A program made the translations under genes and the position numbers. A DNA stretch of 64,000 nt from an uncultured euryarchaeote. Lineage in GTDB: Archaea; Thermoplasmatota; Poseidoniia; Poseidoniales; Poseidoniaceae. This document shows positions 1 to 64,000 of the stretch, piece by piece (the first letter of the stretch is position 1; each line of letters begins with the position of its first letter). A model generated the notes under the pieces. It was not told the DNA's origin, searched no databases, and saw only the letters and a program-made list of their open reading frames with translations. The stretch lies in assembly GCA_937915175.1 (NCBI GenBank), contig CALDNA010000057.1, positions 3,328 through 67,327 on the forward strand, read 5' to 3'.

Positions 1-1
1 C

Positions 2-3000
2 ACCCTCAACATGAACAACACCGCCACGGCAACGACCTTGCTCTGGATGACAGCAGGCGAATTTAACAGCAATAATTCCACGTTTTCGGTGATTGTTACC
101 GACCTGTTCGGCCACACAACGCCCCTCGGTTGGGTCAATGGGAGCGGGATCACTGAAAGCCCATACCACTTCGACGGTATAGGATCACAACCAATTGCAG
201 GAGATATCGATAGCGATGGCGACATTGACTTTATTGGTCAAAATCCACAAGGCTATACGATTGCCCTAAACATTGGTTTGCAATGGAACACCACCGCTGT
301 CTTGGCGACCAATGAACTCGCCACTGCGAGTGCCCTGATCAATGCCTCTGTGTTCGACCACGATGGGGACGGGGTGAATTCCCTTGTTGTGCCCAACCCG
401 AGCACAACCGATGGCAACGCACAAACCATGGAAGGCAACTTGACCGTTTATACATTGAATTCAACCCAAATTGGAAACATTTCTTCGGTGGTACAACCAT
501 GGTCCATTCCGGCCAATGCACAACCAGTGGACATGAATGGAGACGGCTTGATGGAACATGTCGTTGCAGCCGGCGAATCCACATTGGGATTGTTTATTGG
601 CGCATGGCACCAAGTTGCAATGGACGTCGATAGCGATGGACAGGACGACTTGGAAGCCTCCGGCTATGCAGGGCACGCAGCCTACGGTATGACGCCGCTT
701 TACATCCTTGATCCGATGGGGAACATTACCAACACCCTCTCTCCGTTGATGAACGCGCTCCCTTACACGGAAGACGGATTCGGAATTCGCCTCTCAAGCC
801 TCAGTTTCGCATTCTCAAACACTGGAAACGGGAGCTTCAACATTTCAGGAATGGACATCGGCTATGATGCGGACTTTATCGTAGAGAACAACCCATTCTC
901 TGCAGGGAACCTCACCAACATCATCAACCAGCAACAAACAGCAGGCACGGGTAATTTCGTGGTTGCCCTTCCAGTTCATGCAACGCTGAACGGGACGTTT
1001 GCAGTGTCTGGCTTGGTTGCCCAATACAGCCCTGGCGCACCAAACCTTTCGCTTCCCCCCACGCCAACCGTTAGCGTGACAGAACTCACTTCCGATCGGG
1101 TTCAATTGGAGTGGCAGGACATGCTTGATTTTGGTGAGGATCTGATCGAATTTGAAATCTTCAGAACCTCCGTGGGCGTGCCCTTTGATTTGACATCAGC
1201 GCACGCTGTTGAAGGCAACAACATGACTGTTGATGGCGAGGTAGTCCACGGTGAGACCTACGTCTATGGCGTTCGTTCCCTCCATGCGTACGGCGTCACG
1301 AGCGCTATGTCGACACCGCTGAGTGTAACCATTCCATACCCTGCGCCACCCGGCGCTGTGCTGGGATTGATTGCCGTTGATACGCCAGGGGATACCGGTG
1401 GTTCAATCGATGTGACTTGGAACATCTCAATCGATGGAGCGGTCGAGTACCGCGTGTACGTTGAAACACAAGCCATCGAGGCACTTGATGGATTGCAGGC
1501 CATTGCAACCCTTCCTCATTCCACCAGCAACGCCACCATGATGGTGAGTACTGCTAACCTTGGGCTCATTACGATTGACGGCGATGCCTATTATGCCGCT
1601 GTAGTGGCTTTTGACGGGTACGGTAATGCAACCGAATCCTTCGCCTCGGTTGGACCAATCTCCTCGCTCAACAATTCACTGCGAAGCGCCCTCATCGAAT
1701 ACGATCTGTCTTCAACAGGCAGCAGCGGGCAAGATGATTTCAGTCTGAGCGCTCTTGATTCACTTTACCTCAACATCACCTTGAGCGCCGACGGTACACC
1801 CCTGAGCGGCGAAAACCTCGAGTTAGAAATTGCAGCATCTGGCGCGAGCATCAAGTACGCCGGTACCACGGACGCAAACGGCATTTGGCAAGCCGTTGCG
1901 GTTGAGGACCTTGCACAACTTGGTGGCACGTTCACCACCTTCTTTGACACTGCAACGATGACCATCGAATACCTCGGCACAGCAGGAAACGCAACCATGC
2001 AACCGGTTGCAGCTGAAACCCTCATACTCGAGGGACTTGGGATCCTTCGTGCCAACATTGATGTGAATGATATGGCCCTTCAACTCGATGAAACAGGCGT
2101 GTTTGAACTTGAGCTTGATTTGGAAGCAGAACTGGCAACGCAAAACACCTACCTTGAGGGCCTCACATATACATGGGAGCAGCGCAATTCATCTGGCAAC
2201 ATCACCAGCAGCGGCGCGATTGAAGTCAAAGGTGGTCAACTCCTTCTTTCAGGAACTGCCAATCAAACGGACACCCTCACCCTCACTTCCGACCCAAGCA
2301 AGACCTGGATCTCACCTTCGATTGATCCGTTGATGTTCACTTTCACTGGTGGCCCGGACACGGGCTCCAATCAAACCACAGACGACAACGGCACGAACGA
2401 TACCAATACCACGCAAGAGCCTACATTCCCAGACGCCACCCTACCGGGCACTGTTGATTGTGGGACAGCGACCTACCCTTGGATTGACGACGGCACCGAT
2501 GCCCCCATCACGTGCACCATTACCAATCCAAATCCGTTTGATGTGATGCTTGGTTTCTCTTGGATTTTGTATCCGACCACGCCACCTCCGTTGACCTTTG
2601 AATACGTTTTGGGAGAGCCGGGAACTGAAACTATTTCAGCAACTGGAACAACACAAATTGAATTTACTCCAGTCCGAAATGGCCCCTCTGATGGATTGTT
2701 CCCGGGCCTCCAAGGTGTCGACTATGCGTTCTTTTTCACATGCAGCGAATACGGGGGCCAAAACCTGTGCGACTCCATGACCACGCCCACAGCAACCGTT
2801 GAGGGTGAATTTCAATGGACGCTTGGTGAACAACCACAGGTCGATGAGCCAATTGCAACCCCACCTGCTGACGCAAAGAGTTCCACGCCTCTCATTGTTG
2901 GCAGCGTTGTCGGCGTTCTGCTGCTTGTCGCCATCATTGGCGGCGCGATCGTTCTGCGAAGCGGCCAAGAGGAAGAAGACGATTGGTACTCGGCCGAGGA

Positions 3001-3349
3001 GGAAGACGAAGAATCAGCTCCAGCAGCCGAGAAACCGACGGAATCCCCAAGCCGAACCCTCGGTGAACTTCGGTCAGAAGGCCGGTCACTCGATGATGTT
3101 GAAGCACCGGAAGAGCGACGACCGAGCCTGTTTGATGAATTCAATTCGAACTCTGACTCAGAGATTGAATCCTACCAGCCCGTGAGTGAGTCGGTTGAAC
3201 CATCGTTCGGCGAAGAAGAGGGCACTGAAGAAGCTGAAGAAGACGGCATCAGTGTTGACGAAAACGGCACCGAATGGTGGGAAGATGAGGAAGGCGTCTG
3301 GTGGTACCGGGAAGAAGGCTGGGAAGACTGGGCGGTTTGGGAAGAATAA
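2..3349 (+). CDS. Large cell-surface protein, 5'-truncated at the window edge. Contains FG-GAP/VCBS-like Ca-binding repeats, FN3-like modules, one C-terminal TM helix and an acidic Trp-rich tail.
   Basis: The frame is open to nt 2 and the listed Met-11 N-terminus has no signal peptide. DxDxDG-type loops are present (GDIDSDGDIDF, FDHDGDGVNS, VDMNGDGLME, VDSDGQDD). FN3-like segments include LEWQD...YVYGVRS and DTPGDTGGSIDVTW...YRVYV. The hydrophobic stretch PLIVGSVVGVLLLVAIIGGAIVL is followed by an E/D-rich tail ending WWEDEEGVWWYREEGWEDWAVWEE. Confidence 0.8.
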   Translation, partial: TLNMNNTATATTLLWMTAGEFNSNNSTFSVIVTDLFGHTTPLGWVNGSGITESPYHFDGIGSQPIAGDIDSDGDIDFIGQNPQGYTIALNIGLQWNTTAVLATNELATASALINASVFDHDGDGVNSLVVPNPSTTDGNAQTMEGNLTVYTLNSTQIGNISSVVQPWSIPANAQPVDMNGDGLMEHVVAAGESTLGLFIGAWHQVAMDVDSDGQDDLEASGYAGHAAYGMTPLYILDPMGNITNTLSPLMNALPYTEDGFGIRLSSLSFAFSNTGNGSFNISGMDIGYDADFIVENNPFSAGNLTNIINQQQTAGTGNFVVALPVHATLNGTFAVSGLVAQYSPGAPNLSLPPTPTVSVTELTSDRVQLEWQDMLDFGEDLIEFEIFRTSVGVPFDLTSAHAVEGNNMTVDGEVVHGETYVYGVRSLHAYGVTSAMSTPLSVTIPYPAPPGAVLGLIAVDTPGDTGGSIDVTWNISIDGAVEYRVYVETQAIEALDGLQAIATLPHSTSNATMMVSTANLGLITIDGDAYYAAVVAFDGYGNATESFASVGPISSLNNSLRSALIEYDLSSTGSSGQDDFSLSALDSLYLNITLSADGTPLSGENLELEIAASGASIKYAGTTDANGIWQAVAVEDLAQLGGTFTTFFDTATMTIEYLGTAGNATMQPVAAETLILEGLGILRANIDVNDMALQLDETGVFELELDLEAELATQNTYLEGLTYTWEQRNSSGNITSSGAIEVKGGQLLLSGTANQTDTLTLTSDPSKTWISPSIDPLMFTFTGGPDTGSNQTTDDNGTNDTNTTQEPTFPDATLPGTVDCGTATYPWIDDGTDAPITCTITNPNPFDVMLGFSWILYPTTPPPLTFEYVLGEPGTETISATGTTQIEFTPVRNGPSDGLFPGLQGVDYAFFFTCSEYGGQNLCDSMTTPTATVEGEFQWTLGEQPQVDEPIATPPADAKSSTPLIVGSVVGVLLLVAIIGGAIVLRSGQEEEDDWYSAEEEDEESAPAAEKPTESPSRTLGELRSEGRSLDDVEAPEERRPSLFDEFNSNSDSEIESYQPVSESVEPSFGEEEGTEEAEEDGISVDENGTEWWEDEEGVWWYREEGWEDWAVWEE

Positions 3350-3405
3350 CCTTCATCGCAGGTCTTTTCATAGGGTCGTTCTCACCACAACATGGAGGGC
3401 ATTTG

Positions 3406-4167
3406 ATGGAACATGAATTGAAGGGCTATGCACTTGTCTTGCAAGAAGGTGCAGATCCACGAACCGGTGGTGTTGCTATTGCAGGCTTTACCACGGCTGG
3501 TATGGTTGGCGTTATTGCAGCCGCGCACATCATCAAGACGCTGAAAATGCGTCAACTTGGCACGGTTTTGAATGCAGAGTTTCCAGCGGTTGCCCTGATT
3601 CACAACGAGATTCCAAAGCACCCTGTCCGGGTCTATCAGGGCGATGGCATTGGTGTATTCACCTCCGAAATACAATTCAAGAACGAGCAGGACATCATGT
3701 TCGCTTCGACCGTTTTGGAATGGTTCACCAAAGGCGGATTTGATCGTCTCATCATCATCGACGGTCTTGTTGGCTCCGGCGACGTCCAAGCGGGCCAGTT
3801 GTTTGGCGTTGGTTCATCAGAGGCGGCACGAGTGCGGTTGCGAAATTCAGGTATTGAGCCAATTCAGCAAGGCATTGTTGCAGGCATCACTGGATTCCTC
3901 TTGGGTGAAGGCGACCGACTTGGGATTGACGTGACGGCCTTGTTGGCTGAAGCAAGCCCGCTTTACCCCGATGCAAGGGCGGCAGCACTCGCCGTTGAAG
4001 CCGTCGGGGAACTGACTGGTTTGGAAATTCCACTCACTGAATTGCTTGAAAACGCTCAAACCATCGAGTCAAGCGTCCAAGAGGTCATAGAAAATTCACG
4101 GACCATGTTGCCAGGGCCTCACATCGATATCCCTGATGATCCTTCACTCGACCCTTCAGTTGGTTGA
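3406..4167 (+). CDS. PAC2-family (proteasome assembly chaperone-like) protein
   Basis: GVAIAGFTTAGMVGVIAAAHIIKTLKMRQLGTVLNAEFPAVALI...VRVY matches the PAC2/COG2047 N-terminal pattern (GxPGxGxVG...L...fP). I chose the ATG at 3406 (MEHELKG) because the upstream part of the ORF overlaps the previous gene and is Gly/Arg-rich. Confidence 0.65.
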   Translation: MEHELKGYALVLQEGADPRTGGVAIAGFTTAGMVGVIAAAHIIKTLKMRQLGTVLNAEFPAVALIHNEIPKHPVRVYQGDGIGVFTSEIQFKNEQDIMFASTVLEWFTKGGFDRLIIIDGLVGSGDVQAGQLFGVGSSEAARVRLRNSGIEPIQQGIVAGITGFLLGEGDRLGIDVTALLAEASPLYPDARAAALAVEAVGELTGLEIPLTELLENAQTIESSVQEVIENSRTMLPGPHIDIPDDPSLDPSVG

Positions 4168-5520
4168 ACCGCTGGTGGTTTGAACAACCTTCACAACCGT
4201 TTCAAACGGCGCGTCGGTCACAAGCATCGGTTCCAGATCAGGATAGCGTGCAGCAGCATGGCCTGATTCAATCAGTGCCGCAATTAATTTCTCAATTTTC
4301 GGAGCACCGCCAACGCCGCACAAACGAGGCAACGCATCGAGGCTCAACAGCAGGTGGTCGCGACTCATGAGGTCGGAAGCCTCTGCAATGTAGCGAACCC
4401 CTCTGCGGACTTCTCTTGAAGAATATTCAATGTCTTCATCGTTCCAAATCAAGCCAAACTCACGTCCCCGATTGATGTCATCTGGCTTTGGGTGACACAG
4501 TTCAAGCGCTCTTTCTTCAGTCATCCGTCCTGCGACCTCCTTGTGCCACATCGGACCAATCCACATCGGGCCGCTTGCGTTCGGTAATTGTTCAGGCGCA
4601 GGGTGCTGGACAAACCGGTAGGGTATGTCCTCGCATCGAACCCGCCAGCCGATTGATTTTCGAATGGCGGTTGCTTCAGATTTGCTTGTTCGGACAAGCA
4701 GGGAAATTCGCACATGATGGCCGTCAAATAAGGCCAGGAGAGGTGTGACCACCTTATCAAGACGGGCAGCGGTTGTGGCCACAGTGCCCAGCAGCAAACG
4801 AACCGCATCATCATGAGCGTATTCATCAACCAGTCCTTTGGCTTGGTAGCGCCTTGCTTGGCTGGAAGGTGAAGAACCCGTTAAGGCGGCGGTATCTGTT
4901 GCGGTCACTTCGAGCACACCGGTACGCGACAGGCTCTGCAATGCAGCATCAAGAAATTGAATTGGGGAACCAAATGGATCCAAATCGACCCATTGGTAGG
5001 CCGCATCCACCATCGCCATCCTCGCATCGAGGCGCTGGAAATGCACCCCATTGTCAAACACGGCCGTTGAGGTTTGGCCGTGGCGGTCGCCTTCAGGTTC
5101 GTGTTCAACCGGTGTGTGAGGTGGGTGTTTAGCGTGAGACATCTTCGCCCAAGACAGTGCGAATTCATCCAAATCATTCGCAGTAATTCGCAATCGATGC
5201 TGAAGTTCGCCGGGGATTTCGTTGCGCCATCGCCGGATACGTACCCCGGTTGCGCACAAAGCGTCGAGGGCCCGAATCGGTCGCTGCTCCTTGACCAGCC
5301 ATTCATGTTCGAGGGCGTCCGTTAGGAGCATCACGCTGCGGGTTCGAGCTGGAGCCATTGCCGGATTGAGAAAGCCGGGGCCTGTGCGCTTTGCCGGGCC
5401 TCTTGGCATGTGCGTGGGCCGTTCTTGTTCTTCCATGAGGTGGATTAATGTGCGACCTTCAAGCCACATTTGACCTGGCCAGCCAGCAGGATGTTTGCCC
5501 TGTTGTACCTCCTCGCCCAT
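4156..5520 (-). CDS. trm1: tRNA (guanine26-N2)-dimethyltransferase Trm1
   Basis: Trm1 hallmarks are FLNPAMAPARTRSV, LDALCATGVRIRRW and VDLDPFGSPIQFLDAALQSLSRTGVLEVTATDTAAL. The ATG at 5520 is preferred over the GTG at 5535. The 3' end overlaps the convergent PAC2 gene by 12 nt. Confidence 0.88.
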   Translation of the reverse strand: MGEEVQQGKHPAGWPGQMWLEGRTLIHLMEEQERPTHMPRGPAKRTGPGFLNPAMAPARTRSVMLLTDALEHEWLVKEQRPIRALDALCATGVRIRRWRNEIPGELQHRLRITANDLDEFALSWAKMSHAKHPPHTPVEHEPEGDRHGQTSTAVFDNGVHFQRLDARMAMVDAAYQWVDLDPFGSPIQFLDAALQSLSRTGVLEVTATDTAALTGSSPSSQARRYQAKGLVDEYAHDDAVRLLLGTVATTAARLDKVVTPLLALFDGHHVRISLLVRTSKSEATAIRKSIGWRVRCEDIPYRFVQHPAPEQLPNASGPMWIGPMWHKEVAGRMTEERALELCHPKPDDINRGREFGLIWNDEDIEYSSREVRRGVRYIAEASDLMSRDHLLLSLDALPRLCGVGGAPKIEKLIAALIESGHAAARYPDLEPMLVTDAPFETVVKVVQTTSGSTN

Positions 5521-5612
5521 GCTCCTCGGTGACACTGCTCATTGAAGACCGCACCGATGGACAAAGGTATGGCCATCACAATTCGGTTGAAGATGTGACA
5601 CTTGGTGTGAAA

Positions 5613-8435
5613 ATGCACACTAAGGCTTATACCGCATCCGATGTCCTAACGTTAGTTATGTCCTTATTGAAATCCAATAAAGCGATGCTTGCAGCCGGCT
5701 TAATGTTCCTCCTTCTAAACCTCGCAGTTTTGGCGCCACTATCGACTGGTGGAGTCCAAGATGCAGTCGACGAAACATTTGCGACCTACACAAAAGATAC
5801 AGCATGTGCCAACGATGATTGCACGGAAGCAGAGGCCGAATGGGCAGTTTCTACTTCTCAGCGAGACTATTCCGCTTGGTCAATAACAAATCTTGACGAA
5901 ATGATGGCCAACGGTACAGAACCGGCGTATAAAGAAATTGGGCCATTCACTTATGATATTACCAAAACGAACACTATTACTGGCTATGATAAAACAAATG
6001 GCACCCTCACATACACCCAAATCAAGTCACATCAATGCGCTGTAGATAGCGCAAACCCATGTGACACTCCTGTAACTCAAATAAATATTGGATTCCAACC
6101 ACAGGTGATCGGTGCAACAGGAATGGCAATTAATGGAATTATGGAACTCACCAAAGTCGCATTCTCAGCCGGTATGCTGGGTGCTGATTTGGAAAGCATG
6201 CAAGCAGGTTCAGCAACAGCCACAACCATCTCAGCACAAATCGCAGGTGCATCGGCTCAAATGCAAGCCGCAGGCCTCGATGAAGAAACTGCAGACGCAA
6301 TGGCTCCAGCGGCCGTAGCCAATGGATGGTTTGATGCCTTTGATGCTTTTTTCGCAGCAACGAATGCTTCTCAAATGAACAACATGACGGGTAATGGTGA
6401 AACAATCAGTTATTCACAAGCCATGGGCGGACAAACAGCAGGTTTCACAGATGTTTCAACGGCTATGGATTCAGCAATGATGCCAACAGGTGAATCTGCG
6501 GCATTGACTGGAGGACTTGGTGTTCTGCTCCTTGCAGGACATTGCTCCTCCTTTGCTACTGCTGACTATGCAGAAATCATGGCAGATGCTGCCAATGGAT
6601 TCGCTAATGTCGGTACAATGCAACGTGCAGCCATTTGGAATTACACGGCAATGGCCGATGCAACAACTCCAGACTTTAACACCACAATCGCTCGAGACCA
6701 TGCAGTTTGCTTCGGAGTCGCTGGAGATTTCTCTATGAACAATGGTGGCGGCGATGCAACATGGTTTGCAACACCTGAAACCTCCGTAAATGCATCATCT
6801 CGGTTTGCAAATCTCGGTATTACGATTGACAACATGGTTGCCATGAATTTACTCTTTGCAGGACAAGGCACAGATACCCCAACAGGTCTTCTTGCTAGCA
6901 ATGCAGAACAAACTGCATTCGGACTTGCATCGTTCATGCAAATGGATGCAGCTTCAGCAATGACCGCATTCAATCTTGATGCGACTCAATATGGAGCTAT
7001 TGCAATGTGGGCTGGTGCTTGGCTAACCGATGTTAGCACCTTCCCTATGGTTCTGAGAGGCGGAACGGGCGACATGACAGCATCACTCTTCGTCAATACT
7101 ACCTTTGGTGCAGCAGACCCGATCAATGGCGGATACCTAACCAACAGCCTGAATTTGGGCGGTGCATGGGGAGTTGTCGGTGCATCTTTTGGCGCTCCAG
7201 CAGTCGAGTTGACCGCTGCACAATCAGGTAACCTCCTCTATGGTCCACTTGGACTCACAACTTCAGCAGGGGCAACAATATTCCTCTTCGGTGAATTATC
7301 AGGACAAACACCTCCAGTCGATTTCACCACAATGCAACCCGGACCACAAATGGAATGGAATGCTTCAACGATTGCTACACTCTACGGAATCGATGTAAAT
7401 GCAGCAAGCGCAGTTCGCGCTTTGATGATGGGTCCAATATATGGCGAAACAGCAGAATCGTTCGTACCAGGATTTTTGATGAGTTCATTCGGAACGACTC
7501 AGTACTTGGAGCAACCTGTGAGTGCGTGGTTATTCGGATGGCACGATCCTGTTAGCGCTTTCCTTGCTTCAGGAAACCCAATGGACATGACCGTTGGATG
7601 GGCTTCTCTCGATACCAATGAAACATACTACGGTTCTGACGGCGTTCTCAATGGTAATGGAACATCATACACCATTTGCACTGGAGAAGTTGCAGGATGT
7701 GACAAAGGAGAATCTGTATTGGAAGATGGTTCCAATGAATTGCCATGGCATAACACCAGAATGGCTACAGCAACCTTTGGATTGATTGGAGTTGAATACC
7801 TCGATGGCGCAACCGGCGGATTCCTTACAGGAACTGACGACAAGGTCGATGTATCAGGCTATGCAGTCGTTCCGGTTACCTGTGACGCAACAGGAACCGT
7901 TGAAAATATTCCAGTGGATATCTGTACTGCATCCGTTGAAGCAACATCACGTTCCATTCAAGCAAAGAACTTGGAGACCTTCACTTTGCTCGATGCAACA
8001 CCAAGCGCTCTACCAATTTTCTTGGGCAGTGATATTACATTGAAGAGTGAGAAACTATCTGGTTTGATTATTGCTGGCGAATCCACAACAACATTCTACT
8101 TGGATACCCGTCAAAACACAAACATGACAACAGCTCCACAAATGTCTGATTTGATTAAGGTGTTCACAATCAATTCATCATCGATGATAGAGGCTGGAGA
8201 TGCTGATACTATGGAAAGTTCAATTGTGACCAATCAAGAAACGTTCGGATACTGGACAAACTTCGATCACCCAGTTGATTACATCACGATCATGTTCTAC
8301 ATCTTGGCCATTGGCGCTCTTGCAAACGGCGTCCGCCTCATGGGTTCCGAAGATGAAACAGATGAATCAATGAAGGCTGAAGCTGCTCCTGCAGAAGAAG
8401 CACCTTCCGAAGAGGCTTCTGAAGCAGCAGAGTGA
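5613..8435 (+). CDS. Two-TM membrane protein with CD36/LIMP-2/SR-B-family-like motifs, a large Ala/Gly/Met-rich insertion and an acidic C-terminal tail
   Basis: N-terminal TM AMLAAGLMFLLLNLAVLAPL and C-terminal TM YITIMFYILAIGALANGVRLM. Ordered motifs YSAWSITNLDEMMANGTEPAYKEIGPFTY (5868-5954), WLFGWHDP (7527-7550), ALPIFLGSD and TTFYLDTRQNT resemble the CD36 family as I recall it. The ATG at 5613 was chosen because upstream ORF codons overlap the trm1 5' end. Confidence 0.55.
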   Translation: MHTKAYTASDVLTLVMSLLKSNKAMLAAGLMFLLLNLAVLAPLSTGGVQDAVDETFATYTKDTACANDDCTEAEAEWAVSTSQRDYSAWSITNLDEMMANGTEPAYKEIGPFTYDITKTNTITGYDKTNGTLTYTQIKSHQCAVDSANPCDTPVTQINIGFQPQVIGATGMAINGIMELTKVAFSAGMLGADLESMQAGSATATTISAQIAGASAQMQAAGLDEETADAMAPAAVANGWFDAFDAFFAATNASQMNNMTGNGETISYSQAMGGQTAGFTDVSTAMDSAMMPTGESAALTGGLGVLLLAGHCSSFATADYAEIMADAANGFANVGTMQRAAIWNYTAMADATTPDFNTTIARDHAVCFGVAGDFSMNNGGGDATWFATPETSVNASSRFANLGITIDNMVAMNLLFAGQGTDTPTGLLASNAEQTAFGLASFMQMDAASAMTAFNLDATQYGAIAMWAGAWLTDVSTFPMVLRGGTGDMTASLFVNTTFGAADPINGGYLTNSLNLGGAWGVVGASFGAPAVELTAAQSGNLLYGPLGLTTSAGATIFLFGELSGQTPPVDFTTMQPGPQMEWNASTIATLYGIDVNAASAVRALMMGPIYGETAESFVPGFLMSSFGTTQYLEQPVSAWLFGWHDPVSAFLASGNPMDMTVGWASLDTNETYYGSDGVLNGNGTSYTICTGEVAGCDKGESVLEDGSNELPWHNTRMATATFGLIGVEYLDGATGGFLTGTDDKVDVSGYAVVPVTCDATGTVENIPVDICTASVEATSRSIQAKNLETFTLLDATPSALPIFLGSDITLKSEKLSGLIIAGESTTTFYLDTRQNTNMTTAPQMSDLIKVFTINSSSMIEAGDADTMESSIVTNQETFGYWTNFDHPVDYITIMFYILAIGALANGVRLMGSEDETDESMKAEAAPAEEAPSEEASEAAE

Positions 8436-8460
8436 ACTTCACTCATACGCATCGATGGAA

Positions 8461-8478
8461 TTGGGACAACAGTCCCAA
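8461..8478. terminator. Perfect 7-bp stem / 4-nt loop hairpin in the only sizeable convergent spacer; candidate bidirectional terminator
   Basis: TTGGGAC-aaca-GTCCCAA lies between the stop of the + gene (8435) and the stop of purM (8497). The function is inferred; archaeal termination usually relies on T-tracts. Confidence 0.3.
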
Positions 8479-8496
8479 GAAGCCGTTTATGTGGCG

Positions 8497-9621
8497 TCAG
8501 TAATGGGTGAATTCCACGCCTTCGATGGCGTGGGTCACCTTGTGCCCGTGATCCTCAACGGTGCCAATGATGGCAACACCCGTGAGGCGCTGACTCAGCC
8601 AGTCGCAAATGGTCTGTGCGTGCGTCGCATCCACGGCGATAATCATGCCACAGCCCATGTTGAAGGTGCGGTACATCTCTCTCGTTTCGATGCCTCCCGC
8701 ACTTTGGAGCCAATCGAACTCAGGGTGAGCCGGTAGTGGCGCATCAATGTGCCAGCCGAGGCTGTCATGCAGGCGCAAGAGGTTTGACAACCCACCACCA
8801 GTGACGTGGCATATGCCGTGAAGGTCTCGAATTGCAAAGGGAACCTCTTCAGTTGCACAGGCGTGCAACATATCCACAACGGGGTCGCAGTAAATCTTAG
8901 TTGGATTGAGAAACACTTCCCCTAGGGTGAAAGGCATCCCGTCTCGCCCGTCAAACCGCAAAACAGACCGGCCAATGCTGGCAACTGAAAACGGCGTTTC
9001 ATCCGTATAGGAAGCGCCAGCATGTTCCATCACCTTTCGAACCAAGGAATATCCATTTGAATGAACACCAGAAGACGGCAGACCGATCAAAATATCACCC
9101 GCTTTGAGGTTCTCTCCGGTGATGGTGTCGCCTTTCTTGACGTAGCCAAGAGCGGTGCCGGAAAGGTCCAGTTCGGTCACAATGCCTGGGAGTGAAGCGG
9201 TTTCTCCACCGGCCAAGGTTACACGGGCGAGCCGACAGGCTTCAGCCAAAGAAGCGCCAAGTGCTGCATGCGTGGCAGGATCTGGTTTTGGTACAGCAAC
9301 ATAGTCGACAAAAGCGATTGGCTCTGCGCCAACGCAAAGCAAGTCATTGACGTTCATTGCCATGCAATCAATACCAACGCCACCCCACTGGTTGAGGGCG
9401 GATGCAATCTGCAATTTACTGCCAACACCGTCGGTTGCCAGAGCGAGCAACGAGTCGCCAAATTCGATCAGTCCACCGAAGCCCCCCGGCAAATCGACGG
9501 GTGCTCCGGGCGTGCCTGGTTGGCGCGTCGACCTGCCGAGTGAAGCGATGAGGGACGCTACAGCAGAGCCTTCGAGGTCGATGTCGACGCCAGCGCTTGC
9601 GTAATCCATAGGTTCGGCCAT
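8497..9621 (-). CDS. purM: Phosphoribosylformylglycinamidine cyclo-ligase (AIR synthetase)
   Basis: YASAGVDIDLEG...GGFGGL...LATDGVGSKL...GIDCMAMNVNDLLCVGAEP.FVDY...GGETA is colinear with PurM. The ATG at 9621 (MAEPMDYASAGVD) is preferred; the ORF extends to 9654. Confidence 0.9.
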   Translation of the reverse strand: MAEPMDYASAGVDIDLEGSAVASLIASLGRSTRQPGTPGAPVDLPGGFGGLIEFGDSLLALATDGVGSKLQIASALNQWGGVGIDCMAMNVNDLLCVGAEPIAFVDYVAVPKPDPATHAALGASLAEACRLARVTLAGGETASLPGIVTELDLSGTALGYVKKGDTITGENLKAGDILIGLPSSGVHSNGYSLVRKVMEHAGASYTDETPFSVASIGRSVLRFDGRDGMPFTLGEVFLNPTKIYCDPVVDMLHACATEEVPFAIRDLHGICHVTGGGLSNLLRLHDSLGWHIDAPLPAHPEFDWLQSAGGIETREMYRTFNMGCGMIIAVDATHAQTICDWLSQRLTGVAIIGTVEDHGHKVTHAIEGVEFTHY

Positions 9622-9675
9622 GCCCTTGCCACAGAAAGGCGTTTGAAGAACCAACCGGCTGAATCTGCCGCTCGT

Positions 9676-10698
9676 TCACTTCAGAGCATTGGCTAAGAAC
9701 GGCAGACTGAGGTCAAGTCTGTGGTCAATACCCGAGTGGGTGCCTGAGAATTCTTCCCAACGATGCTCGATGCCGAGTTCCTTCATTCGATCGACCAAAG
9801 CGCGTGAACCATACTGGATGTTGTATTGGTCACGATCACCACAATCAATCCAGAACCCAGATAAGCGGGTTAATCCTTCGGATTTAGCTTCAATCATGTT
9901 CAGTGGATCAAACGTCAGCCATCGCTGCCACGCCTCAATATCGACGGTAGCAGTGCGTGGTTCAACCGGCAATTCAATTCCAATCGGATTGTCTGCCGTT
10001 GGGTTTCGTGGATCGTACGAGCCAGCCATAGCGCAAATCATCAGCGTGTGGAAGTCAGGCCCCGACATTTTGTGAGCCTTTCGAACGTGGTCGACGTATG
10101 CAGCGGCTGAACCGTAGGAAGCAACGTGGGTGAGGGTCTCTGCAAAGGTCGGTTTGAACATCGTTTCAAAACCAACATCTCCTGAATGACAAGCGATTGC
10201 ATCCCACGCCCCGGGGTTGATCATGGCGTTGACAAGAGCCCCATAACCACCGGATGATTTTCCAACCAATCCAAACCGCTGATTGGTAGCGTAGCGTTCG
10301 CTGATGGCGGGTTTCAATGCCTCTTCAAGCCAAGTGGCCCACTGGCCCATGATTGGCGAATCCACGAACTGGTTGCCTCCCAAACTGGTGAACGTGTCTG
10401 GCATCACGAAGATGGAAGGTGACATTTCTCCCGTTGCCACCAACCGTTCATGCCGCTGAGGAAGGGTTTCTGTAAACGCCTTCCACCCTGCTCTTGCTGG
10501 GCCGGAGGATGTGAATGGTGCGAGGTAAATGATGACGGGCAATTGCTCGCCTGCAGCCATTGCTGTCACGCCCTCTGGCGGAATGTGCACGAGGATTTCA
10601 CGTTCCGTCGGGTCACCAAGACGGTTGGCCAAAAGAGTTGAATCCACACACCATCGCTCAAGCAAACCACGGGTGGGGGCAAATGCATGGTCGGGCAT
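9676..10698 (-). CDS. Alpha/beta-hydrolase, putative esterase family (esterase D / enterochelin-esterase-like)
   Basis: Nucleophile elbow GLVGKSSGGYGAL (GxSxG) with downstream ACHSGD and HSGIDH motifs typical of this fold. ATG at 10698; an alternative GTG lies at 10722. Confidence 0.6.
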   Translation of the reverse strand: MPDHAFAPTRGLLERWCVDSTLLANRLGDPTEREILVHIPPEGVTAMAAGEQLPVIIYLAPFTSSGPARAGWKAFTETLPQRHERLVATGEMSPSIFVMPDTFTSLGGNQFVDSPIMGQWATWLEEALKPAISERYATNQRFGLVGKSSGGYGALVNAMINPGAWDAIACHSGDVGFETMFKPTFAETLTHVASYGSAAAYVDHVRKAHKMSGPDFHTLMICAMAGSYDPRNPTADNPIGIELPVEPRTATVDIEAWQRWLTFDPLNMIEAKSEGLTRLSGFWIDCGDRDQYNIQYGSRALVDRMKELGIEHRWEEFSGTHSGIDHRLDLSLPFLANALK

Positions 10699-10892
10699 GG
10701 TTCTTCCTTGAGGTGATTGCACATGGATGATGCGGTGATGGCGTTCGGTCAGTGGACACTCGGAGTTCCCCTAAACAGGCCACCTCGGCTTTGCCTTTTT
10801 CCAATGGAAACCAAGGGGTCTTGATTCGCCAAAGATACGCTCATAAACGGTTGGCTCTACAGAATGAAAGTTGAGCGAGTAAAGAACCTCCG

Positions 10893-13025
10893 ATGGTGCC
10901 CAAGATGTTGCAAGAATTTGACCTCCCCGCTCGCTGGACTTCGTTGATTCAGGACCACTTCGCCGAGGCCGTGCACAACCTTGCTCAAATGTGGCCAGAC
11001 GAACAATCGCTTGAAATCTCTTACCGAGTCATCGAAGGATTCGATCACGAGTTCGCACATGACATCGTCGAGCATCCGGAGTTGCATTTCCACGCCTCCA
11101 ACCAAGCCCTGCGCCAATTCCTGCTCGATGCAGGCCACAGCAACATGTACCCGTTTGTCCGAATTGTTCACCTTCCTAGCGACCAAATTCGGACCGTCTC
11201 TCAGTTGCGTGCTGACGACATCAGCAGCATGCTTGCCATCGATGCAGTCGCAACCAAAATCACTGGTGTCCGCCCTCGGATTTATGCAGCAACCTTCGAA
11301 TGCATCGGGTGCGGCCACACCATGGTCATCAACCAACCAAACGAACAGGAATTAATCGAACCGATTGAATGCCAGCAGATCGATGGTGGTTGTGGGCGGG
11401 CAAAACGCCAAACTCGCTTCGAATTAAGACAAAAAGATTCCATTCTCATCAATTCACAATTTGTTGAACTTCAAGAATTACCAGAACAAATGAAGGGTGG
11501 AATTCAGCCCGAACGAATTCTATGCATCGCAGAACACGATTTGGCTGGTAAACTCAACCCCGGAGATCGAGTCAAAGCCAACGGTGTGTTGTTTATTCGT
11601 TCACAACGAAAAAGCGGCAAAGACACCCCTGTGTTCGATATTTTCTTGAGGATTCATTCCCTTGAGCGGCAAAACATTCCGTTGGAAGAAATTGTCATCA
11701 CAGAAGATGAGGAGCTGGAAATCAAAGAACTGTCTCGCCGGCCTGACATTTACGATGTCTTTACCAACAGCATCGCTCCCTCGATCTTCGGGATGACGGA
11801 AGTCAAGCGTTCGCTCATGCTCCAGTTGTTTGGCGGCGTTGCTCGTTTGAACACCGATGGAACTCGAAACCGTGGCGACCTTCACATTCTGCTCATGGGC
11901 GACCCTGGGGTGGCTAAATCTCAGTTGCTCAACTACATGGCAGATATTTCTCCACGTGGCCGGTTCACTTCAGGACAATCAGCCTCGGCTGCAGGTTTGA
12001 CAGCAGCAGCCGTCCAAGACCCAGCGGCAGATGGCCGATGGACCTTGGAAGCAGGCGCGCTTGTGCTTGCGGATTTAGGACTCGCAGCAATTGACGAATT
12101 CGACAAAATGAACGAAGGCGACCGCTCGAGCATGCACGAAGCAATGGAACAGCAGAAGATTTCGATTTCCAAGGCTGGCATCAACGCAAGCCTGCGAACA
12201 CGGTGCGCCGTTTTGGCTGCAGCGAACCCCAAGAGCGGTCGGTTTGAACCGGTGTCGGAAACGCCATTCACCGCTCAAATTAATCTCGCACCCCCTCTTG
12301 TATCCCGTTTCGATATCATCTGGTTGCTTACCGACGACCCAGATACGGATAAGGACGCCAAGATTGCGAAGCACATCATCGACAACCGTCTGCTGGGTGT
12401 GAGTGAGTTGCTGGTCAATGAAGGATCAGCGCCAGACCCGACAAAAACATCGGCTGAGGCTGGCATTAAGAACACAAAAGAGCATGGGGAAGTCCTTTCA
12501 CGTGATTTGATTCGCAAGTACATCGCTTATGCAAAGCGCAGCATACACCCGTCTTTGGAACAGGAGGCTCGCGATATGATTGTTGACTTTTACGTCGAGA
12601 CGAGAAAACAAATTGGGGACTTTACCGACACCGTCGCCATCACAGCTCGTTCTCTTGAAGCACTGGCTCGCCTGGCTGAAGCAAGCGCTCGCATTCGCTT
12701 GTCACAAGTGGCCACAACCGACGATGCACATCGAGCCATCAGAATCACCAAGCTTTGGCGAATGGATTTGATGGGTGGCAACTACGATGAAACTGCGCTT
12801 CATACGGGTCAGAAAGGATCGGCTCGAAATCGGAAGAGAATAATGCTCGATATCGTAACAACCCTTGCTGTTGACAACGGCGGCGTAGCACAGCATAACG
12901 ATGTGCTCAACGAGGCAGAACGCCACAAAATTGATCGCGGTGCAGCGGAAGATATCCTCGACAAATTCCATCAAGACGGTAAGTTGTTCAGGCCGAGTGG
13001 CTATGACACGCATGGAATCCCTTGA
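10893..13025 (+). CDS. mcm: Minichromosome maintenance (MCM) replicative helicase
   Basis: Zn motif CIGCGH...C...GGCGR, Walker A ILLMGDPGVAKSQLL, Walker B AIDEFDKM, sensor/Arg-finger SRFDIIWLL and a C-terminal winged-helix-like tail. At 710 aa there is no intein. Confidence 0.95.
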   Translation: MVPKMLQEFDLPARWTSLIQDHFAEAVHNLAQMWPDEQSLEISYRVIEGFDHEFAHDIVEHPELHFHASNQALRQFLLDAGHSNMYPFVRIVHLPSDQIRTVSQLRADDISSMLAIDAVATKITGVRPRIYAATFECIGCGHTMVINQPNEQELIEPIECQQIDGGCGRAKRQTRFELRQKDSILINSQFVELQELPEQMKGGIQPERILCIAEHDLAGKLNPGDRVKANGVLFIRSQRKSGKDTPVFDIFLRIHSLERQNIPLEEIVITEDEELEIKELSRRPDIYDVFTNSIAPSIFGMTEVKRSLMLQLFGGVARLNTDGTRNRGDLHILLMGDPGVAKSQLLNYMADISPRGRFTSGQSASAAGLTAAAVQDPAADGRWTLEAGALVLADLGLAAIDEFDKMNEGDRSSMHEAMEQQKISISKAGINASLRTRCAVLAAANPKSGRFEPVSETPFTAQINLAPPLVSRFDIIWLLTDDPDTDKDAKIAKHIIDNRLLGVSELLVNEGSAPDPTKTSAEAGIKNTKEHGEVLSRDLIRKYIAYAKRSIHPSLEQEARDMIVDFYVETRKQIGDFTDTVAITARSLEALARLAEASARIRLSQVATTDDAHRAIRITKLWRMDLMGGNYDETALHTGQKGSARNRKRIMLDIVTTLAVDNGGVAQHNDVLNEAERHKIDRGAAEDILDKFHQDGKLFRPSGYDTHGIP

Positions 13026-13070
13026 TGTTCATGGGTTTCAATCTTGAAGGATGAACTCGTGGGTTGCACC

Positions 13071-15101
13071 ATGGCCGAGCCTCGCACCACCGAGCCTGTA
13101 GGCCAAGTCGATGACGCAGCCTCCCTTTCACCAGACGAACTTGGTTTCATGTGCGGGATTGAAGTTCACCAGCAATTGGCAACAGGAAAGTTGCATTCGC
13201 GTCAACCCGGCGTTCTCTATGACATCACCATCGACACGGTACCTGAGGATTGGAAACGGTTTGAGCGAAAACTGCGAGCCGCCCGCGGAGAAGGTGGAGC
13301 CATCGACGTTGCTGCTCGCTTTGAATCACGGCGCAACCGCTCGTTTGTCTACGTGCAAAGCCCCAATGCCGGCTTGATTGAACTCGACGACCAGCCTCCA
13401 TTGGATCACGATGAAGACGCAATTCAAATCGCACTCACCGTTTCTGCGTTGCTCGATGCAAAACCCGTATCCCTCCTTCAAACCATGAGGAAAACAGTCG
13501 TCGACGGGTCCAACACAAGCGGCTTTCAGCGAACCTCACTTGTTGCCACCGATGGAACCCTTCACACTGAAGATGGCCCGGTTGGTATTGATGTGCTGTG
13601 CCTCGAAGAAGACAGCGCTCGGAAGTTAGACACCTTGACGACATCCAATGGCGAGCAAGTCATCTACAACCTCGATCGACTGGGGCTTCCATTGATTGAA
13701 ATCGCAACGGCACCCGATGTTCTTACGCCTGAGCACGCCCAAATCACTTCGATGGCCCTCGGCCGTGTGTTGCGCCAAACACGCAAGGTTCGGCGCGGGC
13801 TTGGAAGCATCCGCCAAGATTTGAACGTCTCTCTTGCCTGCGGGGACCGCGTCGAAATCAAAGGGTGCCAAGACCTCAATTGGATCCCGCGCATCATCCG
13901 CCTTGAAATGGCTCGCCAACTTCATTTCTATCGTTTAGCGAATGAATTGAGGAGCATGCTTGAGTTACCACTTCTCCCTCCCGACCGAAGAAGCGACGAT
14001 GAGCAAATGGAATCCGAAGTTGCTGTGGCGGTTGAAACATACCTGCCGCTCCATCTGGTTGACGTGTCGACTTCCTTTGCTTCTTGCGAATCTAAGATGG
14101 TCGTTGGTGGCCTCGCCAAAGGGCACGCTATGCTCGGTTTGCCACTGCCAGGACTGAGCGGCAAAATTGGAACTAAAACCCTCGATAAAGAAGGCTCACA
14201 GATGCCTAGGCTTGGTCGAGAATTGGCCGGCGCTGCAAAACTTGCGGGCGTCAAGGGCGTGTTTCATTCCGATGAATTGCCCGCCTACGGGATTGAACAA
14301 ACCCACATTGACGAAGTTCGCCAAAGCCTTTCGCTCACCGATCAAGACGGATTCATCTTGTGCCTCGCTCCAATGTGGCAAGCGGAATTGGCGCTTGAAA
14401 GTGTGCTCCAGAGGGCGAGGAAATCATGGCACCGAACGGCACAAGAAGTTCGCAACGTCGTGGTCAAGAAAGGCGCTCCTGAAGACGGCACAACCGCTCC
14501 AATGCGCCCTCTGCCAGGTGGTGCCCGTATGTATCCGGAAACCGATATCCCTTCCATCATCATCAACGAGGAACGCTGGACGACAACATTGGCCAACCTA
14601 CCGATGAGCGATGAAGACCGCTCGAACCGCATAAGCGAATACGACATTTCAGCAGACCAAGCAAAGCAACTGGTTGCTCGCGAACTCGATGACGTGTACG
14701 TCGACCATGTAGCCCAACTTCCCCACAAAGGGTGGGCGAGCGTTGTCTTAGAGAACGATGAAGCAGACCCCGAACTTTGTGCAAAAGTGTTGATGGTAAA
14801 GGAAGAGGGCGACATCACCCGTGAATCGATGAACGAAATCATTGCTGCTTTTGTTGGACAAAAACCCTCCAAGGAAGAAATTGCATCCTATGGGGAAGCA
14901 AACGGCCACAAACCAGCGGACGTCGGCGATCTCGCAGCTACCATTCAGTCGATTGTCCAAGAACGAGCAGACTTCGTCAAGGAACGCGGCATGGGTGCAA
15001 TGGGCCCGCTGATGGGTGTTGTGATGCAAACCGTTGGGGCTGCGGATGGAAAAGTGGTCAGCGCCTTGTTGCGTGAAGCCATTCAAAACACCATGGGGTG
15101 A
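13071..15101 (+). CDS. gatE: Glutamyl-tRNA(Gln) amidotransferase subunit E
   Basis: GIEVHQQLATGKL, the GatB/E core (NLDRLGLPLIEIATAPD, RQDLNVS...RVEIKG) and a C-terminal GatB/YqeY-like MGPLMGVVM. ATG at 13071 (the ORF begins at a TTG at 13044). No gatD is adjacent. Confidence 0.88.
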   Translation: MAEPRTTEPVGQVDDAASLSPDELGFMCGIEVHQQLATGKLHSRQPGVLYDITIDTVPEDWKRFERKLRAARGEGGAIDVAARFESRRNRSFVYVQSPNAGLIELDDQPPLDHDEDAIQIALTVSALLDAKPVSLLQTMRKTVVDGSNTSGFQRTSLVATDGTLHTEDGPVGIDVLCLEEDSARKLDTLTTSNGEQVIYNLDRLGLPLIEIATAPDVLTPEHAQITSMALGRVLRQTRKVRRGLGSIRQDLNVSLACGDRVEIKGCQDLNWIPRIIRLEMARQLHFYRLANELRSMLELPLLPPDRRSDDEQMESEVAVAVETYLPLHLVDVSTSFASCESKMVVGGLAKGHAMLGLPLPGLSGKIGTKTLDKEGSQMPRLGRELAGAAKLAGVKGVFHSDELPAYGIEQTHIDEVRQSLSLTDQDGFILCLAPMWQAELALESVLQRARKSWHRTAQEVRNVVVKKGAPEDGTTAPMRPLPGGARMYPETDIPSIIINEERWTTTLANLPMSDEDRSNRISEYDISADQAKQLVARELDDVYVDHVAQLPHKGWASVVLENDEADPELCAKVLMVKEEGDITRESMNEIIAAFVGQKPSKEEIASYGEANGHKPADVGDLAATIQSIVQERADFVKERGMGAMGPLMGVVMQTVGAADGKVVSALLREAIQNTMG

Positions 15102-15106
15102 GCCGC

Positions 15107-16816
15107 ATGGACCGCCGTCCGTTGCTTGCATTTGCCTTGTTAGTGCTGTTGTTCCCAACCTTTGGGGCGGCCGCCGAACAACCTTCCTTCGACGAGGAGT
15201 TTTCACTCGAATGGAGCCATGACTTTGGCGACGTGTACATCACGACCGCTCCCTTGTTTGTCGAGAACCAACTCTATGTTCGCACTTCAGCTTCATGGGG
15301 CGGGACCGACGTTCCATCGGTGACGGCGTTTGACCTCGATGGCCAACTGGTTTGGTCGCACGCCAACCCAAATTCCTCCCATCACGACATGGCACCCTTG
15401 CTTCACATCGAACAAGGGGCAGGTGCCTGTGGAACATGGCCCAGCATGCTCGTTGTCGCCTGGTCGGATGGCCGCGTTGAGGCGAGATCACCTGAAAACG
15501 GGGAACTGTTTTGGTCGCACCAATCAAAAGCCATCACGTGGGGAATCACCGGGTCAATGGCGCTTGATGGCGACTTGGTTGTGGTCCCAACAAGAACGGG
15601 AGTCGTTGCCTTATGTGCTTCAGATGGCGAAGTAACGATGGAAGCAACCACTGGATTAGGGTGGCGAAACGGCGTTACGGTCACATCAGATGGCTATTAC
15701 CTTGGAGATGAAACTGGAACGCTGTGGGCCGTTGAACGCAACGGAACGGTCCGTTCCGAATTCCTTGAAACGGGTAAAATCCGACACGCTCCTTTGATCA
15801 CGACCGCAGGTTTGTTTGTTCAGGTGCAAAAGTCCGCCTCGAGCACAGCGCACCTCATTCAAACTTCCACACTCACCTCAACCAGCAGCCTCGATTTGGG
15901 CGCTTCACCAGCGATGCCAATCCATGCAGGCGATTACGTGCTCTCGGCAGACTCTGGTGCGGTGCACCTCATCGAATGCCGGGCGACATGCATCGAAATC
16001 AACAGTTCTTCATTCCTTTCCAATGGAGAGATTGGACGGGTGCACCACGGGCAATTCATGCTACCATACAACGGGCCGGATCTTGGCTGGGGAATCGTCA
16101 ATGTTTCGTCGGAGGGAAAATTGCAACTTGAAACCGTGACGACGGGCGCCGATGGTTATGCCACCTCAGGGCCAGCATTTGTGAGCATCGGAGATGCAAT
16201 CCATTTGGCCTTCGGAAGCGATGAAGGTATCGTTTATTTCTACACTCTAATGCAAGATGATTCTTCTCAACCTGAACAAATAACCGACACGAACTTCGAT
16301 TGGGCAGCCCAAGGCATGGTGTTCTTGCTCTACCTTTCAATTGGCGGTGCCGCCATTCAAATGTTGAGGAACAAGGGTGCTTCGGTGCTGAAGTTTGCTA
16401 GTTTGTATGTGCTCCTCATCGCCCTTTTGGTGTTGGATCAAGTGGCGGTCCAATGGTCCCAATTCATCGAAGAAGTCGACCCTTCTCCAGAACAGGAGGT
16501 TTGGGATTCATCCTGGGAGGAGTCATGGCGCGACACTCAAATTGTTTCAATTGTCATCGATGGAGAAATGCATGCCGTCGGCGGGCTTGAAGGATACAGC
16601 AATGCGCTCGAACTCACCATCGCGGCGTGTGAAGAACTTGGCTTGGAACTTCAAACCGAACGAACAGAAATGGGCACCTATGTGGTGGCCTTCAATGGCG
16701 TCACAGGTGAAGGATGGGAATACACCATCGATGGCCGCTTGGCACCTGTGGCGGCAGATTATTCCAACATTGATTCCACCTCAAGAGTCCAATGGTATAC
16801 GGTTGATACGAGGTAA
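15107..16816 (+). CDS. Secreted PQQ-like beta-propeller protein fused through two TM helices to a DUF4430 (transcobalamin-like) C-terminal domain
   Basis: Signal peptide MDRRPLLAFALLVLLFPTFGAAAE. BamB/PQQ-like repeats (LVWSH, ELFWSHQS...GDLVVVPTRTGVVALCASDGEV). TMs MVFLLYLSIGGAAIQML and LYVLLIALLVLDQVAV. The C-terminus IVIDGE...ALELT...GTYVVAFNGV..GEGWEYTIDG...VQWY fits the DUF4430 pattern. A GTG at 15098 overlaps the gatE stop (GTGA); the ATG at 15107 is preceded by GGGGTGA. Confidence 0.6.
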   Translation: MDRRPLLAFALLVLLFPTFGAAAEQPSFDEEFSLEWSHDFGDVYITTAPLFVENQLYVRTSASWGGTDVPSVTAFDLDGQLVWSHANPNSSHHDMAPLLHIEQGAGACGTWPSMLVVAWSDGRVEARSPENGELFWSHQSKAITWGITGSMALDGDLVVVPTRTGVVALCASDGEVTMEATTGLGWRNGVTVTSDGYYLGDETGTLWAVERNGTVRSEFLETGKIRHAPLITTAGLFVQVQKSASSTAHLIQTSTLTSTSSLDLGASPAMPIHAGDYVLSADSGAVHLIECRATCIEINSSSFLSNGEIGRVHHGQFMLPYNGPDLGWGIVNVSSEGKLQLETVTTGADGYATSGPAFVSIGDAIHLAFGSDEGIVYFYTLMQDDSSQPEQITDTNFDWAAQGMVFLLYLSIGGAAIQMLRNKGASVLKFASLYVLLIALLVLDQVAVQWSQFIEEVDPSPEQEVWDSSWEESWRDTQIVSIVIDGEMHAVGGLEGYSNALELTIAACEELGLELQTERTEMGTYVVAFNGVTGEGWEYTIDGRLAPVAADYSNIDSTSRVQWYTVDTR

Positions 16817-16848
16817 GCCTCAAATCTTGGGGCTTGGTGGCTCGGAAC

Positions 16849-17508
16849 ATGTTCCAAGCTCTTGGCACCCACGGCCCTGAACTTTCACCAACCATGGGGT
16901 TGGTGTTGGATGTGGTGTTGCTCGGCTTTGCGTTCCTGCTTCTTGCGGGTCCAAACCGCCGTTCAGTCCACGACGTTGTCTTGATGGCGACCCTTGTCGT
17001 GAGCGTCTCCTTGCTTCGTGTGGTTATGCAACCTCTGCCTAACGTTCAACCTGTTACATTGGCATGCCTCCTGATTGGAGCGCAACTAGGTGCTCGCCGC
17101 GGAGCGGCTTTCGCAGTGATGGTTGCTATGCTCTCCAACTTCTTCATGGGCGACGGCTGGTGGACCATCTTCCAAGCAGCAGGCTGGGCTACTGTCGCCG
17201 TGTTCGGTTCACGATTTTCACTCGTTGTGGACGGCGTTTACAATTCAGGACGCACCTGCCTTGCTGCAATCTTGTCAGCGTTTATTTTCGATTTCATTGT
17301 CTCTCTGTCGATCCTTGACGGAACCTTCGGTGCCGTTGAATTCATGGTTTATTTGGCCAATGGGATTCCATTCGACGCCTTGCATGCGTTGGGTAACCTG
17401 ACCTTTGCCATCTGGTTCGGGGTTTGGTTCTCGGGTCTCATTGCCCCACGCCCGTCCCTTGAGACACTGGAATACACGGTGGTGGACGGCCATGGCATCC
17501 ACGGCTGA
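16849..17508 (+). CDS. Polytopic membrane protein, ECF-transporter S-component-like
   Basis: About 6 hydrophobic helices. QPLPNVQPVTLACLLIGAQLGARRGAAFAVMVAMLSNFF and the GW-rich helices resemble S-component/DUF6580-type proteins. It lies directly downstream of the DUF4430-like gene. Start is ambiguous (ATG at 16849 or 16894). Confidence 0.4.
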   Translation: MFQALGTHGPELSPTMGLVLDVVLLGFAFLLLAGPNRRSVHDVVLMATLVVSVSLLRVVMQPLPNVQPVTLACLLIGAQLGARRGAAFAVMVAMLSNFFMGDGWWTIFQAAGWATVAVFGSRFSLVVDGVYNSGRTCLAAILSAFIFDFIVSLSILDGTFGAVEFMVYLANGIPFDALHALGNLTFAIWFGVWFSGLIAPRPSLETLEYTVVDGHGIHG

Positions 17509-17860
17509 TGAACCAACAATGGCGCTCATCGTCCGCCATGATCTCCGGCTTTCAACGGGGAAAATAGCGGTCCAGTGCGCTCATGCCGCTGTTTCGTGCA
17601 CCCTCGGAGCGCGTAAATCTCACACGCGTTTGGTTGAACGTTGGCGCCAATCAGGCGCTCGTAAAATTTGCTTGAAGGTCGAAGATTTGCAAGCGCTTCA
17701 GCGCTTAGCGGGCCAGGCCCAGTCCGCAGGCCTCGTCACACACCTCGTCAAGGATGCCGGCCATACAGAAGTGGAGCCGGGAACGATTACCGTTCTTGGT
17801 ATTGGGCCCGGACCAAGACGTTCAATCGATGCACTCGTCGGAGAATTGAAACCATACTGA
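17492..17860 (+). CDS. pth2: Peptidyl-tRNA hydrolase, archaeal/eukaryotic Pth2 type (copy 1)
   Basis: ALIVRHDLRLSTGKIAVQCAHAAV...KICLKV...VKDAGHTEVEPGTITVLGIGPGP...VGELKPY is colinear with Pth2/PTRH2. The start (ATG at 17492 or 17519) overlaps the end of the preceding gene. Confidence 0.85.
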   Translation: MASTADEPTMALIVRHDLRLSTGKIAVQCAHAAVSCTLGARKSHTRLVERWRQSGARKICLKVEDLQALQRLAGQAQSAGLVTHLVKDAGHTEVEPGTITVLGIGPGPRRSIDALVGELKPY

Positions 17861-17874
17861 CCTTACGAGTCAGC

Positions 17875-18291
17875 ATGGGTCTTCGCTCCTTCATTCACAA
17901 GATGACGGCACCACGCCTTCGTGGTGTGCTTCCGAGAGGGGATTTGAAAATGGTCTTCGTCGTGAACCATTCACTGAAAATGGGCAAAGGGAAAATCGCC
18001 GCTCAAGTTGGCCATGGAGCAGTCCAGTCGGTGATGAAAGCGGGCGCAAAGAAACCTGAATATCTTGAAGCATGGCTTGCGTCAGGCCAAAAGAAAATAT
18101 GCGTCAAGGGCGACGATGCCGACCATCTGTCGCGCATTGAATCTCAAGCTAAGCAGAATCACATCCTCACTTCGTGTGTGCACGATGCCGGCCACACTCA
18201 AATTCCAAGTGGGTCGTTCACCATCCTTGCGCTTGGACCAGCTGAAAGCGATGCACTCGAGCCAATCACCGGGACTCTCAAGCTGCTTTAA
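17875..18291 (+). CDS. pth2: Peptidyl-tRNA hydrolase Pth2 type (copy 2, with a basic N-terminal extension)
   Basis: [26 protein letters not shown]...KKICVKG...[22 protein letters not shown]...TGTLKLL is a complete second Pth2 domain. The N-terminal extension is [24 protein letters not shown]. Only the part of the listed ORF 3' of 17875 is credible. Confidence 0.8.
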
Positions 18292-18332
18292 TCCGCCACC
18301 GCTTTGATGAGGGAGTGCTTCATGGCTCACCC

Positions 18333-19376
18333 ATGCGCCACTACTCAACTGACCGCATCGATCTTCGATCTGATACCGTGACTCAACCAACCCCTGAGAT
18401 GCGAGAGGCCATGCATACCGCAGCCGTTGGCGACGATGTGCTTGGCGATGATCCGACCGTCAACCAGTTGGAAAATCGTATAGCACAGATGTGTGGAAAA
18501 GAAGCGGCTCTTTTTGTTCCATCAGGCACAATGGCGAACGCGATAGCGCTCCGATGCCACACCTCACCGGGCGACGAGATCATTACGGCAAACAACAGTC
18601 ACATCTACATTTACGAGGGCGGCGGTTATGCTGCACTGTGTGGCGCATCGATTGCTCTGGTTGACGTGCATGGCGGTTTAATGCGTCCTGAAGATGTTCA
18701 AAACGCCATTCGCAAGCAGGCGGGTTCGCTGTCCCATTACCCAGATGGAACGCTTGTTTGTGTTGAAAACACATCAAACCGGGGCGGCGGGGCGTGCTAT
18801 CCACAACATACACTCGATGAGATTGCAGCGGTTGCAAAAGCGAATGATTGCGCCGTCCACATGGATGGAGCGCGAGTGTTCAACGCTGCAGTTGCAACCA
18901 GTACCCCTCTCGATCGCATGGTTCGAGATTATGATTCAATCTCAATTTGCTTGTCCAAGGGCCTCGGTGCGCCGATTGGCTCCTTGTTGGTTGGCTCAAC
19001 TTCCTTCATTGCGCAAGCTCACCGCTGGCGGAAAATGTTTGGTGGTGGAATGAGGCAAGCCGGCATGCTCGCTGCGGCAGGATTGCACGCACTGGATCAC
19101 CATGTTGAACGGATGGCTGAAGACCACGCTCGGGCCATGCGTCTTGCAACATCCATCAATGGTCTTGATGGCTATGCGGTCGATTTAGAGACCGTTGAAA
19201 CCAACATGGTTTATTTTGAATCAAACCTCAAAGCAACAGAGGTCATGAAGGCCCTTTCTGATTCTGGCATTGACGTGCTCGATATTGGCCCAAACACCTG
19301 CAGAATCGTTCTCCATCTTCATGTCACCGATGAGGACGTGAATCAAGTGATTCAAACCTTTGAATCCTTTTCGTAG
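18333..19376 (+). CDS. ltaE: Low-specificity L-threonine aldolase (PLP-dependent)
   Basis: [36 protein letters not shown]...[19 protein letters not shown] and the PLP lysine context [12 protein letters not shown]. The match extends across the full length. Confidence 0.9.
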
Positions 19377-19404
19377 TTCAAATATTGTTGACCAGTAAAC
19401 AGGC

Positions 19405-21792
19405 ATGGTCGAGGGTGCCTATGCTGTGTGTCACGTCTGTGGTCAACGAAAAGAGGAATCCCCCTGTTTGCTTTGTTCCTCGATGATTCGGGGTGGTCCA
19501 AAGACTGACTGGGATTATGAAATTGATCAAACGCTTCACAATGAAATCGCAGCCAAACTTGGAGGCCCACACCCAAACACAAGGCGGCGATGGAACTCCC
19601 TTGAGGACGCCTTCACAGACTCAAAAGAAGTTGATTGGGCCCGATTAGATGAACAGGTCGATCCGGTTCTGGAGCAACCAGCAACGAAGGACGAGTTGGA
19701 ACGGATCACGGGAGAAATTGAACAGGGCGTCAAACTTTCTTCCGAGGACCGCTTGGTCCTCCACCAAGGATTTCTCATGCGCGATGGATTGCACTTCTCC
19801 TTTCAAGACGAACAATTGAGCATGAACGGTCGGCAACTTCCTCGAAAGGTGCCTGTAGTTTCCCTCTTGCGTGTGCTCAGTTCACCAAAACTCCGGATGG
19901 GCTGGGATTTGAGTAAATTGATGGTCGTCTTCGGATGTACAAATTCATCAGGGGAGGGCGTCAATCGACAAGGTGGAGAAATCCCTCGCGGAAGGATACA
20001 TTACATGGAGCATCGAAGGGAAATGCGCCGGAACAATCAACCAAACCGTCGAGCGGTGTTCGCGACACTCACTTGGATCGGATGGATGGCAGAAGAACAC
20101 ATTCCTCCACCGCCCAACCACACGCTCCATCCGCTGGCCGCTTGGGCCAGAGACATCCAACAACGGCTCAACACCCGAAGTGGATTTGATGGAAATGTCG
20201 CCGAGGCGTTCTTGAATCATCCTCAAGGGCTTGAAGAACTGAATCATTATCCTTGGCTACAACGTTGGAGTGAATTCCGGGGGACGACTCAAAGCCATGC
20301 TCCAGTGAAGTGGCCCCTGCGCATCGTTGGGAATAAGTTCAAACTACGGGTTCGCTCCAAAACAGGCGCTTCAATCTACACCAATGTTCCCGAGAAACCT
20401 GCCGCATGGGCCCTCCTTCTTTCTTTGAGCCTCTCGCCAATTACATCGCATGCAGGAGAAACCATGTTTGCCATTCAGCACAATTGGACTTCGATTGCAG
20501 CTTCACCGGCCCTCGTGCCTGCCCCGCTAAAACGCTCGATAAAATTCCTCAGCGAAATCATTGAAGGAAACTCCGAACGTGTCTTTGTTCAAGACAAGCA
20601 CTTGCTTGTTGTTGGCCGCTTGGGCCATTTCTACGAAGTTGCAGTCGGCAAAGGCGTCCACATGGCCCCATTTGTCATCCGTAGTGTTGACGGCCTCTCA
20701 CCGCGGCGAACGAACCCTATCTGTATTCATCACGGGACGTTTCACAGTTCAGTTCCATTGGGAGATACGATGGCTTCAGTTGTTCTTACACTTCTCGATG
20801 ACGTTGGCGCAAGCCAGCAAATTGGATCGCTCCTAACGAACCTTGCTTGCCAATCACCGCTCGGTTTTCCAAGCACATTGGACGCGCCTCACTTGGCCAT
20901 GCTTCACGAAGCGACATTGAATCAGCTGGTCGCCGCCATCGAAGCACGTGGCACTCGGGGCGGCCCGTTTTGGCTTGCTGAACAACCAGGCCAAAACCGA
21001 GGAAGAAATAATCAACGGCCGCGGCATAACGATGATCTTCACTTCAACTACTTGATGCGGAGAAACCGTCACAGGCAAGGCCGAGGCGCTGGAAGTTCAC
21101 CATCTGGCCAGGTCCAGAACCTCGTCGCTCATGCCGCTGCGGCTAAACGGCCAGTGCCAATCACAGCCTTGGCCAACATGTGGCGAGAATCTCTAATCAG
21201 TCACACCGAAGAGCAAGATGAGGCACAGGAAGGCGCTGGAGAACGATTTAACCACTACATCAACGATTTCCAGAGGGACGATTGGATGTTCATTCGAAAT
21301 CATGGTGAAGCCGAAGCGGACGCACCAATTGGAGATATTCGTAATGGCGAGCGCCGGTACTGCGAAGTGTTCCCGCGTATCTGGGAAGCGATGCTGTTGC
21401 AACCAATTGGCTCCTCTCTGACCTTGAGCGTCGCCGATGGTGGTGATTTGATTTTCGAGCATTGTATGCTCAATGTGACTCTACGAAACGGAGCCGAACG
21501 TCGGCTCACTCGACGGTTCGCAGACCTAGCAGGTTATGTCGAACAAGGCCAAGATGGTGGACGCATGACGTTTCTTCGACGCGATCACCCCCGTCAGTGG
21601 GCTCGCCGAAATCTAAGCGAGAGCCTTAATCGGGCGCAGGAACGGTTTGGATTCCGAGGCGCCCCACCTTGGTGGTGGCACTATATGGAGGCAAACCAAG
21701 CACCTGACCATTTACCAGAATTCCGATGGGAACTGAGCGTCGATTTGCGAGATAACAATGCCCAGAGAATGGGCGGTGACTTCCGACCTTGA
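19405..21792 (+). CDS. Hypothetical 795-aa protein: N-terminal CxxC-x10-CxxC zinc ribbon, Arg/Trp-rich, no recognisable catalytic motif
   Basis: AVCHVCGQRKEESPCLLCSS (19429-19476). The long ORF has protein-like composition. A conserved-looking block is HLLVVGRLGHFYEVAVGKG...NPICIHHG...VPLGDTMASVVLTLLDD (20596-20844). No P-loop or other known motif is seen. Confidence 0.7.
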   Translation: MVEGAYAVCHVCGQRKEESPCLLCSSMIRGGPKTDWDYEIDQTLHNEIAAKLGGPHPNTRRRWNSLEDAFTDSKEVDWARLDEQVDPVLEQPATKDELERITGEIEQGVKLSSEDRLVLHQGFLMRDGLHFSFQDEQLSMNGRQLPRKVPVVSLLRVLSSPKLRMGWDLSKLMVVFGCTNSSGEGVNRQGGEIPRGRIHYMEHRREMRRNNQPNRRAVFATLTWIGWMAEEHIPPPPNHTLHPLAAWARDIQQRLNTRSGFDGNVAEAFLNHPQGLEELNHYPWLQRWSEFRGTTQSHAPVKWPLRIVGNKFKLRVRSKTGASIYTNVPEKPAAWALLLSLSLSPITSHAGETMFAIQHNWTSIAASPALVPAPLKRSIKFLSEIIEGNSERVFVQDKHLLVVGRLGHFYEVAVGKGVHMAPFVIRSVDGLSPRRTNPICIHHGTFHSSVPLGDTMASVVLTLLDDVGASQQIGSLLTNLACQSPLGFPSTLDAPHLAMLHEATLNQLVAAIEARGTRGGPFWLAEQPGQNRGRNNQRPRHNDDLHFNYLMRRNRHRQGRGAGSSPSGQVQNLVAHAAAAKRPVPITALANMWRESLISHTEEQDEAQEGAGERFNHYINDFQRDDWMFIRNHGEAEADAPIGDIRNGERRYCEVFPRIWEAMLLQPIGSSLTLSVADGGDLIFEHCMLNVTLRNGAERRLTRRFADLAGYVEQGQDGGRMTFLRRDHPRQWARRNLSESLNRAQERFGFRGAPPWWWHYMEANQAPDHLPEFRWELSVDLRDNNAQRMGGDFRP

Positions 21793-22680
21793 TCAAGACC
21801 GGCGCACAACAACAGCCGCACCAATCATAGCCAGCGTAGCGCAACTGGTCACAAACGGCATGGATTCGTTATCCTCATCGACGCTAGGGGCCTCTTCCAC
21901 GGGTAGTTCGGGAACAATCGGATTGAACTGGTAGACGAGATGGACAGATAGGTCGTCGCCATCAAAGGCTGAAGGAAGCACGACATCGGCTGTGCCCTCG
22001 GTCGTGTTGCCCAGGTGAATGATGTCGCGAACAATGTGAGGGTAGTTTTCCAATCCGTTCGAACCTTCTTCAAAGTAAGCAGACCCTTCAACAACCCAAA
22101 GGTAAGCGCCGAGCGTACCTTCGCCAAACTGTGTCAAGTCAACATCGAGTGCCCACACAACAGTGCCTTGAGTGGCGCTTGTAGGTGTCCAGGCGAAGCT
22201 GCTGGTGCCGTTTCCAAGCATGGCTGGTTGCTGAACGATTGCGGTGAAATCTTGTTCGAGGCTTTCAGATTGAGCAACACTGCCCTTGACCATCGTTGTC
22301 CCGTTGAAGACAACTGCAGGTGGCGACCATCGCCCATAGCGATCATGGAAGCGCTTGTCAATGACGTCGGTGCCAAATGGATCCTGCACTTCAGAGATTG
22401 ACCTGTGGATGTGGTATTGGTTCATCGAAGCGTTGTTTTCCACCTCATCAAGCGCATGCTCGACATCGACGCAGTTTGAACACCATGTTGCGGTGTAAAC
22501 TTCCACGACGGCCGGCAGTTCACTCAGATTGACCAAGCTGCTGGATGTGATGTTTGCTTCGCTGGACTGGCCGCCAAAGACGGTTCCAGATTCAACTACC
22601 TCTGCTGGGCCGGCAACTGCGCTTGGGGCGCAGAGCACCAAAGCCATCATCACGATGAAGCTGATTCTTGGGAGTTCCAT
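21793..22680 (-). CDS. Secreted thioredoxin-fold protein (DUF1223-like, CxxC) with a C-terminal hydrophobic anchor ending in RRS
   Basis: Signal peptide MELPRISFIVMMALVLCAPSAVAG. VVEVYTATWCSNCVDVEHAL...YHIH...RYGRWSPPAVVFNGTTMVKG resembles DUF1223. The C-terminus is MPFVTSCATLAMIGAAVVVRRS followed by the stop. Confidence 0.6.
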   Translation of the reverse strand: MELPRISFIVMMALVLCAPSAVAGPAEVVESGTVFGGQSSEANITSSSLVNLSELPAVVEVYTATWCSNCVDVEHALDEVENNASMNQYHIHRSISEVQDPFGTDVIDKRFHDRYGRWSPPAVVFNGTTMVKGSVAQSESLEQDFTAIVQQPAMLGNGTSSFAWTPTSATQGTVVWALDVDLTQFGEGTLGAYLWVVEGSAYFEEGSNGLENYPHIVRDIIHLGNTTEGTADVVLPSAFDGDDLSVHLVYQFNPIVPELPVEEAPSVDEDNESMPFVTSCATLAMIGAAVVVRRS

Positions 22681-23852
22681 AGGCTAGCGAGGCCGGCCCG
22701 TTGTATCAAGGTGTGGGCTGGATGCAGCGTTGCTAACAATTCCAAGCACGTCATTTCCCCATCAAGGAAAGCACCATTGAAGTCTTGTTCGCCTGACGCT
22801 TCCATGGCCACAAAGGCCTCGTAGCGAGAGCGAATCCCACTCCCGGTCAAACCAAACACCGCGCCGAGGCGATCGGCCATGCCGGCTTGAATGCCCATGC
22901 GCACCAGGGTGGCGTAGAATGCCACACAAACGGCCATGCGCACTTCGGTGTTCATGGTCAGGGCTTTGTCGGTGCCTTCGCTCAAGAGCGCAAGAAGGGC
23001 CTCAGTCTCGTAGTTTGCTTCCAAGTGCTGATCCTCGGTCAGAACATCGGACAACATGTCGTGCGTGTGATTCACGGCCTGCTCAACACCGTCTTCACGA
23101 AGTTGACCTGGCTTCTTTCGGACAGGAGACGCTTCCCAGCCCATGGTGATTCGAGCCTTGTAGTGGTTAAGCAATGCTCGCTTAGCGCTGATGAGTTGCT
23201 GGCGACTGATGTTGTCTTGCTCCATTCCACTGCGTCGGTCCATCTTGGATAGAAGGCCGAACTCGCCAGCCACTTCGACGGCAGCCATGGCCATCAAAGC
23301 GACGTTCTGCTCAGTATTGCATCCGCGAACCTCTTCCTTCTTGCGGCAGATACTCTGCTTGGGCATGCCCAATCGCTTCTTTAGCGACTTGTCGGTGAGC
23401 GCCTGACGTTCTTGTTCGAGGTTGCCTTTCAATGGCTTGCACATCATCTTGACGAAAGGTTCCGCAGCTTGCATGGCGTAGGTTCCGTACATCTGCTTGA
23501 TCTTCTTCCGGACTGCATCGGCAAGGGGGTGCTTGATGCGGACTGTGCTGCGGTTGACCTTTCGAAGGTGGTTCCACTGCTTTCGACCTTTAGCAGAAAG
23601 GTTCCTGGTGTCCATGAAGGATCCGCCAGTACCCATGCGTTCGTTGATGTCACAGTCGTTGCGGACTGCTTCATGCGTGGCCGAATCGCCACCAAATGTG
23701 GTCTTGCCTTCGTTTGTGTCAAAGACATCCTTGGCCTCAATGGTAAGTCCGCAACTCTCGCACTCCAGTTCACCCTTTCGTGCATCGGCCATCTTCATAG
23801 CTCCTCCACAGTCTTCGCACTTCTCTTGTTCATTCTTGTTCTTGTTATACAT
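22650..23852 (-). CDS. Divergent TFIIB/TFB-like transcription factor (N-terminal Zn ribbon plus cyclin-like repeats with an insertion)
   Basis: Zn ribbon CEDCGG...ELECESCGLTIE. A B-reader/linker-like segment is DTRNLSAKGRKQWNHLRKVNRS..R. Cyclin-fold-like helices are AMQAAEPFVKMM and VRMAVCVAFYATLVRMGIQAGMADRLGAVFGLTGSGIRSRYEAF. At 400 aa it is about 100 aa longer than a typical TFB. Confidence 0.55.
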   Translation of the reverse strand: MYNKNKNEQEKCEDCGGAMKMADARKGELECESCGLTIEAKDVFDTNEGKTTFGGDSATHEAVRNDCDINERMGTGGSFMDTRNLSAKGRKQWNHLRKVNRSTVRIKHPLADAVRKKIKQMYGTYAMQAAEPFVKMMCKPLKGNLEQERQALTDKSLKKRLGMPKQSICRKKEEVRGCNTEQNVALMAMAAVEVAGEFGLLSKMDRRSGMEQDNISRQQLISAKRALLNHYKARITMGWEASPVRKKPGQLREDGVEQAVNHTHDMLSDVLTEDQHLEANYETEALLALLSEGTDKALTMNTEVRMAVCVAFYATLVRMGIQAGMADRLGAVFGLTGSGIRSRYEAFVAMEASGEQDFNGAFLDGEMTCLELLATLHPAHTLIQRAGLASLWNSQESASS

Positions 23853-23950
23853 TCATATCACTCCTTCTTTTGGTTTGGTTTCGGGGGCAGTTCTAGCCAT
23901 TATCGGATTCTTAGGCTCGCCTAAAAACTGCTGATGCTGACTCCTTTCCG

Positions 23951-23975
23951 CTCCCATCACATATCTATATGGGAG
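23951..23975. repeat. Inverted repeat (7-bp arms, 11-nt AT-rich spacer) in the largest intergenic region
   Basis: CTCCCAT-cacatatctat-ATGGGAG lies within the 321-nt divergent spacer between the TFB-like gene and the AddB-like gene. The spacer carries ATATCTATAT. Confidence 0.3.
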
Positions 23976-24173
23976 TCGCCCTATTTCAAAGTATCGGTCG
24001 ACATGAGCAATTTTACGGTGACAAGAATAAACCTTGTTAGTAAATACCCCATTCACAGAAGTATTTCCCTCTACCCCATATAAAGAAAAAAACGAGGTTT
24101 GGATGCTTCATCGAAAAATAACACCGTGTTCCTCAAGAACTGTCGTCGGTAATGGTGGGGAAGAGGGCAGACA

Positions 24174-27100
24174 ATGAACGAGGAGCATTCAGCAATCACA
24201 ATCGAAGTGCAGCCCCTCAGTGCGCACTTCCCTGAGTGGTTGCAAGAGGCTTTTAGCGAACGTAAAGCGGATGAACTTCTCATCGTGTACCCCAATGAAC
24301 CATCTCGCAGCCAAGCGTTAAACTTCCTCGCTGCTCGCGGTTTATCAGTTGACACGACTCACCATTTGACCCTCGGCCGCCTTGTCGACTTGTTCCATTT
24401 GGATCTAAAGTTACCAAGAAAACTTCAAGACGGCCCTGCACTGTTCAACGTCGTTCACGAAATGACAAAACAGGCGGCTGAAAACGGGGACTTGCCGTTG
24501 TTGTTTGCTCCAACAAAGCAGAACCGAGTTTGGAGACCAAACAACACAGAACGTCTTCTTTCCCTCCATAAAGAATTGATGAACCTCGACGCCCCCTGGA
24601 ACTGGGATGAAGACCCGGGCGCTCGAGAATTCAACCAGATATTGCGCAGCGTTGGCTCCCGATTGGAAGGCACTCATCCCACCCTTGTGCCGAAAGCTGT
24701 GACAGCCGCCCTAGAAACATCTTCCACCCCCTTTACCCTCAACGACGTCAACGGCATCATCCTGCTTGACGCAGCACCAGACTACACCGAATCTGAAATC
24801 AGTTTTCTTCGAGCAGTATCCCTTCACAAACCACTTCATCATCTCTGCAACCCCGGCTCCTTCCGCCTCGGGCATCACGGGGCATACATTGACGATGTCC
24901 CGTATGTCGACCAAGCGACCCTTCCAGAATGGGTGCCACAACATACCGTCATTTCCTCTGCGACAGCCGCCAAGATTGATGAAAAGGCCACACCCTCAAT
25001 TCACAGGGTTCAGCTCCACCAGCGAGCCCATGCTCTCGACGGGGCCGTCGACCTTATTCGCCATTTCAAATCTACAGATCGTGCTACAGTTTTGGTGGTC
25101 GACGGGCAAGCAAGCGCAGCCATGGATTCATGGCGGGCGCGATGCTTGGAACTCGGACTCCACATTGGAAGAGGCACAGAACCCTTGAATGCTGTACCGG
25201 GCATCAATCATCTGCTCCGCATCCTTCGGTTAGGAATCGGTTCCGAGGCATGGTCCATGACTCATCTGCGAGGGTTAGTTTCACACCAAACGTTGCCTCT
25301 CATCAACGGGGCAGTTCCTGAATCTGAACACCCAACAAAAGAGGGCTGGGCGCCCAGGCCGCATCTCGAGGTTCTGGAAGGTATGGCTCGAAGTTTCCAT
25401 GTACGCGGTGGACCGGGGGCTCTCACACGATGGATACGAACCCTTGCGAACGCCGAACCTCAACTTGGTCGCGACACAGAAGCATCAAGGCGAGCCTTGG
25501 AAGAAACGCAGTGGTGGCTGTCAAGCGTCGCTCGATGCTGGGCACCGTTCATCGAAGGCGATGATCGAGCGGTTCTCAAAGAGCGCTTGGTTGGCTGCAG
25601 CAGTGGTGAAACGCTTCCGCTCCCCTCGGAAATTGAGACTGGAGAAGCATCGCTCAATCACTTCTTGTCTTGCTTGAACTGGAATGCATTAAGCCAGCGA
25701 AATGGAGCCTATGATCGGACACTACCGGCGCTGCAGTTGATGTTAGCAAGCCACATCACCACGAAACAACTTCTGCAGAAGGCATCATTGGATTTGCCCA
25801 CATCAGGGCCAGATTTTGTGGAATACCTCGAGCGAATTGTTTCAGACACCAAATTGCCGAGTGAGCGGGCCTCAAGTCATGACGTTCGGGTCCTCACGCC
25901 TGAAGAAGCACATGGAACGACAGCAGACCTTGTGTTGTTGGTGGGCATGGATGTTGATTCTTGGTCGATGAAGCTTCCAAAGGTGCCGTGGCTCGATGCT
26001 CCAACGAAACTCAAATTGGGTATGCTTCATACAGATTCAGTGGTGCGAAAGGGTCGCCATCACCTGAACCATCTTTTGCATGCCGGCTCCACTGTGGTTG
26101 TTTTTGACAGCACGATGGAAGAAGGAGGGGGCCCGGCGGCACCTCTTGCAGAATGGTTAGCAGAGGCGAAGCGCTCTGGAACCTCGCTCACGCATCAAGG
26201 GGCTCCTGATTTTCTACCAGAAGACGCTGTTATTGGGTCAGATCCTCGACGCGCTTGGCAGTACGACAGCTCAGAAACAAATCGGCAATGGCTCACACCA
26301 CGGCCGTTTACGATGCACGTTGAAGAAGGCACGGTGAGGGGGGTGCGCTCGGGCCACAGAGGACGCGATGAGCGTCAACGAACAGGCCTTAACCTTCGCA
26401 CCAATCATACCTTAACGAGTGAAGTAAACGCCATTCATGGCTTGGCAATGGCCTTTGAAACTCGAATTCTCAACGACCGATTGCAAAGGCAACCCTCCTT
26501 TACAGATCTTGAGAATGGAGAATATTTCCCTTGGGCGTCGCGAGCGCACCTCGTTTCAACGGACGCCTTATCGCTTGATCCCACGGAAAATCAAGCTGGA
26601 ATAGGCACTCGGTCGCAACCTGAATGGCCCCATCTCGGGCTGCGGAAAAACGGGAACAGCAACGGGGTTTCAATCGACCCGCGCCCCCTTCCTCCAACGA
26701 ACTTGACAGCAGGCGTCCTGCCTGATGTTCTCGGAGTTCAATCACCCGGCGTGCACCGAGAGGTTTGGTCGGCAAGCAGAATCCAACCGTGGCTGACCTG
26801 CCCCCGCCAAGCATGGGTCACCGGTCATTTACGAGCCGAAGGAGATGAGGATGAAACAGAAGACATCGATCATCGGACGCGTGGCCAGATTATCCACGAT
26901 GCTGAAGCCGCACTTTTGGGCGCTCATGGTGTTCCGATTGGAGGAATGGCGCACCAATCTACAGGCCCATTCCACCTCGGCTCGAATCCAACCCCTCGGC
27001 AAGGCTGGGATGTGATCCTGACGCACCTCGAGCAGCACGTTCCATGGCTTGTTCGCAACGATGCAATTGCCACTCATAGGTGCCGGGACCTCCTCGGTGT

Positions 27101-27908
27101 CAACCCAGAATCGTGGCGCGCACACCTTGAAGGAGATCATCTCCTTGCTCCCGCAGGCCGGCTTTGGCGGCTTGTTTTGGCAGACTATGAGCTTGAGCAT
27201 GCCAGCCCCTTAGCCTGTGAATGGCCAGTGGCGGAAGCAAATGGCTCATCGATTGAGATCGATGCCTCTGACGATGAAGGTCAACCAGCCCCGTTCAGGA
27301 TTCGGGGCAACATCGACCGAGTTGATGAAGTGATACTGAGTAAAGAAATGAATCAAAAAGCCGTTGAGGCAAATCTTCTCTCCCCCGAACCACAAGGCGG
27401 GCCGGTCGATTTACGAGACCCAAAGAGCAGTGGGCCAGCGCATCGATGGGTCATCATTCGTGACTTGAAAACAGTGAATGGACCCAAACCAGGTGAAGGC
27501 GGTGAACGGCACCTTAAGGCGCTGTTTAACGAGGTTCAGTTGGGGCTCTATGCTCGCGCTTGGGAACTGGCTCACCCCGGCGATCGCGTAATCGGCGTTG
27601 GCGTCATGGAAGTTGGAGAAACCTCAACTCACTATGTCGAAATCGATCCAGAAATCGAGCCCTACCTCCAAGGGTTGTCTCTTGGTGAAACAACCAAAGT
27701 GAGCAGAGATCAATTCCGTTTTGTTGACGATCTGGCTTACGAAAGCAACGGGTTTAGGGCATGGATGTATCAGCGACTGCAGACGGCTCGCAGAGCGGTA
27801 GATACTGCAGGCTCAGGCCACATTCATCCTGTGCCAAGTTCTTCGTGTTCTTTTTGTAAGGTCAGATCCATTTGTCCCTCATCCATTCTCGGAGGCGATG
27901 TACGATGA
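24174..27908 (+). CDS. AddB/RexB-like subunit: large scaffold without a Walker A motif plus a C-terminal PD-(D/E)XK nuclease flanked by 4 Cys (Fe-S type)
   Basis: Nuclease motifs are TCPRQAW...GQIIHDAEA (Cys at 26799), IRGNIDRVDEV, WVIIRDLKT and EVQLGLYARAW. The C-terminal CSFCKVRSIC (CxxCx5C) is at 27846-27875. I found no GxxxxGK[ST]. Confidence 0.7.
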   Translation: MNEEHSAITIEVQPLSAHFPEWLQEAFSERKADELLIVYPNEPSRSQALNFLAARGLSVDTTHHLTLGRLVDLFHLDLKLPRKLQDGPALFNVVHEMTKQAAENGDLPLLFAPTKQNRVWRPNNTERLLSLHKELMNLDAPWNWDEDPGAREFNQILRSVGSRLEGTHPTLVPKAVTAALETSSTPFTLNDVNGIILLDAAPDYTESEISFLRAVSLHKPLHHLCNPGSFRLGHHGAYIDDVPYVDQATLPEWVPQHTVISSATAAKIDEKATPSIHRVQLHQRAHALDGAVDLIRHFKSTDRATVLVVDGQASAAMDSWRARCLELGLHIGRGTEPLNAVPGINHLLRILRLGIGSEAWSMTHLRGLVSHQTLPLINGAVPESEHPTKEGWAPRPHLEVLEGMARSFHVRGGPGALTRWIRTLANAEPQLGRDTEASRRALEETQWWLSSVARCWAPFIEGDDRAVLKERLVGCSSGETLPLPSEIETGEASLNHFLSCLNWNALSQRNGAYDRTLPALQLMLASHITTKQLLQKASLDLPTSGPDFVEYLERIVSDTKLPSERASSHDVRVLTPEEAHGTTADLVLLVGMDVDSWSMKLPKVPWLDAPTKLKLGMLHTDSVVRKGRHHLNHLLHAGSTVVVFDSTMEEGGGPAAPLAEWLAEAKRSGTSLTHQGAPDFLPEDAVIGSDPRRAWQYDSSETNRQWLTPRPFTMHVEEGTVRGVRSGHRGRDERQRTGLNLRTNHTLTSEVNAIHGLAMAFETRILNDRLQRQPSFTDLENGEYFPWASRAHLVSTDALSLDPTENQAGIGTRSQPEWPHLGLRKNGNSNGVSIDPRPLPPTNLTAGVLPDVLGVQSPGVHREVWSASRIQPWLTCPRQAWVTGHLRAEGDEDETEDIDHRTRGQIIHDAEAALLGAHGVPIGGMAHQSTGPFHLGSNPTPRQGWDVILTHLEQHVPWLVRNDAIATHRCRDLLGVNPESWRAHLEGDHLLAPAGRLWRLVLADYELEHASPLACEWPVAEANGSSIEIDASDDEGQPAPFRIRGNIDRVDEVILSKEMNQKAVEANLLSPEPQGGPVDLRDPKSSGPAHRWVIIRDLKTVNGPKPGEGGERHLKALFNEVQLGLYARAWELAHPGDRVIGVGVMEVGETSTHYVEIDPEIEPYLQGLSLGETTKVSRDQFRFVDDLAYESNGFRAWMYQRLQTARRAVDTAGSGHIHPVPSSSCSFCKVRSICPSSILGGDVR

Positions 27909-30900
27909 CAAACAACCGTATCCCCTTCAATCGAGATCAACAATTGGGGCTCGACATTGATCGGCACATCGCCCTTGATGCGGGTGCGGGAACGGGGAAG
28001 ACAACCGTCATGGCTGAACGCTATGTTCAGCACCTCATTGCTTCCCTTCAACGCTCGACGCTCCTCCTTCCCAACGGCCCACGGGAGCCACTCAGTGGGC
28101 ACGGAGCACTGCGGGCGCCCGCACGAGAGCGCACTGAACGCAAGGCGTGGCCGGGCTTGCTACCGAGTGAAGTTGTAGCTATCACCTTCACCAAAAAAGC
28201 AGCATCGGAACTGAAGGCTCGCATTCGAGCGCGGGTTGCAGCGACCCGGAAGTCACCTATTCTCGGCGGCGATGATGTAGGGATATTTGATCCGCGAATA
28301 AGTTCGGAGGCCGACGTCGAGATGCTACTTTCCTCGTTGGATGAAGCCCCGATTTCAACCATCGATGCTTTCCTTTCTCAATTGCTTTCACCCCATCTTG
28401 ACCTTGTTGCGGTCCACCCCAGTCGGGAACAAATTGCGCAAGAGCGAGCACCGCTTTTGGTCGAGGAAGCCCTGCATTCAGCATGGAGAATTCGTACCGT
28501 TGGCGACGCTCAAGAAGCTGGCGTCATGGGGTACGTAAATTCATTCATTGAAGCCAGAAACCGCCTCACAGTTGCCCTTGGAGGCCAAGAGCAGGCCTCA
28601 GTGGTCCTCTCGGGCCTGTTGAACAAATCCTTATTTGTTGAAGAATCAAAAAGGGCCATCGAAGGGCACACACATCGTCTCCACGCCCCATTTGATGGCG
28701 AGACACAACTCCCGGAACAATTGTTTTTGGAGATGTTTTTACAACCGATTGCCGAGGATATCGACGCATTTGCATTGGAAATGCATGGGCTGTTGAATGA
28801 ATACATCGATCACTTTCTTCAACATTCGGCCAGTTATGTGATGCCCGGCGAAGCCCTTGCTAACACCAATGAAACCCGCTTCAACCATCTTCTGCACTTG
28901 GCGCGCCATGCCTTCGATGCCGATCCACTTCATCGAATGCAATGGGTTTGGAACCTTGCGATTGCAGCGGGGGGGAAAATCAAAACCGACGGCACAGCAA
29001 CCACCTTCTTCCCGAACGGGGCATTACCGCCAGCCCGAAACAGCGGCTGGCACCCGGGCTTGCTTCCAAAATCCAAGGCCAAGGGAACAAAAGCGGAAAA
29101 AGACGCAATCAACGCTCAAGCCAAATCGCTCGGAACAGACATGGCCACCTTGCTTAATTCTCAAACGGGCCGCTTGGTTTGCCTTATGGGCCGTTGCGCA
29201 TCTCTGTTCTCTCCAACCATCGAGTCACCTTACCTCCCAGAAGACTGCATCTACAACCTCACCGAACTCGAGGTCGAACTCCCAGAATCGTTAGAGGGCG
29301 TTGGCAAAATCCGTGTGGGGCCTGCTTTGCAATCGCGGGTCCTCTTGGATTTGCTGCGTGTCCATGAGGCGTGCAAGGACATTTTGACACAACTCAAAGC
29401 GCATGAAGGCGTGCATGATTTTGCTGACATCCAGAACCTAGCGGCGGATCTGTTGCTGGCCCGTTGCCCTGACATGGTTCGCTTTGATTATCCAGCACCA
29501 GTGGTCGACGCATTGGACAGCCTTGGCGATGAGCCATGGACCGACCATCACATTTCTCGCGCCCTCACCCTCGCTGGAGACGATGAAGCGTGTGTGGCGG
29601 ATTTGCAACGTAGATTCCACATCCTTCAAACGCTGAGGCGGCAATACAGGGCGTTCATCATCGATGAATATCAAGACACGAACCCAGCTCATTTCAGACT
29701 CCTCGCACGGCTGTGGGGTCATCGCTCACTGCAACATGGAGAACCCGAACGTCCACTTGGGCCATGGGACCCGACGGTCTGCATTGTTGGTGATATGAAA
29801 CAGAGCATCTACCGATTCCGTCAGGCTGAGGTCTCCGTGATGCGAAGGGCAGTAGCGGCAATCATGATGGCCAATGAAATCGAGTTGAGTGAAACCCGTT
29901 GGCCTGCTGATGTTCGTCGCGAAGGTTACGGAAGAGACCCTCGACCAATCGGGGCCGGCGGTGAAACATCTGCGTTCATTTCAGCTGATGCGCTTGAACC
30001 ATACGAAACGACATCACAGGCGTGGCGGCACGTCAGCCTTGGCGAAGATTTGGACGACTATGCACCTGAGTTTTCAGGCAATGAGCGCCAGCGTGCCCGA
30101 GGGCTTGGTTTGATCGACCTCACCAGCAATTACAGAACGAAACCGAACCTTCTTCACACCATGAACGGGATTTTCCGCGATGTGTTCAATCCCCGCCATC
30201 ACCTGCTCCCGGGCAACTGGCATGCTTCAGCGCAAGACCTTGTGGCAGGGCGAGGGGAAGAGGACGCACCTGGTGTCATCGAATGGTTGATGCCTTTAGC
30301 AGCTGAAGAACGTGAGCGTTCACAAGATCTCCTTGTCCCAGTGGACGCCTTTTCGAATCCAAAATCCAAAGACGTTCACCTCGAACACGAATTAATTGCT
30401 TCTCGCCTTTCAGCGTTGCTTGCTGGCCAACCAACGCGTGTTTGGAGCGCATCGAGCCGGACCTACGAACCAGTCGATGCACAAGAAGCACCAGTGGATG
30501 CTGCAGATGTCATGATTTTGGTTCATTCAAGAACCCACGTACCCGACCTTATCCGGCGGTTGCAAGCACGAGGAATACCTGTCGTAGCGGACCGACAGGG
30601 CAGCCTCCTTGGGCGACCAATCGTTCAACCGCTGATGGCAGCATTGAATCTGATTGCAAACCCGGATTCTCGAGCAGGAGCGCTCGGACTCGCCCGCTCC
30701 CCAGTGCTCGGGTTTAGTGATGCACATGTTCAAACGATGATGGATCAACCCGTCGAGGTCGATTGGTGGCATCATCTTCAGGCGCATGCACCAAATCCAA
30801 CTGTCGCTTCCCTCATTGCTCACTTGGGGGGACTCGTTCGCCAAGGGGCTTTGTACGAAGTTCTCGATGCAGTTCTCGATCACTCCGACCTTCTCGTGGC

Positions 30901-32893
30901 CTTCCCAGAGGATGCCGACCGACAAAACGCAGAAGCATGGTATGCGTTGGCTGCTTCCATTGGCAACGAACTTGGTCACGAGGCCGCAGCCATCCATGAA
31001 CGAATGGGCGAACTTCAACGACTGAAGCACAAAGGTCCACCAGCAACAACCGTGCCGGCTGGTGGGGCAGTGCGCATCATGACGGTTCACAACGCAAAGG
31101 GGCTCGAAGCGGATGTTGTCTTTGTCGCCGGGCTGTTCAAGGCAGGCGCTTCGGATACGAGGCTGAACACAAAAGAAAACGTTCTAGTTACGCCCCAAAT
31201 TATCGCAGGCCGAATCAATCCTTGGCGCTCCCTAGATCGCCCGCAAGACGGTTTGTGGGAATTCACCCTTCAACTCGACAAGGCACAGACACAGGCAGAA
31301 CGCCGTCGTTCGTTTTACGTCGCATTGACCCGCGCCCGCGACCGCTTGATCCTTGTTGGATCTCATACCAACAAAGCCTCAGTGAGCGGAACGGGGCATC
31401 TCGAAGTCAGCACAACGGCATCAAAAAGTACCATGGGTGGCATGTGGCTTGAAGGATTACGAAGCCTGTCTCATGAGGCGGGTGCAGAGGGTTCGCCTTG
31501 GTTGCTGGCGAAAGATTTGGACGGCACCGAACTCGCTCCTTACGACAAGAGAACCCTCTCAGTCGACCCCTTTGCTCTGCTTCATGATGCGCAGTTAGGA
31601 GAACATTCAGTCGCTTCGCTTCGACTCTACCACCACCCAGATTGCTTCGCTCCCGCCACTGCAGTCACGCCGCTGCAAGAATGGCAAACCATCGAACAGA
31701 GGATTTCAGATCTTGTGGTTCAACCAGCAGCGGAGCAACCCCTTCTTCGGGTCAAAGAAACGGTTCGCATGACCGCCCACGGCTTGGACACCAGTAAGAA
31801 TTGCAGGCGCCGACACTGGCTTTCAGAAATCAAAGGGTGGGTGCCTGAACAACTCAATTTGATTGGCCTTGCAACGGAAGGCATCGCTTCAACAGGCCGG
31901 TTCGCACCGGCCACGGTGTTTGGAACCATGATGCACCGATTGGTCGAACTTGGGTTGGCAAATCCGTCAAAAGCCGCTCAACCACACGCAGTTCCACTTC
32001 CAAAAGCCTGGCAGTTTGACGGAGAAGACGGATTGGACAATGAAGGCATCATCGAGGTTGTGCTTGGCGAAGAAGGCTATGGAGGAGATGGCTCTGATGC
32101 GGACAACCGCGTGGGACAAAACACAGGAAAGCGGATGGCTCACCTCGGTACATTGGTTCGTCAGGGTTTACTTGGCCGATGGGCCGATGGAGAAACCCAC
32201 CGCGGATTTACGGTTGAGGGACTTCGTACAGAACTGCCCTTCTATCATCGCCATGAAGTGTCCGTGGACGGGCTTGAACGTTCTCAATTTGGAGCCTCTG
32301 GTCCAACTCAGAACGCTTCCATCGAGGGCCTGACCTTGGTGTTCGATGGGCGAGCTGATCTCGTGATTGCGCTGCGCAATGAGAGCGGCCAGGGCTTTCT
32401 GCAGGTTGTGGATTTGAAAACAAGGGACTGCCGTGACGGTTTCAATTCAAAAAATCCATCCGCAGGAACGCCACTCCAACAGTATGTGGGTGATGTGCTG
32501 GACCCAGTGGCGTCAACCGAGGCGGAACGGGACATGCTGCATGAACATCGCTTGCAACTCACTTTGTATTCGCTCGCTCTTGAAGCGATTGAACAACGCA
32601 AGCCCCTCGAGGATCGTCGAACACTTCTCCCACCCGCATTGCTTGTTGGGGCCTCTGGGCGTTTGATTCAATTGTCGCCCGAAGCGTTCGAAAAAGCCCG
32701 AACCGATCTTGCTGATCAACTCGAATGGATTGGCCATCTTGCGGCAGTTCCAACCTCCATCGAGGAACCGCAACGCTTGGAAGAAGAGGCTTCAGAACCA
32801 TGTCAAACCTGTCCGTTTTTCACTGGCGCAATACGGTTGTGTGGCCCAGTGGGCCAGCCACTTGGCCTCCAGGTTCCAGAAGTTGACGATTAG
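27905..32893 (+). CDS. AddA/UvrD-family SF1 helicase fused to a C-terminal PD-(D/E)XK nuclease that is also flanked by 4 Cys
   Basis: Walker A LDAGAGTGKTT, motif II FIIDEYQDTNPAHF, VGDMKQSIYRFRQA, TSNYRT, motif V TVHNAKGLEADVVFV and motif VI FYVALTRARDRLILVG. Nuclease motifs are KNCRRRHW (Cys at 31802), FGTMMHRLVE, GRADLVI...VVDLKT and LQLTLYSLA. CQTCPFFTGAIRLC is at 32801-32842. The ATG at 27905 overlaps the upstream stop (ATGA). Confidence 0.85.
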   Translation: MTNNRIPFNRDQQLGLDIDRHIALDAGAGTGKTTVMAERYVQHLIASLQRSTLLLPNGPREPLSGHGALRAPARERTERKAWPGLLPSEVVAITFTKKAASELKARIRARVAATRKSPILGGDDVGIFDPRISSEADVEMLLSSLDEAPISTIDAFLSQLLSPHLDLVAVHPSREQIAQERAPLLVEEALHSAWRIRTVGDAQEAGVMGYVNSFIEARNRLTVALGGQEQASVVLSGLLNKSLFVEESKRAIEGHTHRLHAPFDGETQLPEQLFLEMFLQPIAEDIDAFALEMHGLLNEYIDHFLQHSASYVMPGEALANTNETRFNHLLHLARHAFDADPLHRMQWVWNLAIAAGGKIKTDGTATTFFPNGALPPARNSGWHPGLLPKSKAKGTKAEKDAINAQAKSLGTDMATLLNSQTGRLVCLMGRCASLFSPTIESPYLPEDCIYNLTELEVELPESLEGVGKIRVGPALQSRVLLDLLRVHEACKDILTQLKAHEGVHDFADIQNLAADLLLARCPDMVRFDYPAPVVDALDSLGDEPWTDHHISRALTLAGDDEACVADLQRRFHILQTLRRQYRAFIIDEYQDTNPAHFRLLARLWGHRSLQHGEPERPLGPWDPTVCIVGDMKQSIYRFRQAEVSVMRRAVAAIMMANEIELSETRWPADVRREGYGRDPRPIGAGGETSAFISADALEPYETTSQAWRHVSLGEDLDDYAPEFSGNERQRARGLGLIDLTSNYRTKPNLLHTMNGIFRDVFNPRHHLLPGNWHASAQDLVAGRGEEDAPGVIEWLMPLAAEERERSQDLLVPVDAFSNPKSKDVHLEHELIASRLSALLAGQPTRVWSASSRTYEPVDAQEAPVDAADVMILVHSRTHVPDLIRRLQARGIPVVADRQGSLLGRPIVQPLMAALNLIANPDSRAGALGLARSPVLGFSDAHVQTMMDQPVEVDWWHHLQAHAPNPTVASLIAHLGGLVRQGALYEVLDAVLDHSDLLVAFPEDADRQNAEAWYALAASIGNELGHEAAAIHERMGELQRLKHKGPPATTVPAGGAVRIMTVHNAKGLEADVVFVAGLFKAGASDTRLNTKENVLVTPQIIAGRINPWRSLDRPQDGLWEFTLQLDKAQTQAERRRSFYVALTRARDRLILVGSHTNKASVSGTGHLEVSTTASKSTMGGMWLEGLRSLSHEAGAEGSPWLLAKDLDGTELAPYDKRTLSVDPFALLHDAQLGEHSVASLRLYHHPDCFAPATAVTPLQEWQTIEQRISDLVVQPAAEQPLLRVKETVRMTAHGLDTSKNCRRRHWLSEIKGWVPEQLNLIGLATEGIASTGRFAPATVFGTMMHRLVELGLANPSKAAQPHAVPLPKAWQFDGEDGLDNEGIIEVVLGEEGYGGDGSDADNRVGQNTGKRMAHLGTLVRQGLLGRWADGETHRGFTVEGLRTELPFYHRHEVSVDGLERSQFGASGPTQNASIEGLTLVFDGRADLVIALRNESGQGFLQVVDLKTRDCRDGFNSKNPSAGTPLQQYVGDVLDPVASTEAERDMLHEHRLQLTLYSLALEAIEQRKPLEDRRTLLPPALLVGASGRLIQLSPEAFEKARTDLADQLEWIGHLAAVPTSIEEPQRLEEEASEPCQTCPFFTGAIRLCGPVGQPLGLQVPEVDD

Positions 32894-33513
32894 CGATTTT
32901 GCTTTCGTCCAATCATCACGAGCGTGCCAACAAAATCCCCGCTTGCCGCAGCTCGATGCATCTCGACTTCCACAAATCCAGCGTCAACCATCGCTTGTTC
33001 CCACTGCGCTTCGCTGAGCAAACTCATGTGGACGTTGAGCGCTGCAGGCCATCCGTGGCTGTCTTCGTTTTCGAGGTAATGATCGACGCCTGCCACCAGA
33101 ACGCCTTCCTCATTCAACCACTCATCGTGCAACGATTTGAGCATTGAAATCGGGTCGTGGAGGTAATACAAGAACTCCATTGAATGAATTAAATCAAAAC
33201 GCTCTGAAGGCTTCCAATGAGGTAATTTAGCCATGTGGAACTCGCCATCACCGAGGGCCTTAGCTTTTCGAATCATGGCTTCAGAACCGTCAACGCCAAC
33301 TGCGTGGGTGCAACCTTCAATCGCTTCAATCGCCCTGCACACCCAACCGTTACCGCATCCAACATCAATGGCGGAAAAAGGTGAAGAAGTTTTGGCTAAA
33401 GCCATGTCAAGCATCTCGCCAACAGAGGCGGCGTGACCCTTTTCCATGCCCAAGTCTTTGTTTTTATCCGCCCATTCAGAGAACACATCGGTTGCGGGTC
33501 GTACGGCCATCAT
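32890..33513 (-). CDS. Class I SAM-dependent methyltransferase
   Basis: Motif I AIDVGCGNGWVC, post-I VGVDGSEAMI and motif II-like FDLIHSMEFLYYL. ATG at 33513/33510 is preferred over the longer ORF. Its stop overlaps the AddA-like stop (TTAG). Confidence 0.75.
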   Translation of the reverse strand: MMAVRPATDVFSEWADKNKDLGMEKGHAASVGEMLDMALAKTSSPFSAIDVGCGNGWVCRAIEAIEGCTHAVGVDGSEAMIRKAKALGDGEFHMAKLPHWKPSERFDLIHSMEFLYYLHDPISMLKSLHDEWLNEEGVLVAGVDHYLENEDSHGWPAALNVHMSLLSEAQWEQAMVDAGFVEVEMHRAAASGDFVGTLVMIGRKQNR

Positions 33514-33562
33514 CTTGCCCTTGCTCGGCGTTCTTTCAACATGTCCCTTGTACGAAAGGCAC

Positions 33563-34549
33563 ATGCATGGGCGTTTCTTGGCCGAAGCCATGCTGGACAC
33601 AACCACAACACTGGACGACGTGCTCTTTCCCCCGATTGAAACCTATGATTCAGGCACGCTGCAGGTGACCGATCTCCATACAATCGCCTGGGAGAAATCA
33701 GGAAATCCAGAAGGTGCACCCGTCGTTGTGATCCACGGTGGACCGGGTGGCGGTGGCCAACCCGCTTACCGTCAATACTTTGATCCAAGCAAGTTCAACA
33801 TCATCCAATTCGACCAACGAGGCTGTGGCAAATCAACCCCGCATGCCGAACTTAGGGACAACACGACGCAAGCCATGGTGGCTGATATCGAAGCACTCCG
33901 AGTTTCGTTCGGCATCGAAACATGGCATGTGTTTGGAGGCTCCTGGGGCTCAACGCTTTCATTGATTTACGCACAAACTTACCCAGACCGCGTCATCAGT
34001 TTGGTTTTACGAGGCATTTTTATGTGCAGAAAAAGCGAATTGCATTGGTTCTACCAAGACGGAGCCAGCCATATCTTCCCTGATGCGTTTGAACCATACC
34101 GAGAACACATCCCAAAGGCTGAGCAAGCCAACTTAATCAAAGCATATTACGCCCGTTTAACAAGCGACGACGGCGATGTTCGCCGGGCCGCAGCAAAGCA
34201 ATGGACGCGCTGGGAGATGGCCACAAGCAGGCTTTTCCCAGATCCGTCATACCTCGAAAAAGCCGAAGATTTAGATTTCGCAGTGGCCTTCGCTCGGATT
34301 GAATGTCATTACTTCATCAATGCTATTTTTGTCGAGGAAGCTCACATCCTCAATCATGCTTCAATTATCGCTCACATACCAACGGTGATCGTCCAAGGGC
34401 GTTACGATGTTGTGTGCCCGGCACGAAGCGCATGGGAGTTGCACAAGGTGCTCCCAAACAGCAGTTTGGTGATGGTGGCTGATGCGGGACATTCGATGGG
34501 GGAAGTCAGCATTGCCCGGGAATTGGTCAAGGCCACAAACGCTCTCTGA
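33563..34549 (+). CDS. pip: Prolyl aminopeptidase (proline iminopeptidase)
   Basis: PVVVIHGGPGGG, FDQRGCGKSTP, nucleophile VFGGSWGSTL, RGIF and C-terminal VADAGHS. Colinear with Pip. Start is ATG at 33563 or 33590. Confidence 0.88.
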   Translation: MHGRFLAEAMLDTTTTLDDVLFPPIETYDSGTLQVTDLHTIAWEKSGNPEGAPVVVIHGGPGGGGQPAYRQYFDPSKFNIIQFDQRGCGKSTPHAELRDNTTQAMVADIEALRVSFGIETWHVFGGSWGSTLSLIYAQTYPDRVISLVLRGIFMCRKSELHWFYQDGASHIFPDAFEPYREHIPKAEQANLIKAYYARLTSDDGDVRRAAAKQWTRWEMATSRLFPDPSYLEKAEDLDFAVAFARIECHYFINAIFVEEAHILNHASIIAHIPTVIVQGRYDVVCPARSAWELHKVLPNSSLVMVADAGHSMGEVSIARELVKATNAL

Positions 34550-34657
34550 GCGGGAACGAACCCGTAATTTCACGCCCTTTTACAGGCTCGGTGAGGCGTC
34601 GTCTTGATAGGGTGGAGTTAAGTGGACTCGCATGGAGGCTTACCTCCCGGTGATACC

Positions 34658-35464
34658 ATGACTGAAGAAGGGACCGTCACGCCAGAGATTCGAATTCAAC
34701 AACTCGAGGAAGAACTTGCTACTGAGACAGACCGTCTACAGAAGTTGTTCGCAGCCTATGAAGCGGTCGAGAAGGACCTGTTTGATTCACGAACTGAAAA
34801 TGAAGTCCTCGAAAAGGAAATCATCGAACGTGAAATCGAAAAGGAAACCCAAGAAGCACTCCTCAATGAACGCGAAATCCGCGTTCGTGAACTTGAACTG
34901 CGGGCTGTCAAAGCCGGCAAGCAAGTCGAGCACCTCAAGCCTGAACTCGAGAAAATGGAAGAGAAGTACTCCCGTGAAAAGGACCGCCTCGGCAAGGTGT
35001 TTGGAATCGCAGAGGAACTCGATAACGACCTCCGATTAGCTGTTTCAGAAATGAAGGCTCGTGACGACTGGTACGTCGATCACATGCAAATTTTCGAAGA
35101 CCTCAACAAGGCCATCAAACAGCGATACGAAATGATCGAACGGGCTGTTGAAGCCGAGCGCAAGTCCCAACACATGTCCCGTGCGTTCACAGAACGAATG
35201 GACGACATGGTCGAGGCGCGTGCAGCGGACATGACCATTGAAGAAGCCGAGCAAACCTCAGCCGAAGGCGACTCAGCATCCGTTGAAATCGTGGGCGAAA
35301 GCGCTGTTGAAGATCTTCTTGACGACGGGAAACTCAACAACAGCAACACCGCAGCACCGGCTGCGGAAGAAGACGCACCTGAAGCAACCGAGGCTAAGCC
35401 AGCTGAAGCAACAGAAGCAGATGCTTCCAGTTGGTCAGATGGCGAGGACCCTTGGGCAGAGTGA
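34658..35464 (+). CDS. Acidic coiled-coil protein of unknown function
   Basis: Heptad-like E/K/L-rich sequence (IQQLEEELATETDRLQKL...EKEIIEREIEKETQEALLNEREIRVRELELRAVK) and an acidic Ala/Glu tail ending SSWSDGEDPWAE. It lies 9 nt upstream of the psd-like gene. Confidence 0.6.
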   Translation: MTEEGTVTPEIRIQQLEEELATETDRLQKLFAAYEAVEKDLFDSRTENEVLEKEIIEREIEKETQEALLNEREIRVRELELRAVKAGKQVEHLKPELEKMEEKYSREKDRLGKVFGIAEELDNDLRLAVSEMKARDDWYVDHMQIFEDLNKAIKQRYEMIERAVEAERKSQHMSRAFTERMDDMVEARAADMTIEEAEQTSAEGDSASVEIVGESAVEDLLDDGKLNNSNTAAPAAEEDAPEATEAKPAEATEADASSWSDGEDPWAE

Positions 35465-35473
35465 GGCGTTAGC

Positions 35474-36322
35474 ATGGGTGTGTTGGCCCACGGAGGCCAC
35501 GCGCCGGTTTTGATTACCTTCATGATGGGCGTAAGTTCCATCATTGTTGGAACGCTTATCGATCCAATCAGCGGGCTTGTTCCTTTGTTTGGCATGCTTT
35601 GTTTGATGACATCAGCCTTTTTCGTCAACTTTTGGCGCGACCCCGACCGTCCGATTCCAAAGGCACCGGGGATTTTGGTTTCGCCCGCAGACGGCCACGT
35701 GATGTTCATCCGTCGAGAACGAGCCACAGGGCGAAGACCATCTCGAAAGGAAATCGATTCTGGGCGCATTGAACACGACGAACTCACGGGTGAATGGGCG
35801 CCTGAACCATGCAAGGATCCGCTGGAGTTTGAAACTGAACAACGGTTTGAAGCGGTGCCTGAAGGCGAAGAAGAGGCTCATGATGTGATTCGAGTTGCGA
35901 TCTTTATGTCGCCACTCGATGTTCACGTGAATCGCTCTCCGCTTGCCGCAACCATCGAACGGATGGAACACCGAACCGGAAAAGGCCTGAAGCGCGGGCC
36001 CTTTCGCCCGGCGTACAAGAAAGAAAGCCAGTACAATGAACGCGTGCGAACCGTGTTCATCACCGATGATGGTATGCGGATCGAAGTCAATCAAATCTCA
36101 GGGGCTTTAGCTCGAACCATTGTACCATGGAATGGAATCGGCGACCCAATGCGCCGAGGCCAGCGGTTTGGAATGATCCGCCTTGGTTCTCGAGTTGACA
36201 TAAGGGCGCCTGCCGAGGCGTTCGAGCCAGCCGTTGTTTCCGCTGAAGCGAACGATCCTCTTCATCCGAAGGGGCAATTCGTACAAGCAGGCGCCTCGAT
36301 TTTGTTTCAACCTAGGCCTTGA
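35474..36322 (+). CDS. psd: Phosphatidylserine/archaetidylserine decarboxylase proenzyme (short type, with an internal acidic insertion)
   Basis: N-terminal TM segments, SPADGHVMFI, IFMSPLDVHVNRSP and the self-cleavage-type motif GMIRLGSRVD. About 60 extra residues lie between the ADG and MSPLDVH motifs. Confidence 0.75.
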   Translation: MGVLAHGGHAPVLITFMMGVSSIIVGTLIDPISGLVPLFGMLCLMTSAFFVNFWRDPDRPIPKAPGILVSPADGHVMFIRRERATGRRPSRKEIDSGRIEHDELTGEWAPEPCKDPLEFETEQRFEAVPEGEEEAHDVIRVAIFMSPLDVHVNRSPLAATIERMEHRTGKGLKRGPFRPAYKKESQYNERVRTVFITDDGMRIEVNQISGALARTIVPWNGIGDPMRRGQRFGMIRLGSRVDIRAPAEAFEPAVVSAEANDPLHPKGQFVQAGASILFQPRP

Positions 36323-36378
36323 GCCGCGTCGGTGGTTTCAAACACACTCGGCCAGCCAGTCAAACAAGGGGGGCTTCG

Positions 36379-37545
36379 ATGTCGAATCAAAAATCACTCA
36401 CGTTGGTTGGCGAAGGCAACAAAGGTGCCCGAATTCATGATTTGGTCAAAGCGCCCGCCAACACACCTTGGGCAAAGGCAAAACAACAGTCTTGGGATGC
36501 AAGCGAACCAGCAACGGTTTACTACACGCCCGAAACACTTGCTGATGGAACGCCTTGCAGCGCCGTTACTGTGATTTTGAGAACCAAAGGCTGCCATTGG
36601 TGGTGGTCGAGCGGTTGCACATTCTGCGGTTACTTCAACGATACGAGGGACGATGTGACAAACGAAGATTTGCACGCCCAATGGGCCTATGCTAAGACGA
36701 AGTTTGATGATTTCAAAGAACACGCTATGGTCAAGGTTTACACCAGCGGTTCATTGCTTGAGGACCGCGAAATACCAGTGCCGTTCCAAGAAACGGTCTT
36801 GCGAGACTGCCAGGAACTTGGAAAGGAACTGATCGTTGAATCGAGGTGTGAGCAACTCACGGAAGAAAAGTTGGCATGGGCAACATCGATCAACACAAGT
36901 TTTGCAGTAGCGATTGGTTTGGAAGCCTACGATGATGAAGTTCTTCGCTTCCACGTCAACAAGGGCTTCACGACCAAATCTTGGGACAGAGCGGTAACCA
37001 ACTTGAAGAAATTCAACGTTCGCGTGAAGACTTACCTCATGTTCAAGCCTCCATTCATGAACGAAGCCGATGCCCTCCTGCACGGTGTAAAATGGATTGA
37101 AGCGGTTGCCGACCGAAGCGATGAGATTTCAGTCAACCCGATGAACATCCAACGCGGGACCATCATCGACCGCTTGCATCGACACAATGAGTATCGGCCT
37201 CCTTGGTTGTGGTCGCTCGTTGAGATGATTCGAAGAGCCCATCCGACCATTCACCCCAAAGATACTGGAAACGGCGGCGAGGGCCAAATCAGCCGTCTGA
37301 TCATTCATCCCACTGCAGGCGGACGGGTGCGTGGCGCTCACAACTGCGGTTCATGTGACGCAGAAGTTGTTGCAGCCATCGAACGCTACGCAGTTTCTGG
37401 CGACTTACAAGAATTCCATGGGTTGTCGTGCGATTGTGAAAAAGCATGGGCCGAAGAGGTCGCATTGGAGCATGCGCTACCAACTCCGTTGGGCATTTCG
37501 AAACCTCGTCGAGGCAACCTGTTGGATGCGCTTCGAGCCCCCTGA
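36379..37545 (+). CDS. Radical SAM protein, TIGR01210/RaSEA-like (possible archaeosine-pathway partner)
   Basis: RTKGCHWWWSSGCTFCGYF cluster motif (36592-36627), Elp3/MiaB-like core (VKVYTSGSLL, IVESR, IGLEAYDDEVL..VNKG, VKTYLMFKPPF) and C-terminal Cys pairs. Family assignment is from memory of the motif pattern. Confidence 0.5.
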   Translation: MSNQKSLTLVGEGNKGARIHDLVKAPANTPWAKAKQQSWDASEPATVYYTPETLADGTPCSAVTVILRTKGCHWWWSSGCTFCGYFNDTRDDVTNEDLHAQWAYAKTKFDDFKEHAMVKVYTSGSLLEDREIPVPFQETVLRDCQELGKELIVESRCEQLTEEKLAWATSINTSFAVAIGLEAYDDEVLRFHVNKGFTTKSWDRAVTNLKKFNVRVKTYLMFKPPFMNEADALLHGVKWIEAVADRSDEISVNPMNIQRGTIIDRLHRHNEYRPPWLWSLVEMIRRAHPTIHPKDTGNGGEGQISRLIIHPTAGGRVRGAHNCGSCDAEVVAAIERYAVSGDLQEFHGLSCDCEKAWAEEVALEHALPTPLGISKPRRGNLLDALRAP

Positions 37546-37577
37546 TTGGCTCCCAGCAATCCGTCTTATCCCTCGTT

Positions 37578-37585
37578 GGAGGGTG
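37578..37585 (+). promoter_or_regulatory. Shine-Dalgarno-like GGAGGGTG, 9 nt upstream of the ATG at 37595
   Basis: Purine-rich match to the anti-SD complement (GGAGGTG-type), positioned appropriately for a ribosome-binding site. Confidence 0.4.
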
Positions 37586-37594
37586 TGAATCTTT

Positions 37595-37924
37595 ATGACC
37601 GCTGTACGAGTGGGCGGAATGACCCCTACGGGGTCAGTTCGGGTGAACCTCATGACAAACGCAACAAGTCTGCCAGATGTAACCGTTGGAACCGGCGAAC
37701 CGGCTTCCAGTCGTATTCTTTTGACCCTCTTCGCAGTTGGCGTTATTGGCCTGCTTGCGTTGTTCTCAAACGTCTTCGGTTGGGACAACATTCCATTGCT
37801 CGGGGAATTGGTCCCATTGATTGGGAATCTTGGCGGCAGCGGTATCTGGTACTATCTCATCGGACTTTTGATTGGTCTGGGTGCTATTGTAGCATCGCTT
37901 CTTGCAGAGGTAATCGTCGATTAG
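37595..37924 (+). CDS. Small membrane protein (2 TM helices)
   Basis: SRILLTLFAVGVIGLLALFSNVF and IWYYLIGLLIGLGAIVASLLAEVIV. It has an SD-like element upstream and its stop lies 12 nt before the next gene. Confidence 0.55.
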   Translation: MTAVRVGGMTPTGSVRVNLMTNATSLPDVTVGTGEPASSRILLTLFAVGVIGLLALFSNVFGWDNIPLLGELVPLIGNLGGSGIWYYLIGLLIGLGAIVASLLAEVIVD

Positions 37925-37930
37925 GAGGTG
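37923..37930 (+). promoter_or_regulatory. Strong Shine-Dalgarno-like AGGAGGTG, 6 nt upstream of the ATG at 37937
   Basis: AGGAGGTGtgatgcATG. It overlaps the stop codon of the upstream small gene, which suggests coupled translation. Confidence 0.5.
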
Positions 37931-37936
37931 TGATGC

Positions 37937-39916
37937 ATGGAAACAATTTTCATTACATCCGGCCTTTTGGTCGCCGCTCTCCTTCTCACCGCAAACTACC
38001 TTGTCAAGGGCGTTGGTGGCATGAGTGCCCCATTGCAACAAATCGGTATGTTCCTGCTCAACAAAGCACCCGCTGGCATCATTGATCTGTTCAGCGACGA
38101 GGCTGGAAGTGGCAGCAAGACTTGGATCCGGTTCGGTATGTTCTGGTTTTTGTTTGCGGCAATCTCGAGTTTCCTCGGTCTGTGGCACAGTTATGATCCA
38201 AACGCTTTGAACTCCTTGGCAAGCATTGGCTGGTCGTATGATGATGGCTCAATGCTAACGGATTACACCAATGTATTCTTCATGACCGCCCTCAATTACA
38301 TGTTGATCGGTGGCGCACTTGTTGCAGTTTCTCGCACAGCTAAAGGACGACTTGCAAGCGAGAAGAGCGCCTCCATGGTTGCTCTGCTGTTGACCGTGTC
38401 AACCGCAGCCTACCTTTTCCTTCCCGTCTTGCTCTCCTTTGTGAACCTCAACAACGAAGCGGGCTTGATTGAGACCGTCACCAACGTATCCTCCCTCGTT
38501 CTTGCCGGTCTGCTCCACGCAGCGATTCTGATCAACATCCTGATCACCATTGCGAACCGAGCATCCGACAACCTCTCTCCAACAACATGGTTCCTTGTGC
38601 TTGCGCTTGTCGCTAAGATCCTCGCTGGGTTCTTGGCCTTCATCGGCGAGCTTGCTGACTCCACACAAACCGTGTGGATGGCCGAGCATGTTCTGACCGG
38701 CTGGGTTCCATTGGCCCTGATTTTTGGTCTTGCATACCATATCATCCCATACACTACAGGCACTCCAATCTGGTCCGAATCCATGCTCAAAGTCAACATG
38801 GTTTTGCTGTTTGTTACCGTACCTCCGTTCTACATGACTGCGGCAACCAGCGCTGAGTTCCTTCAAAACGTTGGAGCAATTTTGCTAACGCTTGGCATGC
38901 TCCCACTCTTCGCAGGGTCGTTCAACTTGCTGATCACCGCCAAGTCGAACGCAGCAGCCATCGTCAAGAGCCCCGGTGCTTTTGCAGCAACAGCGGCTAT
39001 GCTTGTCTTGCCTTTGTTCACAGTTGGTGGCTACTTCACCGGCATGGACGTGTTTGTGGGGCTCGGCAATCTTGGAACGATGGCTCAAACCGTCGATCAA
39101 GGGTTCATGTACACCGTTGGCGGCTTAATGATGCTCGCTAGCGTCTTCACAGCCTATCCTCTTGCAGCACGCAAGCAACTGGCTAACGCCTCCAACGCTC
39201 AACTTGCAGTCTGGTTCACATTGATTGGTGGCTTGACCTCGACGATCATTCGTTTGATGGGCAACTTCACCGACCAAGCCGTTCTCAACTCGGGGGTCGA
39301 AGACGCCGTTTCCTCTTCTGGTGGCTTCCTCTTGGTTTCCTCCGCAATGTTCTACCTGTGTGCACTGGCAACCGTTATGGCTGCTCAAATCATGATTCGA
39401 ACTGGTACACGCGGTAACCGCGATTCTGTGGAAACCGAAGCGGTGAGCGACATCGATGCCTACACCCTCGGCAAGGGTTCAACCACCATCCGAACCCTCT
39501 TGGGACGCGGCGTTGGAATTGACACTCAACTTCACATCGGGGAGACTGAAGAAGAAGCAGGCCCAACCATCATTTCCGTAGGCGCTCACTTGCACAACGA
39601 AGAAGTGACTGAGTTCCCAGAAGCTTCCACAGCCCCTCCAGAAGAATTAGTTATGCTTGCCGAATACCTCATGAAATCCGATCAGTCGATTTTCCAATTC
39701 TTCCAGTCCATTGATTTGGATGACTCGGGCACCGTGGATGGATATGAGTTCCAAAAAGCGCTCAAGAATGCAGACATCGCCAACCTCCCACCTTGGGAGA
39801 TGGGCGCACTGCTTGAAGCCGTAGATTTGGACGGCGATGGTAAAATTAACCTGCCAGAACTTGATATTGCTTTGACCAAAATTCGCAGCAGCCAAGCAAC
39901 TTCCGAAGAAGAGTGA
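37937..39916 (+). CDS. Polytopic (about 13 TM) membrane protein with a C-terminal pair of canonical EF-hands
   Basis: There are thirteen hydrophobic segments. Helix 7, WMAEHVLTGWVPLALIFGLAYHIIPYTTGTPIW, is faintly reminiscent of heme-copper oxidase subunit I helix VI/VII, but the HH CuB ligands are absent. The C-terminus carries DLDDSGTVDGYE and DLDGDGKINLPE. Confidence 0.75.
   Translation: METIFITSGLLVAALLLTANYLVKGVGGMSAPLQQIGMFLLNKAPAGIIDLFSDEAGSGSKTWIRFGMFWFLFAAISSFLGLWHSYDPNALNSLASIGWSYDDGSMLTDYTNVFFMTALNYMLIGGALVAVSRTAKGRLASEKSASMVALLLTVSTAAYLFLPVLLSFVNLNNEAGLIETVTNVSSLVLAGLLHAAILINILITIANRASDNLSPTTWFLVLALVAKILAGFLAFIGELADSTQTVWMAEHVLTGWVPLALIFGLAYHIIPYTTGTPIWSESMLKVNMVLLFVTVPPFYMTAATSAEFLQNVGAILLTLGMLPLFAGSFNLLITAKSNAAAIVKSPGAFAATAAMLVLPLFTVGGYFTGMDVFVGLGNLGTMAQTVDQGFMYTVGGLMMLASVFTAYPLAARKQLANASNAQLAVWFTLIGGLTSTIIRLMGNFTDQAVLNSGVEDAVSSSGGFLLVSSAMFYLCALATVMAAQIMIRTGTRGNRDSVETEAVSDIDAYTLGKGSTTIRTLLGRGVGIDTQLHIGETEEEAGPTIISVGAHLHNEEVTEFPEASTAPPEELVMLAEYLMKSDQSIFQFFQSIDLDDSGTVDGYEFQKALKNADIANLPPWEMGALLEAVDLDGDGKINLPELDIALTKIRSSQATSEEE
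39713..39859 (+). other. EF-hand pair (two 12-residue Ca-binding loops) inside the preceding CDS
   Basis: Loop 1 DLDDSGTVDGYE (39713-39748) and loop 2 DLDGDGKINLPE (39824-39859). Both satisfy the D-x-[DN]-x-[DS]-G...E consensus at positions 1, 3, 5, 6 and 12. Confidence 0.8.
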
Positions 39917-41223
39917 AACCATCAACGGGAGTGAACAAGGTGCGAATTGGCCTTGTTGGCAAACCGAATGTTGGCAAGTCTACCTTCTTCAGCGCAGCAA
40001 CACTGGCCAAAGTTGACATCGCAAACTATCCGTTTTGCACCATTGAGCCAAACGTAGGTGTCGCCTTTGTCGCAGCCCGTATGGCTTGCCCGTGCAAGGA
40101 TATTCGAACAAAATTAGAATCGGAAGGCAGGCTCGAACCTGTTACAGAAGACGATCCTCGACAGGGAAGTTTGTGTGAACCAAGAACCGGATCATGCATC
40201 GGCCATCGCCGCCTCGTGCCCTGTTTCTTAGTTGATATTGCAGGACTTGTGCCCGGAGCCAGCGAAGGGCGGGGGCGTGGAAATGCCTTCCTCGCGGATC
40301 TGGCCAATTGCAACGCACTGATTCAGGTGGTCGATGCAGCAGGGAGTACTGACTTGGAAGGTAACCCTCAAGGGTTGAACCAGCCAGCAGAACTCGCTCG
40401 TTCACGGGTTAACGAAGAGATTGAATTCCTTGGTGTTGAACTCGATGCCTGGATTGCTGGATTGCTGGCAGATGGATGGACTCGAGGGGTCCGCCGCGTG
40501 CAGGCAGAAGGCGACAAAGGGTTGGTTTCGTACATCCATGAACGCCTCACAGGACTCGGGGCCACCCTCAATTTAGTTGGTGCCTCCTATGAGGCATTCC
40601 GCGTTGAACACACCGACCTTGGCGCACCCTGGGATTGGAATGAATCTGTTCTTTCTCATTTGGCCGTTCATCTTCGCAAGGCGCTGTTCCCTATACATAT
40701 TGCAGCAAACAAGTTTGATGTCGCTCCGGATGGCGTTTTAGACGGTGTGGTTGCAAACGGGTGCATCGTGCCGTGCATGGCTGATGTGGAATTGGGTCTC
40801 CGCCGTGCGGCAGGAGCAGACTTGATTGGCTATGTTTCAGGTTCTAGCGACTTTGTATTTACAGACGCTTCACTGTTGAATGAAGCCCAAATGAAAGCCC
40901 TCGTCCATATGAAAGAGCGACTTGCGGCAAATCAAGGAACAGGTGTTTCAGCCGTGTTGGACACGGTCTTGTTCGATGAGTTGGATCACATTGTGGTCTA
41001 TCCGGTTCAAGATGAAGCACGTTGGACCGATGGCGATGGAAAGGTTCTGCCTGATGCATTCGTCGTTCCCGCAAACATTCATGCCAAAACACTCGCTTAC
41101 AAAGTTCACAGCGATCTTGGTGACGGGTTCATCAGAGGTGTTGACGGACGAAGCCGACGCGTTGTGGGTTCTGATCACGAGCTGCAAGACGGTGATGTCT
41201 TGAAGATTCACGCTAAGTCTTGA
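39913..41223 (+). CDS. Obg-like (YchF/Ygr210-related) GTPase with a C-terminal TGS domain
   Basis: G1 GLVGKPNVGKSTFF, G3 DIAGLVPGAS, G4 AANKFD and a C-terminal TGS-like DGDVLKIHAK. The GTG at 39913 overlaps the upstream stop (GTGA); alternative GTGs lie at 39931 and 39940. Confidence 0.8.
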   Translation: MKPSTGVNKVRIGLVGKPNVGKSTFFSAATLAKVDIANYPFCTIEPNVGVAFVAARMACPCKDIRTKLESEGRLEPVTEDDPRQGSLCEPRTGSCIGHRRLVPCFLVDIAGLVPGASEGRGRGNAFLADLANCNALIQVVDAAGSTDLEGNPQGLNQPAELARSRVNEEIEFLGVELDAWIAGLLADGWTRGVRRVQAEGDKGLVSYIHERLTGLGATLNLVGASYEAFRVEHTDLGAPWDWNESVLSHLAVHLRKALFPIHIAANKFDVAPDGVLDGVVANGCIVPCMADVELGLRRAAGADLIGYVSGSSDFVFTDASLLNEAQMKALVHMKERLAANQGTGVSAVLDTVLFDELDHIVVYPVQDEARWTDGDGKVLPDAFVVPANIHAKTLAYKVHSDLGDGFIRGVDGRSRRVVGSDHELQDGDVLKIHAKS

Positions 41224-41610
41224 TCAGTGGCCTTTAGGACGCTCGTATGGCGGCGTAAGGCGTGCTAAATCGCCGGAGTATTGTCCACCGCGATAGATGA
41301 ACCATACCGGTGTGAGCAGGGTCATGGCGAGCAAAACCAAGAGGAAGTACAATCCCCATGGCTGGACATCCCTGAGGACCATGATCCAAAGAGTCCAGAG
41401 CAATGGGATGTATAGGAAAATACTGTACCTTCGAGCAATGGTTTGCAGACGAGCACTCCCCAGACCGCTGTCAAACATGTTTGCAGCGTCCTCTTTAGAG
41501 ACAAGTCCCTGTTCGACACCGCACCGAACGCACATCTGTGTCATTGGTCCATTTCCATGGATGAATTGTTCCCGTGGGTAGGTGCTTGAGCAATGACGGC
41601 AGGTTGGCAT
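41224..41610 (-). CDS. Small zinc-ribbon membrane protein (CxxC...CxxC plus 2 TM)
   Basis: The CRHC...CVRCG N-terminus is followed by YSIFLYIPLLWTLWIMVL and GLYFLLVLLAMTLLTPVWFIY. Confidence 0.55.
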   Translation of the reverse strand: MPTCRHCSSTYPREQFIHGNGPMTQMCVRCGVEQGLVSKEDAANMFDSGLGSARLQTIARRYSIFLYIPLLWTLWIMVLRDVQPWGLYFLLVLLAMTLLTPVWFIYRGGQYSGDLARLTPPYERPKGH

Positions 41611-41647
41611 GGTCTTCCCTCAAGGTGTTCCAAATGCTCACGATTCT

Positions 41648-43903
41648 TCAAGCATCCGCTCTCATCTTGAGAAAATTACTCAAGACATCGATTCCATTTT
41701 CAGAGCCTACGGATTCTGGGTGGAACTGAACACCGAACACAAGGGCTTGCTTATGGCGCAGCCCCATGACATCACCCGTTGCTTCCAGACGGCTTGTTTC
41801 AACAAGGTCTGAGCCATTTACTGCAGCCAGAATTAACGAATTATACAGCGCAAATGGCTGCGGTGAGGCTAAGTTTTCGAATAAGCCCAGGCCATCATGA
41901 GCAACCAAGCGAGGCGAACCATGAACCGGCCCTGAAGGGGTTTGGATGAGATCCATGCCAGCAGCCACACCGATCGCTTGGTGGCCAAGGCAGATCCCCA
42001 GCAATGGAATGTCAAGTTCACCGCTCAATGCCTTTCGTGCAAACTCCATTGTTAGTGGCGAGTCATCAGGGGTGCCGGGCCCCGGTCCGAGAATTATGTG
42101 CGTGGGTTTTAGTCGCTCAAGAAGAGAGACCAGCACGCCCATTGGGGAACTTTGGTGTTCAGCAGGTGTTCGTGCTCGATGAACCACGACGGTGTGGCCA
42201 AGTCCAGCCACTGCATGAGCGATGTTTTGTGTGAATGAATCAAGGTTGTCAATCAGCAGAACACAGCCTTCGGTGGTCAACTCTTGATGATCGGAAATTA
42301 TTGTTCCCGGATCAAATGCTCTGGGAGTCGTTTCTGGCTCGAGGTTGTGAATTTCTAAAGCACCTTGAGGGAGCTGTTTTCCCTCATCGGCAGCCCATCC
42401 ACACGCCTTACGAAGTGCGGCTGCTTTCCATTTTGCTTCTTCAACTTCATCGCTGGGGTTCGACCCAATGGTGATCCCACCGCCTGCTGCAACAGCGCCA
42501 AACCACTGCTTTTTGTCTCTTTGAGCGATGAGCGTTCGAATGAGAATGTTCCAAGCGCTTGCGCCCGAATGTGAATCAAACCATCCAATGGATCCCGTCC
42601 AAAAAGAGCGAGGTCGTTTTTCGAGTTCATCAATCGTAGCGCAAACAACAGTACGCGGGCACCCAGTGATGCTGCCTCCTGGAAACACCGCCTGCAACGC
42701 GTCAAGGGAGGTCACGCCTTCCTCCAAATCACCAGCCACCTGTGAAACAAGGTGCTGAACATTGGCATAGGCCTCGACGTCAAAGCGTTCCACTTGAACA
42801 CCCCCAACCGCACACACCGACCCTAAATCGTTGCGCATAAGGTCGACAAGCATCCGGTGTTCTGCTCTTTCCTTCTCATCGTTCAGCAGATCAAGGCGAA
42901 GCGCCAGTTCTTCATCGGCGTTCACCCCACGCGGGCGAGTTCCTTTGATTGGAGCGGTTGTCAACCTTGTTCCATCGGATGTAAGCAAGGATTCTGGCGA
43001 TGAACTCACCAAGGAAAAGCCAAGGTCTTCAGCGTGAAGGTAGGCAGAAAATGGAGCGGGATTTGACTGGCATAGGCGTTGAAAAACTTCAGAGGGGTGC
43101 TGATCGAGCAAACCTTCCCACCACCTTCCTAAGTTGACTTGATACACTTGGCCGGCAGCAATGCTGTCACGAATAATCTCTACCCCATGTTCGTGCACTT
43201 CATCCGTCATGCTCGATGATTCAGGATGAGGGTTTGTGTGACTCAATTCAATTTCAGCAAGTGCAGGAGCCGCTTCCAATTGCTCAAACCTGTCTGCCCA
43301 GTCATCCCCTGGAAGCGCGAAAGCCTGAACCTCACCCGAGGATTTGGTTTCAGACACAAACCGTTCAACCAGCCAAAGAACGGCCAAGAGGGCTCCTTCT
43401 TGAGGCGGATGCTGCAAAGCGATTGGCTGGGTCCATTGCAGCAAATCATAGGCCAGGCTTCCTGACCAGAACGGTCGCTGAGGCATGCCTTCTGGGGGTT
43501 GGTTTGAGAAGGGAGTCGGTTCACAAAACGCTTTCAATTTTCCAAGCAGACCAGACAGAGTTTCATCAAATATTGAGGTTGCATGATACCAACAGCCATG
43601 CTTCCATTCTTCAATACGCCCGACAAGTTGTGTTGGCTGCACAACCAGTTGAATCTCGCCTTGGCTTGGGCGATGCGGTGGTGCGGGCTCGATGGTGGGT
43701 TGTCGGACAATGAAGCGTCTTCGAGATGGGCCACAGAGGATCGAATGCTTCGAAAGGTGTGAAGCAGGCCCTCCCGAAAGCAGGAGCAGTTCATCTGGCC
43801 CGCCGTACTTGAAAGCAGAAGAGCCCAATAAACCTGAACGCTTGAGGTGGGCAACGAGGGAGAGCATGCTGTCTTCTATGGTCACGCCCCCACATGAGTC
43901 CAA
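41648..43903 (-). CDS. pabAB: Aminodeoxychorismate synthase, fused component I (PabB-like) and glutamine amidotransferase (PabA-like)
   Basis: Chorismate-binding motifs are PFSAY, FPGGSITGCPR, RSFWTGSIGWF and IRT. The C-terminal GATase has GICLGHQ and GVQFHPES. It is assigned to Pab rather than Trp because of the adjacent class-IV (ADC-lyase-like) gene. Start is TTG at 43903 or ATG at 43867. Confidence 0.75.
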   Translation of the reverse strand: MDSCGGVTIEDSMLSLVAHLKRSGLLGSSAFKYGGPDELLLLSGGPASHLSKHSILCGPSRRRFIVRQPTIEPAPPHRPSQGEIQLVVQPTQLVGRIEEWKHGCWYHATSIFDETLSGLLGKLKAFCEPTPFSNQPPEGMPQRPFWSGSLAYDLLQWTQPIALQHPPQEGALLAVLWLVERFVSETKSSGEVQAFALPGDDWADRFEQLEAAPALAEIELSHTNPHPESSSMTDEVHEHGVEIIRDSIAAGQVYQVNLGRWWEGLLDQHPSEVFQRLCQSNPAPFSAYLHAEDLGFSLVSSSPESLLTSDGTRLTTAPIKGTRPRGVNADEELALRLDLLNDEKERAEHRMLVDLMRNDLGSVCAVGGVQVERFDVEAYANVQHLVSQVAGDLEEGVTSLDALQAVFPGGSITGCPRTVVCATIDELEKRPRSFWTGSIGWFDSHSGASAWNILIRTLIAQRDKKQWFGAVAAGGGITIGSNPSDEVEEAKWKAAALRKACGWAADEGKQLPQGALEIHNLEPETTPRAFDPGTIISDHQELTTEGCVLLIDNLDSFTQNIAHAVAGLGHTVVVHRARTPAEHQSSPMGVLVSLLERLKPTHIILGPGPGTPDDSPLTMEFARKALSGELDIPLLGICLGHQAIGVAAGMDLIQTPSGPVHGSPRLVAHDGLGLFENLASPQPFALYNSLILAAVNGSDLVETSRLEATGDVMGLRHKQALVFGVQFHPESVGSENGIDVLSNFLKMRADA

Positions 43904-44664
43904 GCGTTCTTGGTTTCATAATGTTGGGTCAGCAACGTCTGGCATTTTTCTGAAAACTCGTGATTTGAACCAACGGGTTCGCCATCAATCGATTCAATTC
44001 GAGAGGCACCAATGCCGCTGCCGAGAGCAACTACTTCCAACGCTCGGGCAACGAGGCGTTCATTCAATCGTCCTCGATGAACAGGAACACCCGCTTGTTC
44101 CAACAGTGGAGCGAGCAGTTCCGCCGTGATTCCCATAACGCCGCCTTCAGCGGGTGCAGCGAGCCAAGCCGTGCCATCTTCATCAATCACAAGCGGTGTG
44201 GCTCGATCGCCATCCACGAGTGCGTAATCATGAACCATGAGCGCTAAATCAGCTCCCTTTGTATCTGCGTGCTGCATTGCGTCAACATAGGGACTCCAAT
44301 CACCGTGCTTGGTGCCGTTGATTTTCGGTGACCATCGGGGCGCTGGAACCGTCACGGCCTCAATCCCTTCATTTCTCAAGATGAAGGGGCGTGCTTCGAG
44401 TGAAATATCGCCGGCACGCGTCAGTTCTAATCGGATTAAACCGGAAGGTGTTCGAACAGTATCCCCTTCTCGTGTTCCAATGCCTTTCTCCCACTCCCTG
44501 TTGATTTCACTCATCATGTGCTTAGGCCAAGCAATTCTCAGGCGTTGAGCATGGGCCTCCATCCTGTCAAGATGGGCCTTGAGATCAGCCAGATGAGAAC
44601 CACCGTCCCATACCACCGTCGTGAAGACGGCGTTTCTCGGACTAGGTGTGCTGTCTTTCTCCAT
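43882..44664 (-). CDS. pabC: Class IV aminotransferase-fold protein, probable aminodeoxychorismate lyase
   Basis: FTTVVWDGG...HLDRMEAHAQRLRI and the overall size and pattern fit ADC lyase/BCAT fold IV. It is immediately upstream of, and overlaps, the pabB-pabA fusion. Confidence 0.6.
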   Translation of the reverse strand: MEKDSTPSPRNAVFTTVVWDGGSHLADLKAHLDRMEAHAQRLRIAWPKHMMSEINREWEKGIGTREGDTVRTPSGLIRLELTRAGDISLEARPFILRNEGIEAVTVPAPRWSPKINGTKHGDWSPYVDAMQHADTKGADLALMVHDYALVDGDRATPLVIDEDGTAWLAAPAEGGVMGITAELLAPLLEQAGVPVHRGRLNERLVARALEVVALGSGIGASRIESIDGEPVGSNHEFSEKCQTLLTQHYETKNAWTHVGA

Positions 44665-44673
44665 TGTCCGTCC

Positions 44674-47600
44674 TCAAAGCAAGTCATCCAAAAAGGATGT
44701 GTCAATGGCGTTCGAAGGTTGCGTTGGTGTTGTACCAATGCCAAGATCGCTCATCAAGTCGTTGTTTTGGGCAGGTTGCATAACAGGTTGTGAAGGTTGG
44801 TAGGCAGGCCTTCCATAGATGTCCTGATTTGCTTGTGGCGCATACAGGTTTTCGGCTTGACCAGCAGGTTGTGCGGGCGCAGCAGGAGCGGCCTGTTGTG
44901 GAGCAGCAGCAGGGGATGCAGCAGGCGGCGCAGCAGCATCGCCCCAACCCTGATCGTCTTGAATGCCCCATGTTGCCTCTTGAAGTTCCCAAGACTTCGA
45001 GCGATTCCGTTGTGTGCCTCTCGTTCGGACCACCGCAACAAAGAGAATGATCGCTGTGAGGAACAAGCCAGCAGCCAAGAGGTTAGGTGTGGTCAACAAC
45101 GAAGAGTAATCTACGCCTTCATCTGCTTGAACCAGATCTCCATCATCGCCTCCGTCAGCGCCGTAAGGAGCCAGCTTCACCGGGGTTAAGGCCTGTTTTT
45201 CGAACAACGAGTCTTGCGAGGTTACGCCGACGTACCATGCCGTAGCGTTCGTCAAATCTTCAAAGTTTTCCGAAGTGATCAAGAACGAGTTCGAGCTCTT
45301 AACATCGGCCACCCATATTGCTTCAAGCGTTGTCGAGTATTCTTCTTCTGCGATGTAAATCACATAGTTTTCAATGCTATCGTCGTCCGAAAGCGTCCAC
45401 GAAACGAGGATGCTTTGCTCATCCACCCATGTCAGCGTTACGCCGTTGACATCTGGGAGGTAATCGCCTTTCGCATCCACTCCATCGTCAACCGATTGAG
45501 CGGATACGGCCACCAGGTCGGTGGTGAATGCGTTTCCAGATGTGTCTCGAACCACAACCACAGCCCAGATTTCTTGGCCTGGAATAACCGGGGTGTCACC
45601 AGCCACCACATCGATAGAGAGTGGAAGCTGAGGGAATCGGTCAAGGGTCACAATCGGGGTGCTTGGGCCGAGTGTACCTACACCAACGCTTGTGAATGAC
45701 CAAGTGGCTGCATAGACTTCGTAGGTGCCGACATCGCTTGCGTCGCTGAGTTCGAAGTCAAGCAAGAGCGCACTGCCATCGTCTGCAGGACGGTCGTACA
45801 AATTGAGTGCCTCCAGTTCGAGGCGAACCGGTGGTTCGACATCCATTTCATTGTTCATTGGAATCACTGTTGCTTGTGTCAAATCTGTGAGGTGCACGTT
45901 TCCAGCAAAGTCGTGCACGGTGACTACAACATAGAGTTCCACATCTGGTTGAATTTGCTGAGGCGTTGCTTGCGTGATGCTCATCATGTTGCCTTCGCTT
46001 CCGTAAAGCGCTGTGGTGAGCGTGATCTCAATTGGATTGAATTCTTCATCCACCCATTGCTTGTTGACTTTCAAGCATCCACAGCGTTCCGGGTTCTCGC
46101 CAAATGCGGCCCATGCGGCTGAGAGGTCAGTGAGGGGCTGGTCGGCCGCCCATACGGTGTAATGGGAGAAATCATCAGCGTCTGAAATTGACCAGAGCAC
46201 ATCAACCGATGTGCCATCATCATCAGGATGATCAAAGGCTTGGACGTTTGAGATTCGTTCCGGGGTTGTACCGATTCCTGCAGTGTTTCGGAGCGGTGTG
46301 ACTTGAACGAGATCAACATCACCGAGGTTTGCGTTCAGCCAATCATCGTAAGCAACAACGCCGACATAGTATGCTTGTCCATCTTGCAATGCAACGCCAT
46401 CAATGCTGGTCAATGTGGTTGAAGTCTCTGCGCAGTCATCAATGATTTTCGCTTGGCTAAACTGATCGCCTTCAACCGAAGCAGATGGAATCGAATCGCC
46501 ATCAAATCCACCTGCAGATAGTCGAATGAAGATAGCATAGAAAGTGCAGTCTTCCGCAGGGTTCTCGTCCCATGAAATTGTGATTTGACCACCGTCGTCA
46601 TCAGGCGTATCAATTGCAGCCACATTTTCCATCTTTGGTGGAGCAGTGTTGTCATTGAGGCCACCTGTTGGAACAAATGGTCCAACGATTAAGGCGTTCA
46701 TGATGTCTTCTTGACCGGCTTCATCGACACAGGTTAATCCAAGCCAGTAGGGCTGGCCAGGTTCAAGGGAAAGCACAGTAGAATTACCTTCCATTCTCAT
46801 CACTTCTGCTTCGGGCGACAACCCTAACACGTCGGTCATTGGTTGAGTGGAGGTGTAGATGTTGGTTTGCGTCAAATCAAGGCTTGTGCAACGGGCCCAT
46901 TCGACATCAAGATCACCGTCTTCTCCACCTTCATGAGGCCCGGCTGTGGCCCAGATTGGAGGGAGAGGGACCTCATCGCTTGGCGAGGCAGGACCGAGGA
47001 TTTGTGAAGGGACACCGAGGCGCCCATCATCGTATTCGACAACAACCACAGCGTAGTATTCCACACCATCTACCAAGGTTACGCCGTTTGCTGTTGTAAC
47101 CTCGCTCGAGAGGCGACTGTGGAGTGAAATTGCTTTGTCTGCAGTCCGGGCGGTTAGATCTGCGTTTGTCAGCGGGGCGCCGTTCGTGTTGAACTGCCCT
47201 TCGTTGAGGTAGACGAGGTATCGAGCAAAGTCGTCATCGTGAACAAGACTCCAGTCTGCCATCAATGCGCCACCGCCGTCGTCAGGGCGGTCGATCAAAT
47301 CGGTCAGAACAATTGGAGTTTCAGTCTTCACATAGTCGTAGATCAAACGCACATGCATCGATCCGTTTGCTGGCGACCGTAAAGTGAGTTGAACGAATTG
47401 AGTTCCGTTGACAATCACGCCGTTGTCAACAGCGAGTTGCATTGTGGTTTCGAAATCTGGATTGTTGTTCAGTTCAATGGTTGCGTTGTACTTCAAGCTG
47501 ACAGATTTCGCCCATGTAGCTGCGTTGTTCACCGGAGAAGTGAACGCCAACGGCACCGTTTGGAACATGATTCCGTTTGTGCCTTCGACGCCGAACGTTG

Positions 47601-50600
47601 GGTCGAGGGGAACGGTGTTGGAAGCGTCTGCCAATATGATTGGCATGCCGGGGTGCGTCATGTCGCTGATGTCGAGGGATTGAAGGTTGAATCCAACGCT
47701 TAGTGGATCGGCCTTGCGAAGTGAGAACCGTTCCATTTCGGAGTATTGAGCGTTGTTTTCATAGCCAAAGAGGCCGATGTAATCGGTTGTCAGCCAGATG
47801 GCGTCGGTTGTGATTGTACCGCCTGTCATCCCAGGGCCTTGGAACATCTTGAGGGTTGCATGCGTTGGGGTGCGAGCGCTCAGAATTGAGGCGCCATTTT
47901 CACCAATGGCAAGGACATGATCGCCATCGCTGACCATCTTCTGTATGGGCCACCCAGCAACTTGGAAGGACGGAGCCCCATCTTCAAATTGATTGGATTG
48001 TCCATTGTAATGCGTCATTGGACCGATGTCTGTTGCAATATGCAAGCCCCACCAGTCTGCAGCCAAAGCATCAACAGTGTTTGAGGACAGTTGATCGAAT
48101 TTATGCCAGGTGACGGCGTTTGTTGATGCGTCGAGGCTGGTGACGCCAGGTCGTTCTGATCCCGCACCATCGTGGCCGATGAAGAGGGAAGTGGAAGTTG
48201 ATGAAGTGCCATTGACAACAGTGGTGGTGACAGCAGTGGTCAAGGATTGTGCCGAGGTTGCCATGAGGCCAGTGCCACTCGAATAGAGGGTTGTTGCGTT
48301 GGTGAGCGTGTCCATTTTGACGACACCCGCTGCTGTAGCAATCCAGAGGTCGGTCCCGATGATCTGAACGTCCTCGACTACATTTGTTGGTAGCCCATCG
48401 CTTGTTGTAAGCGGGTTTGCCCAATCCGACAGTGCGTAGTCCCATCGCCCAATCCCTCCGTTGGTTGCGATGTAGAGCATGGTTGAAGATTCAGTGAATG
48501 CGTTGATGTTGTTTGAGGGCAGGCCGCCAAGCAATCTGCCGTTTCCGAAGCCTGTGTTCGGGTCGTACACCTGGACTCCAGCCGCTGAACCTGAACTACC
48601 TTGCAATCCGATGACGAAGGTGTTTCCATAGGCGAAAAGCCCATCCATGTTGTTGTGCAAAGCACCGCCGACTCGACTGAGTACGCCGGTTAGCGTGTCG
48701 AGTTTGTAGAGCCCTGTCGGGGTTGTCGTGATGTAAAGGTCAGTGCCCATGAGTTCCATGTCTTTGACCACAGTGTTTGCAATCATTGTCCATCCTTGCT
48801 GCCAATCCATCGTTCCATCGGCTTGCCGCTCACCCTGAAGCAATCCAGCGCCTGCCGAGCCGCCTTGTCCGAACCCTTGGATTGCGCCTTGAGTTGAGAT
48901 CCATAGGTGCGTGCTGTTGCCAGCCATGCTGGTCACTTGACCGCTTACAAGCCCTGGGAAGTCCAGCAACGTGTTTTGCCCCAGCGAATTGATGGTGTCG
49001 ACATGGCTGTATCCAGATGAACCACCAGCTTGCCCAATCAACCACTCATTGGTGAGCCATTGGAAGGAAGTCACCGAAGAGCCTTGTCCGTTGAAGGCAA
49101 CTTGTGCAGTGGAGCCGCCAGATGTTGCAACAGCGCTGTAGCCTCCTCCGATGACGTTGTCCCCGCTTGTACCTATGCCATGGCCCAGCACAAGCATGCT
49201 GTTGGAATAATCAATAGCGTCCCACCAAACACGATCGCTCGGTAAGTTGTGGTTTGCTGTGGTGATTGGATTGAGCCAAGTATTGGAGGTGTAACTGTAC
49301 TTCTTGACGTCTGCTTCATCTTCATAGAAGGCCACATAGAGGGTGTCTGCGCTGTCACATGCGACACCAGACACTTCGCCATAATTCTCGTTCCAGTCAG
49401 CTTCTCTAAAGGTGGCCAAGAAGGAATCATTTGCCATATCAAATCGGGCTACGCCTCCATTGTTTGCGTAAATGCCAATGTGGACAATGCCTGCACACTC
49501 GGTCATTGTAATCGGGTAACCATTTGGTAATCCGTTGGATCCGGTTTCGTAATTATTCCATGTTGCGCCATCCCAATGGGAAATGGCGCCGTTTCTGAAC
49601 TGGCCGAATTGACTCACTTCACCGCTGCCAACAACCAAGTCTGTGCCGTCGGTCCACAGCTCGTAGATTTGGTCGCCAGCATCATTGGGTAGGCCTGAGC
49701 CAGGTGTCCATCCAGACAACCATTGGCCTGCAGATTCATCGTACCTTGCGACGCCATCCTCGGTTGCAAACATCACTTCGCCGTCGTATTCGATGATCTC
49801 ACGGATTGGGAACTCAAAGTCACCATCGTCCCATTCACCGAGCAGTGTTCCATTAGCGTCCATGTATTGGAGGGAATTTTCGCCCCATGAAACCCACATG
49901 TTTCCTGTTGAAGATTGGTAAGCTGTGACGCGGTCCACTTGCCCAATTGGCAGAATGTTTTCGCCCCACGAACCGTTGCTTGTGTTGAATTGTGCGATGC
50001 CACCAGAGCCATCAACCTGCCACCAATTTTGAGAGGCTACGCTGATCATGATGATGTCGCCGATAAGGTTCATTCCATTGACATCGCCGTTGTTCTGGCC
50101 CACCTGTGCGCCAGCATCAAGGGCAGAAAGGGAAGTGAAATTTTGAGCATCAAACCGATACAGATTATCGCTGCTGGCTCCGTCATGGTAGTACATGATA
50201 TTGCCTTTGAGGATCATATCAAGAGGGTCACCATTTCCAGCAAACAGGCTGCTTGATTTTTCGATGTCATACACTTCGGCTCCTGTCGTAGCGTTGAGCA
50301 ATTGGAATCCATCCTCGCCTCCAATCCAAATGTAATTTGGATTGATATCGGCCGAGATTGCGGTTGCATCCTCATTTCCATCATCGAGTACATTGTCATC
50401 GGTCCACAGGGTGAGCCATTCATCGTTAGGGAGGTCATACCGAGCGATACCAATGCCATCCAAAGCAATGAACGCCACATCTCCAATCACCACGACAGGT
50501 GCGTTGTTTGTTTGTTCTCCAGCGGTCCATTCACCGACCACTTCAAAGGGCGAGGTGGTGATGATGCCAACGCCAGAATTCGTTCCCCCGAAGAGGTATG

Positions 50601-53055
50601 AGTTCGAGATGCCGGCACCGATTGAATAGGTCGCCCAATTCGGCATACCGTCGTATACGTTGAGGCATTCATTGATCCCCAAAGTAGCAATGCTGTACTT
50701 GCATACGCCGATGTTGGTGCCAGCATAGAGGCTGCCACCAGAGATGCTAGAAATGGCTACGAAGTCGTAAAATTGTTGAGGGCGTTTGTCCCAAGAGGAC
50801 CCTTGGCCGAACGTCGTCATTTGGTTCCCGTCCCATCGGCTTGCACCTTGTTGTGTTCCAATGTAGAGGTTAGCACCGTCGGACTCGAGAGCGTAGATGT
50901 TGTCGCTGGGTAGGGAACTCGTTGCGGCACCTTGACCGGGGCTGTTGCTACTCGCTGTGAGCGGAATCAGCAATTCGCCAGTGGACAGATCTTTCCGTGC
51001 AACTCCATACCCGGGGATTCCGAAGTACAGAATGTCACCAACAACCGCCACTGGGACCTCGTTTGCCCCATTGACGCCAGTCGAAATCCAGGGCGTGAGC
51101 CAAGTATCGTTCACGATGTGATAACGGAGCAGTCCATCGTTTTGGGTTCCTACATATGCCACTCCATTGTGGAGAGCGGCATCGGTAACTGAGCCTGTAT
51201 CCAACACGATGCTTTCGAACACAACAGGTTGAGATCCTGTGAGGTTAATGGCCAAAAATTCGCTGTAAAACTCGTTGAGCACAACGACGGTTGAACCGTC
51301 CGATTGGACGACGGTAACTTCGTTGCTTGAGAGCGCCGTGTTTGTCGTGTCCCACGTTTGGAGGACAGTTCCATTGTTGTGCATTTGATGAGCCCCGTTG
51401 TCTGCGGCAATGTAGACGTGATTGCCATCGTTGCTTAATCGGTTGATGTCGGCTCCAATGAACACCGGTTCAATCCAGCGCGAAGTTTGGGTGTCAAATC
51501 TGTTCAGGTACTGGTCGTCAGTGGCCACAAACAGCACGCCATCAAGTTCAGTGGCGTCAATCATTTGTTCGGTCGTCGGGCCGCTGCCGAGCAACAAAAC
51601 ACCCGTATTGAGGGGGGTTGAGCCCGGCGTAAGTTCCACCAATGCACCGTTCCCATCGCTGAGGAGCATGAGTTCAGAACCCGGGGAACGGGCTCCTGAA
51701 GTTGGCCATAGAATCAGGTCTTGTCCTTCACTTGTCAGGCCGAAATCTTCGATGGATTGGGATCCTGAGAATACATTGCTCGCCGTGTTGTAAGTGTGTA
51801 TTGAATCACCGTTGAGGATGTAGAGTGTGTTCCCAGATTGTGCAAGCCCAGCGACATCGTCACTGGCCAGCCAGTTGCCACTGTTCCAAGTCGAGAGCCA
51901 GAATCCAGAACTCCAATCATAACGAGCCAAGCCTGCATCCGATGAGGCCATCAGGAGTTGATTTCCTGAGACCATGAGTTGAGTGACTTCATCCGAGTGA
52001 AGGCTGTTGGCTGTTGACCAGGTCGAGAGGGATTGGCCCGTGCTCAAGTCATAGCGGCTAACGCCAGTGTCGTCGATCGAGGTGTAGAGGATGCCATTCA
52101 ATTCAATCATGGAGATTGCCTCATTAGGTGAATCCGTGGCTGCTACGCTTACCCAAGCGGCTCCGTTCCAAAGTGACACTCCGTCTTCATTTGCAGCATA
52201 GACATCGCCTGTGCTGGCAATCTGGAATTGATCAAAGTCAACAAATGCGGGGCTGGATGCGTTTGGTAGGACGACCTGAGCGCTGCTGTCATCAAGCGAG
52301 ATTGCGAAAAATCCATCTTCAGCCGTGAGAAAGTGAATCAAATTGTTCGTGGTATCGATTTCCATGTCGAGAACATCGCTCTCAAATTCCATCATGTCAA
52401 TAATCGGCGGGTCGTTGTTGTAATCCAACACCAGAACATCATCGACGATGGCCATGTACATTCGACCATCATCTGGGTGGATTGCGTGTGCACCGATGTC
52501 CAATTGAATTGGTTCAAAGGAGACCGCAGGGTCGACGGGAGCGAGTGCTTCGATGACAAGGTCAGTGATCTCTGCATCAGACGGTAAAGTCCATGTTGCA
52601 CCAGAATCACTGTTGGGTGAAAGTCGGCCATCGTATGGGTTGGGGCCTGTGAATGAATCAGCCGAGCCAAACATGCCAAGGCCGCGCCAATCAAGGAGGT
52701 TCACTCCGATGTCACTGGCCACAAGCATTGGTTCTTCGATCATCAAACCGTCACCGCCATCGACTCGAACTTGGAACGAAACGTTCGACAAATCAGCTCC
52801 CGGCGCGAATTCGAGTGTCCAAGAGGCCGTTGCTTGCCCGCCGGTGTCAGGATTTGCTCCGAGGGCATCGAGTTGAACCCACTCCGTGTCGTTGCTGCCC
52901 GATTTGGGCCAGATGGTGTCGAAGGCAGACTCATGGGCTGAAACGCCCGGGAGCGCCATCATCGGGGCGACCGATGAAAGCAACATCAACATCACGAGCA
53001 ACAAGGCCTTCTTGCCGGCCGAACCGGAGGAAACGGAGGTCACAAGTTGCTTCAT
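44674..53055 (-). CDS. Giant (2793 aa) cell-surface protein: signal peptide, many propeller-type (Reg_prop-like) repeats, five FN3-like modules, one TM helix and a Pro/Ala/Gln-rich cytoplasmic tail
   Basis: Signal peptide KKALLLVMLMLLSSVAPMMALPGVSA. Recurrent units are of the type LPS[DN]N[IV]..L....LYI[AG]T..G..R[WY]D. FN3-like modules start with D.P.DDGG. The TM is LLAAGLFLTAIILFVAVV (about 45028-45090). The tail is 117 aa (44677-45027). Confidence 0.9.
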   Translation of the reverse strand: MKQLVTSVSSGSAGKKALLLVMLMLLSSVAPMMALPGVSAHESAFDTIWPKSGSNDTEWVQLDALGANPDTGGQATASWTLEFAPGADLSNVSFQVRVDGGDGLMIEEPMLVASDIGVNLLDWRGLGMFGSADSFTGPNPYDGRLSPNSDSGATWTLPSDAEITDLVIEALAPVDPAVSFEPIQLDIGAHAIHPDDGRMYMAIVDDVLVLDYNNDPPIIDMMEFESDVLDMEIDTTNNLIHFLTAEDGFFAISLDDSSAQVVLPNASSPAFVDFDQFQIASTGDVYAANEDGVSLWNGAAWVSVAATDSPNEAISMIELNGILYTSIDDTGVSRYDLSTGQSLSTWSTANSLHSDEVTQLMVSGNQLLMASSDAGLARYDWSSGFWLSTWNSGNWLASDDVAGLAQSGNTLYILNGDSIHTYNTASNVFSGSQSIEDFGLTSEGQDLILWPTSGARSPGSELMLLSDGNGALVELTPGSTPLNTGVLLLGSGPTTEQMIDATELDGVLFVATDDQYLNRFDTQTSRWIEPVFIGADINRLSNDGNHVYIAADNGAHQMHNNGTVLQTWDTTNTALSSNEVTVVQSDGSTVVVLNEFYSEFLAINLTGSQPVVFESIVLDTGSVTDAALHNGVAYVGTQNDGLLRYHIVNDTWLTPWISTGVNGANEVPVAVVGDILYFGIPGYGVARKDLSTGELLIPLTASSNSPGQGAATSSLPSDNIYALESDGANLYIGTQQGASRWDGNQMTTFGQGSSWDKRPQQFYDFVAISSISGGSLYAGTNIGVCKYSIATLGINECLNVYDGMPNWATYSIGAGISNSYLFGGTNSGVGIITTSPFEVVGEWTAGEQTNNAPVVVIGDVAFIALDGIGIARYDLPNDEWLTLWTDDNVLDDGNEDATAISADINPNYIWIGGEDGFQLLNATTGAEVYDIEKSSSLFAGNGDPLDMILKGNIMYYHDGASSDNLYRFDAQNFTSLSALDAGAQVGQNNGDVNGMNLIGDIIMISVASQNWWQVDGSGGIAQFNTSNGSWGENILPIGQVDRVTAYQSSTGNMWVSWGENSLQYMDANGTLLGEWDDGDFEFPIREIIEYDGEVMFATEDGVARYDESAGQWLSGWTPGSGLPNDAGDQIYELWTDGTDLVVGSGEVSQFGQFRNGAISHWDGATWNNYETGSNGLPNGYPITMTECAGIVHIGIYANNGGVARFDMANDSFLATFREADWNENYGEVSGVACDSADTLYVAFYEDEADVKKYSYTSNTWLNPITTANHNLPSDRVWWDAIDYSNSMLVLGHGIGTSGDNVIGGGYSAVATSGGSTAQVAFNGQGSSVTSFQWLTNEWLIGQAGGSSGYSHVDTINSLGQNTLLDFPGLVSGQVTSMAGNSTHLWISTQGAIQGFGQGGSAGAGLLQGERQADGTMDWQQGWTMIANTVVKDMELMGTDLYITTTPTGLYKLDTLTGVLSRVGGALHNNMDGLFAYGNTFVIGLQGSSGSAAGVQVYDPNTGFGNGRLLGGLPSNNINAFTESSTMLYIATNGGIGRWDYALSDWANPLTTSDGLPTNVVEDVQIIGTDLWIATAAGVVKMDTLTNATTLYSSGTGLMATSAQSLTTAVTTTVVNGTSSTSTSLFIGHDGAGSERPGVTSLDASTNAVTWHKFDQLSSNTVDALAADWWGLHIATDIGPMTHYNGQSNQFEDGAPSFQVAGWPIQKMVSDGDHVLAIGENGASILSARTPTHATLKMFQGPGMTGGTITTDAIWLTTDYIGLFGYENNAQYSEMERFSLRKADPLSVGFNLQSLDISDMTHPGMPIILADASNTVPLDPTFGVEGTNGIMFQTVPLAFTSPVNNAATWAKSVSLKYNATIELNNNPDFETTMQLAVDNGVIVNGTQFVQLTLRSPANGSMHVRLIYDYVKTETPIVLTDLIDRPDDGGGALMADWSLVHDDDFARYLVYLNEGQFNTNGAPLTNADLTARTADKAISLHSRLSSEVTTANGVTLVDGVEYYAVVVVEYDDGRLGVPSQILGPASPSDEVPLPPIWATAGPHEGGEDGDLDVEWARCTSLDLTQTNIYTSTQPMTDVLGLSPEAEVMRMEGNSTVLSLEPGQPYWLGLTCVDEAGQEDIMNALIVGPFVPTGGLNDNTAPPKMENVAAIDTPDDDGGQITISWDENPAEDCTFYAIFIRLSAGGFDGDSIPSASVEGDQFSQAKIIDDCAETSTTLTSIDGVALQDGQAYYVGVVAYDDWLNANLGDVDLVQVTPLRNTAGIGTTPERISNVQAFDHPDDDGTSVDVLWSISDADDFSHYTVWAADQPLTDLSAAWAAFGENPERCGCLKVNKQWVDEEFNPIEITLTTALYGSEGNMMSITQATPQQIQPDVELYVVVTVHDFAGNVHLTDLTQATVIPMNNEMDVEPPVRLELEALNLYDRPADDGSALLLDFELSDASDVGTYEVYAATWSFTSVGVGTLGPSTPIVTLDRFPQLPLSIDVVAGDTPVIPGQEIWAVVVVRDTSGNAFTTDLVAVSAQSVDDGVDAKGDYLPDVNGVTLTWVDEQSILVSWTLSDDDSIENYVIYIAEEEYSTTLEAIWVADVKSSNSFLITSENFEDLTNATAWYVGVTSQDSLFEKQALTPVKLAPYGADGGDDGDLVQADEGVDYSSLLTTPNLLAAGLFLTAIILFVAVVRTRGTQRNRSKSWELQEATWGIQDDQGWGDAAAPPAASPAAAPQQAAPAAPAQPAGQAENLYAPQANQDIYGRPAYQPSQPVMQPAQNNDLMSDLGIGTTPTQPSNAIDTSFLDDLL
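45190..47310 (-). other. Array of five diverged FN3-like modules within the giant CDS (approximate bounds)
   Basis: Module heads are DRPDDGGGALMADWSLVHDDDFARYLVYL, DTPDDDGGQITISWDENPAEDCTFYAIFI, DHPDDDGTSVDVLWSISDADDFSHYTVWA, DRPADDGSALLLDFELSDASDVGTYEVYA and VNGVTLTWVDEQSILVSWTLSDDDSIENYVIYI. The repeats are at protein level only; no exact DNA repeats were noticed. Confidence 0.6.
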
Positions 53056-53327
53056 GGGTTAAGAGGGGAGTTTTGGGGTATTTGAACGCGGCCCTCAATC
53101 GTGCAATCAAATCTTACTCCTTGCCTCAAATAACCACCCTCCAATCACCGAGGAAAACGATATCTTTCAGCGACTATTTTCACCCGCCAAACTTCGTAAA
53201 AATCTTGCTTCCCCACGGTGGAATTCATCAGTTTGGATGAAATTGATTGGCCCGATTATACCCACGCCCAGTCCCGTACACACACAACACTCAAACCCAC
53301 CACCACATTCGTTGGATTCGATTGCCT

Positions 53328-55649
53328 ATGAACCGCGAGAAGAAAGAGCGCTTGCTGAAGAAGGAAGCGCTTGAGTATCACGAGGCAGAACCTCGGGGTA
53401 AAATCAAGGTGGTCCCAACCAAACCTCACAGCACGGCGCACGAACTCAGTCTTGCCTATTCTCCCGGCGTAGCCTACCCCTGCTTGGAGATCGCTGAACG
53501 TCCAGAAGACGCATACCGCTACACTTCAAAAGGCAATCTTGTCGCCGTGATTTCGAACGGTACTGCCGTGCTTGGCCTTGGAAACATTGGTGCTTTAGCG
53601 AGCAAACCCGTCATGGAAGGAAAGGGGCTTTTGCTGAAAACATTCGCAGACATCGATGTGTTTGACATCGAAGTGGACACTGAAGATCCAGAAGCCTTCA
53701 TCGACACCGTGGTCAACATCGCCAAAACCTTTGGCGGAATCAACCTTGAAGACATCAAAGCCCCAGAATGTTTTGAAATCGAACGGCGGATTGCAGAAGC
53801 CACTGACATTCCAGTGATGCACGACGACCAGCACGGCACAGCCATCATTTCAGCGGCTGCATTGTTGAACGCCGCTGAACTTCAAGGCAAGGAACTCGCA
53901 GAGATCAAAGTGGTCGTAATTGGCGCAGGTGCAAGCGCCATTGCCTGTGCAAACCACTACGTCGCCATTGGCGTGACACGATCGAATATTTCGATGGTCG
54001 ACAGCAAAGGCATTGTGACAAAAGCGCGTCTCGAAGCCGGTGAATTGAATGAATACAAAGCACCATTTGCACAAGACCGTGAACCCGGAGAACTTGCGGA
54101 TGCCCTCAAGGGAGCAGACGTCATGTTGGGCCTCTCAAGAGGTGGGCTTGTCAACAAGGAAATGATTGCAAGCATGGCGGCAAAACCAATTATTTTCGCT
54201 CTTGCTAACCCGACGCCAGAAATTCTTCCAGAAGAGATCCTTCAGGTTCGAGACGATGCCATCATTGCAACAGGGCGTTCCGATTATGACAACCAAGTGA
54301 ACAATGTTCTCGGGTTCCCATACATCTTCCGAGGGGCCCTCGATGTCCGCGCTCGCGACATCACTCAAGGCATGAAAATGGCTGCCACTCGTTCTTTAGC
54401 AGCCCTTGCAAAAGAACCAGTTCCGGATTACATCTCCGCTGCCTATGACGGCGCAGTGATGCAATACGGTCCAGACTACATTATTCCCAAACCCTTCGAC
54501 CGGCGGGTTTTGCTGTGGGAGGCATCTGCAGTAGCGCAAGCGGCCGTTGATGAAGGCGTAGCGGGTGTTCAACCTGAGGATTTTTCAATCAAAAAATACC
54601 GTGAGGAATTGGAGGCTCGACTCGGCCAATCATACTCAATCATGCGCCATGTTATCAATCAAGTTCGAGGACGAGGAAAGCGAATTGTCTTCCCGGAAGG
54701 CGACAATGAAAAGGTGATACGGGCGGCTGCTCAACTCGTGGATCAGAAGATATGTTATCCAATTTTACTCGGTCCCGAAAAGAGGATCCACCGCATGGTT
54801 GAAGAATTGAGCTTGCACTTTGATTACGAAGTTTATGACCCTCGCAAAGACGAGCGAAGGAAGGGTGTTTACTCCGAGTCAATGCTCGACAGAAGGAACA
54901 GGAAAGGCATGACGGTTGCCGATGCGGCGCGCTTGTTGAAATCTCGTCCCTATTTCGCAAGCCAAATGGTTGCGAATGGCGATGCTGACGGGTTTGTTGG
55001 CGGCGTCAGTCGCAATTACGCTGACGTGCTCCGCCCGACATTGGAACTGATTGGTCCAGATGATGATGCCCACTGCATTGTCGGTTGTTACATGATGAAT
55101 GTCAAAGGCAGAACAATCTTCCTCGCCGATGCAACGGTCAACGTGTATCCCGACAGCAGGACGCTTGCCGAAATAGCGGTACAGACAGCAAAGGTTGCTC
55201 GCCGCTTCGGTGTGGCGCCGGTGGTTGCTATGCTCTCCTTCTCCAACTTTGGCAGCAGCCGAGCCCAGCGCTCAGAGCGAATTGAAGACGCTATTTCCTT
55301 CGCTCGCGAACTCGATCCGTCACTTGTCATTGATGGACCAATGCAGGCGGACACTGCGTTGAACGGCGATGTTCAGGGCGAATATCCATTCATGGAGTTC
55401 ACCGGTGCTGCGAACGTGTTGGTGTTGCCAAATCTAGCAGCAGCAAACATCGCTTACAAGTTGCTTGAAGAATTGGGCGATGCTGAAATGACAGGGCCGA
55501 TTTTGGAAGGCATGAGCCAACCGGTTCAGTTGGTTGCTCGTCAAGACGGCGTTCGTCACATTGTCAACATGGCTGCGATTTGCGCTGCAGATGCGATTCG
55601 CCAAGAACCCTATTGGGAAAGCCTTGTTGAACCCGCTGATGAGAAGTAA
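53328..55649 (+). CDS. maeB: NADP-dependent malic enzyme, MaeB type (malic enzyme plus a phosphate-acetyltransferase-like domain)
   Basis: ALEYHE...GKI.V.PTKP, LSLAYSPGVA, the Rossmann motif VVVIGAGASAIA, NPTPEI and a C-terminal PTA-like domain (VFPEGDNEKVIRAA...). The ATG at 53328 (MNREKK) is preferred. Confidence 0.9.
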   Translation: MNREKKERLLKKEALEYHEAEPRGKIKVVPTKPHSTAHELSLAYSPGVAYPCLEIAERPEDAYRYTSKGNLVAVISNGTAVLGLGNIGALASKPVMEGKGLLLKTFADIDVFDIEVDTEDPEAFIDTVVNIAKTFGGINLEDIKAPECFEIERRIAEATDIPVMHDDQHGTAIISAAALLNAAELQGKELAEIKVVVIGAGASAIACANHYVAIGVTRSNISMVDSKGIVTKARLEAGELNEYKAPFAQDREPGELADALKGADVMLGLSRGGLVNKEMIASMAAKPIIFALANPTPEILPEEILQVRDDAIIATGRSDYDNQVNNVLGFPYIFRGALDVRARDITQGMKMAATRSLAALAKEPVPDYISAAYDGAVMQYGPDYIIPKPFDRRVLLWEASAVAQAAVDEGVAGVQPEDFSIKKYREELEARLGQSYSIMRHVINQVRGRGKRIVFPEGDNEKVIRAAAQLVDQKICYPILLGPEKRIHRMVEELSLHFDYEVYDPRKDERRKGVYSESMLDRRNRKGMTVADAARLLKSRPYFASQMVANGDADGFVGGVSRNYADVLRPTLELIGPDDDAHCIVGCYMMNVKGRTIFLADATVNVYPDSRTLAEIAVQTAKVARRFGVAPVVAMLSFSNFGSSRAQRSERIEDAISFARELDPSLVIDGPMQADTALNGDVQGEYPFMEFTGAANVLVLPNLAAANIAYKLLEELGDAEMTGPILEGMSQPVQLVARQDGVRHIVNMAAICAADAIRQEPYWESLVEPADEK

Positions 55650-55651
55650 TT

Positions 55652-56371
55652 TTACGATTCATCGTAGGTGATTGTAGGTCGGCGTGGTCGCCAGAAAGCG
55701 CCGGTTACAAAACCAGCACAGAGCCCGCCAAACAACAGGTTTGCCCACCCGCTTTGGACATAATCTCCCATACCACGCAGCACGGGGATGGTGAATGAAG
55801 GGATAACGCCCAGCAGAAGGGTACAGACCAGTTCAGTCCGAATGTTTGCAGCCATATCTGCGGATTCAGGGACTCGTTTTGGCGCACCCTGTCGGACAGG
55901 GGAAATCACCAAACGGGCCACAACCCCCGCAATGGGGCGGTCGAGTGGAACACTCGACAATGCAGTGATGCCTTCTTTGGAAGGGTGGGTTTCAATGGCT
56001 GCTCGGTGAAGCGCCATCGGCCCTAAACTTTCGAAGCGACGTGGGCGTCCGTCCATCATCGCTCCTCGGTAGTTGGAGTTCACGGCGTCTGCGAGTACTT
56101 CGATCTGTTTCTTCTCGAGGCCCAAGCCAATCGCTGAATCAGCGCACCTCCATTCTGATTCTGAGGGACAGCGCACCTCCCACTGAACATCTGAATCAAG
56201 CCCTTCGACGCTCGATAGAGCGCCATCATTGCAGGCGCCCATGATGTGCTTCAGTGCTTCTGCATCGATGTTAAACAGGCTTGAGTCATCTTCGCCATCT
56301 TGGCCTTGCAACATTCGTGCCTGCCCGTTTGTTAACGGAGCCTCCATGATGTAATATTCAGGTAATTTCAC
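55652..56371 (-). CDS. Hypothetical protein with C-terminal membrane helices
   Basis: A soluble N-terminal half is followed by LVCTLLLGVIPSFTIPVL and ANLLFGGLCAGFVTGAFW. No secure family motif was found. Confidence 0.5.
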   Translation of the reverse strand: MKLPEYYIMEAPLTNGQARMLQGQDGEDDSSLFNIDAEALKHIMGACNDGALSSVEGLDSDVQWEVRCPSESEWRCADSAIGLGLEKKQIEVLADAVNSNYRGAMMDGRPRRFESLGPMALHRAAIETHPSKEGITALSSVPLDRPIAGVVARLVISPVRQGAPKRVPESADMAANIRTELVCTLLLGVIPSFTIPVLRGMGDYVQSGWANLLFGGLCAGFVTGAFWRPRRPTITYDES

Positions 56372-56494
56372 TTCATGGCGTGGACGCTGTCCAGCGTAAA
56401 TCCATCCGCCTTTGTCGCTTCCAAGCAGCGTCGTCGTTGCCTCAATTCGGGAAAAGCGAATTCCTGAAAGCGTTACCGATCCCAGGTGAATCCC

Positions 56495-57274
56495 TCATTG
56501 AAGTGTGCCCATCATTCGTTGGTACCAGACCATGCCTTTCTCGTGGTCCTCAAGCAGTTTGAACTGCGGGAAAGGGGAGATTGAGCGCGTGTAGCCAAAC
56601 ATGGCAAAGTCCACCAAATCCGGTTCAGCCCCACCAAAGAAAGGCTTACCGTCGTGCTGATCTGTGAATTCAGTGAGCAAGTCGTGCCAGAGTTTTTTTG
56701 GAGTGCGACCGTCTTTCTTTACCCGCTTTCGAGCAATGATGCCCCACATGATTGGAAACCCTGCCCAGGCATAGAGTCGCTTGGAAAAGAATCCAAACTT
56801 TTCAAGTTTTGAGATTCTCGTCGTGGTCTTTAGAGCAGCACCAAGTGTGCCGTAGAGAATTGGTACTGTGGCCTTGGAAACGTTTGCATCAGCCCAATCA
56901 AGCCATTTCTTCTGGCGCTCAGCGTCGCCCATCGCTGCCATTTTCCCGTCGTTGTAGGTCGCATCGATGTGAATCATGAGCGGTGTGGAATCCACCACGT
57001 GGTTCCCATTTTCGCCTGTGAACACAGGCACTTTGCCCCAATCGCCGGCGAAGGCCACTTCTTTCTTGATTTTCATACCATTGACCCCGATGTATTCAAT
57101 GTCCATGCCGAGGTGCTCGGTTAAACTTCGAACCTTCCAACAGAATGGGCATGTGAAGAGCATGTGGAGGGTTGGAGTTTGACCCATGAAGAGGCCTATC
57201 GCCGCCCCTTCTTCAAGCCTCGTTATCAGCGCTGGAAGCAGGTTTCCATCCTGATTTCCAAAAATCAAGGTCAT
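56495..57274 (-). CDS. Glutaredoxin/GST-like protein with a CPFC motif (mPGES-2/Grx2-like fold)
   Basis: LHMLFTCPFCWKVRSLTEHLGMDIEYIGVN (thioredoxin-fold beta-alpha-beta with CPFC), VPVF and a helical GST-C-like C-terminal half. An alternative ATG at 57187 would remove the overlap with the upstream small ORF. Confidence 0.6.
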   Translation of the reverse strand: MTLIFGNQDGNLLPALITRLEEGAAIGLFMGQTPTLHMLFTCPFCWKVRSLTEHLGMDIEYIGVNGMKIKKEVAFAGDWGKVPVFTGENGNHVVDSTPLMIHIDATYNDGKMAAMGDAERQKKWLDWADANVSKATVPILYGTLGAALKTTTRISKLEKFGFFSKRLYAWAGFPIMWGIIARKRVKKDGRTPKKLWHDLLTEFTDQHDGKPFFGGAEPDLVDFAMFGYTRSISPFPQFKLLEDHEKGMVWYQRMMGTLQ

Positions 57275-57572
57275 CCAACCAGTTCATCCATTCGTCATCA
57301 GCGCAACTCAGCAAGCGAAATGCCCTGGCTTCGAGGCCTTCACGGTTCGGGGCACTGAGAACACCTTGTTCCATTGCATCATGCCATTCAACCTGCATGT
57401 GCCGGATGCGCCTTCGAGCTTCTTCCGGCTGTTCGAAATTCATTTCACAGACATCCCTGAGTTCAGAAATCCATGTCCGAGCGTCCTTTAACAGAGGGTC
57501 ATCAATGCGCATACGCTTTGATGACTTCTTAGATCCGAAAGGCCACCATCCCATGATTTGCTGAAGCGGCAA
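57213..57572 (-). CDS. Small hypothetical protein (119 aa)
   Basis: The ORF has plausible composition (MPLQQIMGWWPFGSKKSSKR...EEARRRIRHMQVEWHDAMEQG) and a Trp/acidic C-terminus. It overlaps the longest version of the downstream gene by 62 nt. Confidence 0.3.
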   Translation of the reverse strand: MPLQQIMGWWPFGSKKSSKRMRIDDPLLKDARTWISELRDVCEMNFEQPEEARRRIRHMQVEWHDAMEQGVLSAPNREGLEARAFRLLSCADDEWMNWLDDLDFWKSGWKPASSADNEA

Positions 57573-57689
57573 AGAGCCTTAACGCCATCTGTTGATTGAG
57601 GCACCCATCCATTCGCTTCATCCGCTTTGGCACAATCGCATCATGGAGCATTGATGCAAGTTCATCAACCACGGCGTTCAGCCTCGACC

Positions 57690-58121
57690 ATGGGTCGCGT
57701 GGTTGTGCATCTGCACGGGATTTCCAAGCAGAAAGATCTCCGACGCTTGCTTGAGATGTATGGCGAACGAACACAATCCACAGGAGTGAAGGTCGAAATC
57801 CACTCTGCAAAGTTATCCTGCAAAGCCTATGTCGAACTTCTTGGCAACTTGCCAGGAGCGCTGGTTTTGATGGATGAAGCAGGGGCATTACAAACCTCAA
57901 TCGAATTCGCAAACCAATTCAAAGGGTGGACGATCGGGACCGAAACAGTGCACCTCGCCATTGGTCCGGCCGAGGGGTGGACGGTTCAACCTGCATGCTC
58001 CTTTGAGCGCCTCTCGCTTTCTCCATTGACCATGCCGCATGAACTTGCAAGCGTTGTGCTGATGGAACAGGTGTATCGTGCTACAGAAATTGCTCGAGGC
58101 TCCGACTATCACAAGGCTTGA
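57690..58121 (+). CDS. rlmH: 23S rRNA (pseudouridine-N3)-methyltransferase RlmH-like (SPOUT)
   Basis: [17 protein letters not shown] and [35 protein letters not shown] are colinear with the E. coli RlmH C-terminal knot region (LSLSALTLPH...ESLYRAW.I....PYH). Start is ATG at 57690 or 57654. Confidence 0.75.
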
Positions 58122-58169
58122 GCAAAGGGTCAAGAAGCACCGAACATTGGCTCAAACAGAGGCAAAAGC

Positions 58170-58937
58170 ATGTTGCTCTTTGAACAAGATAGCCTTCGAT
58201 GGATACTGGTCGCCTTTGAGTGCCTCATTGGCCTGGTTTTAATCCTCGGATCGAAAAGCCAACCCTTTCCGCTGCCATCGCGACGGTTCGGCTGGATTGT
58301 GTTGAGCATCGGACTGCTATTGGCGCTAGGGCAATTTGCACCCCGCCCAGTGTCTGTTCTCGGGCACCTTTCCGTCCTCACCGCCATCGGCTCGTTCGGG
58401 CTGCTTGTCGGTATCCACCACTTGATTCGCACTCGAAGAGAAGTGTTGATCGCTCCATTTTCAGGATTCATGTTTTGCGTTGGCGTTGGTGGACTGATGG
58501 TCACAACATGGGCGGATTTGAACACCTTTGAACAGTGGTCAGGGTTCCTCGCTCTCGTGGTGCTCGGCGGTGGCCAGACTTGGCTTGTCTTCCGCGGCTT
58601 GCTGATTGGGCGGCTCCCCTTGGCTTGGAGTCAAGCAGGCATGGTTGCGCTGCAGCGTGGTTTTATTGACGGACCAACCGGAGCGATCTCTTGCTTCGAA
58701 AAAGGCTGGGACGCTGAAGAAGAACACCTCAACCCCATGGCCTACGTTGCTTTACATCGCCTCAACCTCTTCATCGGTAACGGTGAAAAAGCAACTGAGT
58801 GGCTGGATGCATTGAATGATGTCGGCGGTGAAAAAGGCGTTGCGCCAGAATGGATTAAAGCAATTCATGAGTCTATTCTCCGCATTGATCCAAACGCTTC
58901 TTCCCTCTTGCCAGCTCTTGTGGCCGAAGAAGAATAG
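58170..58937 (+). CDS. Hypothetical membrane protein (about 5 TM) with a soluble C-terminal domain
   Basis: Hydrophobic helices (WILVAFECLIGLVLILG, FGWIVLSIGLLLALG, VLGHLSVLTAIGSFGLLVGI, FMFCVGVGGLMV, FLALVVLGGGQTWLVF) are followed by a helical soluble tail. Confidence 0.55.
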   Translation: MLLFEQDSLRWILVAFECLIGLVLILGSKSQPFPLPSRRFGWIVLSIGLLLALGQFAPRPVSVLGHLSVLTAIGSFGLLVGIHHLIRTRREVLIAPFSGFMFCVGVGGLMVTTWADLNTFEQWSGFLALVVLGGGQTWLVFRGLLIGRLPLAWSQAGMVALQRGFIDGPTGAISCFEKGWDAEEEHLNPMAYVALHRLNLFIGNGEKATEWLDALNDVGGEKGVAPEWIKAIHESILRIDPNASSLLPALVAEEE

Positions 58938-58953
58938 TTCCGGTTTCCGGAAC
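58937..58953. terminator. 7-bp stem / 3-nt loop hairpin abutting the stop codon
   Basis: GTTCCGG-ttt-CCGGAAC starts at the last base of the TAG stop of the 58170-58937 gene. The function is inferred. Confidence 0.3.
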
Positions 58954-59030
58954 ATCAGGCACCGAATCCGTTAGAAAGCGGCTTCTTTCGGCCGCAGGTC
59001 GACGAGAAGGCGCACATCTATACAAAGCAC

Positions 59031-59038
59031 TTAATATC
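59031..59038 (+). promoter_or_regulatory. Candidate archaeal TATA-like box (TTAATATC), about 25 nt upstream of the ATG at 59059
   Basis: The AT-rich element in a 121-nt spacer has spacing compatible with a leaderless transcript. A second AT-rich element, GATATAATA, lies directly before the ATG. Confidence 0.25.
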
Positions 59039-59058
59039 ATGGAAGTCGATATAATACC

Positions 59059-59340
59059 ATGGAAGAAGTAGAAAGCAGGGCAAAGAACCTCTCGATGAAC
59101 AGCCTTCTCTGGTACGCCGTGTTCGTATGGTTTGCCTCAAGCCTGTTTTCTCAGTCCCTGTACATGGGCTTCAACGGGGTTCCGTACGATGCGCTCGCTC
59201 TTTTGGAAGAACTGGGCCCGCTCTACTACGCTGTCCTCGTGATTGAACTTTTGATTTGGATCGGTTTGGGCTCTCTTGTCCTGAAAAAACTCGTTAAGAA
59301 AGCAGGAAGTGCCCTCACAACTGCTGCTGTAATTGCATAG
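59059..59340 (+). CDS. Small membrane protein (2 TM)
   Basis: SLLWYAVFVWFASSLFSQSLY and LYYAVLVIELLIWIGLGSLVL, followed by a basic KKLVKK segment. Confidence 0.5.
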   Translation: MEEVESRAKNLSMNSLLWYAVFVWFASSLFSQSLYMGFNGVPYDALALLEELGPLYYAVLVIELLIWIGLGSLVLKKLVKKAGSALTTAAVIA

Positions 59341-59404
59341 TGTTCATTTTCCGAATCAAATTAGCAAGCCCAGACACGAAGGTTAGCGAACATTGAACCA
59401 ACCC

Positions 59405-59425
59405 TTGATTTTAGCGAAAAATCAA
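59405..59425. other. Perfect 8-bp stem hairpin in an intergenic spacer
   Basis: TTGATTTT-agcga-AAAATCAA is followed by tgTTTTgg. It lies 65 nt downstream of the small membrane gene and 89 nt upstream of the DUF2203-like ATG. Confidence 0.3.
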
Positions 59426-59513
59426 ATGTTTTGGCCGATGACTTGATGGTCCGTCAAGTAAAGGAACGCATGTGAGAGAGTCAGGCGAGGTACCGTTCTT
59501 TTCAGGTCGACCT

Positions 59514-59957
59514 ATGGACACATGTTCCTTGCTCGATCAGGAAGATGCTCTGCGTGTGCTTCCCCGAGGCGCACGGCTTGTGACGATTGAAGAAGCCCGT
59601 GAAAACCTTCCAAAGGTAACACGCTGGTTGGCTGAACTCCAAGCGATGAGCGATGAGGCTCACGATCTTACCGAAGAACTCGAAGTGCTGCTTGAATCGC
59701 TTGAAGCAGAACATGAACACGTAGTCGAGGTGGCAGAACACCTAGCACAACTTGTCACGCATTGGCAACAAACGACCTCCAGAATCGAGGCAACAGGAAC
59801 ACGAATCGCCTGCCTTGAACCTGGCCGTTTGGAATGGTACGGCGTGGTTGATGAACATCTGGCGTTGTATTCTTGGAGCCTTGGTGAAGAGGACATCGAA
59901 TGGTACCATCCCATCGATTCGAGCTTCATGGCCCGAAAACCACTCATAGAAGCATGA
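59514..59957 (+). CDS. DUF2203-like protein
   Basis: An N-terminal TIEEARENLPKV...L, a long helical acidic middle and a C-terminal GRLEWYGVVDEHLALYSWSLGEEDIEWYHPIDSSFMARKPL fit my recollection of the DUF2203 pattern (GLVDFP...LCWK.GE..I.YWH....GF.GRKPI). Confidence 0.5.
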   Translation: MDTCSLLDQEDALRVLPRGARLVTIEEARENLPKVTRWLAELQAMSDEAHDLTEELEVLLESLEAEHEHVVEVAEHLAQLVTHWQQTTSRIEATGTRIACLEPGRLEWYGVVDEHLALYSWSLGEEDIEWYHPIDSSFMARKPLIEA

Positions 59958-59981
59958 CTTGGCTTCGCATGAGGGGAGAAC

Positions 59982-60677
59982 ATGGTCCGCATCAATCGAG
60001 TGTACACCGGTGGCGGTGATGGAGGGGAAACTTCCCTTGTTGACGGCTCGCGCCGTTCCAAAGCCGATCTTCGCTTCGAAGTGGTCGGAACCTGTGACGA
60101 ATTGAATTCAGTTTTCGGTCTTGTGGCCATGGAAGCGGAACGTTTGCCAAAGCACGAAGATGGCGGCACAAGAGCGACCGTACAACGGGTTCAGACGATT
60201 CTTTCGATGGTGTTGACCCGCGTTCAAAACGAACTGTTCGACTTGGGGGCAGAACTGGCTTGCGTGCCTTCTGCTTTACCCGAATACATGGTGTTAATCA
60301 ATGAAGATCAGAGCAAGGTTTTGGTCGATGAAATGGATGCATGGCTGGAACATATCGAGCCACTCACCAGTTTTATTCTTCCAGCAGGGCATGGTCCAGA
60401 AGCAATGCTACACCTCGCACGAACGGTGACTCGTCGGCTTGAACGCGCCGTGATCCGCCTCAAGGAGCACGAAGGGGAGGCTTCGGTTCGCCCGTTGGTT
60501 CAAGTCTATCTCAACCGGCTTTCTGACTGGTTGTTCGTCCTAGGACGGTGGGTTACTGCCGGACTTGGCCACGATGAAACATTATGGCAACCCCTTGGCA
60601 AAAGAGGCCCTGAATCAGGAGTTGCAGATCGCATCCGCCGCCTTTACGCTTCAGATGAGGACTTCAAATCTCTGTGA
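59982..60677 (+). CDS. ATP:cob(I)alamin adenosyltransferase, PduO/MMAB type
   Basis: RVYTGGGDGGETSL.DGSRRSK...E..GTCDELNS and the four-helix-bundle repeats with L..A.T..RR.ER are diagnostic of PduO-type adenosyltransferases. Confidence 0.85.
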   Translation: MVRINRVYTGGGDGGETSLVDGSRRSKADLRFEVVGTCDELNSVFGLVAMEAERLPKHEDGGTRATVQRVQTILSMVLTRVQNELFDLGAELACVPSALPEYMVLINEDQSKVLVDEMDAWLEHIEPLTSFILPAGHGPEAMLHLARTVTRRLERAVIRLKEHEGEASVRPLVQVYLNRLSDWLFVLGRWVTAGLGHDETLWQPLGKRGPESGVADRIRRLYASDEDFKSL

Positions 60678-61115
60678 TCACTCAAGGCCTAAATCGGCCA
60701 TGTGTTGGCGCGCTCGACGCAACACGGTCCTCGTCTCTTCATGGGAAACTTGCTGCTCAGCCATGTCCCAATCCAACCACATGTAGCCGCGATGCTCATG
60801 TGACAATTTAACCGTCAACTGGTCGGTTTGTGCGAGGTACCAATAGACTTGCTTCTCCTTCTTTTTACCACGATGATGGAAGCTGTATTCGCTTCGCTCG
60901 ACAAAATCCTTGACGAATTCAATACGGTCAATGCCGGTTTCTTCAGCCAATTCTCGCTGAGCGGTGGCGTGATGGTCCTCATCATCATCCTCGACGTGGC
61001 CCTTCGGAAAATCCCAGTGACCCTGGGGGTATTGGAGCAGAAGAATCGTGCCGTAATTAACCAACACCACACCACACGAGGTCTCCATGCATTGCACTGT
61101 AGGGCTCGCGGTCAA
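60678..61115 (-). CDS. NUDIX hydrolase
   Basis: Nudix box GHWDFPKGHVEDDDEDHHATAQRELAEETG (GX5EX7REUXEEXGU). The 145-aa size resembles Ap4A-hydrolase-type enzymes. Confidence 0.85.
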   Translation of the reverse strand: MTASPTVQCMETSCGVVLVNYGTILLLQYPQGHWDFPKGHVEDDDEDHHATAQRELAEETGIDRIEFVKDFVERSEYSFHHRGKKKEKQVYWYLAQTDQLTVKLSHEHRGYMWLDWDMAEQQVSHEETRTVLRRARQHMADLGLE

Positions 61116-61175
61116 GTCACTTTTGGCTGTTGACCTTCCGCAAATCTTCTTGTGAGGGTTGTTCTGCCTCGCTGT

Positions 61176-62174
61176 ATGAGCGAAGGAATGAGCGTGCTTG
61201 AGGCAGCGGGTTTGCCAGCATTCACCTCCATTATCGCTGACTCAGATTTGGATGGCCTTTGCGCAGCGGCCGTTCTCAAAGCTGCAAACCCGAACGCAAC
61301 CGTTCACTTTGCCCATGCTGCCTTGGTCCGTTCTGGGGCCATTGACCATCTGGTCGACCGGCAAACCGCAATGGTGGATTTGCCCTTCCATCCAGATTGC
61401 GGTTGGTATTTAGATCATCATCAAACGAACCGGCCAAACGAAGTGGAAGAGGCTAAGTTCACCGCTCAAGGCGGTACTTGCCATTGGGAAGCCACCCCTT
61501 CAGCAGCGAGGTTGGCGTATGATGTGCTCAGCCCCTACATTGATCTCAGCCACCTCGAGGAAATCATGCCAATTGTCGATGCACTTGATTCGGGCCAAAT
61601 CACCCGCGAAGCGTTCATGGCAGATGGACCGGTGTTGCAACTCGCTCGTTCACTCTCCATGCGAGAGCCTGAACACATGCAACGGCTCTTGGATATGCTC
61701 GCACAGGGCACCCGTCTTGCAGACGTGTTGGCGAATGACTCAATCGCCCCCCATGTGGCACGAGCAAAAGAGGAACGCTCTGCTGCACAGTTGGTTGTTG
61801 AAACTCACACCACCATCGTTGACCGGCTCGCAATCTGCAGAATGGATGAAAAGGGCGTCCGCTCCAACGGCTATCTTGTTACTGCATGGGCCGGGGACAA
61901 AGCAGATGCGTGTTGCATCGTCCATGGTTACGCCGACGGCTCCATTGAAACTCCAGATCGACCTGCTCTTTCTGCGAGTTTTTACGCTAATTCGTTCTTG
62001 GCAAACGGGCAAGGTCGGTTCGATCTTTCTCGTATGGCAACGGCTCTTGACCCAACCGGAGGCGGCCACGCAAACGCTTGCGGTTGCAGGATTCAACCGC
62101 CTGGTGTTGAAGCAAATCTAGAAGTTTGGCTCGACATGTGGGCAAATCGCACTGAAGCGCTTGCAATTCGCTAA
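61176..62174 (+). CDS. DHH-family phosphoesterase (NrnA/RecJ-like fold)
   Basis: Motif I/II IIADSDLDGLCAAAVL, motif III YLDHHQTN and the DHHA1-type GGGHANACG. ATG at 61176 (the ORF starts at a GTG at 61152). Confidence 0.65.
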   Translation: MSEGMSVLEAAGLPAFTSIIADSDLDGLCAAAVLKAANPNATVHFAHAALVRSGAIDHLVDRQTAMVDLPFHPDCGWYLDHHQTNRPNEVEEAKFTAQGGTCHWEATPSAARLAYDVLSPYIDLSHLEEIMPIVDALDSGQITREAFMADGPVLQLARSLSMREPEHMQRLLDMLAQGTRLADVLANDSIAPHVARAKEERSAAQLVVETHTTIVDRLAICRMDEKGVRSNGYLVTAWAGDKADACCIVHGYADGSIETPDRPALSASFYANSFLANGQGRFDLSRMATALDPTGGGHANACGCRIQPPGVEANLEVWLDMWANRTEALAIR

Positions 62175-62645
62175 TCAGCCCAAGACGGTGAACAGGTACA
62201 GGAAGCCAAGGAAGGCGTGAATGAACACCAAGACAACAACCAAATCAGCAGCACGCCCGTGCTTCAGCACATGGTGGCTAAATTTCTCACCGCTGTTTCG
62301 AGCGGTTTTGGCTTTACGGCCCATTCTTGCAAGCAGGAACAAAAGGGCAAAGCCGACTGGCCCCATCAAACCATGAAGGCTTTGCGGCATGAGGTAAGAA
62401 AGCACGTCGCCATTGGTGCGTTGGCCAACAACGGCTCGGGCAAGGAAGGCCACAAGAATGACACCGAGCGTCGACCACAGCAACCGTTCACCCATCCGCT
62501 CATGACGGCTGCGTGCCGCAGTTCGATCTTCCCCTTTGAGTTCATGGCTTTTTTTCCGCCACGAATATTGCCACCAAATCCAGACCAGCAAGCCGGACGC
62601 GAGCAACGGGTGCAAGAGCATCACGATGGTATTCACGGGGTCCAT
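62175..62645 (-). CDS. Four-TM membrane protein of unknown function
   Basis: Helices IVMLLHPLLASGLLVWIWW, LLWSTLGVILVAFLARAVV, LMGPVGFALLFLLA and LVVVLVFIHAFLGFLYLFTVL contain conserved-looking His residues. Its stop abuts the DHH gene stop. Confidence 0.55.
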   Translation of the reverse strand: MDPVNTIVMLLHPLLASGLLVWIWWQYSWRKKSHELKGEDRTAARSRHERMGERLLWSTLGVILVAFLARAVVGQRTNGDVLSYLMPQSLHGLMGPVGFALLFLLARMGRKAKTARNSGEKFSHHVLKHGRAADLVVVLVFIHAFLGFLYLFTVLG

Positions 62646-62840
62646 TGAACTCGCCTCAAACCAACGGGAGGTTTACCCGCCTCATGGATGTTGTTGGCCA
62701 ACTTCACAGAAACCACGCATCCCTTAGGAGTACAGCGTGCCGGTGGATTGAAGGAGGGTAGGTTGAGGCAAAGGTGAGGGGCGAGCATTCTGCAGGAGGA
62801 CTATCTGGCAAAATGCCTTGAAGCCGCGTTTAAATCGAAC

Positions 62841-64000
62841 GTGCCTAATGGTCGTCGCCAGTCGCTCGTTGTTCGAATCCCAGAATGGAAATTACTTGAG
62901 GACCCATGGCGCCCAATATTGCATTTGGCGGTCTCTGAAACTGAACTCCCTGCGGCAGATGAAGACGACCAACCTTCGCCGATGCGCAAACCCTCAAACA
63001 TGCGTCGGACACGAAACCGTCGAGGTGGTCGGGGAAAAAATGAGCCACTGGACTCCCTCCCAACAGCAGCAGAAATGGTTGTGCCAAGTGACTTTTCTGA
63101 TGCTTACCGACTTGCCGTTTTGCTTGCACACAAGCTCCTAAACAAAGACGACTGGGATGCCACATGGGAGAAAACAGAAACCACTCTGCGCGATTCATGT
63201 TTGGCAAACGGCGTCCACCCCGTTTGGGGCGAACTCGCTCAACACACGCCCTTGTTTGGTCAATTTGCAGCCTTCCCTGTTGCCAAACCAAAGAAGAAAG
63301 CGTCGAAAAAGAAAATTGACAGTTCCGCAGGCTATGTCGACCCAATGGTCACCGAAGATCTGGCGAAAGCGATGGAATTGCTGGCAGATTCCGTCGATTC
63401 AGCTGAAGCGCAAGTGGCGCTACGAACCGTTGGCTCGCAACTCTCCTCAGGTCGGGCGTTGAATCCAGCGGATTTGTTGCTTGAATTGGACGGCTCGGCT
63501 TCCCTCATTTCTTCTCTGCTCTCCATTGCAGTCGGAAAAGACGCAACAAAGAGCCTTGCTAAGGTTAAGAAAATCGATGAAACACTCGCCGCTGAGTTAA
63601 CGGATTTAGTCAATCTTCGCAACGGTGTTGTTGAGGATTGGAAAGCGAGTTCTAACGCCTCTGGCGATCATTCTCTGTCCCACTCACGCCGCTTCCTCGC
63701 GTGGCAGCATCCACCTGAATCGAGTGCAAAGCTCAAGGCGAAGGTGTTGAGCGAAGGTTTGGAATTGCTCCGCGATGGAAAAGCACCAGTGCAAGCCATT
63801 GAACGTGTGATGTGGTGGCGACTTTCTGCGCTCCACCGCGAAGGAAAAACCGAAGAAACGGTGCAAACCCTGACTTCCTTGAAACTCGATGCCCACGCAG
63901 AACTGTCCCACCTCCTTCCACTCATCTCTGATTTGAAGAACGACGAAGTGAAAACTTGGCTCAACGGTCAAATCCCGCACTTGGACGACGGCGCTTTGGT
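62841..64000 (+). CDS. Hypothetical protein, 3'-truncated by the window end (absent from the ORF track because it has no stop)
   Basis: I translated the frame that is open from 62778 to nt 64000: ...NVPNGRRQSLVVRIPEWKLLEDPW...MRKPSNMRRTRNRRGGRGKNEPLD...AYRLAVLLAHKLL...VMWWRLSALHREGKTEE... The composition is helical and protein-like. Start is uncertain (GTG at 62841 or ATG at 62982). All listed ORFs here on other frames or strands look compositionally random. Confidence 0.5.
   Translation, partial: MPNGRRQSLVVRIPEWKLLEDPWRPILHLAVSETELPAADEDDQPSPMRKPSNMRRTRNRRGGRGKNEPLDSLPTAAEMVVPSDFSDAYRLAVLLAHKLLNKDDWDATWEKTETTLRDSCLANGVHPVWGELAQHTPLFGQFAAFPVAKPKKKASKKKIDSSAGYVDPMVTEDLAKAMELLADSVDSAEAQVALRTVGSQLSSGRALNPADLLLELDGSASLISSLLSIAVGKDATKSLAKVKKIDETLAAELTDLVNLRNGVVEDWKASSNASGDHSLSHSRRFLAWQHPPESSAKLKAKVLSEGLELLRDGKAPVQAIERVMWWRLSALHREGKTEETVQTLTSLKLDAHAELSHLLPLISDLKNDEVKTWLNGQIPHLDDGAL

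Follow-up and report, generated by a model that had tools for sequence, protein, structure and literature searches.

An archaeal branch of the CD36 family with an enlarged helical apex in the order Poseidoniales

The CD36 family is regarded as having arisen in eukaryotes, with roots as deep as the last eukaryotic common ancestor (LECA). A stretch of 64,000 nucleotides from a member of the archaeal order Poseidoniales (the window, here meaning the whole stretch analysed) contains a gene that had been read, from its letters alone, as a CD36/LIMP-2-like scavenger receptor. Does this gene encode a true member of the family, does it belong to an archaeon, and what might such a protein do there?

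The open reading frame lies on the + strand at 5448-8435 and contains in-frame ATG codons at 5448, 5613 and 5658. The sequence-only reading began the protein at 5613, which is indeed in frame, but homologs begin instead at the MSLLKS encoded from 5658, and in three close orthologs (L004, L010 and L041) stop codons occur in frame immediately 5′ of the equivalent codon. ATG 5658, 45 nt downstream of ATG 5613, is thus most likely the true start. A TATA-like box, CTTATAC, precedes it, and L010 and L041 have a similar ACTATAC at an equal distance from the start; this putative promoter element would be consistent with an archaeal transcript that has a short leader or none. A scan for sigma-70 promoters and terminators, whose model is not appropriate for archaea, scored below shuffled expectation. 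Residue numbers here and below count from ATG 5613. The features are as follows:

5626-5632, + strand: TATA-like box CTTATAC, seen in the sequence ~26-32 nt 5′ of the likely start codon.
5658-8435, + strand: CD36-family coding sequence, most likely extent, 925 aa plus stop (homolog starts, upstream stops in orthologs).
5676-5756, + strand: N-terminal transmembrane helix, aa ~22-48 (hydropathy peak; AlphaFold helix 22-55; ortholog PF01130 matches from profile position 2 cover the helix).
5790-6107, + strand: CD36 beta-barrel core, N-terminal part, aa ~60-165, with the YSAWSITN...GPFTY motif and the LNI strand (PF01130 and LIMP-2 alignments).
6108-7445, + strand: apex expansion, aa ~166-611, ~450 aa, all-helical (conservation, composition, AlphaFold, position of the split).
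7446-8276, + strand: CD36 core, C-terminal part, aa ~612-888, with the α5-equivalent helix, WLFGWHDP and then barrel strands (ortholog PF01130 matches, hhalign, Foldseek).
8277-8345, + strand: C-terminal transmembrane helix, aa ~889-911 (hydropathy; AlphaFold helix 889-911).
8346-8432, + strand: short acidic tail, aa 912-940, presumably cytoplasmic (pLDDT <50; length varies among orthologs).

The window protein matched the Pfam CD36 family (PF01130), a check proposed by the sequence-only reading, with 45.9 bits against a curated gathering cut-off of 26.5 (E 3.8e-12), its residues 88-170 aligning with profile positions 56-134. All 10 divergent orthologs also passed the cut-off (29.3-70.5 bits); their N-terminal part covered profile positions 2-134, and their C-terminal thirds, searched alone, matched positions ~148-247 with up to 35.6 bits. 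A precomputed PF01130 match is carried by all full-length homologs. The C-terminal 340 residues and the middle 380 residues of the window protein gave no Pfam match when searched alone, NCBIfam gave none, and a single-sequence phmmer search of the PDB returned nothing significant. The relationship is visible to profiles only. A family profile with the insert excised found LIMP-2 (E 1.8e-9) and CD36 (E 2.8e-8) in the PDB, its only other match being an ADP-ribosyltransferase (E 0.04-0.4). When this profile was compared by hhalign with human LIMP-2, the sequence of which was verified against the PDB, the match reached 96.8% (E 2.8e-10) over 330 columns and spanned the whole ectodomain, with family-profile columns 54-409 aligned to LIMP-2 residues 45-431; a value below about 50 percent had been named as counting against the assignment. 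For the last ~150 residues, support for homology comes down to hhalign, Foldseek and one weak colinear HMMER stretch.

The assignment had been built on five motifs paired with segments of CD36. All five are present where they were reported and are overall colinear, and three of the pairings, namely the N-terminal motif, WLFGWHDP with LLWGYKDE, and VFTINSSS...DA with VFPVMYLNESVHIDKETA, are reproduced in the profile-versus-PDB and hhalign alignments. The pairings of ALPIFLGSD and TTFYLDTR are probably shifted, as hhalign puts these two motifs about one strand from the proposed place.

The predicted structure points to the same family. An alignment of 24 close homologs gave a poor AlphaFold model (pLDDT 60, with the C-terminal core below 50), which was not used for fold searches. 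Adding 12 divergent orthologs to the alignment gave a model with pLDDT 80 and pTM 0.70; its long strands lie at 79-157 (pLDDT ~86-90) in the N-terminal core and at 684-858 in the C-terminal core, and its apex is helical. In a Foldseek search of the PDB with this model, the best 13 matches were all LIMP-2 or CD36 (probability 1.00, E 9e-7 to 4e-4), as the sequence-only reading would have it; the TM-score was ~0.41, target-normalised, a good match and not a tight one. The next matches were to mycobacterial LmcA (E ~2e-2), and the mycobacterial lipoproteins LppX and LprG appeared only at non-significant values (E >2). Hydropathy analysis finds only two hydrophobic segments (aa ~22-48 and ~891-911), coinciding with modelled helices at 22-55 and 889-911, and so agrees with the CD36 hairpin that had been proposed, with one transmembrane helix at each end.

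We considered whether the resemblance to CD36 might be a product of chance or convergence in a protein of an unrelated archaeal family. The empty phmmer search, the identity of only 10-14% to LIMP-2 and CD36, and the lack of a Pfam match to the last 340 residues of the window protein could all be read in this way. Against this, every ortholog tested passed the PF01130 cut-off, the separate C-terminal Pfam matches fall at the expected profile positions, the profile-versus-PDB search was significant for LIMP-2 and CD36 only, and hhalign and Foldseek both lead to the same proteins; the two-helix hairpin topology also fits the CD36 family. Because five independent lines agree, colinear over the whole ectodomain, chance resemblance is effectively refuted, and we regard it as very improbable. 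We thus conclude with high confidence that the gene product is a true homolog of the eukaryotic CD36/scavenger-receptor class B family (CD36, LIMP-2/SCARB2, SR-BI) and, jointly with this, that it forms a membrane hairpin, its two ends cytoplasmic and its ectodomain built as the asymmetric beta barrel of that family.

The gene is archaeal, as had been claimed. Its neighbours in the window include MCM, GatE, Trm1 and PAC2, and orthologs lie on Poseidoniales contigs of up to 1.1 Mb, which led us to reject contamination with eukaryotic DNA. Orthologs occur in at least 171 species-level GTDB Poseidoniales genomes covering the two families, MGIIa and MGIIb, and in every case the contig is archaeal; the homologs, of ~850-970 aa, form 479 clusters at 90% identity, with MGIIb members at 28-32% identity. 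When 1.84 billion representatives were searched with the family profile, 278 proteins came up at E <=1e-3; among the 150 of these that were listed, the full-length proteins (>800 aa) are all 843-969 aa long and match the profile across the apex. The CD36 family, so far described only in eukaryotes, has a conserved clade across the archaeal order Poseidoniales. Eukaryotic CD36 proteins were not reached by this search at E <=1e-3, so the relationship is distant. The common ancestor of Poseidoniales probably already had the gene, most likely having acquired it from a eukaryote by ancient horizontal transfer; the origin may be such a transfer, or older. Some members have already been labelled "CD36 family protein" by automated pipelines, and in the literature searched we found no paper linking CD36 with Poseidoniales, MGII or archaea.

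The CD36 core is split by an apical insertion, as the sequence-only reading had proposed: the PF01130 match of the N-terminal part stops at profile position ~134 and is taken up again at ~148 by the C-terminal part, which places the insertion between the equivalents of LIMP-2 helices α4 and α5. The insert had been described as ~470 residues, rich in Ala, Gly, Met and Thr and probably helical; the composition of residues 166-635 agrees (17.9% Ala, 11.9% Gly, 10.6% Thr, 6.2% Met), the AlphaFold model is almost wholly helical there (pLDDT mostly 85-95), and the extent is ~450 residues. It starts with a ~59-residue helix (161-219) and is conserved among orthologs in G/W/C/F columns. The protein thus departs from the three-helix-bundle apex (α4, α5, α7) of the CD36 family, which is not disqualifying because many bona fide protist SR-Bs deviate likewise at the same site (PMC10715195). 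Neither self-BLAST nor hhalign of the two halves revealed internal repeats in the apex. No relatives of it were found in Pfam or the PDB, so this ~450-residue domain may be a new fold, and since none were detected outside Poseidoniales either, the expansion appears to be independent of those in protists. The gene is conserved under purifying selection, with an overall pN/pS of 0.24-0.28. Ten cysteines, in five near-neighbour pairs, do not vary within MGIIa, and MGIIb orthologs lack several of them; the MGIIa cysteines do not align with those of LIMP-2 in the hhalign alignment. Conservation of ectodomain disulfides at the metazoan positions has been treated as a feature of metazoa and not of the whole family (PMC10715195).

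The gene neighbourhood was examined for hints of function. In the window the gene is monocistronic between Trm1 and purM, and 82 loci compared showed several clade-specific arrangements, with synteny differing between clades. No neighbour is conserved across all of these arrangements, so the neighbourhood gives no functional support. A FadB-like gene at +3 in 10 loci and a PF00756 esterase at +2 in the arrangement of the window are linked too loosely to count as evidence.

The archaea of Marine Group II, which are very abundant and have yet to be cultivated, probably subsist on proteins and lipids. By analogy with the CD36 family, we propose lipid uptake as the function, a proposal to which we give somewhat less than an even chance. 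The enlarged apex would capture a hydrophobic ligand from seawater or particles, likely long-chain fatty acids or other phytoplankton lipids, and the internal tunnel of the barrel would pass it to the outer face of the cytoplasmic membrane, from where the delivered lipid could feed the beta-oxidation pathway of Poseidoniales. Genes for beta-oxidation occur widely in the two Poseidoniales families and are transcribed there at high levels, and the study reporting this names no lipid uptake system (10.1101/2020.09.16.299958). In characterised members of the CD36 family the apex is the site of ligand recognition and a hot-spot of lineage-specific expansions (PMC10715195).

The same architecture could serve other ends. 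A CD36-fold surface receptor or adhesin might use its large apex to bind particles, phytoplankton surfaces, polymers or the envelope of another cell, acting in attachment or sensing and not in tunnel-mediated lipid transfer. The apex of animal CD36-family proteins binds many non-lipid ligands and is their fast-evolving part (PMC10715195), and here, too, the apex evolves faster than the cores (pN/pS 0.26-0.37 versus 0.12-0.15); it makes up half of the protein, and in the model its initial ~59-residue helix could project it away from the membrane. The barrel core, however, is the most conserved part, with many positions invariant from MGIIa to MGIIb, which argues that function resides in the barrel and not in the apex alone; Pfam searches detected no adhesion-type domains, and the acidic tail contains no recognisable signalling module. 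We therefore consider a purely adhesive or sensory role unlikely. Transport in the opposite direction, with the barrel carrying membrane-anchored lipids, lipoglycans or lipid-linked glycans toward the S-layer or surface for envelope biogenesis, as proposed for carriers with a cavity such as mycobacterial LmcA, seems less likely still. M. smegmatis LmcA is the next structural match after LIMP-2 and CD36, but matches of this type are weak and partial. SR-BI mediates efflux as well as uptake, and by analogy a CD36-family tunnel could in principle work in both directions. One synteny class has, immediately downstream and in the same orientation, a glycosyltransferase-like gene and a gene for a conserved membrane protein of 293 aa, but both are absent from the arrangement of the window, and no gene of envelope biogenesis shows consistent linkage.

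Import of carotenoids or retinoids for proteorhodopsin would be lipid uptake of a special kind. In animals, the CD36 relatives NinaD and Santa-Maria of insects and SR-BI of mammals take up carotenoids for visual chromophore supply, a precedent for such a role of the family. Poseidoniales live as photoheterotrophs with proteorhodopsin, the gene for which ranks among the most transcribed that they have, but a crtD transcript has also been reported for them, which suggests endogenous carotenoid metabolism (10.1101/2020.09.16.299958). None of the loci examined showed rhodopsin or carotenoid genes linked to this one, and we hold this the least probable of the three alternative roles. The explanation that we prefer, which combines CD36 homology, the hairpin architecture, lipid uptake and the proposed origin, has as a whole our modest confidence, slightly above even.

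The archaeal clade changes the known range of the CD36 family, and it makes a clear-cut case in which to ask whether receptors of this type can pass from one domain of life to another. As it involves neither glycosylation nor trafficking, it is also a simple setting for work on the mechanism of the barrel tunnel, and the apex domain, as a possible new fold, is of interest for protein structure. For Marine Group II, a CD36-type protein is a concrete candidate for lipid uptake and may be their route. In the most far-reaching version, about which we are doubtful, this order-wide CD36/SR-B clade would go back to a very ancient transfer from a eukaryote into the stem lineage of Poseidoniales, or represent a prokaryotic lineage bearing on the pre-LECA origin of the family, and with its unique apex would be the hitherto missing lipid capture and import route of the ocean's most abundant planktonic heterotrophic archaea.

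We compared the protein with known systems. Mycobacterial LmcA (PDB 7N3V, 7SHW) shares a weak, partial likeness of the beta-sheet core, but LmcA, LppX and LprG are small lipoproteins and not hairpin membrane proteins; they show no sequence relationship and score far below LIMP-2 and CD36, and are thus analogies only. The reference structures, human LIMP-2/SCARB2 (PDB 4Q4B, 4F7B, 5UPH) and CD36 (PDB 5LGD), are the best structural matches and share with the archaeal protein the two-helix hairpin with a large ectodomain, a colinear profile alignment in the case of LIMP-2, and the motifs F/Y-x-x-x-TN...GP-x-TY, LNI, (L/W)L(W/F)G(Y/W)xD and VF(P)...(N)(E/S)S..ID.E.A. In contrast to these proteins, the archaeal one has its helical domain of ~450 aa where they have ~27 residues between α4 and α5, a different cysteine pattern and low sequence identity, and its host lacks an endolysosomal system and lipoproteins. 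In the most recent survey of the family, Boohar et al. (2023) covered 165 eukaryotic proteomes only and never mention archaea or prokaryotes (PMC10715195). The SR-Bs of protists such as Dictyostelium (LmpA), Phytophthora and Tetrahymena resemble the archaeal protein in retaining the beta-barrel core and in carrying an α-helical expansion at the α4/α5 hot-spot of the three-helix bundle, and at ~840 aa the archaeal ectodomain falls within the 413-2,294 aa reported for non-metazoan SR-Bs (PMC10715195).

The CD36/LIMP-2-like protein was read by the sequence-only reading from an in-frame ATG at 5613, giving a product of 940 aa, and residue numbers here follow that start. The ATG at 5658 (MSLLKSNK...) is more likely to be the start codon, because most homologs begin at this sequence, three close orthologs (loci L004, L010 and L041) have stop codons in frame right before it, a TATA-like CTTATAC lies 26-32 nt 5' of it, and the divergent Trm1 gene is then separated by a 122-bp intergenic region where it would otherwise overlap. 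This start gives the second of the two extents below.

5448-8435, + strand: open reading frame, confirmed real
5658-8435, + strand: likeliest extent of the CD36-family gene, 925 aa

The public gene call for P0001, a homolog 99% identical to the window protein, begins upstream (window region 5448-5657) and gives 968 aa; its start lies in the part of the reading frame overlapping the divergent Trm1 gene and is probably over-extended. Hydropathy showed two hydrophobic segments only, at residues ~22-48 and ~891-911, in agreement with the earlier claim of one TM segment at each end, and all five motifs previously quoted were found where they had been placed. The middle of the protein (residues 166-635) is 17.9% Ala, 11.9% Gly, 10.6% Thr and 6.2% Met.

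The Pfam CD36 model, PF01130, matched the whole window protein at 45.9 bits (E 3.8e-12; cut-off 26.5 bits), best over residues 88-170 (profile 56-134), and the N-terminal 220 residues by themselves at 40.6 bits; the C-terminal 340 residues by themselves had no match in Pfam. All ten divergent orthologs (28-41% identity to the window protein) scored above the cut-off, at 29-70 bits, and in several the match began at profile position 2, so that the first TM helix was covered. When the C-terminal ~310 residues of five orthologs were searched separately, four matched PF01130 at profile ~148-247, including the homologs P0124 (35.6 bits, E 5e-9) and P0128 (27.7 bits). The separate N- and C-terminal matches therefore indicate colinearity with the family on either side of a gap from profile ~134 to ~148. 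Furthermore, 18 orthologs were aligned without their middle part (window residues 16-166 joined to 612-915), and the resulting profile found LIMP-2 (E 1.8e-9) and CD36 (E 2.8e-8) in the PDB and, besides these, nothing below E 0.04; the LIMP-2 match was a single continuous stretch across the junction. By hhalign, this alignment matched human LIMP-2 (a sequence identical to PDB 4Q4F over residues 28-432) over 330 columns, with a probability of 96.8% and E 2.8e-10; profile columns 54-409 paired with residues 45-431 of LIMP-2, which is practically its entire ectodomain.

AlphaFold gave a poor model with 24 close homologs (pLDDT 60), and reached pLDDT 80 and pTM 0.70 with 35 sequences including divergent orthologs. 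In the latter model, TM helices span 22-55 and 889-911, long beta strands lie at 79-157 and 684-858, and residues 161-626 are helical throughout (pLDDT mostly 85-95). When it was compared with the PDB by Foldseek, ectodomains of LIMP-2 or CD36 took all 13 top places, with E from 9e-7 to 4e-4, probability 1.00, a target-normalised TM-score of ~0.41 and alignments of ~300 columns. Next in rank for this model (m7e822b433c53) came M. smegmatis LmcA (PDB 7N3V/7SHW, E ~2e-2); matches below LmcA were noise, with LppX and LprG much lower at E >2. This is a hint that the CD36 barrel may more broadly resemble bacterial lipoproteins with cavities.

Profiles and predicted fold together argue that the window protein is a genuine CD36-family member. 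The sequence-only reading, which was to be given up if neither PF01130 nor HHpred gave a significant match (probability below about 50%) and the predicted fold also lacked the CD36 barrel, or if the motif matches proved to be chance, stands because PF01130, hhalign and Foldseek all lead to CD36/LIMP-2. Its motif pairings held in part: alignments to LIMP-2 supported the N-terminal motif, WLFGWHDPVSAF with LLWGYKDEILSL and VFTINSSSMIEAGDA with VFPVMYLNESVHIDKETA, but not ALPIFLGSD with PHF or TTFYLDTR with FVDINP. These two are probably off by about one strand, since hhalign pairs PIQAKL with PIIMSF(PHF) and LSGLIIAGESTTTFYLDT with LTGIILKAAKRFQINIYV; the family conclusion is unaffected.

The window is archaeal, as previously read. 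The neighbouring genes encode a PAC2 proteasome-assembly chaperone, the tRNA m2,2G methyltransferase Trm1, PurM, an MCM helicase and GatE; homologs carry the names Candidatus Poseidoniaceae, Poseidoniales or Poseidonia, lie on contigs of up to 1.1 Mb where TFIIB and other archaeal genes adjoin, and at locus L004 sit on the original MG-II chromosome CM001443.1. Eukaryotic contamination is excluded by the archaeal neighbours and the long contigs. Other genes of the window are as follows.

11-3349: ORF, 1,112 aa, no Pfam match at E<=1e-5
15098-16816, + strand: PQQ_2/BamB-like beta-propeller protein
19405-21792: ORF, 795 aa, no Pfam match at E<=1e-5
24174-32893, + strand: pair of large neighbouring genes similar to AddA/AddB-type helicase-nucleases
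37937-39916, + strand: 659-aa protein with C-terminal EF-hands
44674-53055, - strand: giant ORF, 2,793 aa, no Pfam match at E<=1e-5
53247-55649, + strand: malic enzyme fused to a phosphotransacetylase domain

Of the AddA/AddB-like pair, one product (1,244 aa) has a PD-(D/E)XK domain at its C-terminus, and the other (1,673 aa) combines UvrD helicase and PD-(D/E)XK domains.

A word-indexed search found 479 clusters of homologs (at 90% identity); among the 120 listed, nearly all were 840-970 aa, and PF01130 was present on all but one, a 745-aa fragment on a short contig. Scanning one genome per GTDB species gave 171 relatives, and the 80 listed were all Poseidoniales bar a few evidently mis-binned contigs. 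At loci L024, L033 and L035 the archaeal gene's contigs are filed under bacterial MAGs (Rhodobiaceae, Salipiger bermudensis, Yoonia sp.), most likely through mis-binning in public genomes. A profile search of 1.84 billion representatives returned 278 matches at E <=1e-3; among the 150 listed, all full-length (>800 aa) proteins were 843-969 aa and matched across the apex, the ~450-aa helical insertion, with no apex-less short form or eukaryotic protein. Among full-length members, divergence is greatest (28-32% identity) in proteins from Thalassarchaeaceae (MGIIb); NCBI names one of these "CD36 family protein [Candidatus Thalassarchaeum sp.]". Presence in both Poseidoniales families argues for presence in their common ancestor. 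The most economical origin would be one ancient transfer from a eukaryote, because the family is broad in eukaryotes and restricted to one archaeal order.

Against two full-length orthologs, pN/pS was 0.24-0.28 overall, 0.12-0.15 in the barrel halves and 0.26-0.37 in the apex; the gene is under purifying selection and the apex evolves faster. The reading frame is interrupted in three of the five closest orthologs that were examined: by an in-frame TGA at L010:6700-6705, after which the same frame resumes with conserved sequence, and by +1 frameshifts near 6715 in L008 and near 8575 in L006. These breaks are probably MAG assembly errors, or may reflect pseudogenes or recoding.

Characterised CD36-family members, as relayed in PMC10715195 (Neculai 2013 and others), bind hydrophobic ligands at the apex or beneath it and conduct them to the membrane along the barrel tunnel. 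Poseidoniales are photoheterotrophs and inferred users of lipids and peptides. In both families, beta-oxidation genes occur widely and show high transcription (Damashek et al., 10.1101/2020.09.16.299958). Because of this tunnel function, lipid use and transcribed beta-oxidation, we tentatively favour capture of fatty acids or other lipids and their delivery to the membrane. The protein could instead have a pure binding or adhesion role, carry lipid or lipoglycan outward, or take up carotenoid for proteorhodopsin, and the gene neighbourhood does not discriminate among these functions. Neighbours of the gene differ between clades.

9676-10722, - strand: PF00756 'putative esterase', second gene downstream of the CD36-like gene and opposite to it in strand
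L034:8785-9666, same strand as the CD36-like gene, position +1: conserved membrane protein of the second synteny class

The window arrangement, with Trm1 and purM on the opposite strand and the esterase two genes away, is common to ~19 loci; the placing of the esterase, kept in ~18 loci of this synteny class, could be lipid-related or coincidental. In the second class (20 loci), a conserved ~290-aa (293-aa) membrane protein of unknown function lies directly downstream on the same strand. Glycosyltransferase-like and metallophosphoesterase-like genes, so labelled by sequence reading and not by Pfam, lie near it. A FadB-like gene, likewise labelled (705 aa; 3-hydroxyacyl-CoA dehydrogenase/enoyl-CoA hydratase), stands at +3 in 10 loci. 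The locus of homolog P0099 (L001/L002) has upstream (2974-5868) a 964-aa protein with faint TIG/TSP_3 matches and downstream (8690-9949) an EF-hand protein whose start overlaps the end of the CD36-like gene; these are calcium-binding surface-protein neighbours.

The bare CD36 identification is already in databases, since these proteins receive PF01130 from automated pipelines and some bear the NCBI name "CD36 family protein". No paper that links CD36 to Poseidoniales, MGII or archaea came up in our literature search, and a study devoted to the family's evolution covered eukaryotes alone and never mentioned prokaryotes (Boohar et al. 2023, PMC10715195). What is new here is that a genuine family member, whose apex domain is unique, occurs in a domain of life for which the family is not discussed.

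In alignments to LIMP-2, the N-terminal core ends at the LNI strand ("TLNIP" of LIMP-2), the first apex helix begins at the position of α4, the last, SFVPGFLMSSFG, aligns with α5, HFLREIIEAMLKAY, and the archaeal "YLxQPVxxWLFGWHDP" aligns with "FVTHTVDELLWGYKDE". Thus ~445 residues stand in place of the ~27 linking α4 and α5 in LIMP-2, which bears out the apical insertion described earlier. The apex has no relative in Pfam or the PDB. Low-complexity filler is ruled out by its many invariant Gly, Trp, Cys and Phe columns, kept even between MGIIa and MGIIb, and by the lack of any internal repeat. In the AlphaFold model it opens with a ~59-residue helix (161-219) and a 26-residue helix (224-249), which would be compatible with a globular helical head carried on a stalk. 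Eukaryotic SR-Bs have repeatedly gained lineage-specific helical expansions exactly at α4/α5, and non-metazoan ectodomains range from 413 to 2,294 aa (Boohar et al. 2023, PMC10715195). With its ~840-aa ectodomain, the archaeal protein obeys this α4/α5 expansion rule but with a domain of its own.
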